In this document: positions 1-64,000 of the stretch, piece by piece
How positions within the stretch are numbered: position 1 is the stretch's first letter
Layout: each line of letters begins with the position of its first letter
NCBI GenBank assembly: GCA_041550555.1
Contig: JBFEOO010000011.1
Span: 2,138 to 66,137 of the forward strand
Direction of reading: 5' to 3'
Origin: Arenicellales bacterium
Lineage (GTDB): Bacteria; Pseudomonadota; Gammaproteobacteria; Arenicellales; JBFEOO01
DNA: 64,000 nucleotides
The notes under the pieces: model-generated
Seen by the model: the letters and a program-made list of their open reading frames with translations, nothing else
The model's database searches: none
What the model was told of the DNA's origin: nothing
Translations under genes and position numbers: made by a program

Positions 1-1
1 C

Positions 2-508
2 CACGCCATTACCCGGCGCGGTGAGCCGGCCTTCGACGAGATCGTCGCCGCCTTCGGCACCGAAACCGTGGGCGAGGACGGCGAGCTCGACCGCGCGGCG
101 CTGCGTCGGCGCGTGTTCGCCCAACCCGACGAACGGCGGCGTCTGGAGGCCATCCTCCACCCCCGCATTCGGCGCGAGATGCAGCGGCGCATCGACACGC
201 TGGCGGCGCCATACTGCGTTCTGGTCATCCCGCTGTTGATCGAGGTGGGGCAGCAGCAGCTCGTCGATCGAATTCTGGTTGTCGATACCGCCGACTCGCG
301 TCGCATGGAGTGGCTGCGTCGACGCAGCGGCCTGAGCAGGGCGGAAGCGCGTCAGATATTTGCCGCGCAGGCGTCACGCGCCGAGCGGCTGAACGCTGCC
401 GATGACGTCATCCGCAACGACGGCTCCCTCGAGGCGCTGCACGCCGAGGTCGATCGCCTGCACGAAGTCTACCTGCGGCTCGCGCGGAGCAGCGCGGAAA
501 CCGGTTGA
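2..508 (+). CDS. coaE: Dephospho-CoA kinase, C-terminal part (5' end outside window)
   Basis: Frame stays open to the window edge. Translation ..FDEIVAAFG..RRRLEAILHPRIRREM..YCVLVIPLLIEVG..DRILVVD..VIRNDG is CoaE-like. TGA at 506-508. Confidence 0.85.
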   Translation, partial: HAITRRGEPAFDEIVAAFGTETVGEDGELDRAALRRRVFAQPDERRRLEAILHPRIRREMQRRIDTLAAPYCVLVIPLLIEVGQQQLVDRILVVDTADSRRMEWLRRRSGLSRAEARQIFAAQASRAERLNAADDVIRNDGSLEALHAEVDRLHEVYLRLARSSAETG

Positions 509-779
509 GTCGTCGTTCGCGCCCTCTCGGGCGGGCTTTGCGCTTTCCACCATGGCGACGCCGGGAGCGGCGTGCACGGGCGCCGCACCGGGTGCGCCGG
601 CGAGGCGCGGCCGGGCGCGAGCGGAGGACACCGTGATACCACCCCGCGCTTGAGCTCCTCGAACACCGCGCCGTGCAGGGGCCCCGGGCGGAGCCGGATC
701 AGGCGCATGCCCGCCACCGCGGCACTACCGCAACGCGGCACGCTGCGTCCGCCGCAGCGAGTCGTATCGGTGACGGCGC

Positions 780-1199
780 CTATGACGGCGGCCGGGAAAG
801 CGCCGCCACGATAGCCCGGTTGGCTTCGGGAAACTCGAGACAGCCGAGCTCGGCGGCGGCGACCCAACGCACCTGCTGGCCTTCGCGGCCGCGGGGCTCG
901 CCCGTGAAGCGGCTCACCCGCCACGCGTCGAGCAGCACGCGACGGGCGGGGTAGTCGTGGCGCACACGAATGAGCGGCTCGGCGTCCAGCACGCGGATAC
1001 CGAGCTCCTCGTCGCACTCGCGCACCAGGGCGGCGAGGACCGTCTCGCCCACCGCCAGCTTGCCGCCCGGAAACTCCCATTTCCCTGCGTGCTCGACGTG
1101 GGGCGGCCGCCGCGCCACCAGGAACCGGCCGCGTCCGTCAGTGATGACGGCCACCGCGACGCACAGCCGGTCGTCGCCGTCAGCTGCGGTAGTCGGCAT
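780..1199 (-). CDS. mutT: Nudix hydrolase, MutT-type 8-oxo-dGTP diphosphatase
   Basis: Nudix box GKWEFPGGKLAVGETVLAALVRECDEELG. Start placed at ATG 1197-1199 (MPTTAADG) because the upstream 55 codons of ORF 780-1364 are low-complexity and lie inside argJ. 20-nt overlap with the argJ end. Confidence 0.85.
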   Translation of the reverse strand: MPTTAADGDDRLCVAVAVITDGRGRFLVARRPPHVEHAGKWEFPGGKLAVGETVLAALVRECDEELGIRVLDAEPLIRVRHDYPARRVLLDAWRVSRFTGEPRGREGQQVRWVAAAELGCLEFPEANRAIVAALSRPPS

Positions 1200-2409
1200 T
1201 GATGCGGATGTACTCGTGGGTGAGGTCGCAGGTCCAAACCCGGGCCCGGCCCCGACCGACGCCCAGGTCCACCTCGATGTGCACGTCCCGGCCCTTGAGG
1301 TGCCCGCTGACCAGAGCGTCCTCGTAGCGGGCGACCCGCTCGCCGCGCGCCGCGATGACCACACCGCCGATGGCGATGCTCAGCCGATCGCGATCGGCGC
1401 GCTCGCCGGCCTTGCCCACGGCCATGACGATGCGGCCCCAGTTGGCGTCCTCGCCAGCAATGGCGGTCTTGACCAATGGCGAGTTGCCGATGGCGAGACC
1501 CACGCGACGGGCGGCTTGGCGCGAGGCGGCACCGCGCACGTCGATGGTGATGAGCTTCGAGGCGCCCTCGCCGTCGCGCACGACTTGCAGGGCCAGATCC
1601 GTCAACACGGCATCGAGGGCGCCGCGCAGCGCCCGCGCTTCACGCGCGGACGCGCTCGCCGGTGGCCGGTTGCCGGCTCGGCCCGTGGCCGCCACCAGCA
1701 GCGTGTCGCTGGTGGAGGTGTCGCCGTCGACGGTGATGCAGTTGAACGAGCGCGCGACGCCGCGCTCGAGCAGGGCCTGCAGCACGGGCGCGGTGACCGC
1801 CGCATCCGTGAAGACGAACGCCAGCATGGTCGCCATGTCCGGTGCGATCATGCCGGAGCCCTTGGCGATGCCGGCCACCGTCACCGTGCGGCCGTCCAGC
1901 TCGGCCGTGGCCGAAGCGCCCTTGGCAAAGGTGTCGGTGGTCATGATGGCGCGGGCGGCCTTCTGCCAGCCGCGCTCGGACAGCTGTCGTGCGAGCTGCG
2001 GCAGCGCCGTGGAGACCCGGTCGACGGGCAGCGGCTCACCGATGACACCCGTCGACGCCACGTAGACGTCGTGCACGCGGCAGCGCACGGCGCGCGCAGC
2101 GGCCTGCGCCATCTGCCGCACGTGGGCGTGGCCCTGACGACCCGTGAAGGCGTTGGCATTGCCGGAGTTGACGACGATGGCGCGCCCGCGGCCCCGCTCG
2201 AGAAGCGATCGGCACCAGAGCACCGGGGCGGCGGCGGTCTGCGAGCGGGTCAGGACGCCGGCCACCGTGGATCCCAGGGCGAGCTCGGCCAAGAAAAGAT
2301 CCGGCCGACGACCAGGCTTGACGCCGGCGGCCATACCGCTCAGGCGCAGCCCGCGAATGACGGGCAGCCGGGGGAAACGCCGCGGCGCCAACGGCGAGCG
2401 CACGCTCAT
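1180..2409 (-). CDS. argJ: Bifunctional ornithine acetyltransferase / N-acetylglutamate synthase
   Basis: ArgJ motifs NSGNANAFTG, KGSGMIAPDMATMLAFVFTD (self-cleavage region), TVDGDTSTSD, C-terminal INADYRS. Start at ATG 2409 (MSVRSPL). Confidence 0.92.
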   Translation of the reverse strand: MSVRSPLAPRRFPRLPVIRGLRLSGMAAGVKPGRRPDLFLAELALGSTVAGVLTRSQTAAAPVLWCRSLLERGRGRAIVVNSGNANAFTGRQGHAHVRQMAQAAARAVRCRVHDVYVASTGVIGEPLPVDRVSTALPQLARQLSERGWQKAARAIMTTDTFAKGASATAELDGRTVTVAGIAKGSGMIAPDMATMLAFVFTDAAVTAPVLQALLERGVARSFNCITVDGDTSTSDTLLVAATGRAGNRPPASASAREARALRGALDAVLTDLALQVVRDGEGASKLITIDVRGAASRQAARRVGLAIGNSPLVKTAIAGEDANWGRIVMAVGKAGERADRDRLSIAIGGVVIAARGERVARYEDALVSGHLKGRDVHIEVDLGVGRGRARVWTCDLTHEYIRINADYRS

Positions 2410-2479
2410 CGCACTGTCCGTTGGCGCCGGCAGCCGGAATCGACGGCGGCCCACCACCCCCCGCAGGCGGGGCGGCTCA

Positions 2480-5230
<2,751 letters not shown>

Positions 5231-5389
5231 CACGCGCTTTCCACCGGGCCTAGCCGGCCCCACAGGTTCTCAAACCGTACACCATCCTACCAGCGGGCGG
5301 AACCCCGGCAGGGCCCACCTGTCTGACGGCACGCCGCTCGTCCTCTCGTACTCCGTCCTCGAAGCGTTTCCGCTACACTGCCCAGCCAC

Positions 5390-5851
5390 ATGAGCGCCAT
5401 GAGCAGCCGCGACGACGTCTTTCGACCGCTTACGGATTTCTTACCGGGCACCGTGCGCGATTCACTTGGAGCGCATGGAAGTGACCCGGCGGACGCCCTG
5501 TGGCGCCACTGGCGCGCGGTGGCCGATCCCGCCGTGGTGCGACACACCCGCTCGTTGCGCCTCGCCGGCGACACCCTCGTGGTCCACGTCAGCGCCCCCG
5601 TGTGGGCGCACAAGCTGCGGCACAGCGAGGCCACGCTGGTGCGGCTGCTGCGACGACGGGGGCAGGCGACGCTACGGCACCTGCGTCCACGCGTCGCGCC
5701 GACATCGGCGCCCGCCGCGCCACGGCCGGAGCCCAAACTCGCGCTGTCGAGCGAGGTCGCGCGCCTGCTCCGGGTAACCGCCGCCGACATCGAGGACGAC
5801 GCGCTGCGCCATGCGCTCGAGCGACTGAGCCGCCACGCCTGGAACGGCTAA
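5390..5851 (+). CDS. dciA: DUF721 / DciA-like protein (putative replicative helicase operator)
   Basis: 153 aa with a DUF721-like core, LWRHWRAVADPAVVRHTRSLRLAGDTLVVHVSAPVWAHKLRH. It sits divergent from secA and next to lpxC, as in pseudomonads. Assignment is from memory of the family. Confidence 0.6.
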   Translation: MSAMSSRDDVFRPLTDFLPGTVRDSLGAHGSDPADALWRHWRAVADPAVVRHTRSLRLAGDTLVVHVSAPVWAHKLRHSEATLVRLLRRRGQATLRHLRPRVAPTSAPAAPRPEPKLALSSEVARLLRVTAADIEDDALRHALERLSRHAWNG

Positions 5852-6225
5852 CGGGCGCTCATCAGCTGACCCCTCCCCACGCGGGCGCGGCGGCGATATT
5901 CCTGCCGACCCGCCAGCGTTCGGCGACGGTCGGCGTTGCGGCGCACGCTCATCAACGCCGATCACCGCCGCTCGTCGACCTATAGGTGTTATGTGGGGAA
6001 GCAAGCGGATAATTGAAAGCCCCTGCGTGGCCGCGCGCCGCGCCCGTGCCTGGCGCCGTGTGCGTAACCCCGGGTTCGAGCGCCGACGGCGGTGCTGGCC
6101 ACATCACTTGCCCCGCGCCGCCGCAGTGACCGCGGCGTGCCGCTGCGGGGCAGTCGCTCAGGGATTCTTGCGCGTCTCCCTCACGGTCGCACCCCCCACG
6201 CGCGGACGCGCGGCCGGCCGGCAGG

Positions 6226-7140
6226 TCAGGTGACGGCCGACGCCGTGCGGATGAGGGCGACGGGAGCCTCGTTGGGGTCGTCGTAGGAGACGAGCTCCCA
6301 GGCGTTGGCATCGCTCACCAGCATGCGCAGCAGCCGGTTGTTGAGCGTATGCCCCGACTTGTACCCGTTGAAAGCGCCGATCAGTGGATGCCCGAGCAGA
6401 TAAAGATCGCCAATGGCGTCGAGCACCTTGTGTTTGACGAACTCGTCCTCGTAGCGCAGGCCATCCTCGTTCAGGATATGGAACGAATCCATCACGATCG
6501 CGTTGTCCAGGCTGCCGCCGCGGGCCAGGCCAACCTCGCGCAGGGCCTCGAGGTCCTGCATGAAGCCGAAGGTGCGCGCCCGACTCACCTCCTTGACGAA
6601 GGAGGTCGTCGAGAAGTCGACACTGGCGACCTGGACGGAGTTCTTGAAGATCGGATGATCGAAATCGATGGTGAAGGACACCTTGAAGCCGTTGAGCGGA
6701 TCGAAACGGACCCACTTGTCGCCGTCCTGGACGCGAACACTCTTCTTGATTCGTATGAACTTCTTGGGCCGCTGCTGCTCCTCGATACCCGCCGACTGGA
6801 TCAGGAAAACGAACGGGCCCGCGCTGCCATCCATGATCGGGACCTCCGGCGCCGTCAGATCGACAAAGGCGTTGTCGATTCCGAGCCCAGCGAAGGCCGA
6901 CATCAGATGTTCGACGGTGGAGATTTTGACGCCGTCGCGCTCGAGGGTCGTCGACAGCCGCGTGTCGGTGACGTTCTCGGGACGGGCCGGCACCTCCACG
7001 GCCGGCTCCAGATCGACGCGCCGAAAGGTAATGCCGGTGTTCGGCGGCGCCGGCCGTAACGTCAGATAGACCTTTTCTCCCGTGTGCAGGCCGACTCCCG
7101 TGGCCCGAATGACGTTCTTCAGCGTTCGTTGTCTGATCAT
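6226..7140 (-). CDS. lpxC: UDP-3-O-acyl-N-acetylglucosamine deacetylase
   Basis: [60 protein letters not shown]; 304 aa, typical length and position after ftsZ. Confidence 0.96.
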
Positions 7141-7210
7141 GGGCTACGCAACGTTTTTATTGTGGAGGATAAGACTGCCCCCCTGCGGCAGCGAATCCTA
7201 CACGATGTTA

Positions 7211-7238
7211 GGGGCTGTGTGTACCGAAATTCAGCCCC
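7211..7238 (-). other. Stem-loop between ftsZ and lpxC (GGGGCTG-N14-CAGCCCC)
   Basis: Perfect 7-bp inverted repeat, located 33 nt downstream of the ftsZ stop. No U-tract follows, so it is not a canonical intrinsic terminator. Confidence 0.3.
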
Positions 7239-7270
7239 GATAACCGCTTTTCGTCCGATGAAAGCAGCGC

Positions 7271-8437
7271 TCAATCGGCCTGTCTGCGAAGAAAAGCCGG
7301 TATGTCGAGATACTCCAATCCCGGCTCGGTCTCCGCCTCCGCCGCCGCCGCCGCTTCGCCACTCCCCCTGCGGCTGCGGATGACCGTCGGCGTGTCCAGC
7401 GACTCGTAGTTTACCGCGCGCCGCTCGCCAGACCCCTGCACCACCCGATACGGATGGCTTTGCGCCTTCGCGCCCCCGATCCCGGTGGCCACCATGGTCA
7501 CCCGCAGATCGCCCTGCATCTGCGGATCGAGCACGGTCCCGATGATGACCTTGGCGTCGTCGGCGGCGAGCTCGCGCACCGTCTCGCCGACCTCTTCGAA
7601 CTCGCCGATCGCCATGTCCACCCCCGCCGTGACGTTGACAAGTATACCCTTGGCGCCGGAGATGTTCACGTCCTCGAGCAAGGGGCTGGAAACGGCCGAG
7701 CGGGCGGCCTCGACGGCCCGCTCATTCCCCCTCGCCACCGCAGATCCCATCATCGCCACGCCCATCTCCGCCATGACGGCGCGAACGTCGGCGAAGTCGA
7801 CGTTTATCAGCCCCGGCCGGGTGATGAGCTCCGAGATGCCCTGCACGGCGTTCAAGAGCACGTCATTGGCGCGAGCGAAAGCGTCGAGCAAAGGTGCTTG
7901 GGGGCCCATCACCTGCAGCACTTTCTCGTTGGGGATCGTGATCAGCGAATCGCAATGCTCGGAGAGCTCCTCGATGCCTTGCTCCGCGATCTTGAGCCGC
8001 GTGCGCCCTTCGAAGGGGAACGGCTTGGTCACCACGGCCACGGTGAGTATCCCGGCCTCGCGCGCCAGCTGGGCGACGATCGGTGCCGCGCCCGTTCCGG
8101 TTCCGCCGCCCATGCCCGCGGTGATGAACACCATGTCCGCCCCATCGAGCGCCTCGATGATGCGCTCCCGATCCTCCAGGGCAGCCTGTCGGCCAACGGC
8201 CGGATCGGCGCCCGCCCCCAGCCCCTTGGTCACGCCGGCGCCGAGCTGCAGGATGGTGCGCGCGCTCGAGCGGTTGAGCGCCTGGGCGTCGGTGTTGGCG
8301 TTGATGAAGTCGACGCCCTCGATCGCCGAGTTGACCATGTGGTCGAGGGCGTTGCCACCGCCGCCTCCGATCCCGATCACCTTTATGACTGCTTGCTGCC
8401 CCACGGTATCCAGCAACTCAAATGTAGGCATACGCAC
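7271..8437 (-). CDS. ftsZ: Cell division GTPase FtsZ
   Basis: VIKVIGIGGGGGNA, tubulin signature GGGTGTGAAP, C-terminal LDIPAFLRRQAD tail. GTG 8437 lies 6 nt after GGAGGA; ATG 8431 is an alternative start. Confidence 0.97.
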   Translation of the reverse strand: MRMPTFELLDTVGQQAVIKVIGIGGGGGNALDHMVNSAIEGVDFINANTDAQALNRSSARTILQLGAGVTKGLGAGADPAVGRQAALEDRERIIEALDGADMVFITAGMGGGTGTGAAPIVAQLAREAGILTVAVVTKPFPFEGRTRLKIAEQGIEELSEHCDSLITIPNEKVLQVMGPQAPLLDAFARANDVLLNAVQGISELITRPGLINVDFADVRAVMAEMGVAMMGSAVARGNERAVEAARSAVSSPLLEDVNISGAKGILVNVTAGVDMAIGEFEEVGETVRELAADDAKVIIGTVLDPQMQGDLRVTMVATGIGGAKAQSHPYRVVQGSGERRAVNYESLDTPTVIRSRRGSGEAAAAAEAETEPGLEYLDIPAFLRRQAD

Positions 8438-8562
8438 TACCTATCCTCCCTTCACCAAAATCCGTTAAGCCCGACTCTTGCCCGGCGCGCCCGCTGCTGC
8501 ACGAGAAGCCGCCGACAGTGAACGGCACCCCCTCCAAGCAACGCCCACGGCACCAGCGCCCA

Positions 8563-9810
8563 CTAGTAACTCCCCTGAAACCAACTCTTCATACGGTCGA
8601 AAACCCCCTGATAGCTCACGTTCGGCGCGGTACCCACGAGCGGCCGCACGCGGTTGTTGACACCGAACTGAATCAGCCCCACACCCGTGGCGTAGATCGG
8701 ATTACGCACGACCTCACTCAAGCCGCCCACATAGTTGGGCACACCGAGGCGTACCGGCATGTGAAACACCTCCTCGGCCAACTCGACCATACCTTCCATC
8801 TTCGAGCTGCCGCCGGTGATGACAATTCCGGATCCAATCAGCTCCTCGAAACCGCTGCGGCGCAGCTCGCTCTGGGCCAGCCCGTAGAGCTCCTCCATCC
8901 GCGGTTCGATCACTTCTGCCAGCGTCTGCCGCGCCAGCTTCCTCGGTGGCCTCTCGCCGACGCTCGGCGCCTCAATGGTCTGATCGCTGCCGGCGAGCTG
9001 CGTCAACGCACAACCGTACTTCTTCTTGATCTCCTCGGCCGCATGTCGAGGGGTCCTCAGCGCCACCGCAATGTCGTTGGTGACCTGGGCACCCGCGATG
9101 GGAATCACTGACGTGTAGCGAATGGCGGCGTCCGTGAATACCGCGATGTCCGTCGTGCCACCGCCGATGTCGATGAGACACACGCCGAGCTCTTTCTCGT
9201 CCTCGGTCAATACGGCGTGGCTTGACGCGAGCTGCTCGAGGATGATGTCGTCGACCTCGAGGCCGCAGCGCCGAATGCACTTGGTGATGTTCTGCGCGGC
9301 GCTGACCGCGCCGGTGATGATGTGCACCTTGGCCTCCATGCGCACGCCGCACATGCCGACGGGCTCTTTGATTCCCTCCTGGCCGTCGATGATGAAATCC
9401 TGCGGCAGTATGTGGAGTATCTTCTGATCATTGGGAATCACCAGCGCCTGCGCGGCCTCTATGACCCGTTCCATATCGGCGCCGGTGACCTCTTTCTCTC
9501 GGATCGCAACCACGCCGTGGGAGTTGAAGCTGTTGATGTGCGCCCCGGCGATTCCCGCGAAGACGGAGTAGATCTGGCAGCCCGCCATCAGCTCCGCCTC
9601 CTCGATGGCGCGCTGGATCGACTGCACGGTTGATTCGATATTCGCGACGACGCCCTTCTGCAGGCCCCGCGTCGGGTGATGCCCGATGCCAATGATCTCG
9701 ACCTCGCCCGTCGGCATGACTTCCGCGACAATCGCCAGCACCTTCGAGGTGCCGATGTCGAGACCGACAATCAGGCGGTCGTCGGTTTTCTTCGTGGAAC
9801 GATGTCTCAT
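8563..9810 (-). CDS. ftsA: Cell division protein FtsA (actin-like ATPase)
   Basis: LIVGLDIGTSKV and DIGGGTTDIAVF phosphate-binding motifs. 415 aa. Start overlaps the ftsQ stop by 4 nt. Confidence 0.95.
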   Translation of the reverse strand: MRHRSTKKTDDRLIVGLDIGTSKVLAIVAEVMPTGEVEIIGIGHHPTRGLQKGVVANIESTVQSIQRAIEEAELMAGCQIYSVFAGIAGAHINSFNSHGVVAIREKEVTGADMERVIEAAQALVIPNDQKILHILPQDFIIDGQEGIKEPVGMCGVRMEAKVHIITGAVSAAQNITKCIRRCGLEVDDIILEQLASSHAVLTEDEKELGVCLIDIGGGTTDIAVFTDAAIRYTSVIPIAGAQVTNDIAVALRTPRHAAEEIKKKYGCALTQLAGSDQTIEAPSVGERPPRKLARQTLAEVIEPRMEELYGLAQSELRRSGFEELIGSGIVITGGSSKMEGMVELAEEVFHMPVRLGVPNYVGGLSEVVRNPIYATGVGLIQFGVNNRVRPLVGTAPNVSYQGVFDRMKSWFQGSY

Positions 9811-10661
9811 GCTCGCGCCGCCCGCCTGCTGGCCAAATCAGCGCCGCGCTGCGGTGAGTGACGCCCGTCGTCCCGCCAGCGCACCGCAAACCCGTTGGGA
9901 TAACGCAGGTCAACCTCGGCGGCCTGCGACCAAATGTCGTCAGCGACGCCTGCGTAGACCCGCGCGAAGCGGCTGAGACGGGCATCCGCGTCGTGCTTGC
10001 CGATAATCACTGTGAGCTCCCTGGCATCGCTCTCTCCATCGATGGCGTCCGGAACTGTGAGCAGCCGTGCCTGCCATGCCCGCCGCGCAGTCAACACCAG
10101 CTCGTCGATTTGCAGACCGCTTGCAGACAGCGCCCGACTCCACTGCCGATAACGCTCCAGCATTTCGCGATGGGTGCCGGGCGGACCCGAGAGCACCGGT
10201 AGTTCCCCATCGTCGAAGTGCGGCACGGCGACAACGTCGCCATGGCGATTGATCCAGCCGTCGCTCGCCCAGCGCGCGAGCAGGCGCTGCTCCTCGAGAC
10301 GGATCTCCACCGTCGTGGGCCACCGCCGGTGTACCGTCGCCCGGTAGGTCCACGGCACCGTCTCGGCCGCCGCCGCGATGCGGCGCAGATCGAGCGCGAA
10401 CAGGTTGCCGCGCACCAGCGGCAGGACCGTGCGCTCGACCGCGCTCGGATCGAGATGGCTGAAGTCGCCAACGATACGAATGTGCTCTACCGGGAAGCCG
10501 TCGGGTCGAAAGATCCGGTCCACCAGCACCCCTGCCCCTGCCGTCAGCACAAGCAGCGCGGCCACCACCGACGCCAGTGACCGGCCTGGCGCGCGCGTGG
10601 TCCGCGAAGGCGCCTGCGGCGCTCGGCCCGCGGCCGTGGGTCCCCATGGTCGAGTTGCCAT
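9807..10661 (-). CDS. ftsQ: Cell division protein FtsQ
   Basis: N-terminal TM segment (LASVVAALLVLTAGAGVLV), then a POTRA-like VEHIRIVGDFSHLDPSAVERTV..GNLFALDL. Lies directly upstream of ftsA. Confidence 0.85.
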   Translation of the reverse strand: MATRPWGPTAAGRAPQAPSRTTRAPGRSLASVVAALLVLTAGAGVLVDRIFRPDGFPVEHIRIVGDFSHLDPSAVERTVLPLVRGNLFALDLRRIAAAAETVPWTYRATVHRRWPTTVEIRLEEQRLLARWASDGWINRHGDVVAVPHFDDGELPVLSGPPGTHREMLERYRQWSRALSASGLQIDELVLTARRAWQARLLTVPDAIDGESDARELTVIIGKHDADARLSRFARVYAGVADDIWSQAAEVDLRYPNGFAVRWRDDGRHSPQRGADLASRRAARA

Positions 10662-10762
10662 CGCCTTTTTACGTTCTACGTTCTAGGCCCAAGATGTAGT
10701 AGCCGAAACCTGCATTGTAGCAACATATTGGGTCTGTAGCCCTCCGTTTGTCCTAAACCCCG

Positions 10763-11689
10763 TTATGCCGGCTCACCGACGATACGTACCTCGAGCTCGA
10801 GGTCGACGCTGTGCATTTCCTTGACGATCCGGTGCACCCGTTCGATCAGCCGCTCGATGTCCGCCGCGGTGGCGCCGCCGCCGTTGACGATGAAATTAGC
10901 GTGACGCTGCGAGACGCAGGCGCCCCCTTCCGTCGCCCCTTTGAGATCGGCGCTCTCGATCAGACGCGCTGCAAAATCGCCGGGCGGATTGCGAAATACG
11001 GAGCCGGCATTGGCCGTCTGCACGGGCTGGCTGAGCGCCCGGGTGCGCAGCAGCTCGCGGACCCGTGCCCGCCCGGCTTCGACGTCGCCACCCGTGAGCG
11101 CCAACTCCGCAGCGACGAAGCGCTCGCCCTCGGGGAGGCCCACCGTGCGGTAGCCGGTCTCGAACTCGGACGGAAGGCGCCTGCGAATACGGCCTGCGCG
11201 GTCAAGCGTCTCGACACTGCGGACGATGTTCCAGGTCTCGCTTCCGAAGGCGCCCGCGTTCATCGCCAGCGCCCCGCCGAGCGTCCCGGGAATGCCGGCA
11301 AGGAACTCTGCGCCGACGAGCCCTGCACGCAGCGCGAAGCGGGCGATCTTGGCTGCGGCAACGCCCGCCTCGGCGGCCAGCATGTTCTCGCCGGTGAGCC
11401 AGATCCCATCGAGCCCCTTGTGGGTGGCAATCACCGCACCGCGCACGCCGCCGTCACGGACCAGCAGATTGCTGCCGAGCCCGACCCAGACGACCTCGAC
11501 GTCGGGCGGCAGCTGGCCGACGAAGCGCGCCAGGTCCTCGCGACCGGCCGGGACGTAGTGCCAGTCGGCCGGTCCGCCGACACGCCAGCTGGTATGCCGG
11601 GACATGGGTTCATCGATCCGCAGCACGCCGGCCAGCTGATCGGCGCACAGCCTGGGCGGGGACACCGCGCGGCGGGCTACCACGGTCAT
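10763..11689 (-). CDS. murB: UDP-N-acetylenolpyruvoylglucosamine reductase
   Basis: [43 protein letters not shown] 11687-11689 forms an ATGA overlap with the murC stop. The longer ORF to 11878 is Arg-rich and lies inside murC. Confidence 0.92.
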
Positions 11690-13098
11690 GACACCTCGGC
11701 CCCGCCGCCGACGAGCCCCTCCTCCGCCAGCCGCTGCGACAGCTGACCGATGTCGCCGGCGCCCAGCGTGAGAATCACGTCGTCGGCCCGCACGACGGCC
11801 CGCAGCACGTCCGACAGCTCCCCGAGCTCGGCGACGAATATGGGCTCGGCGCGGCCGCGGGTGCGGATGGCGCGGCACAGGGCGCGACCGTCGGCGCCGC
11901 TGATCGGCCGCTCCCCCGCAGGGTAGACCTCGGTGATGACCAGCGGATCGTACGCCGCCAGAACGGCGCTGAAGTCGTCGAGCAGATCGCGAGTGCGCGT
12001 GTAGCGGTGTGGCTGGAAGACCACCACCAGCCGCCGATCGGGCCAGCAGCCGCGGGCCGCATCGAGGGTGGCGGCGAGCTCGCGCGGATGGTGCGCGTAG
12101 TCGTCGACCAGCAGCGCCTCGCCCGCCCCAGCCGCGAACGTGCCCCGCAGCTGGAAGCGGCGGCCGGTGCCGGCAAAATCGGCGAGCCCCGCCGCGATCG
12201 CTGGGTCCGGCACCTCGAGCGCGTCGGCGACGGCGATCGCCGCCAGCGCGTTGAGCACGTTGTGACGACCGGGCAGGGCCAGCTCGAGCTCGAGCGGGTG
12301 GGCGCTCCCGGAACGGTGCGCGCGAAAACGCGTGTGCAAGCCAGCCGGGCGAATGGCGCTGGCGCGTACGTCGGCATCGGACGCGGTGCCGTAGGTGACG
12401 ATCGGCTTACGAATGCGCGGCACAATCTCCCGCACGACCGGATCGTCGAGGCACAGCACGGCGAGCCCGTAGAAAGGCAGATTGAAGAGGAAGTCGACGA
12501 AGGTCGTCTTGAGCCTATCGAAGTCGCCGCCGTAGGTGTCCATATGATCGGCGTCGATGTTGGTGACAATAGCCATCAGCGGTTGCAGGTGGAGAAAAGA
12601 GGCATCGCTCTCGTCAGCCTCCGCCACAAGGTACTCGCTGCTGCCGAGACGCGCATGGCTGCCCGCGCTGTTGACCACGCCGCCCACCACGAAGGTCGGG
12701 TCCAGCCCTCCGTGCGCCAACACATTGGCCACCAGACCCGTCGTCGTGGTCTTCCCGTGCGTGCCGGCTACAGCGATGCCCTTGCGAAATCGCATCAGCT
12801 CGCCGAGCATCTCGGCGCGGGGGATGACGGGAATCTTCTTGTCGCGGGCCGCACCGAGCTCGGGATTGTCCGGTGGCACCGCCGTCGAGGTGACGACCAC
12901 CTCGCAGCCGTTGACATGGCCCGCGGAATGCCCGATATGCACCTCGGCACCCGCACTGCGCAGTCGGCGGGTGTCGGCGCTCTCGGCAAGGTCCGAGCCC
13001 GACACGGTATAGCCGAGGTTGAGAAGAACCTCGGCGATGCCGCTCATGCCGCTGCCGCCGATACCGACGAAGTGAACGTGTCGCACGTGATCACGCAT
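11686..13098 (-). CDS. murC: UDP-N-acetylmuramate--L-alanine ligase
   Basis: [33 protein letters not shown]. Start ATG 13098 overlaps the murG stop (13091) by 8 nt. Confidence 0.95.
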
Positions 13099-14167
13099 GC
13101 AGCGCCTCCCTGCAGATCGCGGCGACGCGCATCGTGGCATCGGGTTTGGCGAGGGCGCGCGCACGACGCGCGACGTCGAGCAGGCGTGCGCGATCGCGGG
13201 CGAATCCGTCGAGCAGCTCGGCGAGCTTCCCGGCGCCGAGATGCTCCTCACGCACCAGCACCGCGGCGCCGCGGTCGGCGAGGTAGGCGGCGTTCGCGCT
13301 CTGGTGGTCGTTCACTGCGTAGGGATACGGGACCAGAATCGCCGCGAGGCCCGCGGCGGTGATCTCCGCGATGGTCATGGCACCGGAGCGCGAGACGACG
13401 AGATCCGCCCACGCATATGCCGTAGCCATGTCGTCGATGAACTCTTCCACCTCTACCGAGGCAGTCACAGCCGCGTAGCGCTCGCGCAGCGCTGCGCTGT
13501 TGCCACGCCCGCACTGATGCCTGACATGAAGCGGCACCGTGCCGTCGAGCTCGGCGAGAGCCATGGGGAGGCGTTCATTGAGCACGCGCGCGCCCTGACT
13601 GCCGCCCACGACCAGCAGCCGCACCGCCCCCGTGCGCCCCGCGATCCGCTCGTCGGGAGGCGGCAGCTCGGCGATCTCCGCACGCACCGGATTGCCGACC
13701 CACTCCACGCGCTTGGCGGATTCGAGCACGCCCGGGAATCCGGTCATCACGCAGTCAGCCAACCTCGCAAGTACCCTGTTGGTCAACCCGGCGATTGCAT
13801 TGGCTTCATGAATCAGCAGCGGCCGCCGCAGCAGCCACGCCGCCACGCCGCCCGGTCCGGCAACGAAGCCGCCCATGCCCAGCAACGCGTCCGGACGGCG
13901 CCGATAGATGACCCGCATCGCCTGCACGACGGCGATCAGCAGCTGCAGCGGTGCCACAGCCCAGCGCAGCAGACCCTTGCCGCGCAAGCCGCGCACGTTG
14001 ACCCACTCGACATCGAAGCCGGCCGCCGGCACCGCCCGCGCCTCCAAGCCGGCGCGCGTGCCCAGCCACACCACTTCGATACCTTGGCCGCGCAGCAGGT
14101 CTGCCACCGCTAAGGCCGGGTAGACGTGCCCGCCTGTTCCGCCCGCCATGACCAGCAGCGTGCTCAC
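13091..14167 (-). CDS. murG: UDP-GlcNAc:lipid I N-acetylglucosaminyltransferase
   Basis: [23 protein letters not shown]-terminus, GT28 C-terminal domain ([12 protein letters not shown]). Confidence 0.95.
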
Positions 14168-15345
14168 GCGGCCCCCTGCCGGGTAAGCGGGGCCGGTCGT
14201 TCGCCCGCGGCCGCCGGCTTACCCGCCGCCAGCAGCAAGCCCGCGGCGGCACAGCTCACGATGAGACTGCTGCCGCCGTAGCTCAGCATCGGTAGCGTCA
14301 AGCCCTTGGTAGGCAGCACACCCATGTTGACGCCGATGTTGATGACCGCCTGCAGCACCAGCAGCAATCCGAGACCCTGTGCCAGGCGCGCCGCGAAGAG
14401 CCGTCCGCCACGCCGCGCCTCGCGGGCGATCACGAAGGCCCGCCACAGGATGACCGTGAACAGCGCCAGGACGACGGCGACGCCGACCAGGCCCAGCTCT
14501 TCCGCGATCACCGCGAGCAGAAAGTCGGTGCTCGCGTGGGGCAGGTAGTGAAGCTTCTGGACGCTCCCGCCCAGACCCACGCCCAGCCACTCGCCGCGCC
14601 CGAACGCGATGAGGGCCTGCACGAGCTGAAAACCGCTGCCAAACGGATCCGACCATGGATCAATGAAGCTCGTCAGTCTCGCCATCCGGTAGGGTGCGAG
14701 CAGCGCAAGGGCGACCATGCTCGCCACCGCGACCCCCGCACCGACCAGGAAGTGCAAGAGCCTGACCCCCGCCAAGAACAGCATGCCGGCAAAGGTCGCC
14801 GTGAGCACGACGGTGCCGCCGAAATCGGGCTCGAGCAGCAGCAGCACCGCGAACGTGGCGACGATGGCGCTCGGGTAGACGATGCCCTCGCGCAGCTGAC
14901 CGACAGCGTCGTGCTTACAGGCGAGGTACGCGGCCATGTGCACGACGAGGGCAAGCTTGGCCAGCTCCGAGGGCTGCATGCGCACCGGGCCCAGCGGCAG
15001 CCACCGGCGGCTGCCGTTGACCTCGATGCCGATGCCGGGAACAAGCACCAGCACCAGCAGCAGTCCCGCCAGCACCAACAGCGCGCCGCTCAGCATACGC
15101 CACAAGTCGAGCGGCGTATGGTAGGCGCCCACCAGCGCTGCGGCGCCGATGGCGACCGCGATGCCGTGGTGGGCGAGCTTGCCGAGCGCCGCCTCCGCGT
15201 CGGTCGCCGTCGCCGTCACCGCCGAGTACACCATGATCAGGCCGAGGGCGAGCAGCGCGATCACTGCGCCGAGCAGCCAGGGGTCGGCGGCGCCGGTCAC
15301 GCGTTGTTGCGGCGCCGTGCAGACCTTGGCCATGGTCGCGCTCAC
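14164..15345 (-). CDS. ftsW: SEDS-family peptidoglycan polymerase FtsW
   Basis: Polytopic membrane protein with RWLPLGPVRMQPSELAKL and LPTKGLTLPMLSYGGSSL. 4-nt overlaps with murG and murD. Confidence 0.92.
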   Translation of the reverse strand: MSATMAKVCTAPQQRVTGAADPWLLGAVIALLALGLIMVYSAVTATATDAEAALGKLAHHGIAVAIGAAALVGAYHTPLDLWRMLSGALLVLAGLLLVLVLVPGIGIEVNGSRRWLPLGPVRMQPSELAKLALVVHMAAYLACKHDAVGQLREGIVYPSAIVATFAVLLLLEPDFGGTVVLTATFAGMLFLAGVRLLHFLVGAGVAVASMVALALLAPYRMARLTSFIDPWSDPFGSGFQLVQALIAFGRGEWLGVGLGGSVQKLHYLPHASTDFLLAVIAEELGLVGVAVVLALFTVILWRAFVIAREARRGGRLFAARLAQGLGLLLVLQAVINIGVNMGVLPTKGLTLPMLSYGGSSLIVSCAAAGLLLAAGKPAAAGERPAPLTRQGAA

Positions 15346-16715
15346 CGGTGGTGCTCCCGAACCGCGGCGCGGAACACCTCGCCGCGATGCTCGAAGTTGT
15401 CGAACATGTCGAAGCTGGCACAGGCCGGCGAGAACAGCACCGTGTCGCCGGACTGCGCCAGTTTCGCCGCGACGGCGACGGCCTGCGGCAGCGTCGCGGC
15501 CCGGCGCGTGGGCCGGGTGCCGGCGAGCACGTCCTCGAGCAGGGGGGCATCCCGGCCGAACAGCACGACCGCCCGCACGTGCCGCTCGACAACCGGCCGC
15601 AGCGGGGAGAAGTCCGCCCCCTTGCCGAGGCCCCCGGCAATCAGCACGACCGGCGTTCCCGTCCCGGATATCGCCGCCACGGTGGCGCCGACGTTGGTGC
15701 CCTTCGAATCGTTGACCCAGCGGACTCCGCCCCAGCTGCCCAACACCTCCGCGCGGTGCGGCAGTCCGCTGAAACGCATGAGCGGCGCCGCCATGGCCTC
15801 CGGCCCGACGCCAAGCGTCTGCGCCAGCGCACAGGCCGCCAGCGCGTTGAAGACGTTGTGCCTTCCGGCCAACGCCAAATCACACGTCGCGACAATGCGC
15901 TCGTTGCCCCGCACCAGCCACTCGCTGCCGCCGCTGAGCTCGAGACCGTAGTCGGAAGCGCCCGGCGGCGTGCCCAAACCCACCGAGACCACATGCGGCG
16001 CGCCGTGCGCCAGCGCTGCGGCGCGTGCGTCGTCGCGGTTGACGACCGCGGTCGCGCAGCTCGAGAAGATGCGGCCCTTCGCGCGCGCGTACGCCTCGAG
16101 ATCGGTGTAGCGGTCCATGTGGTCACTGCTGACATTGAGCACCGTCGCCGCCAGCGGTCGCAGGCTTGCGGTGGTCTCGAGCTGGAAGCTTGAGAGTTCC
16201 AGCACGTAGACGGCGGGGGTCGGCTCGCTCAGCAGGTCCAGCACCGGCACGCCGATGTTGCCGCCCACGGCCACGTCGAGCCCCGCGCTCCGCAGCATCT
16301 CCCCGACGAGCGTCGTCACCGTGCTCTTGCCGTTCGAGCCGGTTATGGCAACCACCGGCGCGGCCGTCGCTCTCGCGAACAGCTCGACGTCGCCGACGAC
16401 GTCGATGCCACGTTGGCGGGCCTCGCGAACCAAGGCATCGTGCGGCGACACGCCTGGGCTCACCACGCAAAGATCGATGCCCGCGACGGCGTCCGGCTGG
16501 AGGGCACCGCTGGTGAGCGCCACCTCCGGCAGCCGCGCCCGCAGCGCCGCCTCCATCGGCGGGTGCCGCCGCGAGTCCACGGCTCGCACGCGGTAGCCTT
16601 TTCCGTGCAAATACCGGGCGCAGGAAAGCCCGGTGCGGCCCATGCCGACGACGAGCGCTTCGCCGGCCCAGGCTCGGCCGGCTGCGCTAGTTTCGGTCGT
16701 CACAGCCGTCTGCAT
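15342..16715 (-). CDS. murD: UDP-N-acetylmuramoylalanine--D-glutamate ligase
   Basis: VVGMGRTGLS Rossmann N-terminus, ITGSNGKSTVTT P-loop. Confidence 0.93.
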   Translation of the reverse strand: MQTAVTTETSAAGRAWAGEALVVGMGRTGLSCARYLHGKGYRVRAVDSRRHPPMEAALRARLPEVALTSGALQPDAVAGIDLCVVSPGVSPHDALVREARQRGIDVVGDVELFARATAAPVVAITGSNGKSTVTTLVGEMLRSAGLDVAVGGNIGVPVLDLLSEPTPAVYVLELSSFQLETTASLRPLAATVLNVSSDHMDRYTDLEAYARAKGRIFSSCATAVVNRDDARAAALAHGAPHVVSVGLGTPPGASDYGLELSGGSEWLVRGNERIVATCDLALAGRHNVFNALAACALAQTLGVGPEAMAAPLMRFSGLPHRAEVLGSWGGVRWVNDSKGTNVGATVAAISGTGTPVVLIAGGLGKGADFSPLRPVVERHVRAVVLFGRDAPLLEDVLAGTRPTRRAATLPQAVAVAAKLAQSGDTVLFSPACASFDMFDNFEHRGEVFRAAVREHHR

Positions 16716-16719
16716 CGCG

Positions 16720-17802
16720 TCAGCGTATCTTCAACGTCGCCAGACCGATCAGCACCAGGATCAGGCTGATGATCCAGAATCGCACGCTCACCCGCGGCTC
16801 CGGCCAGCCCTTCAGCTCGAAGTGGTGGTGCAACGGCGCCATCCGGAAGACCCGCTTGCCGATGAGCTTGTAGGAGGCGACCTGCAGTATCACCGACACC
16901 GTCTCGACGACGAAGACACCGCCCATCACGAACAGCACGATCTCCTGACGGACGACCACGGCCACCGCCCCAATCGCGGCGCCGAGTGCCAGCGCGCCGA
17001 TGTCCCCCATGAAGACCTGAGCGGGATACGTGTTGAACCACAGGAAGCCAAGGCCGGCACCGACCAGCGCAGCACAGAACACCAGCATCTCGCCGGCACC
17101 AGGAATATAGGGAATGCCGAGATAGCTCGAGAAGATGCTGTTACCCGTCGCGTAGGCGAAGATGGCGAGCGCACCGGCGACCAGCACCGTCGGCATGATG
17201 GCCAGTCCGTCGAGACCGTCGGTGAGGTTCACCGCGTTGCTCGACCCTACGATCACCAGATACGTCAGCGGAATGAACCATATGTTGAGATCGATGGCGA
17301 CGTCTTTGAAGAACGGCACGATCAGCTGCGTCTCGGCCGGGACCTGCGCGGTCGCAAAGAGAAACACGGCGCTCACGACACCGGCCACGCTCTGCCAAAG
17401 GAACTTGGCCTTGGCACCGATGCCGCGCGGGTTCTTGTCGATGAGCTTGCGGTAGTCGTCGAGCCAGCCGATTGCACCGAACGCCAGACAGGTGAACAGG
17501 ACCACCCACACGAAGCGATTGTCGAGACTCGCCCACAACAGCGTCGACAGGGCGACGGAGATCAGGATCAAGCTGCCCCCCATCGTGGGGGTGCCGACCT
17601 TTTCGAAGTGACTCGCCGGCCCGTCGTCGCGCACCGTCTGGCCGATCTGGTGATGGGACAGCTTGCGGATCAAGGCCGGCCCGACGATGAAGCAGATGGC
17701 GAGCGAGGTCAGCACACCGCAGATGCCTCTGAACGTGAGGTAGCGGAAGACGTTGAACACCGTGAACTCATTGGCGAGGGCGTCAAATACATAAGCCAGC
17801 AT
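16720..17802 (-). CDS. mraY: Phospho-N-acetylmuramoyl-pentapeptide transferase
   Basis: [53 protein letters not shown] 17802 lies just after the murF stop. Confidence 0.95.
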
Positions 17803-17804
17803 GC

Positions 17805-19160
17805 TCAGCGCCCTCCGGCCGCCGGTGCCGGCCCGCATACCGCCTCGACGACGCGTTCCATGCGCATGCGGCGAGAGCCTTTGACCAGCACCGTGGTTCC
17901 GGGACGGGCGAGGGCACGCAGGGCCTGCGCCAAGCCGTCGGCGTCTTCGAAGTGCTCGGCGCCTTCGCCGAACGCTTCCGCAGCGTGACGGCTGTAGCGA
18001 CCGATGGCCAGCAGACGGTCGACCCCCATGGCCCGTGCCAGCTGACCGGCATCGATGTGCAGCGCGACGCTCGCATCACCGAGCTCGGCCATGTCGCCGA
18101 GAACGAGGAAGCGCTCGCCGGCCGCCCCGCGCAGCACCTCGAGACCGGCGCGCAGCGAGGCGGGATTGGCGTTGTAGGTGTCGTCAAAGACCTGGCCCCC
18201 GGCGAGGGTGAGACGCGGCTGCAGCCGTCCCGGCACCGACTTGACCCGGCCGAGACCTGCGCGCACGTCCTCGAGGCGGGCACCGGCGGCCAGCGCGGCC
18301 GCGCTGGCGGCAAGCGCATTGGCCACATTGTGCAGCCCGGGCAGCGCCAGCACGATGTCGACGCGACCCGCCGGCGCCGAGAGCAGCACGCGCTGACCCT
18401 CCGCACAGGGCTCGACGGTGGCGCTCACATCCGCTCCGCCGCTCAGCCCGAAGGTCAGACGCGCGAACTCGCGCGCGGCCTCGAGCCACAGGTCACAGTG
18501 CGCGTCGTCGGCGTTGATCACGGCCACGCCGCCCGGCTGCAACCCTTCGAAGATCTCCGCTTTGGCGCGCGCCACGGCGGCGACGCTGCCGACACCCTCG
18601 AGGTGAGCCGGGGCTGCATTGTTGACGAGCGCCACGGTGGGTCGGGCGAGCCGCGTCAGGTAGCGGATCTCTCCCGCATGGTTCATGGCGAGCTCGACCA
18701 CCGCGAAGCGATGCGCAGCCCGCATTCCGAGCAACGTCAGCGGCAGGCCGATGTGATTGTTCAGATTCCCCGTCGTGATCAGTCCATCCGAACGCGTCCC
18801 CATGATCGCGCCGACCATCTCCTTCACCGTCGTCTTGCCGTTGCTGCCGGTGATGGCCACAACCGGGATGTCGAACTGCGACCGCCAGCGGCCGGCCAAG
18901 CGTCCGAGCGCAGCGACCGTGTCGTCAACGAGGATCGACGGCAGCTCGACCACCGGCTGCCGGCTCGCCAGCACGGCCGCCGCGCCGCGCTCCGCCGCCG
19001 CGCTGGCATAGTCGTGGCCGTCGACGCGCGTGCCGGGCAACGCCACGAAGAGCTCGCCGCCGCACACGGCGCGCGAGTCACTCACAACGCCGGTGAATTC
19101 CCGGTCGGCTCCTATCAACGTGCCGTGAACCGCGCGGGCTGCCTCGACCAGTCTCATCAC
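17805..19160 (-). CDS. murF: UDP-MurNAc-tripeptide--D-alanyl-D-alanine ligase
   Basis: [15 protein letters not shown]-loop, Mur ligase middle and C-terminal domains. 4-nt overlap with murE. Confidence 0.93.
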
Positions 19161-20632
19161 CCCGCTTTCCTCCGATAGCTCGTGACCACCGTGCGATCGT
19201 CGAAGGGGAGCCGTCTGTCGCCGATCTCCTGGGTGTCCTCGTGGCCTTTACCCGCCACCAGCACCGTATCCGCCGCCGCGGCATGCTCCAGGGCCCAGCG
19301 GATCGCTTGGGCGCGGTCGTGGATCACTGCGACGTTGCGACGCATACCCGTCTTGATGTCGTTGACGATTTGCTCCGCAGGCTCACGACGGGGATTGTCA
19401 TCGGTGATGACGATCTCATCCGCCAGTCGATCAGCGATTCGCCCCATGATGGGCCGTTTGGCGTGATCGCGGTCACCGCCACACCCGAACACGCACCACA
19501 GTCGACCCGCGGTTTGCTCGCGCAACGCCCGCAGCGCCTTGGCCAAGGCATCGGGCGTATGCGCGTAATCAACGGCTACCGTCGGCACGCCGTCACCGCC
19601 CGGAAACATCTCCATACGCCCGGGCACCGGCGACAGCTTGGCCATCGCGGTGGCGATATCCCGAGCTTCGATGCCGAGCGCGAGCAGCGTCGCCACGACA
19701 GCGAGCACGTTGTTCACGTTGAAGCGACCGAACAGGGCGGGAGCGCACTCGATCGCACCGGCCGGGGTCGCCAGGGTCAGGCGCATACCGAAAAGTCCCA
19801 TGTCGGCCGCCTCGAGCGTCACATCCGCCCGTTCACCGGCGTAGCTCCACACCCGCTCGGCGCCGGTCGTGCTCAGCAGCCGCTGTCCCAGCACATCGTC
19901 GGCGTTGATCACCGCGGCCCGCAACCCCGGAAAGCAGAAGAGACGTGACTTAGCCCGGGCATACTCGGTCATGTCGCCGTGGTAGTCGAGATGATCGTGG
20001 CTGAGGTTGGTGAATACCGCAGTGTCCACCGCGGTCCCATCGACCCGCGCCTGGGCCAGCGCATGCGAAGAGGTCTCGAGGCATGCGTATTGTGCACCGG
20101 CGGCGACGAGCTTGGCGAGATAGTGCTGAACCCGAATCGCGTCCGGCGTCGTCAATCCGCAGACGTCCAAGTGATCGACGAAGCCGCAGCCGAGGGTGCC
20201 GAGCACGCCGCACGGGCGTCCCAGCGCCGTCAGGGCCTGGGCAGTGAGGTGCGTCACCGTGGTCTTGCCGTTGGTACCGGTCACCGCAACCACCTTCAGC
20301 CTGCGCGACGGCGATCCGTAGAATCGGTCGGCGATCACGCCGATGTGTTTGTACAAGTCCGGCACCGCGTACGACGGCACCGGCAGCTCGGGCGCCTGTG
20401 GCCAGCCGGCCGCTTCGAATACGACCGCCGCGGCGCCGCGCCGGAGCGCCTCGTCCACGAACAGTCGTCCGTCCGCGGTCGCCCCCGGCGCAGCGAGGAA
20501 CAGCCCTCCCCGCGCGACGGTCCGGCTGTCGCTGCTCACCGATGTCACGGCGGGATCGCCGTCGCTCGGGACGGCGACGATATCCGCCAGCAGCGTGCTG
20601 AGCAGAGAAGCTTGCGCGGCAGCGGCAGCCAT
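19157..20632 (-). CDS. murE: UDP-MurNAc-L-Ala-D-Glu--2,6-diaminopimelate ligase
   Basis: VTGTNGKTTVTHL P-loop, ITDDNPR (DNPR motif typical of meso-DAP-adding MurE). Confidence 0.93.
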   Translation of the reverse strand: MAAAAAQASLLSTLLADIVAVPSDGDPAVTSVSSDSRTVARGGLFLAAPGATADGRLFVDEALRRGAAAVVFEAAGWPQAPELPVPSYAVPDLYKHIGVIADRFYGSPSRRLKVVAVTGTNGKTTVTHLTAQALTALGRPCGVLGTLGCGFVDHLDVCGLTTPDAIRVQHYLAKLVAAGAQYACLETSSHALAQARVDGTAVDTAVFTNLSHDHLDYHGDMTEYARAKSRLFCFPGLRAAVINADDVLGQRLLSTTGAERVWSYAGERADVTLEAADMGLFGMRLTLATPAGAIECAPALFGRFNVNNVLAVVATLLALGIEARDIATAMAKLSPVPGRMEMFPGGDGVPTVAVDYAHTPDALAKALRALREQTAGRLWCVFGCGGDRDHAKRPIMGRIADRLADEIVITDDNPRREPAEQIVNDIKTGMRRNVAVIHDRAQAIRWALEHAAAADTVLVAGKGHEDTQEIGDRRLPFDDRTVVTSYRRKAG

Positions 20633-22350
20633 CAGAAACCGAGCCTCGTCGACTGCACCACGAGTCGCTGCATGTCGACGGTGTCCTTGTCGGGAACGGC
20701 GTTGCGCAGTCTGAGCGCGTCGGCCATGACCTTGGCGAAGACCGGTGCGGCGACGTCGCCGCCGTAGTGCTTGCCGGCCCGCGGTTCGTCGATGATGATC
20801 ACCACGACCAGGCGCGGATCGGTAACCGGCGCGAATCCGGCGAACAGCGCCACGTACCGATCGGGGGCGTAGCCGGCAGCGGTCAGCTTGTGCACCGTCC
20901 CCGTCTTGCCGGCCACGCGGTAATAGGGGATCTGGGCTCGCGCCGCCGTCCCCTGCTCACTCGCCGCCAGCTCCAGCATGGCGCGCACGGATCGCACGAC
21001 GCTCGTCGGCACCACCTGCTCACCGACCACGGTGCCGCGGCGACGCAGCATGGTGATCGGCACGCGCTGGCCATCGTTGGCCAGCACCGCATAGGCCCGC
21101 GCCAGCTGCAGCGGTGTCGCGGACAGACCGTATCCATAGGACAGCGTGGCCTGCTCGACGCGGCGCCAGCGCCGCCTGTCGCTCAGCGAGCCGCCCACTT
21201 CGCCGGGCAGCCCGCTGTCGGTCGCCGTGCCGAAGCCGAGGCTGCGGAAGAACTCGTAGAGCTCTCGGCCGCTCAGACGCATCGCAATCTTCGCGGCACC
21301 GATATTGCTCGACTTCACCAGCACGCGCGACACCGTGAGCGCCCCGTAGTCGTGCACGTCGCGAATCATATGCCGGCCTATGCGCATGACACCGGGGGCG
21401 GTGTCGATGTGGGTGTCGGGAGCAACCTTCCCGCGCGCGAGAGCCAGGGCTACGGTGAAGGGCTTCATGGTGGAACCCGGCTCCAGCACATCGGTGGCGG
21501 CGCGGTTTCGAAACCGACGGCTGTCGCGCTCGTCGCGATTGTTGGGATTAAAGCTCGGCGCGTTGACCATGGCCAGCACTTCGCCCGTGGTCGGGTCCAG
21601 CACGACAGCCGATGCGCCCACGGCCCGGTGTTGTGCAAACGCCGCATGCAGATGCTGATGGGTGAGATGCTGGATGCGGCTGTCGAGGCTCAAGGTCAAC
21701 CCGTATCCGTCCACCACCGGCCGGATGTTCTCGAGGTCCTCCACGATACGGCCAAGCCGATCACGCAGCACCCGTTTCAGTCCGTCGACACCAGCCAGAT
21801 GACTCTCGTAGGCCAGCTCGATGCCTTCCTGGCCGCGATCGTCGATGTCGGTGAAGCCGAGGACGTGGCCGGTGACGGCCCCCGCCGGGTAGTAGCGGCG
21901 GTACTCCCGCCGCAGCGTCACCCCGGGCACCTGCAGCGCCATGACCTGAGCGGCGAGCTCCGGCGTGAGGTGACGCCTGAGGTACATGAACTCGCGGGTC
22001 GCGTAGCGTTCGACGTCGCGCCCGATCAGTTCGGGCGTTGTCCCGAGCAGCTGAGCAAGACGCGGCCATAGCGCCCGACCTTCGGCCAGCGTCGCCGGAT
22101 GCGCCCAGACGCTGTCCACGGGGGTGCTGACGGCGAGCGGCTCCCCGTTGCGGTCCAGCACCATTCCGCGCGTGGCGACGATCTGCTCGACTCTCGAATA
22201 GCGGGCCTCGCCCTGGGCCCGCAGATACTCGCTTGTGCGCACTTGTAGGACGTAGGCACGCGCGGCCAGCAGCGCCATCACGCCGAGCAGCGCACACAGC
22301 ACTAGCCACTCGCGTGCGGCGCAAGCGCCGCCGTGTGGTCGCTCGGTCAT
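20632..22350 (-). CDS. ftsI: Penicillin-binding protein 3 (division transpeptidase)
   Basis: SxxK STMKPF, SxN KSSNIG, KTG AGKTGTV. ATG 22350 forms an ATGA overlap with the ftsL stop. The upstream 46 codons of the ORF lie inside ftsL. Confidence 0.93.
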   Translation of the reverse strand: MTERPHGGACAAREWLVLCALLGVMALLAARAYVLQVRTSEYLRAQGEARYSRVEQIVATRGMVLDRNGEPLAVSTPVDSVWAHPATLAEGRALWPRLAQLLGTTPELIGRDVERYATREFMYLRRHLTPELAAQVMALQVPGVTLRREYRRYYPAGAVTGHVLGFTDIDDRGQEGIELAYESHLAGVDGLKRVLRDRLGRIVEDLENIRPVVDGYGLTLSLDSRIQHLTHQHLHAAFAQHRAVGASAVVLDPTTGEVLAMVNAPSFNPNNRDERDSRRFRNRAATDVLEPGSTMKPFTVALALARGKVAPDTHIDTAPGVMRIGRHMIRDVHDYGALTVSRVLVKSSNIGAAKIAMRLSGRELYEFFRSLGFGTATDSGLPGEVGGSLSDRRRWRRVEQATLSYGYGLSATPLQLARAYAVLANDGQRVPITMLRRRGTVVGEQVVPTSVVRSVRAMLELAASEQGTAARAQIPYYRVAGKTGTVHKLTAAGYAPDRYVALFAGFAPVTDPRLVVVIIIDEPRAGKHYGGDVAAPVFAKVMADALRLRNAVPDKDTVDMQRLVVQSTRLGF

Positions 22351-22637
22351 TGCGGTTCTGGCTCTTCGAGAGCGATGTTCACCGTGCTCGTGGGCTCGGG
22401 GACGGTCATGCCCAGCTCGCTGCGCGCCCTGCCCTGCACGAGCTGATGGCCGGCCCAGGTGCCCCGCTCGAGCAGCAACCGGCCCCACTCGACGTTGAGC
22501 CGGTCGCGCTCGCCCTGCTGCGCCTGCAGCTCGAGAAACGCCGTGCGGTTCTGGTAGCGCACATGCACGATGGCAAGCGCCGTCGCCACCAACAGCACCG
22601 TCATCACGATGACTCCCACTCTCGCGTTGCTCATCAC
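22347..22637 (-). CDS. ftsL: Cell division protein FtsL
   Basis: 96 aa, one TM (VGVIVMTVLLVATALAIV) followed by a coiled-coil-like segment. Lies between rsmH and ftsI. Confidence 0.85.
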   Translation of the reverse strand: MMSNARVGVIVMTVLLVATALAIVHVRYQNRTAFLELQAQQGERDRLNVEWGRLLLERGTWAGHQLVQGRARSELGMTVPEPTSTVNIALEEPEPQ

Positions 22638-23557
22638 AGGCGCTCCGCCACGCGCAGAATTGCGCTGCGTGCCCGGGGATTGGCGGCCACCTCTTCGGAG
22701 CTCGGGCGCAGCGGGCGGCCGATCAATTTCAGCGTCGGCGCGAGCTCGGACTGTCTGACCGGGAGCTTGGCGGGAAAGACATCACCTCTGCTGGCAGCTC
22801 GCATGAAGCGCTTGACCTCTCTGTCCTCGATCGAATGAAAGCTGATGACGGCCAGGCGCCCGCCCGCCGCCAGCAGACCGACGCACTGTGGCAGCACGTC
22901 CCTGACTTCCTCGAGCTCGCGATTCACGCGCATGCGGATGGCCAAAAACGTCCTCGTAGCCGGATGCTTGCCGGGTTCGCGCGTCGGCACCGCGTCCGAG
23001 ACGACGCGCGCGAGCTGCGCCGTCGTTGCCAGCGCGCCCTCCTCGCGACAGCGCACGATCGCCCTGGCGATACGCACGGCATAACGTTCCTCGCCCAGCG
23101 TCCGCAGCACGCGCACGAGCTCCGCCTGGGACACGCTCGCCAGCCACCCACCGGCGCTCTCCCCCCGAGAGGGATCCATGCGCATGTCGAGGGGCCCGTC
23201 CTGGCCGAAGCTGAACCCGCGCTGGCTTTCGTCGAGCTGAGGCGACGACACACCCAGATCGATAACGATCCCCGCCGCCTGCCGGTCACCGAACGCGGCG
23301 CGAAAGACCTGTTGCAAGGATGAGAACGTACTCTTGACGATGCGCACTCGATCATCGCCTTGGAACATTCTCTGGGCGACATCGATGGCATCGGGATCCC
23401 GATCGACGAGCAGCAGCCGCCCGTCGGCGCCGAGCTGCGCGGCGATGGCGCGGGCATGACCACCGCGACCAAACGTCGCATCGACGTAGATGCCGCTCGG
23501 CTTGACGTCGAGCGCGTCGACGACCTCTCGTAACAGCACCGGCTCATGCAAGGACAC
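22634..23557 (-). CDS. rsmH: 16S rRNA (cytosine1402-N4)-methyltransferase
   Basis: HEPVLLREVVDAL, YVDATFGRGGH, DLGVSSPQLD. Confidence 0.95.
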   Translation of the reverse strand: MSLHEPVLLREVVDALDVKPSGIYVDATFGRGGHARAIAAQLGADGRLLLVDRDPDAIDVAQRMFQGDDRVRIVKSTFSSLQQVFRAAFGDRQAAGIVIDLGVSSPQLDESQRGFSFGQDGPLDMRMDPSRGESAGGWLASVSQAELVRVLRTLGEERYAVRIARAIVRCREEGALATTAQLARVVSDAVPTREPGKHPATRTFLAIRMRVNRELEEVRDVLPQCVGLLAAGGRLAVISFHSIEDREVKRFMRAASRGDVFPAKLPVRQSELAPTLKLIGRPLRPSSEEVAANPRARSAILRVAERL

Positions 23558-23572
23558 GGACGCATCCTGCGC

Positions 23573-24028
23573 TCACAGCGACAGCGACTCCATCTCGACC
23601 GGCAGCGGCCCCGCGACCATGTCCTGCGCGAGCCACTCGTCACGACAGGTGTTCCACAGCTCCTCGTTCCACAGCTCGAATTTGTTACCTTGGCCGATCA
23701 GCACCACGCGCTTGTCGAGCCCTGCGAACTGCCGCAGCGGCGGCGGCAACAACACGCGCCCGCTGCGATCTAGCTCACAGTCGGTCGCGTGTCCGATGAG
23801 AATTCGCTTGAGCTGCTGAGCGGCTGGATCAAGGCTCGGCAGACTGACGACCTTGCGCTCGATCTCCTCCCACTCGTTGAGGGGATACAGCCACAGGCAA
23901 CGCTCGCTGTTGTTGACGGTTATCACGAGCTGGCCGTTGCTCTGGGCAATGAGGCTGTCGCGATGTCGGGTCGGTATCGCTAGGCGCCCTTTGACGTCGA
24001 GATTGAGTGTGCTGACGCCGCGAAACAT
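23573..24028 (-). CDS. mraZ: Transcriptional regulator MraZ
   Basis: MFRGVSTLNLDVKGRLAIPTRHRD and a second SpoVT/AbrB-like repeat, DRSGRVLLPPPLR. ATG 24028 chosen; the GTG at 24067 would lie inside the operator. Confidence 0.93.
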   Translation of the reverse strand: MFRGVSTLNLDVKGRLAIPTRHRDSLIAQSNGQLVITVNNSERCLWLYPLNEWEEIERKVVSLPSLDPAAQQLKRILIGHATDCELDRSGRVLLPPPLRQFAGLDKRVVLIGQGNKFELWNEELWNTCRDEWLAQDMVAGPLPVEMESLSL

Positions 24029-24051
24029 TATGCCATTCTCTACGCCCGCTG

Positions 24052-24077
24052 ACCCAGAATTTCCCACTTAGCCCCAC
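24052..24077 (-). promoter_or_regulatory. MraZ operator: three TGGGN direct repeats with 10-bp periodicity
   Basis: The minus strand reads TGGGG-ctaag-TGGGA-aattc-TGGGT (boxes at 24076-24072, 24066-24062, 24056-24052). It lies 24-49 nt upstream of the mraZ ATG and just downstream of the -10 element. It matches the TGGGN-N5 repeat architecture described for E. coli MraZ. Confidence 0.7.
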
Positions 24078-24085
24078 TTCAAGAC

Positions 24086-24115
24086 ACTATAGTAAGCATG
24101 GCGACGGAGTGTCAA
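24086..24115 (-). promoter_or_regulatory. Sigma70-type dcw promoter (Pmra): TTGACA-N18-TATAGT
   Basis: The minus strand has a consensus -35 TTGACA (24115-24110) and -10 TATAGT (24091-24086) with an 18-nt spacer, in an AT-richer stretch upstream of mraZ. Confidence 0.6.
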
Positions 24116-24318
24116 GGAATGATGCGTCTTAAGCCGTTGAATTTTTTGTTCAATGCGACGCACGGTCTGTTGCCGCAGGGCGTTCGGCGCCACCGTGAAC
24201 GAGCTGCGCTCACGGTCGAACTCGGAAGATCTTATTTGGTCGTTGCACATGTAGGGGCAACGACCCGCGCATGACCCCGCATCTAGTGTCAAGCAGCCGT
24301 CACGCCAAACAGGGAGGG

Positions 24319-24775
24319 CGTGGGAGTCGGCCTGTAAGCCGGGTTCTGTAGGATCGACTGAGCGACCCCGGCAGTCATTCATCTAGCGCACCCGTCGCCG
24401 GGTGCTTCGAGCGACCTACCCGGATCCAGCGCGGGCCACGCTCGGGGATCCCTATTTGGTCTTGCTCCAGGTGGGGTTTACCCTGCCATCGGTGTTACCA
24501 CCGACGCGGTGCGCTCTTACCGCACCTTTTCACCCTTACCTCTCGAAAACCCCATCCGGCCGGCTCCAGGAAGCGTCGCCGGCGCTGCTGATGGGGGACG
24601 AGGGGCGGTATATTTTCTGTGGCACTTTCCGTCGGCTCACGCCGCCCAGGTGTTACCTGGCACCCTGCCCTGCGGAGCCCGGACTTTCCTCCCGCCGCCG
24701 CGATCGACTGAGGCCGCCGACGCGTGCGTCGTGCCCATCGCTCTGCAGCAGCCGGCGACTGCCCGGCCGACTCCC
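24319..24775 (-). ncRNA. rnpB: RNase P RNA (bacterial type A)
   Basis: The minus strand carries GGGAGGAAAGTCCGGGCTCC, GGTAAGGGTGAAAAGGTGCGGTAAGAGCGCACCG, CTAGATGAATGACTG and ACAGAACCCGGCTTAC in the E. coli M1 RNA order. P1 pairs GGGAGTCGGCC (24775-24765) with GGCCGACTCCC (24332-24322). Ends are approximate, within about 5 nt. Confidence 0.93.
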
Positions 24776-24818
24776 GACTCCAAGTAATAATGACGCCAAC
24801 ACAAATTGCAAGCACTTT

Positions 24819-25688
24819 TCACGCATCATCGCCACGCGCCGCCGCGTCCACCGCATACTCGTAGAGCCGATTGCGTGATGCGCCGCTCACGCGCGTCGCC
24901 ACTTCGACGGCGCGTTTCAGGGGCAGCACGGTGAGAAGAACGTCGACCAGCTTTCGATCGCGAGCGCTCAGCGTGCTGTCGACGGCGCGCCCGTGACCCG
25001 CCACGATAACGACGAACTCGCCCCTTTCGCGATCCGGGTCCTCGCAGAGCCAGCGCAGCAGGTTACCCAAGCTGTCGTTGCGCACCGTCTCGAACAGTTT
25101 GGTCATCTCGCGCGCCAGCGTGGCTTGTCGATCGCCACCAAAAACCCGCGCCATAGCCTCGAGAGTAGCGGCGATGCGATGACTGGACTCATAGAACACC
25201 ATCGTTCGCTGCTCGTCGACGAGGTCCGCCAAGCGCTGCCGGCGACGACCCTCGCGCGGCGGCAGGAAACCTTCGAAGACGAAGCGGTCCGTCGCAACGC
25301 CGGCGACCGACAGCGCCGCGATGACGGCACTCGGTCCCGGTATAGGGACCACGGCAATGCCGTGCTCGTGCGCACTGCGCACGAGGCGAAATCCAGGATC
25401 GCTGATAAGAGGCGTTCCCGCGTCGCTCACCAGCGCAATCCGTGCACCGTCGCTCAAACGGCGGATCAGCTCTGGGGCCCGCTCGCGCTCGTTGTGCTCG
25501 TGCAGCGACCGCAGCGGACGCCGAATCCCGTAATGCGCCAGCAGGCGCCCGGTGTGGCGCGTGTCCTCAGCCGCCACCAGGTCGACGTCGCGCAGCACGG
25601 CGAGCGCGCGCAACGTGATGTCCTCGCGGTGGCCTATCGGCGTCGCGACGACGTATAGCGTCCCACCTTTGCTTGCACTCGTACCCAC
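24819..25688 (-). CDS. rsmI: 16S rRNA (cytidine1402-2'-O)-methyltransferase
   Basis: TLYVVATPIGHREDITLRAL, AAEDTRHTGRLL, tetrapyrrole-methylase fold. Conserved rsmI-rnpB-mraZ arrangement. Confidence 0.93.
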   Translation of the reverse strand: MGTSASKGGTLYVVATPIGHREDITLRALAVLRDVDLVAAEDTRHTGRLLAHYGIRRPLRSLHEHNERERAPELIRRLSDGARIALVSDAGTPLISDPGFRLVRSAHEHGIAVVPIPGPSAVIAALSVAGVATDRFVFEGFLPPREGRRRQRLADLVDEQRTMVFYESSHRIAATLEAMARVFGGDRQATLAREMTKLFETVRNDSLGNLLRWLCEDPDRERGEFVVIVAGHGRAVDSTLSARDRKLVDVLLTVLPLKRAVEVATRVSGASRNRLYEYAVDAAARGDDA

Positions 25689-25756
25689 TGGCTATACTCT
25701 GCCCGCCTTGGCCTGGCGCCTATGATCGCGCGCCATGACGTCGGCTCGCTACGCCC

Positions 25757-27778
25757 ATGCGAAACTCGATGAGCACGCTGCTCCCCAACCATGCCACGAA
25801 GGCGGTGCGCGCCGGCACCGTGGTCTTGGTGCTCGCGCTCAGCGCCTGCGCGACTTCACCGAGCATGCCCCCCGAGGTCGCGCCGCCGGTCACCGTCGAC
25901 ATCGGCGATGCACCGCCACCGGACACCACTCCGGAGCCCGATCAGCGTCCCGCTGCCGAGCAGCCGATTCCACTGTCCGCCTGGGAGCATCTGTCGTTGG
26001 CCAGTGTCGCGCGCACCCCCGAGCGCGAGGCGCACGTGCTCGATGCCGCCTCCGCATTGCTGGCCGATGAGCAGACCGCCACCGCGGAATTTCTGCTGCG
26101 CGAGCTGGCAGCGGAGCTGCTCACACCAACGCTGCGCGCGCGGCGCCAGCTGCTGCGCGCGCGGATCGCACAGCGAGCCGGGCGACACCATGAGGCCGTG
26201 CGCCTGCTGACCGAGCAGACCGTCAAGGGCAGTCAGGATCCGGCCATCCTCGCCGAGTTCTCCTGGAGTTTAGCGGAATCACAGATCGCTCTGGAACGTT
26301 ATGCCGACGCCGCCCGAACACTGGCCGCTCGCGATAACCTGCTCATCACCGAAGCGCAGCTGTTCGAAAACGACCAGCTGCTATGGAACGTGCTCGAGAC
26401 CATGGATCCGGTCGCGCTGCGCACCGAGCGCTACACCACGGCCGATCCATTGCTTGCGGGTTGGCTCGACCTGGCCATGATTTCCGTAGAGACCGGATCC
26501 GATCCTTATCAGCTCCGCATGGCGTTGGACGACTGGGCGCTGCGCTACCCGCAGCACCCCGCGCTCGGCACCGTGACGCGAGTGCTGCCGAGCGCCCCGG
26601 CGACGAGCGCGCTGACGCCGCGGCGCATCGCGCTGCTGCTGCCGCTGACGTCCGTGTACGGCGCTGCCGCACAGGCCCTGCAAACCGGCTTCTTCGCCGC
26701 CCACGACGCCAACAGCGATCCGCGCAAACCTGAGATCGCCGTCTACGATATCGGCGCAGAGCCGGCCATGGCGCCGCTCTACTATCGGGTAGCGGTAGAC
26801 GAAGGCGCGGAATTCGTCGTCGGTCCTCTCGGAAGACAGGCCGTCGATGCGCTGACCGCCGAAGGCGACCTGCTTCGTCCCACGCTGTTGCTCGGCATGA
26901 GCGAGTCGCCGACGACGCAACCGACCCATGTGTTCGAGTTCGGGCTGCAGCCCGAAGACGAGGCCCGCCAGGTGGCGATGCGCGCCCACCGCCAGCATCA
27001 TCGGGTGGCAGCGATCGCTTACCCGGCGAGCGATTGGGGCGAGCGGGTGCGCGGGGCTTTCTCCTCGGCGTGGCAACAGCTCGGCGGTATCGTCGCCGAG
27101 GCGCAGCCCTATGCGCCCCAGCAGATCGATTACTCGATACCGCTCAAGCGGCTTTTGAACGTCGACGAAAGCGAGCTTCGCGGAGCCCGCCTGGATGCGG
27201 CTCTCGGGCAGAGCATCGAGTTCGAACCACGCCGACGGACGGACATCGACTTCCTGTTCATCGCGGCGAACTCCCGAGATGGGCGTTTGCTCAAACCGCA
27301 GATCAACTTCTTCCGCGCCCATGATCTGCCCGTCTATGCGACGTCCCACATCTGGCCCGGTCGCCGTGATCCGGCCAACGACGCGGACCTCGACGGCGTG
27401 CGCTTCGGTGATATGCCCTGGATGCTGGATCAGGGAAGCCGCGTCCGGGCGCTGCGCGCACTGCAGGGGCAATGGGCGGGGCGTTACTCGGAGCTGGACC
27501 GACTCTATGCGCTGGGGCTCGATGCATACAGCGTGTTGCCGCTGCTCGATACGCTGAGGGACAATGCGCAGGCGCGCTTCAACGGGGTCACGGCCACTCT
27601 GCGCGTGAGCGGGACCCGCCTGCAGCGCGAACTGACATGGGCGCGTTTCGAGCAGGGCGTCGCACTTCCAGCGAGCCCGCTGCGCAGCTACGATACGACC
27701 TGGAGTTCAGCCTACGATGACAGCGACGCCTGGCGAACGTCGGCAACGAGGCCAGTGGGCGGAGCAGAAAGTCTGTGA
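25757..27778 (+). CDS. lpoA: Penicillin-binding protein activator LpoA (LppC family lipoprotein)
   Basis: Lipobox LALSAC near the N-terminus. Large TPR-like N-domain and a periplasmic-binding-protein-like C-domain. Synteny rsmI / lpoA-yraN-diaA-dolP as in the E. coli yraL-yraP region. Confidence 0.8.
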   Translation: MRNSMSTLLPNHATKAVRAGTVVLVLALSACATSPSMPPEVAPPVTVDIGDAPPPDTTPEPDQRPAAEQPIPLSAWEHLSLASVARTPEREAHVLDAASALLADEQTATAEFLLRELAAELLTPTLRARRQLLRARIAQRAGRHHEAVRLLTEQTVKGSQDPAILAEFSWSLAESQIALERYADAARTLAARDNLLITEAQLFENDQLLWNVLETMDPVALRTERYTTADPLLAGWLDLAMISVETGSDPYQLRMALDDWALRYPQHPALGTVTRVLPSAPATSALTPRRIALLLPLTSVYGAAAQALQTGFFAAHDANSDPRKPEIAVYDIGAEPAMAPLYYRVAVDEGAEFVVGPLGRQAVDALTAEGDLLRPTLLLGMSESPTTQPTHVFEFGLQPEDEARQVAMRAHRQHHRVAAIAYPASDWGERVRGAFSSAWQQLGGIVAEAQPYAPQQIDYSIPLKRLLNVDESELRGARLDAALGQSIEFEPRRRTDIDFLFIAANSRDGRLLKPQINFFRAHDLPVYATSHIWPGRRDPANDADLDGVRFGDMPWMLDQGSRVRALRALQGQWAGRYSELDRLYALGLDAYSVLPLLDTLRDNAQARFNGVTATLRVSGTRLQRELTWARFEQGVALPASPLRSYDTTWSSAYDDSDAWRTSATRPVGGAESL

Positions 27779-28085
27779 CCATCTCGAGCGACTCGGACTG
27801 CGTCTGCTTTCCCGCAACTACCGTTCGCCCTTCGGGGAGATCGACCTCGTAATGAGAGACCGCGACTGCCTGGTGTTCGTCGAGGTCCGTTTTCGCCGCA
27901 GCAGCCGCTTCGGTTCCGCCCCGGAGACCGTCGACGCACGCAAGCAGTCACGGCTGCGTGCAACCGCGGAGCACTATCTGCAGCGGAACCGGCGGGCTCA
28001 GCGATTGCCCTGTCGCTTCGACGTCGTCGGCGTGACGACGACGCAGGGCCAGGCAGAGATCGACTGGATTCGTGATGCCTTCTGA
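27717..28085 (+). CDS. yraN: UPF0102 family endonuclease-like protein YraN
   Basis: GQWAEQKVCDHLERLGLRLLSRNYRSPFGEIDLVMRD..LVFVEVRFR, a PD-(D/E)xK-like core. Overlaps the lpoA 3' end by 62 nt. Confidence 0.85.
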   Translation: MTATPGERRQRGQWAEQKVCDHLERLGLRLLSRNYRSPFGEIDLVMRDRDCLVFVEVRFRRSSRFGSAPETVDARKQSRLRATAEHYLQRNRRAQRLPCRFDVVGVTTTQGQAEIDWIRDAF

Positions 28086-28145
28086 TCAGGCAGTCGACGC
28101 GGCGCAGCCCGTGGTGACGTGGTGATGGCGAGCATGCCGACGACA

Positions 28146-28736
28146 ATGAACCCTGCGGAACGCATCCGGCACAATTTCGAGGACAGTCTCCGTACGATCT
28201 CCGCCTGCGCGGGGACGCTCGCCGAGCCGTTGGCAGCCGCTGCCCAGTGCATCATCGATGCGCTGCTCGCCGGCAACAAAGTGCTCGCCTGCGGTAACGG
28301 CGGATCGGCGGCCGATGCGCAGCATTTCACGGCGGAGCTGCTCAATCGCTTTGTGGCGGAGCGGCCGCCGTTGCCCGCCGTGGCCCTCACCGCCGACACC
28401 GCGACACTCACCGCGATCGCCAACGACTACCACTACGATCAGGTCTTCGCCAAACAGGTGACTGCCCTCGGTCAGGCCGGGGACGTGCTACTCGTCCTGA
28501 CGACATCGGGCAATTCAATGAACGTGCTGCGCGCTATCGAGGCCGCTCACGAGCGAGAAATGCACTGTATTGCACTCAGCGGGAGAGATGGGGGAAAGCT
28601 GTCGCAAATGCTCTACGAGGGCGATATCGATGTGTGCGTTCCGGCGGATTCAACGGCGCGCATACAGGAGGTACATAAAATCGCCATTCACTGCCTTTGC
28701 GATGTCATTGACAGCCATCTACTGGGACAGCCATAG
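28146..28736 (+). CDS. diaA: SIS-domain DnaA initiator-associating protein DiaA (GmhA paralogue)
   Basis: VLACGNGGSAADAQHFTAELLNRFVAERPPLPAVALTADTATLTAIAND and ARIQEVHKIAIHCLCDVID align better to E. coli DiaA than to GmhA. ATG 28146 gives 196 aa; a GTG at 28119 is possible. Confidence 0.82.
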   Translation: MNPAERIRHNFEDSLRTISACAGTLAEPLAAAAQCIIDALLAGNKVLACGNGGSAADAQHFTAELLNRFVAERPPLPAVALTADTATLTAIANDYHYDQVFAKQVTALGQAGDVLLVLTTSGNSMNVLRAIEAAHEREMHCIALSGRDGGKLSQMLYEGDIDVCVPADSTARIQEVHKIAIHCLCDVIDSHLLGQP

Positions 28737-28754
28737 GGTTGTCGAGGGGGACGC

Positions 28755-29345
28755 ATGACACATCTCGGCAAACGCATGCTCGCGATCAGCGCGGTGCTGG
28801 CTTGCACTGCTACGCTCACCGCATGCTTGGCGGCCGTCGGGGCAGCCACCGTAACCGCCGTCGACGTTGCGCATGACCGTCGTTCGATCGGTTCCTATAT
28901 CGACGATAACAACGTCGAGTGGAAGATTCGCGCAGCGATTTGGCAGGACGAATCGCTTCGGGAGCAGGTACACGTCAGCGCGACGAGCATGAACGGCATC
29001 GTGCTGCTGACCGGCGAGACACCCACCAAGGTGCAGCAGGAACGCATCGTCGCCATCGCGCGCGAGCAAGAGGAGGTGCGTCAGATCGTCAACGAGATGG
29101 CCGTGGCCGGAAAGACGACGATGGCGAGCCGTGCCAATGATACGTGGCTCACGACGAAGGTGAAGACCAAGCTGTTCCAGACCACCAGCCTCGACGCCAC
29201 CCGCGTGAAGGTCGTGAGCGAGCATAGCAACGTCTACCTGATGGGGCTGGTCACCCGCGTGGAAGGTAACGCCGCTGCCGAAGCCGCCCGCACCGTCAGC
29301 GGCGTCAGCCGCGTCGTGAAGGTGTTCGAGTATCTGGATGGGTAA
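28755..29345 (+). CDS. dolP: Dual BON-domain outer-membrane lipoprotein DolP/YraP
   Basis: Lipobox LTAC; two BON repeats (..VSATSMNGIVLLTGE.. and ..VVSEHSNVYLMGLVT..). Confidence 0.85.
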   Translation: MTHLGKRMLAISAVLACTATLTACLAAVGAATVTAVDVAHDRRSIGSYIDDNNVEWKIRAAIWQDESLREQVHVSATSMNGIVLLTGETPTKVQQERIVAIAREQEEVRQIVNEMAVAGKTTMASRANDTWLTTKVKTKLFQTTSLDATRVKVVSEHSNVYLMGLVTRVEGNAAAEAARTVSGVSRVVKVFEYLDG

Positions 29346-29406
29346 CGAACGGCGGGGCCGCGGTACTCCTTGCGGCGGACGCCACCCTCATCGACCGAGG
29401 TGACGC

Positions 29407-29901
29407 ATGCTCGAGCCGGTGAGCAGCGCGCACAAGATCGTCAAGAGACGGGCGTCACTGCGGCGCCGACTCGCCTCGCTCGAGCGACCGATCGTGTTCA
29501 CCAACGGCTGCTTCGACATTCTCCACAGGGGGCACGTCGCCTACCTAGAGCAGGCGGCCGGTCTTGGACGCTCGCTGGTTGTGGGCGTCAACACCGACGC
29601 GTCCGTCCGCGCCCTCGACAAGGGCGCCGAGAGACCACTCAATTCGCTCGACGACAGGGCGGCCATCGTAGCGGCGCTGGGCTGCGTCGATCTCGTCGTA
29701 CCGTTCGCGGAACCGACGCCGTTGGAGCTCATTCTCTACGTGCGCCCGGATGTGCTCGTCAAAGGTGGCGACTGGGCCATCAGCGACATCGTGGGTGCGA
29801 AGGAGGTGCAGGCGGCTGGCGGCAGCGTGCGCGTGATACCCGTGCGCTTCCAGCGCTCGACGACGGATCTCATCGACCGCATTCGTGGCGGAATCAGATG
29901 A
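29407..29901 (+). CDS. hldC: D-glycero-beta-D-manno-heptose 1-phosphate adenylyltransferase (RfaE domain II type)
   Basis: Cytidylyltransferase HxGH motif [17 protein letters not shown]. 164 aa stand-alone domain. Confidence 0.85.
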
Positions 29902-29911
29902 GCCAACGGCT

Positions 29912-30412
29912 TCAGAGCGCCCGCGCCTGCAAGAGCTCGTCGTAGATGAGCTTGTCTTCGAGCGAGAAGCAGCAGCACGTGATGACGTGGACGTCTTTTT
30001 CGCGCCGCCGCATCTCCTGCAATGCGATGCGCGCGGCTGCACGTTGGGGGAACCCGAATACGCCCGTGCTGAGACATGCGAAGGCGATGGTCGCCACGCC
30101 GTATTCCACCGCGAGCGCGAGGGCGGCGGCATAGCACGCGCGCAGCAGATCGGGCTCCCCGTGTGCGCCGCCCCGCCATACCGGCCCAACCGCATGGATG
30201 ACCCAGCGTGCGGGCAGATCGAAACCTGGCGTAATCTTGGCGCCGCCTGTTGCGCAGCCGCCGAGCGCGCGGCAGGCCTCGCGCAAACGCGGACCAGCGG
30301 CGCGATGGATCGCCCCGTCGACGCCCCCGCCGCCGAGCAGCGTTGCGTTTGCGGCGTTGACGATGGCATCGACTTTCAACGTGGTGATATCGGCCTGTAT
30401 GCTCTCGATCAC
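29912..30412 (-). CDS. Macro domain protein (YmdB-like O-acetyl-ADP-ribose deacetylase)
   Basis: [51 protein letters not shown]. Confidence 0.85.
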
Positions 30413-30450
30413 GCGCGCCTCGCCATTGTTGCTCGACGAGCGAATCTAGC

Positions 30451-30765
30451 GTGGACGCGGCTGCGTGGCTAGGCGTCGCGGTACTCGCCGGCGGCATCTG
30501 GTTTGCGGTGGACAGCCTGCGCGCGCGCGAGACCGCAACCGCAGCCGCCCGTGAGCAGTGCCGCTCACGGGAGCTGCAGTTCCTCGACGGCACCGTGGCG
30601 CTCGCATCGGTGAGAATCGTCCGCAGCGCCGGCACCCTTTCGCTGCGCCGGGTATACCAGTTCGACTTCGCGCACAACGGCGTCTCCCGTCACCGCGGTC
30701 AGGTTGTCATGCGGGGACAGACCATCGAGCGGTTAATCCTTGACCCCGCAGAACGGGATATCTAA
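30451..30765 (+). CDS. Small membrane-anchored protein, DUF3301-like
   Basis: N-terminal TM (WLGVAVLAGGIWFAV), then RELQFLDGTVALASVRI..LSLRRVYQFDFAHNG. Resemblance to DUF3301 is recalled from memory only. Confidence 0.5.
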   Translation: MDAAAWLGVAVLAGGIWFAVDSLRARETATAAAREQCRSRELQFLDGTVALASVRIVRSAGTLSLRRVYQFDFAHNGVSRHRGQVVMRGQTIERLILDPAERDI

Positions 30766-30835
30766 TGTTCAGCTACGACAGGCGCGCCCGGCGACGCTCC
30801 TTCCCTCACCGGGCGAGGCTGAACCAAACCCGCTG

Positions 30836-31396
30836 ATGACGCACTTCGGCAAACGATTTTCTCGAACCAACGTGATGGCCATCGCCACGGCTGCCCCCTT
30901 GGCGCTGTGGCTCGCCGTCGTGGCCGCGCCGGCTTGCGCGCAGCAACCGGCTGCGCCCAATCCAATGCAGATGGGTGCGATTCGGCATCTGCAGAGTGAC
31001 CTCTTCTTGGAGGAGGGAGTCGGCTTCAAGCGCGTGCGCATCGGCCATAGCTTTCAACAGGTTGCCCAGACGTGGGGAAGCCCGCAGTCGATGCGCCGCA
31101 GTCTGCTCGGTTTCAGCAAGAAGTGGCAGTATCGCCTCAATCAGAGCATCCTCATTATTGTAGCCGGCGGAAAGCGAGTCGTGTCCATCACCGTTCTCGG
31201 CGGCATCACCACGCCGTTCGGGACGACCGAAGGAGCCCGTTTTGGCATGACGCGCGCGCAGATCGCGTCCATCTACGGCGAAGCTCCGGGAAAGCAGTCG
31301 AATTCGTCGCTTAGCTATCCCGGACGCGGCGTTGTGTTTGTCTTCAAGAACGGTCTGCTGCACGCCATCACGATCACGGCGCCCAAGCACAGCTGA
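30836..31396 (+). CDS. Hypothetical secreted protein
   Basis: Signal peptide MAIATAAPLALWLAVVAAPACA-QQ. High third-position G+C. No recognisable domain. ATG 30836 chosen; ATG 30875 is possible. Confidence 0.55.
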   Translation: MTHFGKRFSRTNVMAIATAAPLALWLAVVAAPACAQQPAAPNPMQMGAIRHLQSDLFLEEGVGFKRVRIGHSFQQVAQTWGSPQSMRRSLLGFSKKWQYRLNQSILIIVAGGKRVVSITVLGGITTPFGTTEGARFGMTRAQIASIYGEAPGKQSNSSLSYPGRGVVFVFKNGLLHAITITAPKHS

Positions 31397-31583
31397 TCCA
31401 GATCCATCGCCCACGCCCGCAGCAAGCCCTGTGGATGCTTCACGGGGACATCCGCCCCTGCGCCACCCCCCAACCGCGCGGAGCCGGGTACACCGCCTCC
31501 GCTGCAGGCGACGCAAACAGGGATCGATGCCGCGCGCTCGGTCGACCGTCACCCTCGTGCAGCGGCGCCGGGGCGAACACCCG

Positions 31584-32255
31584 TTAGCCGGAACTTCCAG
31601 CCAGCAGGCGCTGCCAATGGTAGAACAGCCAACCCCCGTATTCGCTCAGCACCCAGCGAATCTGACGGCCGTCCCGCCACCACTGGGTCGGGTCGTAGGG
31701 GTCCGTGCGCGCGGCAACGGTTTGCAGCGCGAAGTCGTCACCGTAAAGCACGCTCCAGATGTGATGCGCGCGGCGAGTATGGAAGCGGCTGGTGGCGACG
31801 ATGAGTGTTCGCAGCCCCATGCCCTGCAAGGCGTCGCCCACCGTCCGGGCCTCGCTGATCGTGTCGAAGGCATCCTCGGCGCTGATGCTGACGATGCGAG
31901 CATCCGGCACACCGAGAACCCCAAGTATGCGCCGCGCGTTCTCGTCCCAGCGACAACACGGCGTGAAACCGCGTCGTTCGAGATCCCGAAGCACATCCGT
32001 CTTGCGATTGCCATTGACGACGACGCGGTCGGCGAACCCCTCCTGATACAGGGCGGCGGCTTCGATGAGGCGTGGGTAGTAATCGACACCTGTTGACAGC
32101 ACGACGACGGCGTCGGCCTTAACGGGTCTGTGCTCGACCACGAGCAGCTGACCGACACCGCTGAGCAGCCAGGGCAGCAGCAGCGCTCCGGCGACGAGCA
32201 TGGCGATGACCACCATCGCCACGCGCAACCGGCGCCAGCCCCCTCGCCGGGTCAT
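31584..32255 (-). CDS. DUF218 (YdcF/ElyC/SanA family) membrane-anchored protein
   Basis: N-terminal TM followed by ADAVVVLSTGVDYYPRLIEAAALYQEGFADRVVV..ATSRFHTRRA, typical of DUF218. Confidence 0.75.
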   Translation of the reverse strand: MTRRGGWRRLRVAMVVIAMLVAGALLLPWLLSGVGQLLVVEHRPVKADAVVVLSTGVDYYPRLIEAAALYQEGFADRVVVNGNRKTDVLRDLERRGFTPCCRWDENARRILGVLGVPDARIVSISAEDAFDTISEARTVGDALQGMGLRTLIVATSRFHTRRAHHIWSVLYGDDFALQTVAARTDPYDPTQWWRDGRQIRWVLSEYGGWLFYHWQRLLAGSSG

Positions 32256-32467
32256 CGTCTAGCCCTAAAAGCGGTCGCTGCCCCACGGGGCGTGGCGGCG
32301 GCCACATCCTGCGCCGGTGCGACAAGCAGCCGTCGCGCGTCCGGCAAACACCCTATCAGGCGGAAACGACGTGCTGCGACTCCCCTTCGAGAAGCGGATC
32401 GCTGACCGCCGCCCTCGCTCACCGTCTCGGGCGCAGCATCGTCGGGCCAATAGCGGGTAGACAGCCC

Positions 32468-33037
32468 TTACTCGAAAGGACCACAAGAGCGAGCGACAGC
32501 TGTCTCGTGGGCGATACCATGTACGAGCGGTTCGAGCTCGGTCAACGCTTGCAGGTAAACCTGCCGCTTGAAGTGCACGATATCGTCGAGCGGCAGCCAA
32601 TAATCGACCCAACGCCACCGGTCGAACTCCGGGCGACCACAACGATCTAGGCAGACGTCCGAGTCGCTGCCAATCAGATGAAACAGGAACCAAAGCTGCT
32701 TCTGCCCCCGCAGCATCTGGCGGCGCGGATTGCGGACGAGTCGTCTGGGAATTTCGTAGCGGAGCCACTCCTGCGTTCGGCCGATCAGTCGCACGTGCTC
32801 CCTCGCCAAACCGATCTCCTCGTAGAGCTCGCGAAATGCGGCCTGCTCCGCCGTTTCGTTATCCTCGACACCGCCCTGCGGGAACTGCCATCCGTCACGG
32901 GTCGATCGCCGCGCCCAGAGGACTTGCTGCTTGGCGTTACATATAATGATGCCGACGTTGGGCCGATACCCGTCCGCCTTCGGCCACTGGGCAGCAGAGC
33001 TATCGCCGGTCTGGATTGAGGCGTCGGAATCTGCCAT
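32468..33037 (-). CDS. rppH: RNA pyrophosphohydrolase
   Basis: GYRPNVGIIICN, Nudix box GGVEDNETAEQAAFRELYEEIGL, and the RppH-specific tail FKRQVY. Start ATG 33037. Confidence 0.9.
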   Translation of the reverse strand: MADSDASIQTGDSSAAQWPKADGYRPNVGIIICNAKQQVLWARRSTRDGWQFPQGGVEDNETAEQAAFRELYEEIGLAREHVRLIGRTQEWLRYEIPRRLVRNPRRQMLRGQKQLWFLFHLIGSDSDVCLDRCGRPEFDRWRWVDYWLPLDDIVHFKRQVYLQALTELEPLVHGIAHETAVARSCGPFE

Positions 33038-33170
33038 GTTCACGGTCCACCTGTTGCATTGACCTGACAAGCCGGCCAGGCATCATTTTTTCATGAAGCC
33101 GCGGACACGGCAAATCGGCTCTGCAACCGCTGACATCTCTCGACCACGCGCATACCTCGACGCATCAATC

Positions 33171-34580
33171 ATGGCATCAGTGAGCAATCTCGACATTGTC
33201 GTGCTGGACACCAATGTGCTCATCCACGACCCCCACGCCGTACGCAGATTTTCGAACCAGGATGTCTATCTGCCGCTGGTCGTTCTCGAGCAGCTCGACG
33301 CCGCCAAGAAAGGGGTCTCCGAGCTCGCTCGCAGCGCGCGCGAGGCCAGCCACTTCATCTCCGCGCTCTTGGCAGATCACGCCACACCCGGATCAGACGG
33401 CGTTCCGCTGACCCCCGGCGACAAACGCCGCGGGGCTCGGCTGCACTTCGTCCTTGACCGACCCGCGGCTGCCTTACCGTCGGGCTTGGATCCGCACGAC
33501 CCCGGCACCCAGCTGCTCGGCTGCGCGCTGGTGCTGCAGCGGGATCGACCCGATACCCGCGTGACGCTGGTATCGAAGGACGTCAACCTCCGCATCAAGG
33601 CGCAACTGCTCGGTATCGCCGCCGAGGACTATCTCGAGGAGCGGCGGATCGATGACAGCGCTCTCGGGCAGTCCGGCGTGCATCGTTTTCACACGGGCGC
33701 AGAGGCGCTCGAGCACCTGGGCCGCACCGGGGACGGCCGGCGGCTGTTTCGGGTAGCGCGACCGCCGGAGCTGGCGTGCGCCCCGAACGAGTACGTCGAG
33801 CTGCTCGCCGGGCAGGACGCCGTAGGAGGTGAGCCACTTTGTTGCATGGTCCACAGCGTTGAGGCCGCTTCGCTGGTCGTCCGCGAGGCCGTCGATCACA
33901 CGCTGCCGGAGCAGGCCGTCTGGGGCGTTCACGCCCGCAGCGCCGAGCAGAACGCGGCGCTCAACCTTCTGCTCGACCCGGAGATCGATCTGGTGACGCT
34001 GGCCGGACAGGCGGGCACGGGGAAGACGCTGCTGACGCTCGCCGCGGGTCTTCACCAGACCCTGGAGGCGCGGCGCTATCAGGAGATACTCGTTACCCGC
34101 GTGACGGTTCCGGTCGGCGAGGACATCGGCTTCCTGCCCGGTACCGAGGAAGAGAAAATGCACCCCTGGATGGGAGCGCTCGAGGACAATCTGGAGATTC
34201 TGCTGCCCGAATCGTCTGCGAGCACGGGCAGCTGGGGGCGCGCGGCCACCCATGATCTGGTGCGCCAGCGAGTGCGCATCAAGTCTCTGAACTTCATGCG
34301 TGGACGTACGTTCATAGAAAAGTTTCTAATCATCGACGAAGCGCAGAATCTCACGCCGCACCAGCTCAAGACGCTGATCACCCGGGCCGGCCGTGGGACC
34401 AAGATCGTGTGTCTCGGCAATCTGGCTCAGATCGACACCCCGTATATAACGGCGGCGACGTCGGGGCTCTCGTACGTCGTGGACCGTTTCAGAAGCTGGC
34501 CCCACGCCGGCCACGTCGCCCTCGCCCGAGTCGAACGTTCGCGACTCGCCGACCACGCGGCAGAAGTACTCGACGTCTGA
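33171..34580 (+). CDS. PIN-domain / PhoH-like ATPase fusion (PhoH2/YlaK type)
   Basis: N-terminal PIN (IVVLDTNVLIHDP), Walker A GQAGTGKTLL, Walker B FLIIDEAQN, PhoH C-terminal core. Start ATG 33171. Confidence 0.85.
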   Translation: MASVSNLDIVVLDTNVLIHDPHAVRRFSNQDVYLPLVVLEQLDAAKKGVSELARSAREASHFISALLADHATPGSDGVPLTPGDKRRGARLHFVLDRPAAALPSGLDPHDPGTQLLGCALVLQRDRPDTRVTLVSKDVNLRIKAQLLGIAAEDYLEERRIDDSALGQSGVHRFHTGAEALEHLGRTGDGRRLFRVARPPELACAPNEYVELLAGQDAVGGEPLCCMVHSVEAASLVVREAVDHTLPEQAVWGVHARSAEQNAALNLLLDPEIDLVTLAGQAGTGKTLLTLAAGLHQTLEARRYQEILVTRVTVPVGEDIGFLPGTEEEKMHPWMGALEDNLEILLPESSASTGSWGRAATHDLVRQRVRIKSLNFMRGRTFIEKFLIIDEAQNLTPHQLKTLITRAGRGTKIVCLGNLAQIDTPYITAATSGLSYVVDRFRSWPHAGHVALARVERSRLADHAAEVLDV

Positions 34581-34673
34581 TCCCGGCGTCGACGCGCAAA
34601 CCGTGGGGAGCATCGTCCCACTTCGGCCACGTGCACGCGGACGCGACCGCGCTCGCCGGCCCGGCTGAGCCTC

Positions 34674-35045
34674 TCAGGTGCTCTGCTGGGAGCCGTCGTC
34701 GAGTGCCGCGACGTGCTCTTCGTATCGCCTGCGGAACAGCGCTTCGAGCTCGTCGATGATCTCAGCGGCGGGTCGTCCCTGCACGATGTGCTCGCCCATG
34801 AGCGTCGAACAGGCATCGAGCAGGGTGGTCGGATCGAGCATAGGATAGGTGGCGGTCAGTCGCTTCATGGCGCCGACGACGGTTTCCTGCGGGGGACGTT
34901 CGATGGCCGCGGGGATCGCTGGTGCGCGCGCCTGATCGCCGTCGCGGGCGGCCAGGAACTCGGCAAAGTCGAGCAACGTGTGGCGGCGCTCCTCGGAGAG
35001 CCGCCGGTAAAGCGCGAGCAGGCGCTTGGAGTCGGACCGGCTCAT
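34674..35045 (-). CDS. Hypothetical protein (123 aa)
   Basis: Internal ATG 35045 (MSRSDSKRLLALYRRL..) of ORF 34674-35315. Lies 76 nt downstream of, and co-directional with, the LysR gene. No recognisable motif. Confidence 0.45.
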   Translation of the reverse strand: MSRSDSKRLLALYRRLSEERRHTLLDFAEFLAARDGDQARAPAIPAAIERPPQETVVGAMKRLTATYPMLDPTTLLDACSTLMGEHIVQGRPAAEIIDELEALFRRRYEEHVAALDDGSQQST

Positions 35046-35121
35046 CTTTCCGCGGTGTGACGGCGTCGACCGTCGCCCCCGGCTGCCCCTGCGGACGCGC
35101 TGGCTCGAACGGGAAACGCGT

Positions 35122-36030
35122 TCACCCGCCCGTATCTCTTTTCCCGCACTGCTCCTCGGCAAACGCCAAGAACTCCTCCATGGCGCGCAGACGAAACTTC
35201 TGTCGCTGATAGACGATGGAGAACGGTCGTTTGATCGGTGGTGAGAGACTGATCGCCGCCAGCGTCCCGAGCCTGAGCTCCTTTCCCACGGTGGCCAGGG
35301 ACAGGATGGATACACCCAACCCTGCCTCGACGGCGCTCTTGATGGACTCCGGGCTGCCGAACTCCATTATCGAGTCGAGATCACCGAGACTCAGATCGCG
35401 GCTGCTCAGATAGCTGCTGAGCACCTCACGGGTACCGGAGCCCTCCTCTCTGGAAATGAACGGGAAGCTCAGCAGGGCGGCAGCATCGACGGTCTCCCGT
35501 CCGGCCAGCTCGTGGTGCGGCGGGCACACCAGCACCAGCTCGTCCTCCCAGCACACCTTGGATACCAGATTCTTGTTGTTGATTGGACCTTCCACAACGC
35601 CGACATCGATCTCGTTGCTTTCGACCATTTGAATGATTCCGCCCGTATTCGCCACGTTCAATCTCAGCGTGACGCCCGGATGCTGGCGCTGAAACTCGCC
35701 CAGCAGGGAGGGCAGTACGTATTCGGCGATCGTCGTGCTGGCGCCAACGACAAGCGGGCCGACGACCTCGCCCGTGAGCTTGCGAACTTCATTGTCCATC
35801 TCCGTGTACGTCTCGAGGATGCGCTGGGCATACTCGTACACGATCTTGCCTGCATCGGTGAGACTGATGCGGTTGTGAGTGCGATCAAAAAGCCGAGTGT
35901 TGAAGTAGTCCTCGAGCTGCCGGATCTGGAACGTCACCGCCGGCTGCGTCATGTGCAACGACTCGGCCGCCTTGGTGAAGCTGAGCAGCCGGGCGACGGT
36001 CGCGAAGACTTGTAGGCGTCGATCCGCCAT
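35122..36030 (-). CDS. LysR-family transcriptional regulator
   Basis: wHTH FTKAAESLHMTQPAVTFQIRQLE plus a periplasmic-binding-like effector domain. Start ATG 36030 (MADRRLQVF). Confidence 0.9.
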   Translation of the reverse strand: MADRRLQVFATVARLLSFTKAAESLHMTQPAVTFQIRQLEDYFNTRLFDRTHNRISLTDAGKIVYEYAQRILETYTEMDNEVRKLTGEVVGPLVVGASTTIAEYVLPSLLGEFQRQHPGVTLRLNVANTGGIIQMVESNEIDVGVVEGPINNKNLVSKVCWEDELVLVCPPHHELAGRETVDAAALLSFPFISREEGSGTREVLSSYLSSRDLSLGDLDSIMEFGSPESIKSAVEAGLGVSILSLATVGKELRLGTLAAISLSPPIKRPFSIVYQRQKFRLRAMEEFLAFAEEQCGKRDTGG

Positions 36031-36108
36031 CGTGGTTATGCAGACCTGAGCGTAGAGCGCGTAGCGGACGTCGCGTGTGCTGCGCCAATAAGGAAGCACC
36101 CGCGCGCG

Positions 36109-36123
36109 ATAAGAGAATTTTAT
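36109..36123. promoter_or_regulatory. Candidate LTTR box (ATAA-N7-TTAT, T-N11-A)
   Basis: ATAAGAGAATTTTAT dyad 79-93 nt upstream of the LysR start, in an AT-richer patch. Confidence 0.3.
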
Positions 36124-36213
36124 GGCCTGGCGGCCGGAAAAGGAATCGGGCGGTCTCGGCGACACGCCCGTTCGAGGCGGCGGCCGAGGCGGCCGCCCCC
36201 GAGTACGACGGTC

Positions 36214-37446
36214 TCAGCTGACGGCGAATCCGTCGAGCGCCAGCTTGAGGTCGGTAGGGCTGCTTGCGTGCTGCAGCGCTGTCTCCTCGGTAATTTCGTC
36301 GCGGCGGCAAAGCTGGAAGAGGTGCTGATCGAACGACAGCATGCCCTCTACAATGGCGCCCTTCTTCACCAGATCGGCGATGTCCTTGACCTTGAGCGGA
36401 TCGAGTATCAGCTCCCTTACGCGCGCCGACACGGTCAGTATCTCGCAGGCCAGCACGCGCCCCTGACCCGACGCACGCGGCAGCAGACGCTGGGCGATGA
36501 CCGCGCGTAGATTCTGGGCAAGCTTGGCGCGCAAGGTGGGCTGCGCTTCCGGCTCGAATGAGGAGATCATGCGCGTAATCGTCTCCGCCGTCGCCGGCGC
36601 GTGCAGCGTCGAGAACACCAGATGACCCGTCTCCGCCGCGGTGAGCGCGATGTCCATGGTCTCCGGATCGCGCATCTCGCCGAGCAGAATGACGTCGGGG
36701 TCTTCGCGCAGCGCCGCTTTCATGGCGTCGGCGAACGTGAGGGCGTCGATCAAGAGCTCACGCTGGGAGATGATCGAGCGCTTGTCCTCGAAGAGATATT
36801 CGACGGGGTCCTCGATGGTGATGATGTGCTTGGCGTAGCGTGTGTTGATCTCATTGATGAGCGATGCGATCGTCGTCGATTTTCCCGAACCTGTTGCCCC
36901 GGTGAGGATCACGAGCCCGCGCTCGAAATGTGCCAGGTCTTGCGCCAGCTCGGGCAGTCCCAACTCGTCGGGGACCGGCACATAGCCGCTCAGCACGCGG
37001 AGCGCCATGGCAATGGTGCCGCGCTGGTAGTAAACGTTCACGCGAAGCCGTCCCACGCCCTCGACACCGAGGGACAGGTCGGCCTGGAATCGCTCCTGCA
37101 ACAGCTTCCAGTGGCGCGGTGACATCACGCTCTTGGCCACCGCCTCCATGTCGCTCGCGCTGAGCATCGGATACTCGCGCAGCGGCTCGAGCACGCCATC
37201 GACGCGAACCAACGGGTGATTTTTCACACGCAGGTGGATATCCGAAGCCTTCTCTTCGACGGCGTGCTGCACCAGCTCCGTTATCAGATGCGATGGATCG
37301 CCCAGCCTGCCTGAGCCGTTGGCCCCTTCTGGACGACGAACGGGCGATTCGGAAGACGATGAAGGATTGGCTTCTTGCAAGGCTTTATCCCCGGGTCGGT
37401 TTGCCGGTACACACGGCCGGACGAGTCCTCTACAAGCATAGCCCAT
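36214..37446 (-). CDS. PilT/PilU-family hexameric ATPase (orphan, no pil neighbours)
   Basis: Walker A GATGSGKSTT, Asp box IITIEDPVEY, Walker B VILLGEMRD, His box TGHLVFSTLH. The start is uncertain because the first ~50 codons after ATG 37446 have low third-position G+C. TTG 37380, preceded by GGGGA, is an alternative. Confidence 0.85.
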   Translation of the reverse strand: MGYACRGLVRPCVPANRPGDKALQEANPSSSSESPVRRPEGANGSGRLGDPSHLITELVQHAVEEKASDIHLRVKNHPLVRVDGVLEPLREYPMLSASDMEAVAKSVMSPRHWKLLQERFQADLSLGVEGVGRLRVNVYYQRGTIAMALRVLSGYVPVPDELGLPELAQDLAHFERGLVILTGATGSGKSTTIASLINEINTRYAKHIITIEDPVEYLFEDKRSIISQRELLIDALTFADAMKAALREDPDVILLGEMRDPETMDIALTAAETGHLVFSTLHAPATAETITRMISSFEPEAQPTLRAKLAQNLRAVIAQRLLPRASGQGRVLACEILTVSARVRELILDPLKVKDIADLVKKGAIVEGMLSFDQHLFQLCRRDEITEETALQHASSPTDLKLALDGFAVS

Positions 37447-37613
37447 GGCAAGGCCTTGTCCACGGCCGCGCCCGGCAGTCCGCCACGCCCACCGCGCACC
37501 ATTTTTTTGCTGTGAGCTCTTTGCCGTGCACCCTCGCCGCCCGGAGCACGGCGGCGCACCGTGCTCGGCTGCGAAGGCTGCCCGGTCACGACGCTCCGGT
37601 GCCCGCCGCGCGC

Positions 37614-38750
37614 TTACCGCTGACGCGCCGCTCGCCAGCGCTCTAGCGCCGCCCCCGAATCGATGACAGCCGCCGCCCGCAACGCTCCTTGCCGGAGATC
37701 CGTGCAGGACAGGACATGCTGCTGACACAACGCGGCCGCGTAGACGAGGCTGTCGCGGACAGGGCCGGGCCGACCGCGGAGGGCCTGCTCCCCGGCGTCC
37801 GCCGTCGCCGCCGCGGCGGCGTCGATGTCGATTGCCGCGCCAATGCCGTCGCCCGGTGCGGCAGCAGACGGTAGATCCGCCGGCAGCGGGGCCGCCCGCA
37901 CGCTCTGCTCGATGCCGATGCTCTGCGGGGCGACGCGCAGCTCCTCGTCGTCACCGCCCCCATAAAATTGCACGATCTTGGCGGGCTGCTGCAGCGACGG
38001 CACCACACCCCCTTCCACTCCCCGCACGATCATGGCGGAATCGAAGCCGGCGTGCCGCGCCAGCATCGTGTACACGCGCGGATAGGCCTTGTGCACGTAG
38101 CCCGTGACGAGGTGGGTCGTCTGGCGACCGCGGATGGGCCCGACCAGCACCTCGACGGTCGTCAGGCACGGGCGCTTGACGATGAGCGTGCGCAGCTCAG
38201 TGAGCGCATGGAGAGCGGGGCAGAAGCTCCGCTGATCGATGTACGCCCAGCCGAGCGACTCCTCCGCCAGACGGACGGCGGCCTGCGCCGGCGTAAGATC
38301 GACGGGGATGCCGGCAGCCTGCAGCACGCGGTTGTGGGTGATGCCGTACTTCGGCCCCATGCTTTCCACGCCATGCGACACGCTTGGCAGCCCCAGCGCG
38401 GCGAGCACCGCCGGTAGAAACGGCGACGCCGGCAACCCCCGCGTATAACCGTCGTAGGGGTCCGCGATGTCGACGACCCGCTCCACATCGGCCGTCATGT
38501 GCCCGGCCACGTCGAGGATCGCCTGCAGCACGCCCCGGTTCTCGTCGTCGGTCTCACGTTTCATGCGCAACGCGATCAGGAATACCGCGGCCTGCACCCC
38601 ATCGACCCGCTGATCGAGCACGAGACGCATGCCGTCGCGCGCATCCTCGAGCGGTATATCTTTGCTCAACTCGGGGCCGGTCGCGATGCGCTGGATGATG
38701 GAACGCATCTTGACGTCGGCGGCGAAAGCTTGATCAGGGGCGATTTCCAT
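37614..38750 (-). CDS. Anthranilate phosphoribosyltransferase-like (glycosyltransferase family 3) protein lacking the PRPP motif
   Basis: Collinear with TrpD over the helical N-domain and the alpha/beta domain. The TrpD GTGGD loop reads DPYDGY, and KHGNRsvSSksGSsD reads SHGVESMGPKYGITHN. AGAGG lies 7 nt before ATG 38750. Confidence 0.7.
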   Translation of the reverse strand: MEIAPDQAFAADVKMRSIIQRIATGPELSKDIPLEDARDGMRLVLDQRVDGVQAAVFLIALRMKRETDDENRGVLQAILDVAGHMTADVERVVDIADPYDGYTRGLPASPFLPAVLAALGLPSVSHGVESMGPKYGITHNRVLQAAGIPVDLTPAQAAVRLAEESLGWAYIDQRSFCPALHALTELRTLIVKRPCLTTVEVLVGPIRGRQTTHLVTGYVHKAYPRVYTMLARHAGFDSAMIVRGVEGGVVPSLQQPAKIVQFYGGGDDEELRVAPQSIGIEQSVRAAPLPADLPSAAAPGDGIGAAIDIDAAAAATADAGEQALRGRPGPVRDSLVYAAALCQQHVLSCTDLRQGALRAAAVIDSGAALERWRAARQR

Positions 38751-38946
38751 GAGGGCGCCTCTGCGCGAGTTCCTCTGTCGAGCCCGACAGTCTAACGAAC
38801 CCTCGTAACGGCATACATCCCCCCTCGCGCTTCAGCGGGCGCGCCCGGTTCGCTGCCCACGCGGCGCCGATCGTCGATAGAGATCAGAAGCGATGGACGG
38901 CGATGCGCCGGGGGCGACACTTCCTGACGCTGGCCGGGAGCGCTCT

Positions 38947-38955
38947 TGTTATAAT
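38947..38955 (+). promoter_or_regulatory. Extended -10 element TGtTATAAT upstream of the Sel1 gene
   Basis: TGTTATAAT ends 11 nt before ATG 38967. No Shine-Dalgarno lies in between, implying a near-leaderless transcript. Confidence 0.35.
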
Positions 38956-38966
38956 CGAACCCGTTC

Positions 38967-39419
38967 ATGGACACTACAGAGGAGAACAGCGATCGCCAGC
39001 TTTCGATGGAGCTGGCGAGCGGTATCGCGGCGTTCGAGGCCAAGCATTTTGCGCGCGCCGCGCAGCTCCTGGGGCCGATCGCCGAGCAGGGCCATGCCGA
39101 CGCCCAGTACCGGCTCGCGATCATGCACCAGAATGGCCTGGGACTGGTACGCGACCCACACCGCGCCCTTCGCTGGATGACGGCCGCCGCCGAGCAAGGC
39201 CATGCCCTGGCACAGCACGGTCTCGGCTTCATGTACCTACATGGCGACTGCACCGAACGCAACCCGAGCGAGGCCGCCCGCTGGTTCGAGCGCGGCGCCG
39301 CCCAGGGGCTGGCCGGCTCTCAGGCTGCGCTCGCTGAGCTGTACGCCCAGGGCGAGGGCGTGCCGCGCGATCCCGAGCGGGCGCGCCAGCTTTACCGCCT
39401 GGCGGGATTCGACGCCTAG
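38967..39419 (+). CDS. Sel1-repeat (TPR-like) protein
   Basis: Three tandem Sel1 units: GHADAQYRLAIMHQNGLGLVRDPHRALRWMTAAA, GHALAQHGLGFMY..GDCTERNPSEAARWFERGA, GLAGSQAALAELYAQGEGVPRDPERARQLY. Confidence 0.8.
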   Translation: MDTTEENSDRQLSMELASGIAAFEAKHFARAAQLLGPIAEQGHADAQYRLAIMHQNGLGLVRDPHRALRWMTAAAEQGHALAQHGLGFMYLHGDCTERNPSEAARWFERGAAQGLAGSQAALAELYAQGEGVPRDPERARQLYRLAGFDA

Positions 39420-39532
39420 CGCCGATACGGCGGCCCCCCTTTGGTGACCGCCCGCCGAGCGGTCGCAGACTGCTCCCGCGCTGATCGCCGGGCGTCGCCG
39501 CAAGCGGTCCGTCGTAAACGGGCACACGCGCA

Positions 39533-40504
39533 ATGACCAAGACCGTCCGCATCGTGCCGTCGGGGCGCACTTTCGTCGTGCAGGGCAACGAGACGCTGCT
39601 CGAAGCGGCGCTCGCCTGCGGTCTGAGGCTCGACTACGGCTGCAGCAACGGCCACTGCGGCCGTTGTCGGGCGCGGGTCGTCGGTGGATCGGTGGTGCGC
39701 GTGCGCCACAGCGATTTCCCTTTTCGCGCTGCCGAGCGGCAGGCCGGGCACATATTGCTGTGCACCTGCACGGCGACCAGCGATCTGCTGCTCGAGGCCG
39801 ACGAGTCGGACTCGCCGCGGCACATTCCGGTGCAAACGCTCACGGCCCGGGTTCGGCGCATCGAGCGCCTTGGCGGCGGCGCACTCGGACTCGAGCTCCG
39901 CACACCGCGCAGCAGCCGGCTCAGATTCCTCGCTGGCCAGCACGCCACGCTCCGGCTCGCGGACGGTACCGCGGCGCAGCTCCCCATAGCCAGCTGCCCG
40001 TGCGAAGAGCGCACGCTCCAGTTCCATCTGCCCCTCGATGGCGCAGCCTCGTTCGGCCGTGCGCTCGTCGAGCGGGGGCGCAGCCCCAGCGAGCTTACGG
40101 TCGAGGGGCCGCGGGGCGAGTTCGTGCTCGACGAGCAATCGACGCGGCCACTGCTCTTCGTAGCATTCGATACCGGCTTCGCCGCCGTAAAAAGCCTCAT
40201 CGAGCATGCGATGGCCATTGAGCTGACGCAGCCGATGACGCTGTGGTGGTTCGCCAGCGAGGCGGTCGGTCACTATATGCACAACCTGGCGCGTTCGTGG
40301 GATGATGCGTTCGATCACTTCGATTACCGACCGCTCAGCCTGGAGGCGCCGCACGAGCTTCGGCCGCCACCGGGGGCGACGCCGTGGCACGAGCTGGACG
40401 TCTACCTGGCCGGGCCCTCTGCCGTGCTCCAGCCCACTGCCGGTCGCCTGCTCGAGCTCGGCGTGCCCCCGGCACAGCTGCGCTGCGGGGATTGGAGCGG
40501 GTGA
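39533..40504 (+). CDS. 2Fe-2S ferredoxin fused to an FNR-like reductase module (cofactor motifs degenerate)
   Basis: Plant-type cluster CSNGHCGRC..LLCTC. The FNR-like barrel and Rossmann order is kept. RxYS reads AQLPIAS and GGTG(I/V)AP reads AFDTGFAAV. Confidence 0.7.
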   Translation: MTKTVRIVPSGRTFVVQGNETLLEAALACGLRLDYGCSNGHCGRCRARVVGGSVVRVRHSDFPFRAAERQAGHILLCTCTATSDLLLEADESDSPRHIPVQTLTARVRRIERLGGGALGLELRTPRSSRLRFLAGQHATLRLADGTAAQLPIASCPCEERTLQFHLPLDGAASFGRALVERGRSPSELTVEGPRGEFVLDEQSTRPLLFVAFDTGFAAVKSLIEHAMAIELTQPMTLWWFASEAVGHYMHNLARSWDDAFDHFDYRPLSLEAPHELRPPPGATPWHELDVYLAGPSAVLQPTAGRLLELGVPPAQLRCGDWSG

Positions 40505-40668
40505 AGTCGACGAGGACCCCCCGCAGGCGACGCCGCCGGCCCGGTATGCGCTCACGGTCAAGGCCGGGACCTCGTTGCGTCACTATTGCCAAAAGGGTAT
40601 TCACAACCACCCTGCAAATGCACAACGATGAGGCAAATGTTTGAGATGACCCATTCGCGGGGCTCCGC

Positions 40669-42069
40669 ATGAGGTTTCTGCCGATTTTTCTCGACCTACG
40701 CTCGCGCCGTTGCGTCGTCGTCGGCGGCGGCGCGGTGGCCGCCCGCAAGATCAGCCTGCTGCTCGACGCGCAGGCCGACGTCACGGTGGTCTCGCCCACG
40801 GTGTGCGACACCATCGTCCAGTGGCTCGGCGACGCCCGTCTACGTCACGAGGAAACCCGCTTCGATCCGTCCCATCTCGACGGCGCCGTGCTCGTCATTG
40901 CCGCCACCGACGACGCCGAGGTCAACCGTTACGTCTCAGAGGCAGCCCGACGCCGCGGGCTGCCCGTCAATGTCGTCGATGCGCCGGCGCTGTGCAGCTT
41001 CGTGATGCCGTCGATCGTCGACCGATCGCCGCTGGTCATCGCGGTGTCGAGCGGCGGCGCCTCGCCGGTGCTGGCACGCATGCTGCGTTCGCGTCTCGAG
41101 ACCCTCATTCCGTCCGCTTACGGCGAGCTCGCGTCCTTCGTCGAGGGCTTTCGAACCCGGGTCAAGCGGCGTTTTGCGGACATCGATAAGCGCCGGCGTT
41201 TCTGGGAACGCGTTCTGGACGGACCCGTCGCCGAGTTGGTGCTGGCGGGTCAGCGCGAAGCCGCTCGAGCGTCGCTCGATGAGGCGATCGCAGACGCCGG
41301 TGCGGATGCGCCCGCCACCGGCGAAGTGTATCTGGTGGGCGCCGGGCCGGGGGATCCCGATCTGCTGACCTTCCGCGCGCTGCGCCTGCTGCAACGCGCG
41401 GAGGTCGTGCTTTACGACCGGCTGGTGCCGCAAGCGATTCTCGATCTTGCCCGGCGCGACGCTGATCGCATATACGTCGGCAAGGAAAGATCCCGTCATG
41501 CGCTGCGGCAAGAGGAGATCAACCGTCTTCTCGTCGAGCTTGCGCGTCAAGGTAAACGCGTGTTGCGGCTCAAGGGCGGTGACCCGTTCATATTCGGCCG
41601 CGGCGGCGAAGAGATCGACAGCTTGGCGGCCGACGGCATCCCGTTTCAGGTGGTTCCCGGCGTCACGGCCGCATCGGGCTGCGCGGCCTACGCCGGTATT
41701 CCGCTGACGCATCGCGACCACGCGCAATCATGCCTCTTCGTCACCGGCCATCTGAAGAACGGCTCCATGGATCTAAACTGGAGCCAGCTCGTGCAACCGC
41801 AACAGACGGTGGTCGTCTACATGGGGCTGACAGGGTTGGAGATCCTGTGCCGCGAGCTCGTGGCGCACGGTATGTCGGCAGACATGCCGGCGGCTCTGAT
41901 CGAACAGGGCACGACTCGCCGGCAGCGCGTGCTGATCGGCACCTTGGCGAAGCTGCCGGCGATCGTGGGCGATGCCGCCGTCACTGCGCCGACGCTGATC
42001 ATCATCGGCGACGTGGTTCGCCTGCACGACAAGCTCAAATGGTACACCTCCGAGGAGCACGCGGCGTGA
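40669..42069 (+). CDS. cysG: Siroheme synthase (SUMT / precorrin-2 dehydrogenase / ferrochelatase)
   Basis: N-terminal Rossmann [13 protein letters not shown]-terminal methylase [32 protein letters not shown]. 466 aa. Confidence 0.93.
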
Positions 42070-42374
42070 GCGGCTGCACCGACAGCGAGCCGTTCGCTCT
42101 TCAGGTCCTCGGCGACAGCATGGAGCCGGAGTTTCACGACGGCATCGTCGTCGTGGCGGAACCGGGGGCGCGGCTCGAGAGCGGGTGCTATGTGATCGCG
42201 CTGCACGAGGACGGGTACCTGCTGCGCCAGCTGGTGCAGGACGACGGCCGCTGGTACCTGAAAGCGCTCAATCCGCGTTACGCGACGCATGAGCTCACGA
42301 GCTTGAGCGCGGTCCGCGGCCGTGTCATCCAGCAGGCGGGGAGACGCCGCGCCGAACGCAAGTCCTATCTCTGA
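42066..42374 (+). CDS. Stand-alone S24 (LexA/UmuD-like) peptidase domain protein
   Basis: GTG 42066 overlaps the cysG TGA (GTGA). [12 protein letters not shown] (catalytic Ser) and RWYLKALN (general-base Lys) are present. No HTH or cleavable N-terminal region. Confidence 0.6.
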
Positions 42375-42395
42375 CGTGGACGACGAGGCGGCGGA

Positions 42396-43052
42396 CTACG
42401 CCGTCTCCCTCTGGCATATGGCGTGCTCGACCGCCATCACGGCGGCCTCCACCCGTGAGTGAACGCCGAGCTTGCGCAGGATGGACTTGACGTGCAGCTT
42501 TACCGTGCCGTCGGAGATGTGGAGATTGCGCGCGATCACCTTGTTGCTCTGACCCTCCGCAAGATGGCACACAATCTCGAGCTCCCGGGGCGTTAGGCTC
42601 TCGAAAGGCGAACGCTCATCCGGTGCCCTGCGGGTATCACCTTCCTTGACCACCTTGGCGAGCACGCCTGTCAGGCCGGGCGCGATCACCGTCTTACCCT
42701 CGACGATGTCGCGCAGCGTGATGACCAGATCATCCGGCTCCATGTCCTTGAGCAGGTAACCGCGGGCGCCGCTGCGTAACGACTCGACGAGATCGCTCTC
42801 GGCGCTGCTGGTCGTCAGCATGACGATGGGCACCTGCGGCGCCTTGTCACGCAATCGCTTCAGAATCTCCAGCCCGTGCATCTCGGGCATGCGAAGATCG
42901 AGCAGAATGACGTCCGGCTTCGTTGTCTGTGCGAGCCTCAACCCTTCTCGCCCACTGCCAACAGCACCGACAACCTCTATGCCGCGCCGCTCGAGCAGCC
43001 CCTCGAGCCCGACGCGAAACAGCGCGTGATCGTCAATCAAGAGCACCCGCAT
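42396..43052 (-). CDS. NarL/FixJ-family response regulator
   Basis: Receiver MRVLLIDDH..DVILLDLRMPEMHG. LuxR-type HTH LTPRELEIVCHLAEGQSNKVIARNLHISDGTVKLHVKSIL. 20-nt overlap with the kinase gene. Confidence 0.9.
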   Translation of the reverse strand: MRVLLIDDHALFRVGLEGLLERRGIEVVGAVGSGREGLRLAQTTKPDVILLDLRMPEMHGLEILKRLRDKAPQVPIVMLTTSSAESDLVESLRSGARGYLLKDMEPDDLVITLRDIVEGKTVIAPGLTGVLAKVVKEGDTRRAPDERSPFESLTPRELEIVCHLAEGQSNKVIARNLHISDGTVKLHVKSILRKLGVHSRVEAAVMAVEHAICQRETA

Positions 43053-44691
43053 CGCCGGCCAGCTTTCCCGAGTCGCTGTGGTCGGGACCTCGAAAGGTAA
43101 GCTCGATGCGCGTGCCCTCGCCGGGCTCGCTGTCCACGCGCAGATCGCCCCCAAGACTCTCGGCGCGCTCGCGCAGGATCGACAGCCCGATATGTTGCCC
43201 GGGGTGATCCGACGCGGTCGGCTCGTCAAAACCGATGCCATCGTCTTCGATCAAGATCCGGTAGCGCCCGGAGGGATCGCTGCGGAGCATGACCCGGACC
43301 GTATTGGCGTGGCTGTGTTTGCGAATGTTGGTCAGTGCTTCCTGGATGATCCGCAGCACCTGCAGCTCCATCTCCTCGGGGAGGTCTTCGCCCTGCCACT
43401 GATTCTGGAGAAAGATCGCGATGTCCGTCTCCTGCCTGAAACGGGCCACGGCCGTCTCGACGGCCGGAATCAGACCGCGCTTGTCAATCGGCGCTCGGAA
43501 ATGAGCGATGAGCTCCCTCAACTCCGCATAGGCGTCGTCAAGACTACGCTCGACCCGCTCCATCTCCTCCCAGATCTTGCAGTCGTCGCCTTGGTGCAGG
43601 GTTTCATCGAGCACACGCACCTGAAAGCGCAGGCTCGCCAGCGTCTGCGCGAGGGAGTCGTGCAGCTCGTTCGCGAGCCGCGCGCGCTCTTCCATTCGCG
43701 ACAGTCGCTGTCGCTGCTGGTCGAGCTTCCCGCGCTCGACAGCGATGCCGATATGCCGACCGATGCTCGTCAACAGTGCCTCGACGTCCTCACCCACGGC
43801 GTCGCTGTCGGCGTCCACGAACAGGTTGTAAACGCCGAGTGTGCGGTCGCGATACTGCAGCGGCACAGCGATCAGACGCGCTTCGCGGCCGTCGAAGAAC
43901 GGCTTCCCGATCAGCGCCTCGCAACTCTCGATACCCGGCTGCTGCAGGACTTTGCCCTCACGAAGCGACTGGCCGCACAGGCACTGTTCAGTCGACATCA
44001 AGCGCTCGCGGGTGGTGACCTCCGCCCCGAGTCCGACACTGGCCACGAGCCGCATCTGCCCATCGTCGGTGAGCACCCGCGCGCAGGCTGCGCGGGCCCC
44101 GATCAATGCCTGCAGTCGATGCAGCAGCCGTGCCAAGAGCTCGTCGAGATCGCCCGACACGCTGACGCCGGCGGCGACCTCGTAGAGCAGCTCTAGCGAA
44201 CGCGTCTTCTGGGCCAAGCGTTCCGTGTGCTTCTCCACCTCCGCCGCCATGTTCCGCGACAGCATCTGCATGGCGTCACCCAGCTCGTTGATATCGCGCG
44301 AAAGCGCACCGAGCTCACCGCTGTGGGCCTGGGGCACGCGCGCCGACAGATTGCCCCGGCGCAGCTCGGTCGCCCACTCGCGAATTTGCGTGAGCGGACG
44401 CAGCAAACAACGCTGAACGCACACGAGCGCCGCGCCGATCATGGCCACGAGCCCGACGAGCAACACGATCTGCGCCATCCACAGCCATCCGGCAAACTGT
44501 GGGTAACGCCACATGAGCACGCCTGTCGCGGCGGCCGCCAGCACCGTCGCCGCGATGCCCGAGAGAACCCAGCTGAAATGACGGCGCGCTTCGCCAATGT
44601 CTTCGGCACGCCAGGCGATGGGGCGCGGAATGACGCTGACGCCTGCCTCCCGCAGACGCCGCCACAACCCGGACTCCGTGACTGCACTCAC
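43033..44691 (-). CDS. NarX/NarQ-like sensor histidine kinase without a periplasmic domain (HAMP-GAF-HisKA_3-HATPase)
   Basis: Two TM helices separated only by RYPQFAG. HAMP (LRPLTQIREWATELRRGNLSARV), Cys-containing GAF-like module (EQCLCGQS, ESCEAL), H-box ELHDSLAQTL, N/G boxes EALTNIRKH, DDGIGF, GLSILRERA. Confidence 0.9.
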   Translation of the reverse strand: MSAVTESGLWRRLREAGVSVIPRPIAWRAEDIGEARRHFSWVLSGIAATVLAAAATGVLMWRYPQFAGWLWMAQIVLLVGLVAMIGAALVCVQRCLLRPLTQIREWATELRRGNLSARVPQAHSGELGALSRDINELGDAMQMLSRNMAAEVEKHTERLAQKTRSLELLYEVAAGVSVSGDLDELLARLLHRLQALIGARAACARVLTDDGQMRLVASVGLGAEVTTRERLMSTEQCLCGQSLREGKVLQQPGIESCEALIGKPFFDGREARLIAVPLQYRDRTLGVYNLFVDADSDAVGEDVEALLTSIGRHIGIAVERGKLDQQRQRLSRMEERARLANELHDSLAQTLASLRFQVRVLDETLHQGDDCKIWEEMERVERSLDDAYAELRELIAHFRAPIDKRGLIPAVETAVARFRQETDIAIFLQNQWQGEDLPEEMELQVLRIIQEALTNIRKHSHANTVRVMLRSDPSGRYRILIEDDGIGFDEPTASDHPGQHIGLSILRERAESLGGDLRVDSEPGEGTRIELTFRGPDHSDSGKLAGDAGALD

Positions 44692-44771
44692 CGTACCGCT
44701 CCCCCGATCGGGTGCTCGAACCGCCCAGGGCCGAGCCGTTGGTGCATCATTCTACGCGATAGCGGACCGAG

Positions 44772-45089
44772 TCAGGGCTCGCTGGGCGGGATGTAATGCG
44801 GATCGTTGGGATTGAGGAAGATGAACTGGAACTCGCCAGGCGAAATCTCGACGAAATCCAGGGTGGCGCCCTCGAGAAGGGGGAGACTCTGGGGCGCGAT
44901 CACCACCGTCACCTCGTCCGCGCTCACGCGCGCGTCCTGAGCCGTAGCCTCATCGAACCCCAACGCATACTCGATAGAGCCGTCCTCCCTGCGCTTGGCC
45001 GCCACGCGCAGCACCGGGGGCTGTGCTTCGCCCTCGCGGGCCGCGGCCTGAATGCGCTGCGCGGCCCTCGCCGTCACGTCGAGCGACAT
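44772..45089 (-). CDS. dsrR: IscA/HesB-like protein without cysteines (DsrR)
   Basis: Aligns to IscA (..LRVAAKRREDGSIEYALGFD.., ..LDFVEISPGEFQFIFLNPN..), but all three IscA cluster Cys are replaced and the protein has no Cys at all. Start shares one nt with the dsrN stop (TGATG). Confidence 0.8.
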   Translation of the reverse strand: MSLDVTARAAQRIQAAAREGEAQPPVLRVAAKRREDGSIEYALGFDEATAQDARVSADEVTVVIAPQSLPLLEGATLDFVEISPGEFQFIFLNPNDPHYIPPSEP

Positions 45090-46513
45090 CAGGCGGCTCC
45101 CACCGAGGCTCGGGAGCGACCGATGTCCGCCTGCCCACGCCGCTGCCGGCGACAGGCACGCACATGCTCAAGGAAGCGCGCCGTCCACGGATTTCGACGA
45201 ACGTGCCGCTGGTGCGCGTAGCAGGCCAGGGTGTTCCCAAAGACGATCCCATCGTGCCGTCCATCGATTCCCGTGCCGCGCACGACGTCGTAGGCAAACT
45301 CGATGCCTTCGCCCACGTTATCGATTCGAGAGTAGTGGAATTCGTGCGCGGGGATCTCCCCGTCGGCACGGCGGTCGGCAGCAGGCCAGAGCGCATGGGG
45401 CGTTTCGCGAAGGCTCACATACCCTCTTCCCTGCGGTCGTTCCCACATCGTGCAGTCGACGGGAATAGCGCCCACCATGCTCCGCCGCTGCCCGGCCCAG
45501 TCGATGCTGCGGGCGAGGTACATGAGGCCACCGCACTCCGCATACACGGGATATCCGTCCAGCACGAACCGCCGTATCTGCGCGCGCAGCCTCGTGTTGG
45601 CTGCGAGCGCCTCCATGTGCATCTCCGGAAAGCCGCCACCGATGAACAGGCCGTCCACGCTCGGCAGATGCTCGTCGCGAAGCGTATCGAAATAGACGAT
45701 GTCGGCGCCGTGCCCGGCGAGCGCGTCGAGGTCATCAGGGTAGTAAAAACCGAAAGCCGCATCGCGCGGGACGCCGATGCGCACGTCTGCGGCCCGCCCG
45801 GCGGGGGACGAGTGCGGCGCGCCCACGGTAGCCGAGCGCCGCGCGATGCCGAGCACACTGTCGAGATCGATCTCATCGCGCACGTGCGCGGCAATTGCTC
45901 GAATCCGGCCCCTGGCGCCCGAATCCTCATTGCTCGGCATCAATCCGAGATGACGCTCGGAAATCTCCAGCTCCGGGTGTCGATATACCGCGCCCAACAC
46001 CGGAACATCCGTGTAGTGCTCGATCACCGCGCGCAGCTTGCTTTCGTGGCGCTGGCCGCCGAGCTTGTTGAGTATGACGCCGCCGATCTCGATGTCCCGC
46101 TCGAACGCCTGATAGCCGAGTATCAGCGGCGCGATGCCCCGCGTCATCCCGCGCGCGTCGATGACGAGCAGCACCGGGGTCCGCAGCAATCGAGCCAGCG
46201 CGGCATTGCTGTTGCTGCCGTCGAGCGCCAGCCCATCGTAGAGTCCCTTGTTGCCCTCGATCAGCGCGACATCCGCGCCGTGGCTGTGTTGCGTGAAGGC
46301 ATCCTCGATCTCGTCATCCGCCATCGTATAGAAATCGAGATTGACGCAACGCCGTCCCGCGGCAACCGCGAGCCACGAGGGGTCGATGTAATCGGGCCCC
46401 TTCTTGAAGGGCTGGACGACCCGGCCGCTTTCGGAAAGAACCGCGCACATGCCGAGCGCCAAGGTCGTCTTGCCCGACGACTTGTGCGCTGCAGAGATCA
46501 GCAACCGGTGCAT
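45089..46513 (-). CDS. dsrN: Cobyrinate a,c-diamide synthase-like amidase (siroheme amidase DsrN)
   Basis: MHRLLISAAHKSSGKTTLALG P-loop, DEIEDAF, glutamine amidotransferase domain with YAECGGLMYL. Position after dsrP. Start ATG 46513. Confidence 0.85.
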   Translation of the reverse strand: MHRLLISAAHKSSGKTTLALGMCAVLSESGRVVQPFKKGPDYIDPSWLAVAAGRRCVNLDFYTMADDEIEDAFTQHSHGADVALIEGNKGLYDGLALDGSNSNAALARLLRTPVLLVIDARGMTRGIAPLILGYQAFERDIEIGGVILNKLGGQRHESKLRAVIEHYTDVPVLGAVYRHPELEISERHLGLMPSNEDSGARGRIRAIAAHVRDEIDLDSVLGIARRSATVGAPHSSPAGRAADVRIGVPRDAAFGFYYPDDLDALAGHGADIVYFDTLRDEHLPSVDGLFIGGGFPEMHMEALAANTRLRAQIRRFVLDGYPVYAECGGLMYLARSIDWAGQRRSMVGAIPVDCTMWERPQGRGYVSLRETPHALWPAADRRADGEIPAHEFHYSRIDNVGEGIEFAYDVVRGTGIDGRHDGIVFGNTLACYAHQRHVRRNPWTARFLEHVRACRRQRRGQADIGRSRASVGAA

Positions 46514-46583
46514 CGTCAATATGCTTTCGTGCTGCCCGCGACGTGGCCTGCGAACGGGACTCGCCGGGAAACCCCGCCCGGCC

Positions 46584-47816
46584 TCAATCAGCGCTCGCCG
46601 CCACGGCGCCGGCACCTACCTCGGCATGGGCGGTCGGCGCGTCGGGCACGAAGGGAAGCACGCGCATGGCGATGAGGGCGATGGCGATTGCCAACGCGCC
46701 GCCACCGACCCCGAGCAGCACCTCGGGTGCGCTTGGCACGTAGCGGCCGATCTCGCCGTCGAAGAAGCCGCTCGTCAGTATCATGCCGGGGAACAACTCG
46801 AGCGGATAGGCCTGGGCTCCGATGATGATCACGTAGAGGTGGGCAAAACCGCCGAGCACCACAAGCAGGGCGCCGAACGCGACGCCCGTTGGCGTGGCCC
46901 GCGTCCGCGGCAGGTAGGCCAACGCGAGCGGGGCGAGACTTCCGACGACCACGAACCCGAGCCAGTACAACAGCGGATAGACGCCGCCGTCGACCAACAA
47001 GAAACGCTCCACGCCGGCGTGCTGCGCGGCATACAAATTGGTCAGGTGCTGCGCGAACGACAAGTACAGCACCGTGGCAACGAATATGCCGAGCAGCTTT
47101 CCGAGCCTCTTTACGATGACATCGTCGAGGGTCCAGACACGCCCTTTGGCTCCCGCCACGACGAACAGCGCGAACACGGCCGTTCCGAATGCCAGGGACA
47201 TCGCGACGAACAACGGCGCCATGATGGCAGCGTCGTAAGCCTCGCGCGCAACCAGAAACCCGAAGATGGAACCCGTGCCCGTGGTGAGGACGATACGCCA
47301 CACGAAGGCGAACAATCCGGCGCCCGTCGAAAAACGTTCGAGGCGCTGCTCGAACATGACCCACAGGTAGACCGCCACGACGACGATGAACCCGGTGTAG
47401 AGAAAGATGTTCCAGGCGAAGATCGAGGCGAAGTTGTAACGGGTCATGGCCACGATCAAGCGATCGGGTCGCCCGAGATCGAGCACCAACACCGCGAGAC
47501 CGCCAACGAGCAGCGCGATGGCCAGCAGCGCCGAGATCCGCGCCCACGGCTTGTATTCGGCACGCCCGAACAGCGACGCTATGGAGGCAACGTTGAGCGC
47601 ACCCGACGCCGCCACGATCAGGAATACGGCGAACACATGCGGCATCCCCCATACGATCTGATTGCTCATTCCCGTCACATGGTGGCCATTGACGTCCATA
47701 TGGTGCGCTGCGTACAGCCCAGCGGCGACGAGCAACACCAGCAGCGCGAGCACCCCGTAAAAACCCGCGCCCGCGTCGTGTACGTGTCGATGCCTCACGG
47801 CTTTCATGTCCGCCAC
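46584..47816 (-). CDS. dsrP: NrfD/PsrC-like integral membrane quinone-interacting subunit DsrP
   Basis: About 10 predicted TM helices, NrfD-like. Lies immediately downstream of dsrO. Confidence 0.88.
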   Translation of the reverse strand: MADMKAVRHRHVHDAGAGFYGVLALLVLLVAAGLYAAHHMDVNGHHVTGMSNQIVWGMPHVFAVFLIVAASGALNVASIASLFGRAEYKPWARISALLAIALLVGGLAVLVLDLGRPDRLIVAMTRYNFASIFAWNIFLYTGFIVVVAVYLWVMFEQRLERFSTGAGLFAFVWRIVLTTGTGSIFGFLVAREAYDAAIMAPLFVAMSLAFGTAVFALFVVAGAKGRVWTLDDVIVKRLGKLLGIFVATVLYLSFAQHLTNLYAAQHAGVERFLLVDGGVYPLLYWLGFVVVGSLAPLALAYLPRTRATPTGVAFGALLVVLGGFAHLYVIIIGAQAYPLELFPGMILTSGFFDGEIGRYVPSAPEVLLGVGGGALAIAIALIAMRVLPFVPDAPTAHAEVGAGAVAASAD

Positions 47817-47828
47817 TCGCCGACCCCG

Positions 47829-48584
47829 TCAGACTCCGGCGTAGCGGACACCGGTGTCGAGCCCAAGATCAGGCCTGATCTCGCGGCTCGCAACGGCGCG
47901 CAGCCGTGTGACGACGTCGCTATCGGGGTCGTTCAGATCACCGAAGCTGAGCGCACCGCCGGCGTCCGCCTCGCACGCCTCGACACAGGCCGGGCTGCGG
48001 TCGTCGTCCACGCGATGTACGCAGAAGGTGCAGCTCTCTACGGTGCCTTTGCCGCGCGGCGAGTACGGCTTCTGGCCACTGAGCGTCTCGTGGATGAAGG
48101 AACGCGCCTTGAAGGGACACGCCATCATGCAGTAGCGGCAGCCGATGCAGATGTGCTTGTCGACGAGGACGATGCCGTCGTCGCGGCGAAACGACGCGCC
48201 GGTGGGACACACGTCCACGCACGGTGCGCTCTCGCAGTGCTGACACAGCAGCGGCAGCGAGAACGTCCGGCCCGTCGCCGGATCGTGGACATCGGCTTTA
48301 CGGATCCACTGCGCATCGGTTTCGGGACGACCGAGGCTCTCGAGACCGTGCTCGTCGTTGCAGGCATCGACGCACGCCGTACAGCCCTCCGCGCACCGCG
48401 TCGTATCAACGAGCATGCCCCAGCGCACCGCGCCGCTGACGGGCTCCGCCTCGGGCTTGGCGATCACCAGATCGATGAGCCGAACCCCCGGGGCGAGCGC
48501 CACGAGCGAGGCGCCGATACCGACGCCGGCTCGCCCTAGAAATGCCCGGCGGCCGTTCTTCTCGCGTGTCGCTCCCTCTCCCAT
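47829..48584 (-). CDS. dsrO: Periplasmic ferredoxin-like iron-sulfur protein DsrO
   Basis: Tat signal GRRAFLGRAG. Cys clusters CAEGCTACVDAC, CQHCESAPCVDVCP, CIGCRYCMMACP, CTFCVHR..CVEAC. Confidence 0.9.
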   Translation of the reverse strand: MGEGATREKNGRRAFLGRAGVGIGASLVALAPGVRLIDLVIAKPEAEPVSGAVRWGMLVDTTRCAEGCTACVDACNDEHGLESLGRPETDAQWIRKADVHDPATGRTFSLPLLCQHCESAPCVDVCPTGASFRRDDGIVLVDKHICIGCRYCMMACPFKARSFIHETLSGQKPYSPRGKGTVESCTFCVHRVDDDRSPACVEACEADAGGALSFGDLNDPDSDVVTRLRAVASREIRPDLGLDTGVRYAGV

Positions 48585-48611
48585 CGACCCGACCTCTACC
48601 GCGCAACCCGT

Positions 48612-49100
48612 TCAGCGCCGCGCCGCGGCCGGCAGGCGCCGTTGCACCGCGTCGGCCCAGCCCACGGCGACGACGGGCACGGCGGTCCCCCGCGCCCGCT
48701 CGCCGTTGCGTGCCGATTCACCAGCGGGCACCGCGACGTGACACTCGAAGCAGTCTATCTTCACGCCCGTATAGGCGTGGCAGCCGGCGCAGAACTGACC
48801 GGGGGCGTTGACGGCCACATAGCCGCCGTCCTCCCCGCGCGTGGCGTGACAGGCGATGCATTCGATCAGGCTGTGGCGTTTCGTTCGAATACCGTCGTGA
48901 ACGGTGCGATCCCGCTGGTGCTCCAGAAACTCCATGTGATCACGTCGCATGACGTCGCTCGGCTCCACGCACTGCTCACCCCGGCCGCGCGGCACGTCGG
49001 GCAGCGGCACGTCCGCGGCTGACGGCGGGGCGGGCAGCGCAAGCAGCACCGCGGCAAGCGTGATGCCCGCGAGCGTGCGGCGATACGCCGCGCCCGTCAC
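48612..49100 (-). CDS. dsrJ: Triheme cytochrome c DsrJ
   Basis: Signal anchor, three CxxCH sites (CIACH, CAGCH, CFECH), and the conserved upstream Cys in GEQCVEP. The GTG start lies 1 nt after the dsrL stop, preceded by GGGAGAG. Confidence 0.9.
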   Translation of the reverse strand: MTGAAYRRTLAGITLAAVLLALPAPPSAADVPLPDVPRGRGEQCVEPSDVMRRDHMEFLEHQRDRTVHDGIRTKRHSLIECIACHATRGEDGGYVAVNAPGQFCAGCHAYTGVKIDCFECHVAVPAGESARNGERARGTAVPVVAVGWADAVQRRLPAAARR

Positions 49101-49101
49101 C

Positions 49102-51051
49102 CTACTCTCCCATACCCATATCGATGTAGCCGGTGGGGCAGACGTCGGCGCAGATGTGGCAGCCGACGCAGCGGTCGTAGTCGGTATCGACGTACCGCCC
49201 CGTCGTCGACTTGTCCTTCTTGACCCGGAAGACGGCGTCCTGAGGGCAGTAGATGACGCAGTTGTCGCATTCGAAACACATCCCGCAGCTCATGCAGCGC
49301 TTGGCCTCCGCGATCGCGTCGTCGTCGGACAAGCCGCGGACTCGCTCCGCGAAATGACCCATCACCTCGTCTGCGCTCGGACCAATCTCCTCCCGCTTGT
49401 GTCGGGCGGTGTAGGGGAAATGCCCCAGAAAAAGGCGGTCGGAGGAGATCACCTCGTGCGTCGAGCGGTCCTCGTAATTGTGAATCGCATAGTCGGCCAG
49501 GCAGGTGCCCCAACGCTGCTGGTGATCGTAGGCGTCGGGTTGCAATCCGGTCTCGCGCAGCTTCTGCAACAGGCTAAAGTGGTGGACGTCGACCTTGGGG
49601 CGCCGGCCCAGCTCCTCGGTGTTCAGATAGTGCTCGACGCTGTCCGCCGCAATCGACGCCTGACCGATCGCAGTCGTCAACAAATGCGGCCGAACGACGT
49701 CCCCGGCAACGAAATGCCCGGGGCGTCCGGCAACCCGGAAATAGCCGTCGCTGTCGATCATGCCGCGGCCGTTGTCGAGAACCTCGAGACCGGTCAGGTC
49801 AGCACCCTGGCCAATCGCCGCCACGATGAGATCGCATTCGAGCTCGAACTCGGTCCCCGGCTGCGGGACCGGTCGGCCATCCTCTAAGACGCACTGCGCC
49901 ATTGTGAGAGCGCGTGCGCGTCCGTCCTCACTCAGTATGACTTCCAGAGGCATGACGCGATTGACGATTTTGACGCCCTCGCGGATTGCGTCGTCCACCT
50001 CGTGCTCCGCAGCAGTCATCTCCTCACGGGCGAACAGCGCGGTGAGCGTAACGTCTGCGCCCTCGCGTGCGGCGACCACCGCAGCATCATGAGCCACGTA
50101 GCCGCCGACCACGTTCTCGATCCGATCCTTGGGATTGACCTTCTCGATCTTGCCGAGACGGCGGGCAACCGAGACAACGTCAATGGAGGTGTCGCCGCCG
50201 CCGACACAGACGATCTTCCCGGTGGTCACCTTCAGCGTGCCACTGTTGAACGCCTCGAGAAACTTGACGCCGCTGATGCAGTTGGGGGCGTCGCCATTCG
50301 GGACCGGCAGCGCCTTGCCGACCTGACAGCCGATGGTCCAGATGATCGCGTCGAACTCATGCTCGAGCGCTGCGATGTCCGTGTCCTTCCCGACCCGCGT
50401 GCCGAGTCGGGTCTCGATGCCGCCCATGTCGAGAATGCGCCGGATCTCGTGGTCGAGGACGTCCCGCGGCGTGCGGTAGCCCGGAATGCCGTAACGGAAC
50501 ATGCCGCCCAGCTCGTCGTGGTCGTCGAAGATGGTCGAGGCAATGCCCTTGCGGCGCAGCTGGTAAGCGGCGGCCAGGCCCGCCGGACCGCCGCCGACGA
50601 TAGCCACACGGTGCTCGCCGAGCGGCGCCATGTCGACGAACTTGAAGCCTTCGCGAAAAGCCGTGTCGCCGATGAACTGCTCGACGGCGTTGATGCCGAC
50701 GAAATCTTCCACGTTGTTGCGGTTGCAGCCGTCCTCGCACGGCGCGGGGCACACCCGTCCCATCATGGCCGGAAACGGATTGGCGTCCGTTGAGCGCCGG
50801 AAGGCGTACTCCTGCCAGCTCAGATCTGCCGGCGGCTTCTCCATGCCACGCACGATCTGCAGCCACCCGCGAATATCCTCACCCGACGGGCAGCTACCCT
50901 GGCACGGGGGTGTACGGTGAACGTACGTCGGGCACTTGTGCGAGTGATCGGCCTCGAAGATCGCCTCGTTCCAGCTCGGCCACTGGTGATCACCGTCCTT
51001 GAAGGCCCGAAAGGTGAGCCCTCTTTTCATGTCGTCCACTGTCGTCGCCAT
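49102..51051 (-). CDS. dsrL: NAD(P)H-dependent iron-sulfur flavoprotein DsrL
   Basis: GltD-like N-terminal Cys cluster CPTYVHRTPPCQGSCPSGE. Dinucleotide folds VAIVGGGPAGLAAA and VCVGGGDTSIDV. C-terminal 2x[4Fe-4S] CMSCGMCFECDNCVIYCP / CVGCHICADVCP. Confidence 0.88.
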   Translation of the reverse strand: MATTVDDMKRGLTFRAFKDGDHQWPSWNEAIFEADHSHKCPTYVHRTPPCQGSCPSGEDIRGWLQIVRGMEKPPADLSWQEYAFRRSTDANPFPAMMGRVCPAPCEDGCNRNNVEDFVGINAVEQFIGDTAFREGFKFVDMAPLGEHRVAIVGGGPAGLAAAYQLRRKGIASTIFDDHDELGGMFRYGIPGYRTPRDVLDHEIRRILDMGGIETRLGTRVGKDTDIAALEHEFDAIIWTIGCQVGKALPVPNGDAPNCISGVKFLEAFNSGTLKVTTGKIVCVGGGDTSIDVVSVARRLGKIEKVNPKDRIENVVGGYVAHDAAVVAAREGADVTLTALFAREEMTAAEHEVDDAIREGVKIVNRVMPLEVILSEDGRARALTMAQCVLEDGRPVPQPGTEFELECDLIVAAIGQGADLTGLEVLDNGRGMIDSDGYFRVAGRPGHFVAGDVVRPHLLTTAIGQASIAADSVEHYLNTEELGRRPKVDVHHFSLLQKLRETGLQPDAYDHQQRWGTCLADYAIHNYEDRSTHEVISSDRLFLGHFPYTARHKREEIGPSADEVMGHFAERVRGLSDDDAIAEAKRCMSCGMCFECDNCVIYCPQDAVFRVKKDKSTTGRYVDTDYDRCVGCHICADVCPTGYIDMGMGE

Positions 51052-51104
51052 CGTCCTACTCTATGTCCTTGACCACCTTGTACCGGTCGGCCGCCGCACG
51101 CCCC

Positions 51105-52616
51105 TCAGTCCTCGCTGCCGAGCTCGATGGCGTCCCCGACGAGCTGGTGCACGCTGACGATCATGTCCATGCCGAGCCCGTAGTAAGGCAGCACCTTGCT
51201 GAACTGGCTCTTGCAGATGGCGCAGATTGCGGCCATGTGCGTGACGCCGTTCTCCTGCACGACGCGCTCGAGGGCCTGCATGCGCGGCATGGCGCCCTTG
51301 ACCCTGAGCTCGACCAGATCATCGGTGAGCAGTCCACCGCCCCCGCCGCAGCAGAACGTATGCTCGCGGATCGTCTCGGGCGCCATGTCGACGAATCGAT
51401 TGCAGGCCGCACGCAGCACCGCCCGCGGGATCTCGAACTGGCCGCCCGGCCTGTCGCCCATGCGCGAGCCCCGCGAGACGTTGCACGAGTCATGGAACGT
51501 GACGACCTTGTCGTCGTTGGCCGCCGCATTGAGTCGCAACGCCCCGCGCTCGAGCAAATCGTAGGTGAGCTCGCAGATGTGCTGCGGCACAGGGTAGTTC
51601 GGATCGAGAAAATCGAACGGTCCGATGAGCGTGTTCCAGAAGCTGTACGCGACGCGCCAGGCATGGCCACACTCGCCGACCACGATGCGCTTCACGCCGA
51701 GATCGAGCGCCGCCTCGCGCACGCGGCGCGCCACGCGCTGCATGTTCTGGTAGCTGCCGATGAATATGCCGAAGTTGGCCGCCTCCGAGGCGTGAGAGCT
51801 CAGCGTCCAGCTGATGCCCGCCTTGTGGAAGACCTTGCCGTAGCCGATCAACCCGTCGACGTGCGGCTCGGCGAAGAAGTCCGCCGACGGCGTAACGACG
51901 AGCACCTCGGCGCCCTGCTCGTCGAGAGGATAGCGCACGTCGACGCCGGTCTCGTCCTTGACGTCTTCCTCGAGCCCTTCCAAGGTATCGGCCAGCGCCG
52001 GTGCCGGCAGGCCTAGATTGTTGCCGATCTTGAAAACCTTGCCGATGATCTCGTTCGCATACTTCTGACCGACACCGATCGAGTCAAGGATCTCCCGCCC
52101 CGCCATGGTGATCTCCGCCGTATCGATGCCGTAGGGACAGTAGACGGAGCAGCGGCGGCATTCCGAGCACTGGTGGTAATAGCGATACCAATCCTCTACG
52201 ACGTCCTCGGTCAGATCGACTGCGCCGACGAGCCGTGGGAAATGCTTGCCGGCGAACGTGAAGTAGCGGCGATAGACCCCGCGCAGGAGATCTTGGCGGG
52301 CCACGGGCATGTTCTTGGGATCACCCGTGCCGAGGTAGTAGTGACACTTGTCGGTGCACGCCCCGCATTTGACGCAGGCGTCGAGAAATACCCGCAGCGA
52401 GCGGTACTTGCCCAGCAGCTCGCCCATCTTGTCGAGCGCCACCTGCTGCCAATCCTCGACCAGCTCCCCCGGATAGCCGAGCGGCTCCTGATGCTCGGCC
52501 TTGGCCACGAAGGGCTTCGAGTGCGCCATGGCCCCGGGGCGGACCGGCGGAATTTCGAGGTAGGGCCCGAGAGCGGGCGTCTCGAACTGCGGCTTGCCTG
52601 AGGCGGACCGTGTCAT
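51105..52616 (-). CDS. dsrK: HdrD-like cytoplasmic iron-sulfur subunit DsrK
   Basis: CVKCGACTDKCH and CSECRRCSVYCP clusters, CCG domain FCCGGGGG. ATG 52616 chosen because a longer ORF would overlap dsrM. ATG 52529 is possible. Confidence 0.9.
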   Translation of the reverse strand: MTRSASGKPQFETPALGPYLEIPPVRPGAMAHSKPFVAKAEHQEPLGYPGELVEDWQQVALDKMGELLGKYRSLRVFLDACVKCGACTDKCHYYLGTGDPKNMPVARQDLLRGVYRRYFTFAGKHFPRLVGAVDLTEDVVEDWYRYYHQCSECRRCSVYCPYGIDTAEITMAGREILDSIGVGQKYANEIIGKVFKIGNNLGLPAPALADTLEGLEEDVKDETGVDVRYPLDEQGAEVLVVTPSADFFAEPHVDGLIGYGKVFHKAGISWTLSSHASEAANFGIFIGSYQNMQRVARRVREAALDLGVKRIVVGECGHAWRVAYSFWNTLIGPFDFLDPNYPVPQHICELTYDLLERGALRLNAAANDDKVVTFHDSCNVSRGSRMGDRPGGQFEIPRAVLRAACNRFVDMAPETIREHTFCCGGGGGLLTDDLVELRVKGAMPRMQALERVVQENGVTHMAAICAICKSQFSKVLPYYGLGMDMIVSVHQLVGDAIELGSED

Positions 52617-52635
52617 GCTCGCTTTCGCCCTGGTC

Positions 52636-53376
52636 TCAATTGGCTCGAACGTCGCGGGACAGCCGCTCGGCCCACGGCGCCACGTGCCGCCGCTCTCTGG
52701 GGTCGTCCACCTGATTGCGGGTGGGGCTGAAGAAAACGCCCGGCGCATGCAGCAGCTTGCTGAACGGAAACACGATCATCAACCCGGCCACGAGCAGCAG
52801 ATGCACCAGCAGCAGCGGGTCAGCGGGCAGCGGCTGCCAGTCGAAGCGCAGCAGACCCAGCGTGAAGGCCTTGAGCGCCACGATATCGGTATGCCAGACG
52901 AATCTCATGAGCAGGCCGGTTGCCGCAATCGCAACGAGAAGCGCCAGCATGAGGTGGTCGGAGGGTGAGGAGATGTAGCGGATGCGGTCGACGAGCACGC
53001 GACGCAGCCACAGCCCCACCAGGCCGCCGAGCATCACGTAGCCTGCATACACACCCACCCACTGAATCATCGCCACCCATGACCAGAGCGGTTCCTGGAA
53101 GTAACGCAGATGCCGCAGCAGCACCAGCAGCAGCGCGGCATGGAAGAGCCAGCCGAACAGCCACGTCCACTTGGCGCCTTTGAAGAGACTCTCGAAGAAG
53201 ACCACCTCGCGCGCCATGCGCGCGACCACGCCACCGCGTGACACGGGCGCCGGCGTGGTTGGGATGATGAGCGGCGCCGGCGTGCGTGCGTAGACGACGA
53301 CCCGCAGCGCAACGCCGCCGATCAGCACGAGGGCGGCAGCGTAGAACAGCAGGGCGAAAAGTGCCGTCAGCAACAC
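52636..53376 (-). CDS. dsrM: NarI-like dihaem cytochrome b membrane subunit DsrM
   Basis: Five TM helices with conserved His (FHAALLLVLLRHLRY, HLLLVAGLMIVFPFSKLLH), HdrE/NarI-like. Position between dsrC and dsrK. Confidence 0.88.
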   Translation of the reverse strand: MLLTALFALLFYAAALVLIGGVALRVVVYARTPAPLIIPTTPAPVSRGGVVARMAREVVFFESLFKGAKWTWLFGWLFHAALLLVLLRHLRYFQEPLWSWVAMIQWVGVYAGYVMLGGLVGLWLRRVLVDRIRYISSPSDHLMLALLVAIAATGLLMRFVWHTDIVALKAFTLGLLRFDWQPLPADPLLLVHLLLVAGLMIVFPFSKLLHAPGVFFSPTRNQVDDPRERRHVAPWAERLSRDVRAN

Positions 53377-53423
53377 CCTCTACCCTTCCCGCGCGCCGGA
53401 ACCATCGACACCTGGGAAACGCC

Positions 53424-53439
53424 CTGCGGTGCCCCGCAG
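53424..53439 (-). other. Intra-operon RNA hairpin just after dsrC (CUGCGG-GGCA-CCGCAG)
   Basis: Perfect 6-bp stem with a GNNA-type tetraloop beginning 8 nt after the dsrC stop, followed by GGCGUUUCCC. It lies in the 70-nt dsrC-dsrM spacer. Confidence 0.4.
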
Positions 53440-53446
53440 CGCGGTC

Positions 53447-53779
53447 TCATACGCAGCCGGTCGGCTTGGGCAGACCAGCGTATTTACACGCCTGCTTCGC
53501 GGGACCGTAGGGAAACAGCTCATAGAGATAGCGGCTGTTGCCCTTGTCCTTACCGAGCTTCTTGCCGATCGCCTTGGTAAGCACCCGAACCGCCGGAGCA
53601 ATCTGGTACTCGTCGTAATACTCGCGGAGGAAATTAATGACCTCCCAATGGTTCTCCGTGAGCTGACAGTCGTCGATCTCGGCCATTTTCTCCGCAAGCT
53701 CTGGCGTCCAGTCGCTCAGGTTCTGCAGATATCCTTCTTCGTCCGTGTCGTAGACTTTTCCCTCGATCTCAAGTGTCAT
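53447..53779 (-). CDS. dsrC: Sulfur carrier / sulfite reductase substrate protein DsrC
   Basis: 110 aa. C-terminal arm CKYAGLPKPTGCV with both conserved Cys (penultimate residue Cys). AGGAGAAGG SD upstream. Confidence 0.95.
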   Translation of the reverse strand: MTLEIEGKVYDTDEEGYLQNLSDWTPELAEKMAEIDDCQLTENHWEVINFLREYYDEYQIAPAVRVLTKAIGKKLGKDKGNSRYLYELFPYGPAKQACKYAGLPKPTGCV

Positions 53780-53818
53780 GATCCTTCTCCTGTATTTAAT
53801 TGCACATACCCAATTCGT

Positions 53819-54121
53819 TCACAGCCAGGCCTGAACACGATCGTTCTCCACCGCCAGATCCACGAAGCCGTCGTAGCCGACTACCGTGACTCCGTCGATT
53901 ACATTGTCTGGCGCTATGCCTCTCGCATTGATGTCGGGCCCAAGCGCGAATACGCGGTGCTTCTCGAGTGCGCTGCGAATCGTCCCCTCCACAGCGGTGC
54001 CTTTCATGGCCGCGTAAACGGCGTCTTCGATCAGCAGAATGTCGCTGCCGCTGCGAGCCAGGCGCAGACACGTCTCGAGACTGTTTTTTTCGAACGGTGA
54101 CTTGTTGACCGTGTGCAACAT
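53819..54121 (-). CDS. dsrH: Sulfurtransferase complex subunit DsrH (TusB-like)
   Basis: 100 aa, MLHTVNKSPF..SLETCLRLA (conserved Cys), ILLIEDAVYAA. Confidence 0.87.
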   Translation of the reverse strand: MLHTVNKSPFEKNSLETCLRLARSGSDILLIEDAVYAAMKGTAVEGTIRSALEKHRVFALGPDINARGIAPDNVIDGVTVVGYDGFVDLAVENDRVQAWL

Positions 54122-54147
54122 TCGTCTCTGCGCCGCCGGTAAGTCTG

Positions 54148-54555
54148 CTAGAAATCCAGGATAACGTCCTGCTCTTCCATGAGGTCCGTCAGCTGTGCGG
54201 AATCGAGCACCTCGACGGGCACGATAAAGTCTTCCTCCGTCAGGCCGCGCCGCTGCATCGACTCCCTCTCGACGTAAAGCTTCTCCACGTCGTACATCTC
54301 GAGCGCACGATACGTTGGCGAGAAGTTCTTCATGTCACTCTCGGCGGTATCCTGCCCCTTCTTGAGCTGGTAGACACCGTCGTCGACGAACACCATGCTG
54401 ACGTCCTGATCGAAGGCGGCGCCGATCAGCACCACCTCGAGCCCCTCGAGCGCGTAGATGGTTCCGTACGGCGCGTGCCTGTTGATGTACATGAACCGCT
54501 TGACCACACCGCCGGGCGCCCCCTCTTCGTCCAGAAACTCCTCGTCGCTCGCCAT
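54148..54555 (-). CDS. dsrF: Sulfurtransferase complex subunit DsrF (TusC-like)
   Basis: VKRFMYINRHAPYGTIYALEGLEVVLIGAAFDQDVSMVFVDDGVYQL. ATG 54555 lies 7 nt after GAGG; GTG 54564 is an alternative. Confidence 0.88.
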   Translation of the reverse strand: MASDEEFLDEEGAPGGVVKRFMYINRHAPYGTIYALEGLEVVLIGAAFDQDVSMVFVDDGVYQLKKGQDTAESDMKNFSPTYRALEMYDVEKLYVERESMQRRGLTEEDFIVPVEVLDSAQLTDLMEEQDVILDF

Positions 54556-54598
54556 CGACAGCACCTCACTGGCCGGCCGGGGCCGTCATGCGCACCGC

Positions 54599-54700
54599 GC
54601 GGCTCGCGCCAATCCGACCGCGTCCGCGGACGACGCGCCCGATCCGGATGTCGGCGCACCGCGATCCACCCGTGTCGGGGAACCGTCGCGCGCGAGCCGC
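54599..54700 (-). repeat. 11-bp perfect inverted repeat (GCGGCTCGCGC / GCGCGAGCCGC) bracketing 80 nt inside the dsrE-dsrF spacer
   Basis: Arms at 54599-54609 and 54690-54700. The enclosed segment contains further GC-rich pairings (e.g. GUGCGCC..GGCGCGU on the mRNA strand). No credible ORF. Confidence 0.6.
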
Positions 54701-54751
54701 CGCTGCAACCGTCTCGATACCCTCGCCGAGCGTCTTCGCCACCGATCTGCC

Positions 54752-55144
54752 CTAGTCGCCGAAGACCATCAGGCGATCGGCCTGGATGCCAACCTCGACC
54801 AGCTGCCCGAGCCCGGATATGCGAAAGCCGGGAGCGATGTTGTCGGCATCCTTTCCCTGGCGCTTCGCCTCGCCGGCGTCGACGATGCCGCGGCGCTGCG
54901 CCGCCGCCACGCATACCACCATGTCGAGGCCGTGCTGCTCGGCGAGCTCCGACCAGCGCCTGACGATGTTGCGGTCGTCCTGCGGCGGCGTGGTGAGGCG
55001 CGACCCGTTGTTGACGCCGTCGTGATAGAAGAACACGCGCACGATCTCGTGGCCCTTGGCGAGCGCCGCCTTGGCGAACTGATAGGCGGTATCGGCAGCC
55101 TGGTGCGTGTACGGGCCTTCGTTCACCATGATGCCAAACTTCAC
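54752..55144 (-). CDS. dsrE: Sulfurtransferase complex subunit DsrE (TusD-like)
   Basis: (M)KFGIMVNEGPYTHQAADTAYQFAKAALAKGHEIVRVFFYHDGVNN, active-site Cys in MVVCVAAAQRRG. GTG start at 55142-55144, 20 nt after the dsrB stop. The longer ORF to 55606 lies inside dsrB. Confidence 0.9.
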   Translation of the reverse strand: MKFGIMVNEGPYTHQAADTAYQFAKAALAKGHEIVRVFFYHDGVNNGSRLTTPPQDDRNIVRRWSELAEQHGLDMVVCVAAAQRRGIVDAGEAKRQGKDADNIAPGFRISGLGQLVEVGIQADRLMVFGD

Positions 55145-55164
55145 CTCGACGCCCCCCGCTCGAG

Positions 55165-56250
55165 TCAAAACCGCATATACGAAGACGCGTTCAGGCTCTT
55201 GCGCGAGCCGCGCCAGTTGTCGATGTGGTATTTCGTGAACGGCAGCTCGGTGAGCTCGAAGAAACGGGGCCAGCCGATACGGTCTATCCAGTCGTTTATC
55301 CGCTCCCAGTCCTTGGCATCTTCCTTGTAGGTGCGAAGGATGCGCTTGACGATGGCTGTCGCCTCGGGCCAGCGCGGCGGATTGTTGGGCACGCCCGCTG
55401 CGACGAGCTTCTGGAAGCTCGGCCGACTGCGCGCATTGGAGTGGTTGCCGCCGACCCATATGGCCAGCTTCGTGTGCTCCGGATCGTTGATCTGCATCGG
55501 CGGACAGGGTGGATAGCACGCGCCGCAGCAGATGCATTTCTTCTCGTCGACTTCGAGGCTGGGCTTGCCGTTGACCTGCGCGGGACGTATGGCGGCCACG
55601 GGACAACGCGCGACGACGGCGGGCCGTTCGCAGACGTTGGCAACGAGATCGTGGTTGATACGCGGAGGTTTCGTGTGCTGGACGTTGATCGCGATGTCGC
55701 CCTGTCCGCCGCAGTTGATCTGGCAGCAGGACGTCGTGATGTGCACGCGGTTCGGCATGTTGCAGTTCTTGAACTCGTCGATGAGCTCATCCATCATCGC
55801 CTTGACGACGCCGGACGCGTCCGTTCCCGGAATATCGCAATGCAGCCACCCCTGTGTGTGTGAGATGCTCGCCACCGAGTTGGCCGTTCCCCCGACGACG
55901 AACCCTGACGACTCGAGCGCCGCGATCAACGGCTCGACCTTGGTATCGTCCGCAACCATGTACTCGATGTTGCTGCGGATCGTGAAACGCACGTAGCCGT
56001 CGGCGTACGTGTCGCCGATGTCACAGAGCTTGCGCAGCGTGAAGACATCGAGGATGCGCTGCGTCCCCGCCTTCACCGTCCAGATCTCATCGCCGCTGTG
56101 AGCGACGTGCCGCAGCACGCCCGGTCGCGGGTGATCGTGGTAACGCCACTGGCCGAAATTCTTCACCATGACCGGATGCATGTACTGAAAGCCGTCCGGG
56201 CAGCCCGACTCAATGGGCATGCGGTGTTTCTTCTGCTGCGCCTGTGCCAT
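55165..56250 (-). CDS. dsrB: Reverse-type dissimilatory sulfite reductase beta subunit
   Basis: 361 aa. Sulfite reductase 4Fe-4S/siroheme region TSCCQINCGG and ferredoxin insert CPVAAIRP..CICCGACYPPCP. Confidence 0.95.
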   Translation of the reverse strand: MAQAQQKKHRMPIESGCPDGFQYMHPVMVKNFGQWRYHDHPRPGVLRHVAHSGDEIWTVKAGTQRILDVFTLRKLCDIGDTYADGYVRFTIRSNIEYMVADDTKVEPLIAALESSGFVVGGTANSVASISHTQGWLHCDIPGTDASGVVKAMMDELIDEFKNCNMPNRVHITTSCCQINCGGQGDIAINVQHTKPPRINHDLVANVCERPAVVARCPVAAIRPAQVNGKPSLEVDEKKCICCGACYPPCPPMQINDPEHTKLAIWVGGNHSNARSRPSFQKLVAAGVPNNPPRWPEATAIVKRILRTYKEDAKDWERINDWIDRIGWPRFFELTELPFTKYHIDNWRGSRKSLNASSYMRF

Positions 56251-56294
56251 CTCGATGCTCCGCTAGGGGTTGCCGCCGCGCCGTCCGCCCTGTC

Positions 56295-57554
56295 TCAGGC
56301 GGCTTCTTCGGAACCGGCCTTGCGCTGAAACCACTTCACCGCCTCCTCGTCCCAGCCGTCCATTCGCACATAGGAGCTCTCCCGTGGATGAACGATCATG
56401 TTGGGGTCCACGTCGACGCCCACGCCCTCGAGAAAATTGACAAGCCCGATTCGCTCGATCATCTCCCCGATGCGCTCGTGCTCGAGCCCGTTCTCGGCCC
56501 AGAAATCGATCGATTCCTCGGCGAGCTCGACGAGCCTCTCGTAGTCTTCCTCGTCCTCGAGCTTCATGAACGGCACCATTACAGTGCCCATCAGATCGCC
56601 GATCTTCAGGGTGCGCTTGCCACCGATCAACACCGAGACGCCTTTGTCATCTCCCGGCGACAGGGCGTGGGGCATGACGTTGAGACAGTGCATGCATTTG
56701 ACGCAGTTGCGATCGTCGATGGCGAAGGTGTCCTCGTCGGTGAGCGACATACACTTCGTCGGACATCGACTGATGACGTTGTCGATCACATACTGCCGGC
56801 CCTTTCTCTCGACGAAAGCCTTGACCTGATCTTGATCGATCTTGATCTCGTCGCGCCACGTGCCAATGACGGCGAAGTCGGCGCGCTCGATGGCGTTCAT
56901 GCAGTCGTTCGGACATCCGGAAACTTTGAACTTGAACTTGTACGGCAGCGCAGGTCTATGAATATCGTCGGTGAAGTTGTTCACCAGCGCGCGGTGGACC
57001 TTCTGCTCGTTGCAGCACGACTGCTCACAGCGTGCGGAGCCAACGCACGACTGGGCGGTGCGGACACACGGCCCCGCTCCGCCGAGATCGAAGCCGTAGT
57101 CGTTGATCTCGTCGAAGAAATGCTGGGTGTTCTCGGTCGTGGCACCGATGAACATGATGTTGCCGGTCTGGCCGTGGAAGGTCACCAGCCCCGAGCCCCA
57201 CTTCTCCCAGCTGTCGCCGAGCTGTCGCAGAATATCAGTGGTGTAGAAGTTCCCGGCGGGCGGCTGCACGCGCAGCGTATGAAACTCCTTCGATTCCGGA
57301 AACTGTTTGCCGACCTCCGAGAAGCGCGGGATGATTCCGCCGCCGTAGCCGTATACGCTAACGGTGCCGCCCTTCCAGTAACCCTTCCGCGTCTCGTAGG
57401 AGTGCTCGAGCTGTCCGAGAAGATCGTTAGCCACACCGTTGATGCGGGTGTCCGGGTGCTGATCGCGCAGCCGTTTGATCCCGGAGACGAAACTCGGCCA
57501 TGGGCCGTTCTCGAGCTCGTCGATCATCGGAGTGGCGTGCTTGTGGTTCCCCAT
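56295..57554 (-). CDS. dsrA: Reverse-type dissimilatory sulfite reductase alpha subunit
   Basis: MGNHKHATPMIDELENGPWPSFV.., cluster/siroheme Cys CVGSARCEQSCC, SGCPNDCMNA, ferredoxin insert CPTKC..CVKCMHCLNVMP. GAGGAG lies 7 nt before ATG 57554. Confidence 0.95.
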   Translation of the reverse strand: MGNHKHATPMIDELENGPWPSFVSGIKRLRDQHPDTRINGVANDLLGQLEHSYETRKGYWKGGTVSVYGYGGGIIPRFSEVGKQFPESKEFHTLRVQPPAGNFYTTDILRQLGDSWEKWGSGLVTFHGQTGNIMFIGATTENTQHFFDEINDYGFDLGGAGPCVRTAQSCVGSARCEQSCCNEQKVHRALVNNFTDDIHRPALPYKFKFKVSGCPNDCMNAIERADFAVIGTWRDEIKIDQDQVKAFVERKGRQYVIDNVISRCPTKCMSLTDEDTFAIDDRNCVKCMHCLNVMPHALSPGDDKGVSVLIGGKRTLKIGDLMGTVMVPFMKLEDEEDYERLVELAEESIDFWAENGLEHERIGEMIERIGLVNFLEGVGVDVDPNMIVHPRESSYVRMDGWDEEAVKWFQRKAGSEEAA

Positions 57555-57671
57555 CGATTCGCTCCTCGCTCTCGCACATGTTCCCGCGCCGTATCGCAAG
57601 CGCCCGACGCCGCGGCGGGCCGCCGTGCGGCCCCTCCCAGCGCATTGTATTGGCCCGACCGAATCGACGGA

Positions 57672-57807
57672 CCCTCCCGATGTGGAGGGCGACGCCGCGC
57701 CCGCCCTATCTCGTTGGAGATAGACGCAGGCGGGGGCCTGCGGCCCTGCCGCGCGCAGCGCCGGCCGAGCAACGCCGCGCGCGTTTACAATCAGACACAT
57801 AACGCGC
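57672..57807. promoter_or_regulatory. Inverted repeats in the dsrA / TauD-like divergent control region
   Basis: CCCTCC-N6-GGAGGG (57672-57689), CTATCTC-GTTG-GAGATAG (57706-57723, perfect 18-bp palindrome), GCGCGTT-N15-AACGCGC (57779-57807). The only -10-like hexamer on the dsrA strand is TACAAT (57649-57644), with no good -35. Confidence 0.35.
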
Positions 57808-57886
57808 AGCGCGCGCAAGCAGTACGATACCGTCCGGCGTGCCGCGCTACCCCGCCCTGGGGCGTCATTCCCCTCCTTTGGGAAAG

Positions 57887-57915
57887 CTTACAGACGCGAA
57901 GCCTTGCTTTAGAAT
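57887..57915 (+). promoter_or_regulatory. Candidate sigma70 promoter for the TauD-like operon (CTTACA-N17-TAGAAT)
   Basis: -35 at 57887-57892 and -10 at 57910-57915 with a 17-nt spacer, 28 nt upstream of ATG 57944, in a low-GC3 stretch that is unlikely to be coding. Confidence 0.4.
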
Positions 57916-57943
57916 CCCAGCGGAATTCGATCTCCGCGAGTCC

Positions 57944-58912
57944 ATGCTGTTGAGCGATTTCGGACCACCCAACGCCGCCGAGCTGCCCCAGCGGCCGTCG
58001 TTGCCCCTTGGGCAGCCGAGCGCAGCGACGCGCTTGGATCGCTACCTGCGCTGGCGCGACGCCAAGCTCGGTGCATGGGAGCGCTGGCGGGCGGACCCGT
58101 GGGTGGAGCTGGTCGACCCCGGCCATCTGAGCAGCGCGGAGCGCACGGCGCTGCTGGCGCGCGTACGGGACGCCAACATGGTGCTCTACGCCTGCCGGTA
58201 TCCCGGCCGGGTGACCCCGGGCTGCTTGCGGCAGCTCGGCGCGCAGCTGGGACTGAGGCGGGTCGACCCCACCCCCTACGCCGACGCCGACGGGCTGAGC
58301 GCGCTGCGGGTAGGCGGCGGCGGCGAGCACGAGTACATTCCCTACACCGACCGACGCCTGAGCTGGCACACCGACGGCTACTACAACGACCCAGCCCATC
58401 CGGTGCGCGCCTTCGTGCTGCATTGCGCGCGGGCGGCGGCGCACGGCGGCGAGAGCTGGCTGCTCGATCACGAGCTCGCCTGTCTGATGCTTCGCGACGC
58501 CGACGCCGCGCACCTGGACGCGCTGGCGCAGCCCGACGCCATGACGATTCCGGCCAACGTGCGCGACGGGCGGGAGCTGCGGCCCGAGCGCCGCGGCCCG
58601 GTCTTGTCCGCGGACCCCCACAGCGGCCGGCTGCACATGCGCTACACGGCGCGCAAGCGTTTCGTCATCTGGAGCCCGCGCCCCGAGGTCCAAGCGGCCG
58701 CCGCCTGTCTCGATGAGCTGCTGAGCGCGCCGTCACCCTTCGTGCTGCGCCACCGCCTCGAGCCAGGCGAGGGGCTGATCTGCAACAACGTGCTGCATGC
58801 GCGCTCGGCTTTCTGCGATGATCCGGACAGTGGCAGCTCGCGGCTCGTCTACCGGGCGCGCTATCTCGACCCCGTCGCGGCAGCGACCCCTGCCATGGCC
58901 TTCGCCTCGTAG
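57944..58912 (+). CDS. TauD/TfdA-family Fe(II)/2-oxoglutarate dioxygenase
   Basis: Facial triad candidates SWHTDGYY (HxD) and NNVLHARSAF. 2OG-binding Arg in RLVYRARY. ATG 57944 chosen because the upstream 35 codons have low GC3. Confidence 0.78.
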   Translation: MLLSDFGPPNAAELPQRPSLPLGQPSAATRLDRYLRWRDAKLGAWERWRADPWVELVDPGHLSSAERTALLARVRDANMVLYACRYPGRVTPGCLRQLGAQLGLRRVDPTPYADADGLSALRVGGGGEHEYIPYTDRRLSWHTDGYYNDPAHPVRAFVLHCARAAAHGGESWLLDHELACLMLRDADAAHLDALAQPDAMTIPANVRDGRELRPERRGPVLSADPHSGRLHMRYTARKRFVIWSPRPEVQAAAACLDELLSAPSPFVLRHRLEPGEGLICNNVLHARSAFCDDPDSGSSRLVYRARYLDPVAAATPAMAFAS

Positions 58913-58916
58913 CACA

Positions 58917-59111
58917 GTGATCTGGCTGAGCGAATTGCTGCTGCAGCACCACGACGTGGCGAGCTTCGACGAGCTGACCCGGCTGGTCGGTGCCGAGGCC
59001 CGCGCGGGAGCCCGTTTTCTGCGCTTCGACGTGCGCCCACCTTTTCCCGACACGCCGGAGAATTGGGAAGACCGGTTGGAGGCAGCCTTCACCGGCGCCG
59101 TCGAGCCCTGA
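58917..59111 (+). CDS. Small hypothetical protein (about 64 aa)
   Basis: High-GC3 reading frame filling the space between the TauD-like stop (58912) and the Cas6-like start (59115). GTG 58917 has no clear SD, so the start is uncertain. Confidence 0.4.
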   Translation: MIWLSELLLQHHDVASFDELTRLVGAEARAGARFLRFDVRPPFPDTPENWEDRLEAAFTGAVEP

Positions 59112-59114
59112 ACC

Positions 59115-59807
59115 ATGTACTGGCGAGAGCCGCCTGCTGTCGATCGCTACCATGTCCCGGACGAGGTGGTCGACGTCGCATTCAGGATCACATGCGCGCA
59201 GCTGCCGCTCGACCACGCCCACGCGCTGTTCGAAGCGGTTGCCGCAGCATTGCCCTGGCTCGCCGATGAGCCTGCAGCCGGTATACATCCCATTCACGGC
59301 GCGGCATCGGGAAACGGCTGGTATCGGCCCGAATCGGCGGGGGGAGGCGTGCTGAACCTCGCCAAGCGCACGCGCCTGGTGCTGCGCCTGCCTCGCGATC
59401 GCGTGCGGGACGCAACCGCGCTGAGCGGAAACACACTGCTGGTCGACGGGCACGCTATGACCGTCGGGGCTTCCCGGGTGCGCGCGTTGAGCACGCAAAC
59501 GACGCTGTTCGCGCGCTACGTGGTCGACGCGGCACAGCGTGGCGAGGACGCCTTCGCTACCGAGCTCGTGGACGAGCTGCGCGACTGCGGTATCACCGTG
59601 CACAAGCTCCTCTGCGGGCGCGAGCATGCGATCAGCACGCCGGCGCAGCCGCTGCGCACGCGCAGCGTGATGCTCGCCGATCTCGACGTTGCCCATTCGG
59701 TGCGCCTGCAGCAGCTGGGCGCGGGACCGGGGCGCCAGCTTGGCTGCGGCCTGTTCATCCCGCACAAGGACATCGGCGCGCCACAGGGCGGCGACGACGC
59801 GCGCTGA
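59115..59807 (+). CDS. Cas6/Cmx6-like RAMP protein (orphan, no CRISPR context)
   Basis: MYWREPPAVDRYHVPDEVVDVAFRI..LPLDHAHAL N-terminus. C-terminal glycine-rich loop GAGPGRQLGCG fits the RAMP signature GhGxxxxxGhG, followed by LFIPHK. The family resemblance is recalled from memory and not searched. Confidence 0.6.
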   Translation: MYWREPPAVDRYHVPDEVVDVAFRITCAQLPLDHAHALFEAVAAALPWLADEPAAGIHPIHGAASGNGWYRPESAGGGVLNLAKRTRLVLRLPRDRVRDATALSGNTLLVDGHAMTVGASRVRALSTQTTLFARYVVDAAQRGEDAFATELVDELRDCGITVHKLLCGREHAISTPAQPLRTRSVMLADLDVAHSVRLQQLGAGPGRQLGCGLFIPHKDIGAPQGGDDAR

Positions 59808-59940
59808 CATCCGCAACGACCACCGCCGATGACGCGGCGATGCACACGGGCTTGCAATGTCGCTCACGGGACGCCGGTGATTCCCTCGCATCGTTCGGCC
59901 GCCGGACGCATGCAAATGGCTGCTGAGGAGTGGACGCACT

Positions 59941-60144
59941 ATGAACGAGAAGCAGGAACTGATCGCGAAGATGCTCGAGCTACAGAAGAAATTCGCCGAG
60001 TACGAGCACGAGTTCGGGGTGAGCGCGACGGAGTATTTCGCACCGCCTCCCGGACATCCGCTGGAGAATTACAGCGACGAGTTCAACCGACTGGCCGATC
60101 GATTGCGGGAGCTGGCCCACGAGGAACAAGGCTCGCGGGGCTAG
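59941..60144 (+). CDS. Small acidic hypothetical protein (67 aa)
   Basis: ATG preceded by GAGGAG (10-nt spacing). High GC3. Helical, Glu/Lys-rich sequence. Confidence 0.5.
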   Translation: MNEKQELIAKMLELQKKFAEYEHEFGVSATEYFAPPPGHPLENYSDEFNRLADRLRELAHEEQGSRG

Positions 60145-60812
60145 GCCTCCGCCCACATGCGCACGAGATTGGCGTAGACGTGGTCGACGCCGGCGAGCGC
60201 CTCGCTTCGCGGCGCCACCTTGAGCAGCTGCTCGCGGGCGCAATGCAGCTCGTAGAGCAGGGCCCTGCGGGCAGCGTCACGCACGAGGCTCTGCACCCAC
60301 GTGACCGCCACCAGGCGCGTTCCCCGGGTCACGGCTGCGACGTGATGGATGCTCGATGCGGGGTAGAGCACGGCGTCGCCGGCGGGCCATTTGATCGACT
60401 GCTCGCCGAAGGCCGTCTCGACGACCAGCTCGCCGCCGTCGTAGTCGGCCGGCTCGCTCAGGAAAACGGTGACGGCGATGTCCGAACGGTAGGGTGTTCC
60501 GGATCCCATCACCGGGTCGTCGACGTGAGAACCGTACGCCATGCCCGACCGGTAGCGCGCGTAGAATGGCGCCGCCGCCCTGAGCGGCAGCGCAGCGCCT
60601 TGGTAGACGGGATGTCGAACGAGGTTACCCATCACGAGCTCGTTGAGCTCCGCCACGATGGACGCATCGCGCGCGAGCTCTTCATTGTTTTTCACCGGAG
60701 CCGCCATTTTTCCCGCGGAGAGTCTGCCGTCGACAAACGGCGCCGTGGCCAGCTTGCTCTGAATCGAGGCGAGCTGCGCCGGGCCGAGAACATGGGGGAT
60801 CCGTATCAGCAT
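60141..60812 (-). CDS. PKHD-type Fe(II)/2OG hydroxylase (PiuC/YbiX family)
   Basis: Collinear with E. coli YbiX: MLIRIPHVL.., VKNNEEL, YGSHVDDP (HxD), FLSEPADYDGGELVV, LYPASSIHHVAAVTRGTRLV, C-terminal NLVRMWAEA. Start ATG 60812. Confidence 0.88.
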   Translation of the reverse strand: MLIRIPHVLGPAQLASIQSKLATAPFVDGRLSAGKMAAPVKNNEELARDASIVAELNELVMGNLVRHPVYQGAALPLRAAAPFYARYRSGMAYGSHVDDPVMGSGTPYRSDIAVTVFLSEPADYDGGELVVETAFGEQSIKWPAGDAVLYPASSIHHVAAVTRGTRLVAVTWVQSLVRDAARRALLYELHCAREQLLKVAPRSEALAGVDHVYANLVRMWAEA

Positions 60813-60871
60813 GGGGAAGCGTCCACGCCACGAAGCATCGGGCTGCGTGGACGCGAGGAGGTTGGCGGCGA

Positions 60872-61459
60872 TTGAAAGTTCGCGCACGCAGCCGGTGGCG
60901 CGACCGTGAGCGCCGGCGCTCGCTCGATGACAATGCCGTTGCGCTCGCCTACGTGATCTGGGAGATCGCCCTCACAGCGGCCAAGAATCTTCATGCGGAG
61001 GGCTTCGCGTACGAGAACGACACGCGACGCATCGAGGTCATCTGTGAGTATTTGGTCTTTCTCGTCCACGTCACCGACAGGCTTTGTCATGAGCGCATGA
61101 GCGATGCCGAGCGCACCCGCTTCGTGACCCGACTCGCCGCGGACTCCGCTCGCCACGTGCAGCGCAATCGCGAGGAGCTCTCCGGCGCCGGCGACTATCG
61201 CGAGGCGTACGTCGAGCTGTTGAACCGTCGAGCCAAGGACTACGCGGAAACGTCGTTTCGCGGTGGCGGCCCTGGCTACGCCATGCTGCGAACCTTCGCG
61301 GCGCATATCCAGACAGTGCTCGGAGCGGGACAGACCAATCGCTGGGCCGCCGATCACATCATGGCGATCGACGCGCCGGAGGCCGTCCGCCATCTCGGTC
61401 AGGCTTTCAACAATCTGCTCGATAGCTCCGCCCCGTCGCCGCCGCCCGAGGCCGAGTGA
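60872..61459 (+). CDS. Hypothetical protein (195 aa)
   Basis: High-GC3 ORF divergent from the PiuC-like gene. TTG 60872 lies 10 nt after GAGGAGG; GTG 60953 is an alternative. No recognisable domain. Confidence 0.5.
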   Translation: MKVRARSRWRDRERRRSLDDNAVALAYVIWEIALTAAKNLHAEGFAYENDTRRIEVICEYLVFLVHVTDRLCHERMSDAERTRFVTRLAADSARHVQRNREELSGAGDYREAYVELLNRRAKDYAETSFRGGGPGYAMLRTFAAHIQTVLGAGQTNRWAADHIMAIDAPEAVRHLGQAFNNLLDSSAPSPPPEAE

Positions 61460-61477
61460 CGAGCCCGCTAGCCGAAT

Positions 61478-61672
61478 TCAGCCCTTCCAGGCTTCGGCAT
61501 GGGTGGTCTCCTTCCCCATGCCGTCGTCGTAGCCCGCTTGATAGGCCTCGCTGAGACGTTGCTCCTCGCGCTTGGGCGTCTGAAGGTAGCCGCCGACCCA
61601 ACCCAGGATGTACTCCCTGCTGACACCCATCGTTTCGAGCCGATCGATCGTCTCATAATAGAAAGTGTCCAT
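61478..61672 (-). CDS. Small hypothetical protein (64 aa)
   Basis: MDTFYYETIDRLETMGVSREYILGWVGGY... ATG 61672 lies 6 nt after GGGAG; upstream in-frame starts are at 61678 and 61690. Confidence 0.5.
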   Translation of the reverse strand: MDTFYYETIDRLETMGVSREYILGWVGGYLQTPKREEQRLSEAYQAGYDDGMGKETTHAEAWKG

Positions 61673-61883
61673 CTGCATCTCCCTGCGCACCCTCGGAGCG
61701 CCCGACGTGTCGCCGCCGGGGAATCTGCGACGCGGCGAACCGAATAGCCGACGGTCTACTAGGCCCCCCGGCGGCGGGTCCCGCCCTCTCTAGGCGCGGC
61801 AACGCTGATCCGCGGAGCGCCGAGCGTCGAGCCGCGGTCTACCCCGTCGTGACCGTATAGGCGATCGGCGGCGCGACCGACAA

Positions 61884-62177
61884 TTACCCAAAAGGGAGAC
61901 CTTCGCCGATTTTGTAGCGCTTGCGAAGCCGGGCGCGAATGTCCCATACGCAGCGGACCCCTGCGAAGATAGTGACCAGATCCCCTTCGCGCACCGGCAC
62001 CGTCTCGCCGTCGACACAGCGAAGCACGGCCGCTCCGGCTTCGAGATAACATGTCTCGGCGTGATCGTACTGCCATTCGAACGTCGAGACATCTTTCTCC
62101 CATTGAGGCCACGCCTCGACCCCCAAGACCTCGAGCTTCAAGGGCGAAGGATTGTGTTCGACCACCACCGAAGTCAT
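61884..62177 (-). CDS. Cupin_3 (DUF861/EutQ-like) small cupin protein
   Basis: 97 aa. W..WEKDVSTFEWQYDHAETCYLEAGAAVL....GETVPVREGDLVTIFAGVRCVWDI..RLRKRY fits the single-barrel cupin_3 pattern. Confidence 0.7.
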   Translation of the reverse strand: MTSVVVEHNPSPLKLEVLGVEAWPQWEKDVSTFEWQYDHAETCYLEAGAAVLRCVDGETVPVREGDLVTIFAGVRCVWDIRARLRKRYKIGEGLPFG

Positions 62178-62335
62178 GTGTGCTCCCCGCCTCGGCGCGG
62201 CAACCCGTCAGGGGGCCGAACTCCGCCCGCGATCGTCTTGTCTGGCCACGCGTGTTGCGCCGGCGCCGCCGTTCGAGTGATCATGCGGCCGTCCGCTGGG
62301 CCGGGGAAAACCCCACACCGGACGTCCGCATCGCC

Positions 62336-62698
62336 ATGAAGCTGGACATCGACATCGAACACCGCCGTTTCACGCTGGAGGTGCCGAATGACGTCGTTGC
62401 GGGCGCTGACGCCTTCTTCGCCAAGATGGACGAGGACATGGCCGGAGGATGGCAGATGAGCCGTCGCTATGTCGAGCATCCCGATCGGCTTCAGCGCTGC
62501 CAGATTGCCGCCGACAGGCTGTTGACCTCGCTGCATTCAGGCAACGAAAGTCTCACGCTCATGATGGCCGGTTACATCCTGAGCCGACTCCCCGACGTTC
62601 GCAGGGTAGAGATCGACACCAATGGGGAGATGTTCAACACCCGCTTCGTGCTCGCCTCGGGACAGATCCTCGCCGCAGCCGATGGCGACAACGACTGA
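62336..62698 (+). CDS. Hypothetical protein (120 aa)
   Basis: ATG 62336 (MKLDIDIEHRRF..) within ORF 62051-62698. The 3' end overlaps the next gene by 17 nt. No recognisable domain. Confidence 0.55.
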   Translation: MKLDIDIEHRRFTLEVPNDVVAGADAFFAKMDEDMAGGWQMSRRYVEHPDRLQRCQIAADRLLTSLHSGNESLTLMMAGYILSRLPDVRRVEIDTNGEMFNTRFVLASGQILAAADGDND

Positions 62699-63317
62699 CG
62701 GCGAGGGGGGGCGCAATGTGGCCGCCCGCGGCCATGCCGCGCTCAACGAGCTCGGCACGCGCACATTCATCTACGAGCTGCACGACGCGCTCGACGCCGA
62801 TCTGTGCGCCGAGATCGTGCGTCGCTTCGAACTCAAGGCCGATCAGCAGTACGCCGGGCGCATCGGCGAGCAGGCCGTCGCAGACCCTTCCGTGAAGCGC
62901 TCGACGGATCTCCGCATCAGCGGACGCCCCGATTGGGAGGACGTCGACGGGCAGCTGCACCGCTCGCTGCAGCAGGCGCTGAGCCTCGTCGCGGGGCTGC
63001 ATCCCTTTTTCTCCCACAACGCGTTCAAGGACATCGGCTACAACGTGCAGCGCACCCGGGCCGGGGAGTATTACCACTGGCACATCGACAGCGGCCCGGG
63101 CTCGTTCAGCCAGAGGCAGCTGGTGGCCATCTGGTATCTCAACGACGTTGCGGGGCCCGGCGGCGAGACGGAGTTTCCGCTCCAGAACGTCAGGGTCTCA
63201 CCGCAGAGGGGCAAGCTCGTGCTGTTCCCGCCCTTCTGGACACACCTCCACCGAGGCGCCACGCTCCATCGCGGGACCAAATACATTGCCACGACATGGG
63301 TGTGCTTCGCGGGCTAG
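62682..63317 (+). CDS. Prolyl-4-hydroxylase-like 2OG-Fe(II) oxygenase
   Basis: YYHWHIDSG (HxD), FWTHLHRGATL (distal His), KYIATTWV (2OG-binding Lys/Arg position). Start ATG 62682. Confidence 0.75.
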   Translation: MATTTDGEGGRNVAARGHAALNELGTRTFIYELHDALDADLCAEIVRRFELKADQQYAGRIGEQAVADPSVKRSTDLRISGRPDWEDVDGQLHRSLQQALSLVAGLHPFFSHNAFKDIGYNVQRTRAGEYYHWHIDSGPGSFSQRQLVAIWYLNDVAGPGGETEFPLQNVRVSPQRGKLVLFPPFWTHLHRGATLHRGTKYIATTWVCFAG

Positions 63318-63341
63318 GCCGCCGGGCACCGCGGGCGTCGC

Positions 63342-63560
63342 TCAGTCGTCCTCGGAGGGTGTCCGCTCGCGGTGGGCGCTGAGCAAGCGTTCGGCCTCGC
63401 TCTCATCGGCGGCGAACACCATGCGGATGGTGTCGGCATCGGTAGCCGGCTGACGTTGGCGGAGCTCGCGCACGCGCCGCTTGGCGTCGCGGTACGACTC
63501 GGTCTCGCCGATCATCACGAGCGTGCGCAGCGGCGAGACCCGGTAGATGAAGTACGCCAT
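63342..63560 (-). CDS. Small hypothetical protein (72 aa)
   Basis: ATG-initiated ORF downstream of, and co-directional with, the DsrE3-like gene. High GC3. No recognisable motif. Confidence 0.4.
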   Translation of the reverse strand: MAYFIYRVSPLRTLVMIGETESYRDAKRRVRELRQRQPATDADTIRMVFAADESEAERLLSAHRERTPSEDD

Positions 63561-63698
63561 CGCGCTGCGCTCAGCCGGGCCGCGATCGGGCGCACCCCGT
63601 CGGGCAAGACACCGTGGCCGGCAGCGCCCCCCTGTGACCCCGGCATCGACGGCGAGACCCGCCCCACGAGCGCAGCCGTCTCGACACGGCGGCGGCGC

Positions 63699-64000
63699 TC
63701 ACACGAACAGCGTGATGTCAGCCTCGCTGGCGAAATCCAGAAACGTCGCAGCGCCGCCCAGTTCGATCTCGTCGATAAGCTCCTCGCGGTGGATATCGAA
63801 CAGATCGATCGTCATTTGGCAGCCAATCAGCTTGACTTCCGCCTCCAGGCAAAGATGGCGAAGATCCTCGACGCTGGCCACGCCCTTCGCCTTGATCTTG
63901 CTCTTCATCATGCGGGTCATCATGGTCTCCATGCCGGGCACTGCGGTGCCGAGCACGGGGAACCACTTGTCCATGCCGAGCGGCATGGGCATGCCCGGGT
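63699..64000 (-). CDS. DsrE/DsrF-like (COG2210, DsrE3-type) sulfurtransferase, C-terminal part (5' end outside window)
   Basis: ..VKLIGCQMTIDLF.. with the conserved active-site Cys and the tail GGAATFLDFASEADITLFV. The frame remains open to the window edge. Confidence 0.7.
   Translation of the reverse strand, partial: PGMPMPLGMDKWFPVLGTAVPGMETMMTRMMKSKIKAKGVASVEDLRHLCLEAEVKLIGCQMTIDLFDIHREELIDEIELGGAATFLDFASEADITLFV

Follow-up and report, generated by a model that had tools for sequence, protein, structure and literature searches.

A Cas6-like gene is found divergently next to dsrAB in sulfur oxidisers of the Gamma- and Betaproteobacteria, and it is a conserved neighbour of dsr, not a stray gene. 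It was encountered in a 64-kb stretch of Arenicellales DNA, the whole of which is here called the window. By its sequence the encoded protein is clearly a Cas6-family protein by descent, and it is very probably a non-CRISPR, exapted Cas6 homolog dedicated to Dsr. A preliminary description of the locus had proposed that a RAMP fold was recruited to a non-CRISPR role here, and the conserved linkage to dsr, without any array, supports this. The linkage seems to be new, and with it a component of CRISPR would have found another use in core energy metabolism. In the literature searched, no paper was found that discusses a Dsr-linked Cas6 or Alvin_1248-1250, the corresponding genes of Allochromatium vinosum; these locus tags appear only in a supplementary expression table (PMC11267869).

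The locus contains the following features:
56295-57554, minus strand: dsrA (PF01077/PF03460), the invariant divergent neighbour, heading the dsrABEFHCMKL... operon
57555-57943, no strand: divergent control region of 389 bp between dsrA and the TauD-like gene
57707-57722, no strand: palindrome TATCTC-N4-GAGATA (family consensus TA[TC]C[CT]C-N4-G[AG]G[AG]TA)
57944-58912, plus strand: gene for a TauD/TfdA-family Fe(II)/2-oxoglutarate dioxygenase (PF02668), first gene of the operon
58917-59111, plus strand: gene for a small acidic protein of 64 aa, GTG start (homologs and alignment)
59115-59807, plus strand: Cas6-like gene, 230 aa (profiles, AlphaFold2/Foldseek, conservation, synteny)
59941-60144, plus strand: orf67, 67 aa, 133 nt 3' of the Cas6-like gene (tblastn synteny)
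60872-61459, plus strand: orf195, a conserved protein of the same gene set, syntenic in most loci

The genes of the plus-strand trio are tightly packed, with 4 nt between the TauD-like ORF and the 64-aa ORF and 3 nt between the latter and the Cas6-like gene. Both gaps, and the 389-bp region across which the trio diverges from dsrA, had been noted previously, and these coordinates hold. The locus had also been presented as a three-gene operon. The trio itself stands, but it represents the reduced form, at this locus, of a more extensive gene set that is conserved and variable, whose recurrent members are the TauD-like enzyme, the small acidic protein, a helical protein of 240 aa, orf195, orf67, and a cysteine-less DsrC paralog. 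Synteny of orf67 was detected by tblastn in about 40 loci, and it is called as a gene in the related loci L065 and L068. It gave no family match in the profile searches, and it probably belongs to the same transcription unit as the Cas6-like gene. The product of orf195 is homologous (E 3e-20) to that of a 202-aa gene directly upstream of TauD in the loci of a sister clade, clade 2. The helical protein of about 240 aa, similar to Alvin_1249, has no match in Pfam, PDB, or PADLOC. A sigma-70-like promoter match for the plus-strand operon is located at 57887-57915. Across the loci, the most constant neighbour of the Cas6-like gene is dsrAB, not the dioxygenase.

The first gene of the operon had been taken to encode a TauD/TfdA-type Fe(II)/2-oxoglutarate dioxygenase, and this identification is borne out. 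The protein, which is 322 aa long when read from the ATG (a longer GTG start is present at 57839), matches PF02668 with 83.6 bits, and its weak matches to TmpA, TMLD, and BBOX are far below the equivalog cutoffs. The motifs WHTDG, LHARS, and RLVYRAR are found in the translation and are preserved in the alignment of clade-2 orthologs; read by eye, the first two appear to make up the HxD...H iron-binding triad. The profile match, this putative triad, and the arginine binding 2-oxoglutarate place ORF 57944-58912 in the TauD/TfdA family. The gene adjoins the Cas6-like gene in most loci, and the proteins from the two gene arrangements (window type and clade 2) are 48% identical, so that the neighbourhood is conserved in relatives with the TauD-like gene included. 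The preliminary description had missed, however, that the oxygenase alone does not define the locus; what characterises it is its association with the dsr operon and the DsrC paralogs. In A. vinosum, an anaerobic phototroph, the module is present without a TauD-like gene. PADLOC also reported a 'CAS-associated 2OG', but this was rejected as evidence of CRISPR. It is a generic match of the 2OG-FeII_Oxy_3 type over 81 positions, and it falls on PiuC-like and P4H-like neighbours, not on the TauD-like gene.

The adjacency of the small ORF to the two larger genes holds as first described, but it had been overlooked that its product represents a conserved family of about 300 members. The 64-aa protein has 309 homologs and is orthologous to A. 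vinosum Alvin_1250. The median pI is approximately 4.6, and the motif DVxPPFPDTPENWEDRLEAAF is characteristic. No Pfam domain was found across the 309 homologs, nor any NCBIfam match, and the AlphaFold2 model (pLDDT 88) has no fold match and the sequence no match in PDB. In several genomes NCBI names the protein DsrC, which is a misnomer, as it contains no cysteine and hhalign against the DsrC of the window gave a probability of 0.1%. It was likewise considered whether it equals the DUF6967 protein of the clade-2 loci; no homology could be detected.

When it comes to the Cas6-like protein itself, profile and structure searches both returned strong Cas6 matches. PF09559 (Cas6) covers the whole length of the protein encoded by ORF 59115-59807 (E 2.7e-60, 204 bits, cutoff 26.7), the NCBIfam model TIGR02807 (cas6_cmx6) gives 116.1 bits (cutoff 98.85), and there are matches to six Cas6 profiles of PADLOC, the best with an E of 1.8e-57. 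The AlphaFold2 model (pLDDT 86.9) displays two ferredoxin-like (RRM) halves in tandem. Foldseek found 8fcu_B and 8fcj_B to be the most similar PDB structures (E 3e-16, TM 0.77/0.83), followed by 5yi6, 3i4h/3pkm, and Cse3, and the approximately 40 best matches are all Cas6 or Cse3. The Cas6 layout, the two ferredoxin-like halves, and the placement in the Cas6/Cmx6 (type I-MYXAN) family, all recognised in the preliminary description, are thus confirmed. With its 230 aa, the protein belongs to a dsr-linked clade of Cmx6-like proteins. About 165 clusters (50% identity) match it at E<=1e-30 and 1023 at E<=1e-3, and the former set roughly corresponds to the depth of the dsr-linked clades. A tblastn search of plasmids with the window protein gave no match, while the clade-2 protein retrieved bona fide cyanobacterial cas6 genes.

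Residue conservation was computed over 127 diverse relatives. The glycine-rich loop near the C-terminus, G202-x-G204-x5-G210-x-G212, has glycines that are conserved to 91-95% in clade 1 and are invariant (100%) in clade 2, and in alignments it coincides with the corresponding loops in CAST Cas6 and in bona fide Cmx6. The pair D33-H34 falls on the DH of a bona fide type I-MYXAN Cas6. The two motifs singled out earlier, a GhGxxxxxGhG loop and a conserved histidine at the start of helix 1, therefore both hold, the loop glycines being at least 91% conserved among the 127 relatives. There are two putative catalytic histidines. H34 is 91% conserved and corresponds to a histidine in bona fide Cmx6 and an asparagine in CAST Cas6, while H58 is 87-100% conserved and corresponds to a histidine in CAST Cas6 and an asparagine in bona fide Cmx6. 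A catalytic residue mapped by experiment was looked for in the Cmx6-like subfamily and not found. R87, R91, and R207 are conserved in the dsr-linked clade and common to CAST Cas6, and Q199 is conserved as well. The inserted and nearly invariant SGNGW loop (residues 65-69), H61, R85, and the P-H-K motif at the C-terminus are gains of the dsr-linked clade which bona fide Cas6 proteins lack, and such clade-specific invariant residues fit a changed substrate. The median pI of the clade is 6.0, i.e., slightly acidic, compared to about 9.2 for the CAST Cas6 fragment.

In about 55 of the 61 related gamma- and betaproteobacterial genomes the Cas6-like gene and dsrAB are divergently oriented, and synteny of the type dsrB-dsrA followed by TauD-small-Cas6 is likewise counted in about 55 of 61. 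The module Alvin_1248-1250 of A. vinosum is likewise divergent from dsrAB, and the gene has the same dsr-divergent position in the complete genome of Sulfuricaulis limicola and in Arenicellales loci. Clade 2, found in Denitratisoma and Rhodocyclales/Burkholderiales, comprises shorter proteins without the SGNGW loop, encoded at the same position by dsr. The gene immediately downstream encodes a DsrC paralog in 39 of 58 loci; in about 16 more such a paralog is encoded nearby in convergent orientation, and the DsrC paralogs in operon linkage end in ...RKGGY. In one Thiomargarita locus the pair of Cas6-like protein and DsrC2 is kept, and dsrAB was not detected there by tblastn in the 10 kb of flanking sequence. 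In some loci genes encoding a TusA-domain protein and a rhodanese are also co-operonic with the Cas6-like gene.

The gene very probably encodes a descendant of a type I-MYXAN/I-D-like Cas6 that no longer belongs to CRISPR-Cas and is now a permanent accessory of reverse (oxidative) Dsr. The following course of events might explain how it arose and acts. An ancestor of the proteobacterial sulfur oxidisers would have captured one Cas6 ribonuclease from a type I CRISPR system. The glycine-rich loop and the conserved arginines would recognise a specific hairpin RNA, which would probably be cut by a His/Lys site (H34, H58, H217-K218). The target would be a dsr-region transcript or some other dedicated RNA, and Dsr expression would be tuned after transcription, possibly with the O2-dependent TauD-like dioxygenase and the DsrC paralog as input of oxygen or sulfur status. 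That the protein still binds or cuts hairpin RNA and acts in this way on dsr expression is the likeliest of the mechanisms considered, at somewhat less than an even chance. The statement as a whole, an exapted Dsr-dedicated Cas6 homolog with an RNA-processing mechanism, falls just short of even. The most specific version, where the captured Cas6 is a dedicated post-transcriptional switch of reverse Dsr that would cut or clamp one particular hairpin in RNA of the dsr region and be controlled by the TauD-like enzyme and the DsrC paralog, is possible and rather unlikely.

The conservation of the loop glycines, R87/R91/R207, Q199, D33-H34, and H58 counts in favour of the RNA mechanism. The explanation as a whole also draws on the expression of the module in A. 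vinosum, where Alvin_1248-1250 co-vary and do so opposite to dsrAB. On S0 compared to sulfide, Alvin_1248, Alvin_1249, and Alvin_1250 are up 12.5-, 6.3-, and 17.7-fold, while the ratios for dsrAB are 0.24 and 0.17; on pyrite dsrAB drops 25-fold while Alvin_1248-1250 stay flat. All these figures are a third-party recalculation of microarray ratios (PMC11267869 Table S2). Counting against the RNA mechanism are the median pI of 6.0, the clade-specific invariant residues, the operator-like nature of the palindrome, the fact that those partners that belong to known families are sulfur carriers or oxygenases and none are RNA proteins, and the lack of any RNA target in the searches of the dsr region.

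In these searches the only direct or inverted repeats to recur within 44000-64000 were matches that look like chance, and no repeat-like hairpin recurred across related loci. Many loci have a GC-rich hairpin approximately 65-115 nt upstream of dsrA (core at 57617-57633 in the window), but it was rejected as a Cas6 substrate; its sequence is not conserved, and a crude scan was inconsistent. Folding of the 246 nt upstream of dsrA (z = -1.9) and of the 196-nt dsrE-dsrF spacer (z = +1.15) was not decisive in either case. When the 3' half of an authentic I-MYXAN repeat was searched for, the only match in the window was antisense, with four mismatches, inside the TauD-like gene at about 58181-58201. 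The match is also found in contigs L065-L067, which encode an identical protein, and as an RNA target it was judged to be due to chance.

The main rival to the RNA mechanism is that the Cas6 fold has been turned to a non-RNA role, as a protein- or ligand-binding accessory of the sulfur relay. Here the protein would dock, for example, the cysteine-less DsrC paralog, the small acidic protein, TusA, or a cofactor, and H58, H61, H217, K218, and the SGNGW loop would make up a binding site whose ligand would be a metal, an anion, or a peptide tail. The near-neutral to acidic pI and the invariant residues without counterpart in CRISPR Cas6 proteins fit such a role, as do the tight operon linkage to the DsrC paralogs (...RKGGY), the TusA-domain protein, and the rhodanese, and the searches that gave no RNA target. 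The very acidic small partner (pI 4.6) could fill the old RNA cleft. However, the glycine-rich loop and the arginines common to RNA-bound Cas6 are under strong constraint, and we know of no RAMP protein that functions without nucleic acid. Nor can C211 of the glycine-rich loop be a persulfide carrier, because it is replaced by phenylalanine in 16 of the 127 relatives. Such a non-RNA role is doubtful, yet a real possibility.

In every clade the palindrome lies some 150-260 nt 5' of dsrA, and of 49 intergenic regions 29 contain its strict form, where 0.02 would be expected. It was also considered as a repeat-like RNA hairpin (TATCCC-N4-GGGATA). This was rejected since, at non-Watson-Crick positions, wobble pairing would be possible in 10 cases for one strand and in 15 for the other; without a strand bias a DNA operator is more likely, and the conserved palindrome is probably just that. 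The Cas6-like protein could then be the DNA-binding regulator that controls both divergent promoters through it, but this is improbable. Cas6 proteins are, to our knowledge, not sequence-specific binders of double-stranded DNA, and the Cas6-like clade has an acidic pI. The DsrC-family proteins are more obvious candidates, as they contain a helix-turn-helix-like motif and DsrC was reportedly found by Grimm et al. in 2010 to bind dsr promoter DNA. What speaks for the Cas6-like protein as regulator is that the palindrome occurs wherever the gene does (gamma, beta, and clade-2 loci, and the window), that the operon contains no gene for a classical transcription factor, and that the module and dsr seem anti-correlated in one data set (PMC11267869).

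No CRISPR array was found within the 64-kb window, and Cas1/2/3/4/5/7/8/10 profiles matched none of its 54 ORFs, in line with the original observation that the 64 kb contain neither an array nor another cas gene. The window gene thus lacks the cmx8/cas neighbours and the array of a type I-MYXAN system. Arrays were not found in 71 related sequences (about 1.1 Mb) either, while the positive-control locus L071, which does have the type I-MYXAN cas neighbours, was detected, and the Pfam-annotated genes of loci L062, L064, L065, L068, L069, and L070 include no other Cas genes. That the gene is an ordinary cas6 displaced from its cas operon and serving an array elsewhere, the alternative raised in the preliminary description, is close to refuted: the protein does score above the TIGR02807 'equivalog' cutoff and A. 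vinosum does carry three arrays elsewhere in its genome (PMC3368242), but the gene has a fixed position by dsrA in more than 60 genomes from two classes and two subclades, its product is only 26% identical to bona fide I-MYXAN Cas6, 1.1 Mb of flanks contain no array, and S. limicola has the gene and zero CRISPR loci (PMC5024460).

The type I-MYXAN/I-D Cas6 (Cmx6; TIGR02807, PF09559), e.g., that encoded by cas6 of Synechocystis sp. PCC 6714 pSYLB, is of the same family and aligns over the full length. Both proteins are about 200-230 aa long and have the two-RRM fold, D-H before helix 1, and the motif GxGxxRxLGCGxF. They differ in sequence (26% identity) and in context, as the bona fide gene heads a cas6-cas3-cmx8-cas7-cas5-cas4/1-cas2 operon with a 9-repeat array, all of which is missing around the window gene. 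The window clade further adds the SGNGW loop, H58/H61, R85, and PHK, and is acidic, not basic. The closest solved structure is the type I-B CAST Cas6 (PDB 8FCJ/8FCU chain B; sequence profile E 2.3e-22), which shares the G-I-H-P motif (H58), R87, R91, R207, and the glycine-rich loop. CAST Cas6, however, belongs to a transposon-encoded Cascade with bound crRNA. The SGNGW loop, H34, and PHK are absent from it, and its aligned fragment has a pI of about 9.2.

The Dsr accessory genes (dsrEFH, dsrC, dsrR, dsrS, and dsrN) and the Cys-less 'RspA-type' DsrC are likewise physically linked to dsrAB, but the present module lies outside the described dsrABEFHCMKLJOPNRS cluster, on the opposite strand, and no Dsr protein is related to the Cas6-like family. 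CRISPR-associated transposons and the dev operon of Myxococcus xanthus are other examples of Cas components selected for something beyond adaptive immunity. Such cases retain several Cas subunits, and usually the crRNA too, while here a single Cas6 homolog is found in an array-less core energy-metabolism locus. Exaptation of Cas components is a recurrent theme (PMC12669027).

If the proposed exaptation is true, it would be a widespread and clean case of a lone Cas6 strongly selected outside any CRISPR-Cas system. The TIGR02807 'equivalog' systematically mislabels the dsr-linked proteins as 'type I-MYXAN Cas6/Cmx6', and with this labelling the number of CRISPR-Cas remnants in sulfur oxidisers can be overestimated. 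Sulfur microbiology gains a conserved and so far unstudied set of genes immediately upstream of dsrA, and since Alvin_1248-1250 belong to the genetically tractable A. vinosum, a role in rDsr regulation or assistance is testable by knockouts. Should the switch reading prove true, Cas6 nuclease would have a CRISPR-independent housekeeping role in core energy metabolism, and we know of no other such use that has been described.

The Cas6-like gene of the window is the last of three plus-strand ORFs that are divergent from dsrA:

57887-57915: sigma-70-like promoter match for the plus-strand operon
57944-58912, plus strand: TauD-like ORF, 322 aa from its ATG (357 aa from an upstream GTG at 57839)
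58917-59111, plus strand: small ORF, 64 aa, GTG start
59115-59807, plus strand: Cas6-like ORF, 230 aa

The gaps within the trio are 4 nt and then 3 nt. On the minus strand dsrA starts at 57554, which leaves 389 bp between the divergent genes; the gaps and the 389 bp agree with the preliminary description. This had also taken the first gene for a TauD-type dioxygenase, and its product does belong to the TauD/TfdA family (PF02668, 83.6 bits), with HxD...H motifs seen in the translated ORF. Three Fe(II)/2OG-type oxygenases and a cupin are found inside 6 kb next to dsrA, with synteny kept in most relatives. Besides the TauD-like gene these are:

60141-60812, minus strand: PKHD/PiuC-like oxygenase
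61884-62177, minus strand: cupin
62682-63317, plus strand: P4H-like oxygenase

The PADLOC profile 'CAS-associated 2OG' matches both 2OG-FeII_Oxy_3 proteins of the window, apparently as a generic domain match. In the minus-strand dsr operon the dsrE-dsrF spacer is unusually long (196 nt, 54556-54751; about 13 nt in Allochromatium vinosum), and its predicted fold is no better than that of shuffles (z = +1.15). Two further features are ordinary and unrelated to the Cas6-like finding: a bacterial RNase P RNA class A at 24319-24774 on the minus strand (311 bits), and, at about 1-24000, ORFs that from their N-terminal sequences alone resemble a dcw (cell-division/cell-wall) cluster containing secA and lpxC.

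By descent the window protein belongs to the Cas6 superfamily, and within it to the PF09559/TIGR02807 family. It covers the whole Pfam model PF09559 'Cas6' (204 bits, E 2.7e-60), scores 116.1 bits against NCBIfam TIGR02807 cas6_cmx6 (cutoff 98.85) and is matched by six PADLOC Cas6 profiles. An AlphaFold2 model with 40 homologs as input (pLDDT 86.9, pTM 0.83) displays the two ferredoxin-like halves that had been proposed, and its top fold matches in the PDB are Cas6 throughout: first the type I-B CAST Cas6 8fcu_B/8fcj_B (E 3e-16, TM 0.77/0.83), then 5yi6, Pyrococcus Cas6 and Cse3. The family sequence profile retrieves the same CAST Cas6 chain (E 2.3e-22).

When one genome per species was scanned, 61 loci were found, encoding relatives that are 40-56% identical. 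The proteins encoded around the Cas6-like gene in the window served as tblastn queries to follow synteny across them. Where the contig is long enough, dsrB-dsrA lie on one strand and the TauD-like, small and Cas6-like genes on the other, in about 55 of these 61 loci, so the linkage first seen in the window is kept among its relatives. Usually orf67, PKHD/PiuC-type and P4H-type 2OG oxygenases, orf195 and orf70 follow the Cas6-like gene. The genomes with these loci are those of sulfur oxidisers among the Gamma- and Betaproteobacteria, e.g., Thiohalobacter, Sulfuricaulis, Ectothiorhodospiraceae, Thiomargarita, Casimicrobiaceae, and Usitatibacter. The operon of the anaerobic phototroph A. vinosum is without the TauD-like gene and consists of Alvin_1250 (small; directly upstream of dsrA, Alvin_1251), Alvin_1249 (241 aa, without known domain) and Alvin_1248 (PF09559). 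A gene like Alvin_1249 occupies the gap between the TauD-like and Cas6-like genes in the betaproteobacterial and several gammaproteobacterial loci, and in Sulfuricaulis limicola, where all four genes are present, a DsrC paralog and a rhodanese come after them.

In 39 of 58 loci the Cas6-like gene is immediately followed by the gene for a DsrC-family paralog, here called DsrC2, and in some 16 more this paralog is convergent within about 0.8 kb, so that about 55 of the 58 have it nearby; it is missing near the Cas6-like gene in the window, in A. vinosum and in one other locus. DsrC2 has neither of the two DsrC cysteines, and its C-terminus (...AGLPESRRKGGY) has a conserved Gly-Gly-Tyr end. Examples from the related loci are:

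L064, 10775-11113: DsrC2 paralog
L068, 10776-11117: DsrC2 paralog
L030, 10712-11053: DsrC2 paralog (about 50 other loci likewise)

On a Thiomargarita contig the Cas6-like and DsrC2 genes are still paired, though tblastn shows no dsrAB in the flanking 10 kb.

The small ORF encodes a very acidic protein (pI 4.6). About 300 proteins, 59-68 aa in length, make up its conserved family, and Alvin_1250 is one of them. In many genomes the small protein carries the NCBI/UniRef name 'sulfur relay protein DsrC', but it has no detectable homology to DsrC and no cysteine. The same misnaming is found on the homologs P0137, P0150, P0156, P0238 and others, so the erroneous annotation is spreading.

With the window protein as query, 1.84 billion cluster representatives were scanned; 1023 clusters matched at E ≤ 1e-3, 507 at E ≤ 1e-10 and 165 at E ≤ 1e-30. 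Of the 150 best, nearly all contain an inserted, almost invariant S-G-N-G-W loop, which is disordered in the AlphaFold2 model. A few proteins at E ~1e-34 are without it, and a search with one of these (P0387) led to a second clade of 197-199 aa from Rhodocyclales and Burkholderiales. In this clade 2 the Cas6-like gene is likewise divergent from dsrA, and the gene order is DUF6967 (72 aa), Cas6-like, a TusA-domain protein, one or two DsrC paralogs, a 187-202-aa protein and TauD-like. The TauD-like protein is 48% identical to that of the window, and the 202-aa protein is homologous to orf195 (E 3e-20). DUF6967 (PF22295), encoded just upstream of the Cas6-like gene in two clade-2 loci (L069, 9786-10004; L070, 9694-9912), has no detectable relatedness to the 64-aa protein of the window and may be a non-homologous replacement in the small-protein slot. 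Since two diverged clades with differing gene orders agree in their partners and in where they lie relative to dsrA, comparative gene order gives strong evidence that the Cas6-like gene is functionally linked to dsr rather than hitch-hiking.

How the protein acts at the Dsr locus we infer from what has been conserved. Both dsr-linked clades share with CRISPR Cas6 the residues D20, D33 and Q199, R207 and C211 of the loop, F214-x-P216, the central-strand R87 (R or K) and R91, and all four glycines of the RAMP glycine-rich loop that had been pointed out earlier. H34 is found in 91% of clade 1 (the proteins with the SGNGW loop) and 73% of clade 2, and aligns with D-H of bona fide Cmx6 and with N in CAST Cas6. 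H58 (87% and 100%, respectively) aligns with H in CAST Cas6 and N in Synechocystis Cas6, at a position which we take to be that of His46 of Pyrococcus furiosus Cas6, after helix 1. Confined to the dsr-linked proteins are H61, R85, a C-terminal P-H217-K218 and, in clade 1, the SGNGW loop. With a median pI of 6.0, against about 9.2 for the aligned CAST Cas6 fragment, these proteins are acidic or nearly neutral. We read this as an RNA-binding core that appears to be kept, with a remodelled active site and a reduced general nucleic-acid-binding surface, a combination that leaves two models alive. According to the first, the protein would be specialised in binding or cutting RNA, with one dedicated target; that it regulates Dsr in this way is a tentative reading, to which we give somewhat less than an even chance. 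According to the second, to which we give a somewhat smaller chance, the fold would now serve the sulfur relay by binding a protein or a ligand, a non-RNA accessory role.

A dedicated RNA target might be sought in the dsrA/TauD intergenic regions, where two elements recur:

57707-57722: palindrome TA[TC]C[CT]C-N4-G[AG]G[AG]TA, window copy, embedded in a longer GC stem at about 57697-57737
57617-57633: core of a GC-rich stem-loop, GGGCCGC-CGT-GCGGCCC

The palindrome is found 150-260 nt upstream of dsrA in gammaproteobacterial, betaproteobacterial and clade-2 loci (among them A. vinosum, L062, as well as L069, L070 and about 45 others), often with a second related site about 35 nt nearer dsrA. 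The strict pattern is present in 29 of 49 intergenic regions, against 0.02 expected from shuffles, and betaproteobacterial and clade-2 loci have degenerate forms. Its mispaired positions are G-U-compatible in 10 cases on one strand and 15 on the other; selection on an RNA helix is thus not indicated, and this candidate was rejected. The palindrome looks like a putative DNA operator for a dimeric regulator of the dsr promoter; that the Cas6-like protein itself binds DNA is very improbable. Many loci have the stem-loop 65-115 nt ahead of the dsrA start codon (at similar positions in L008, L019, L026, L031, L059, and L062), possibly as an element in the 5' UTR of dsr transcripts. Its structure recurs while its sequence does not, and no repeat-like element recurring within loci was found; the loci examined thus revealed no substrate for the Cas6-like protein.

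In the A. vinosum transcriptome table Alvin_1248 is entered as 'CRISPR-associated protein, Cas6-related' (PMC11267869 Table S2). On S0 relative to sulfide (2013 microarrays, recalculated by the authors) Alvin_1248/1249/1250 have ratios of 12.5/6.3/17.7, i.e., up 6-18-fold, while dsrA/dsrB are down 4-6-fold (0.24/0.17); on pyrite relative to sulfide (RNA-seq) the three are unchanged (1.12/0.97/0.90), while dsrA/dsrB are down about 25-fold (0.038/0.046) (PMC11267869 Table S2). Alvin_1248-1250 thus behave as one expressed unit that is not co-regulated with dsr, and that in one comparison goes in the opposite direction. These second-hand data would fit, though weakly, a regulatory role that is negative or conditional.

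Judged by the window, the related loci and one complete genome, the Cas6-like gene is almost certainly not a displaced cas6 of a CRISPR system. Tandem Repeats Finder and a repeat finder detected no array in the 64-kb window, and among its 54 ORFs the Cas6-like protein is the sole one matching cas profiles of PADLOC, in agreement with the array-less and partner-less locus first described. A simple array finder run on 72 sequences (1.1 Mb) flagged only the positive control, a real type I-MYXAN locus on plasmid pSYLB of Synechocystis PCC 6714 (cas6-cas3-cmx8-cas7-cas5-cas4/1-cas2, nine 36-nt repeats). The bona fide Cas6 encoded there shares only 26% identity with the window protein. Arrays do occur elsewhere in the A. 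vinosum genome, but S. limicola HA5T, whose genome is complete, carries the Cas6-like gene and has zero CRISPR loci by CRISPRfinder (PMC5024460). Two features that define a type I-MYXAN Cas6, neighbouring cas genes and an array, are both missing at the locus of the window protein. Of the dsr-linked proteins tested, all but the divergent P0342 (87.5 bits) score above 98.85, the cutoff of the TIGR02807 'equivalog' model: Alvin_1248 reaches 118 bits, the S. limicola protein 129 and clade 2 139-146. Scores in the two clades run from 116 to 146 bits, with the window ORF, P0049, P0392, P0473, and Alvin_1248 as cases in point. This explains why most of them bear the NCBI/PGAP name 'type I-MYXAN CRISPR-associated protein Cas6/Cmx6' with no array beside them.

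Profiles, model and array search together confirm the preliminary description of an orphan Cas6/Cmx6-like RAMP protein in an operon with a TauD-type dioxygenase. It had also called such a pairing undescribed, and no paper was found that discusses Alvin_1248-1250-type genes or Cas6 tied to dsr, TauD, DsrC or TusA, in a search that left many subscription papers outside its scope, where a passing mention is possible. Recent CRISPR classification papers treat exaptation in general terms only. There is little doubt that a widespread, strongly conserved and CRISPR-independent Cas6 homolog is wired to the reverse-Dsr sulfur-oxidation locus. The finding thus goes beyond a single orphan gene, and the functional context is new for a member of the Cas6 family.
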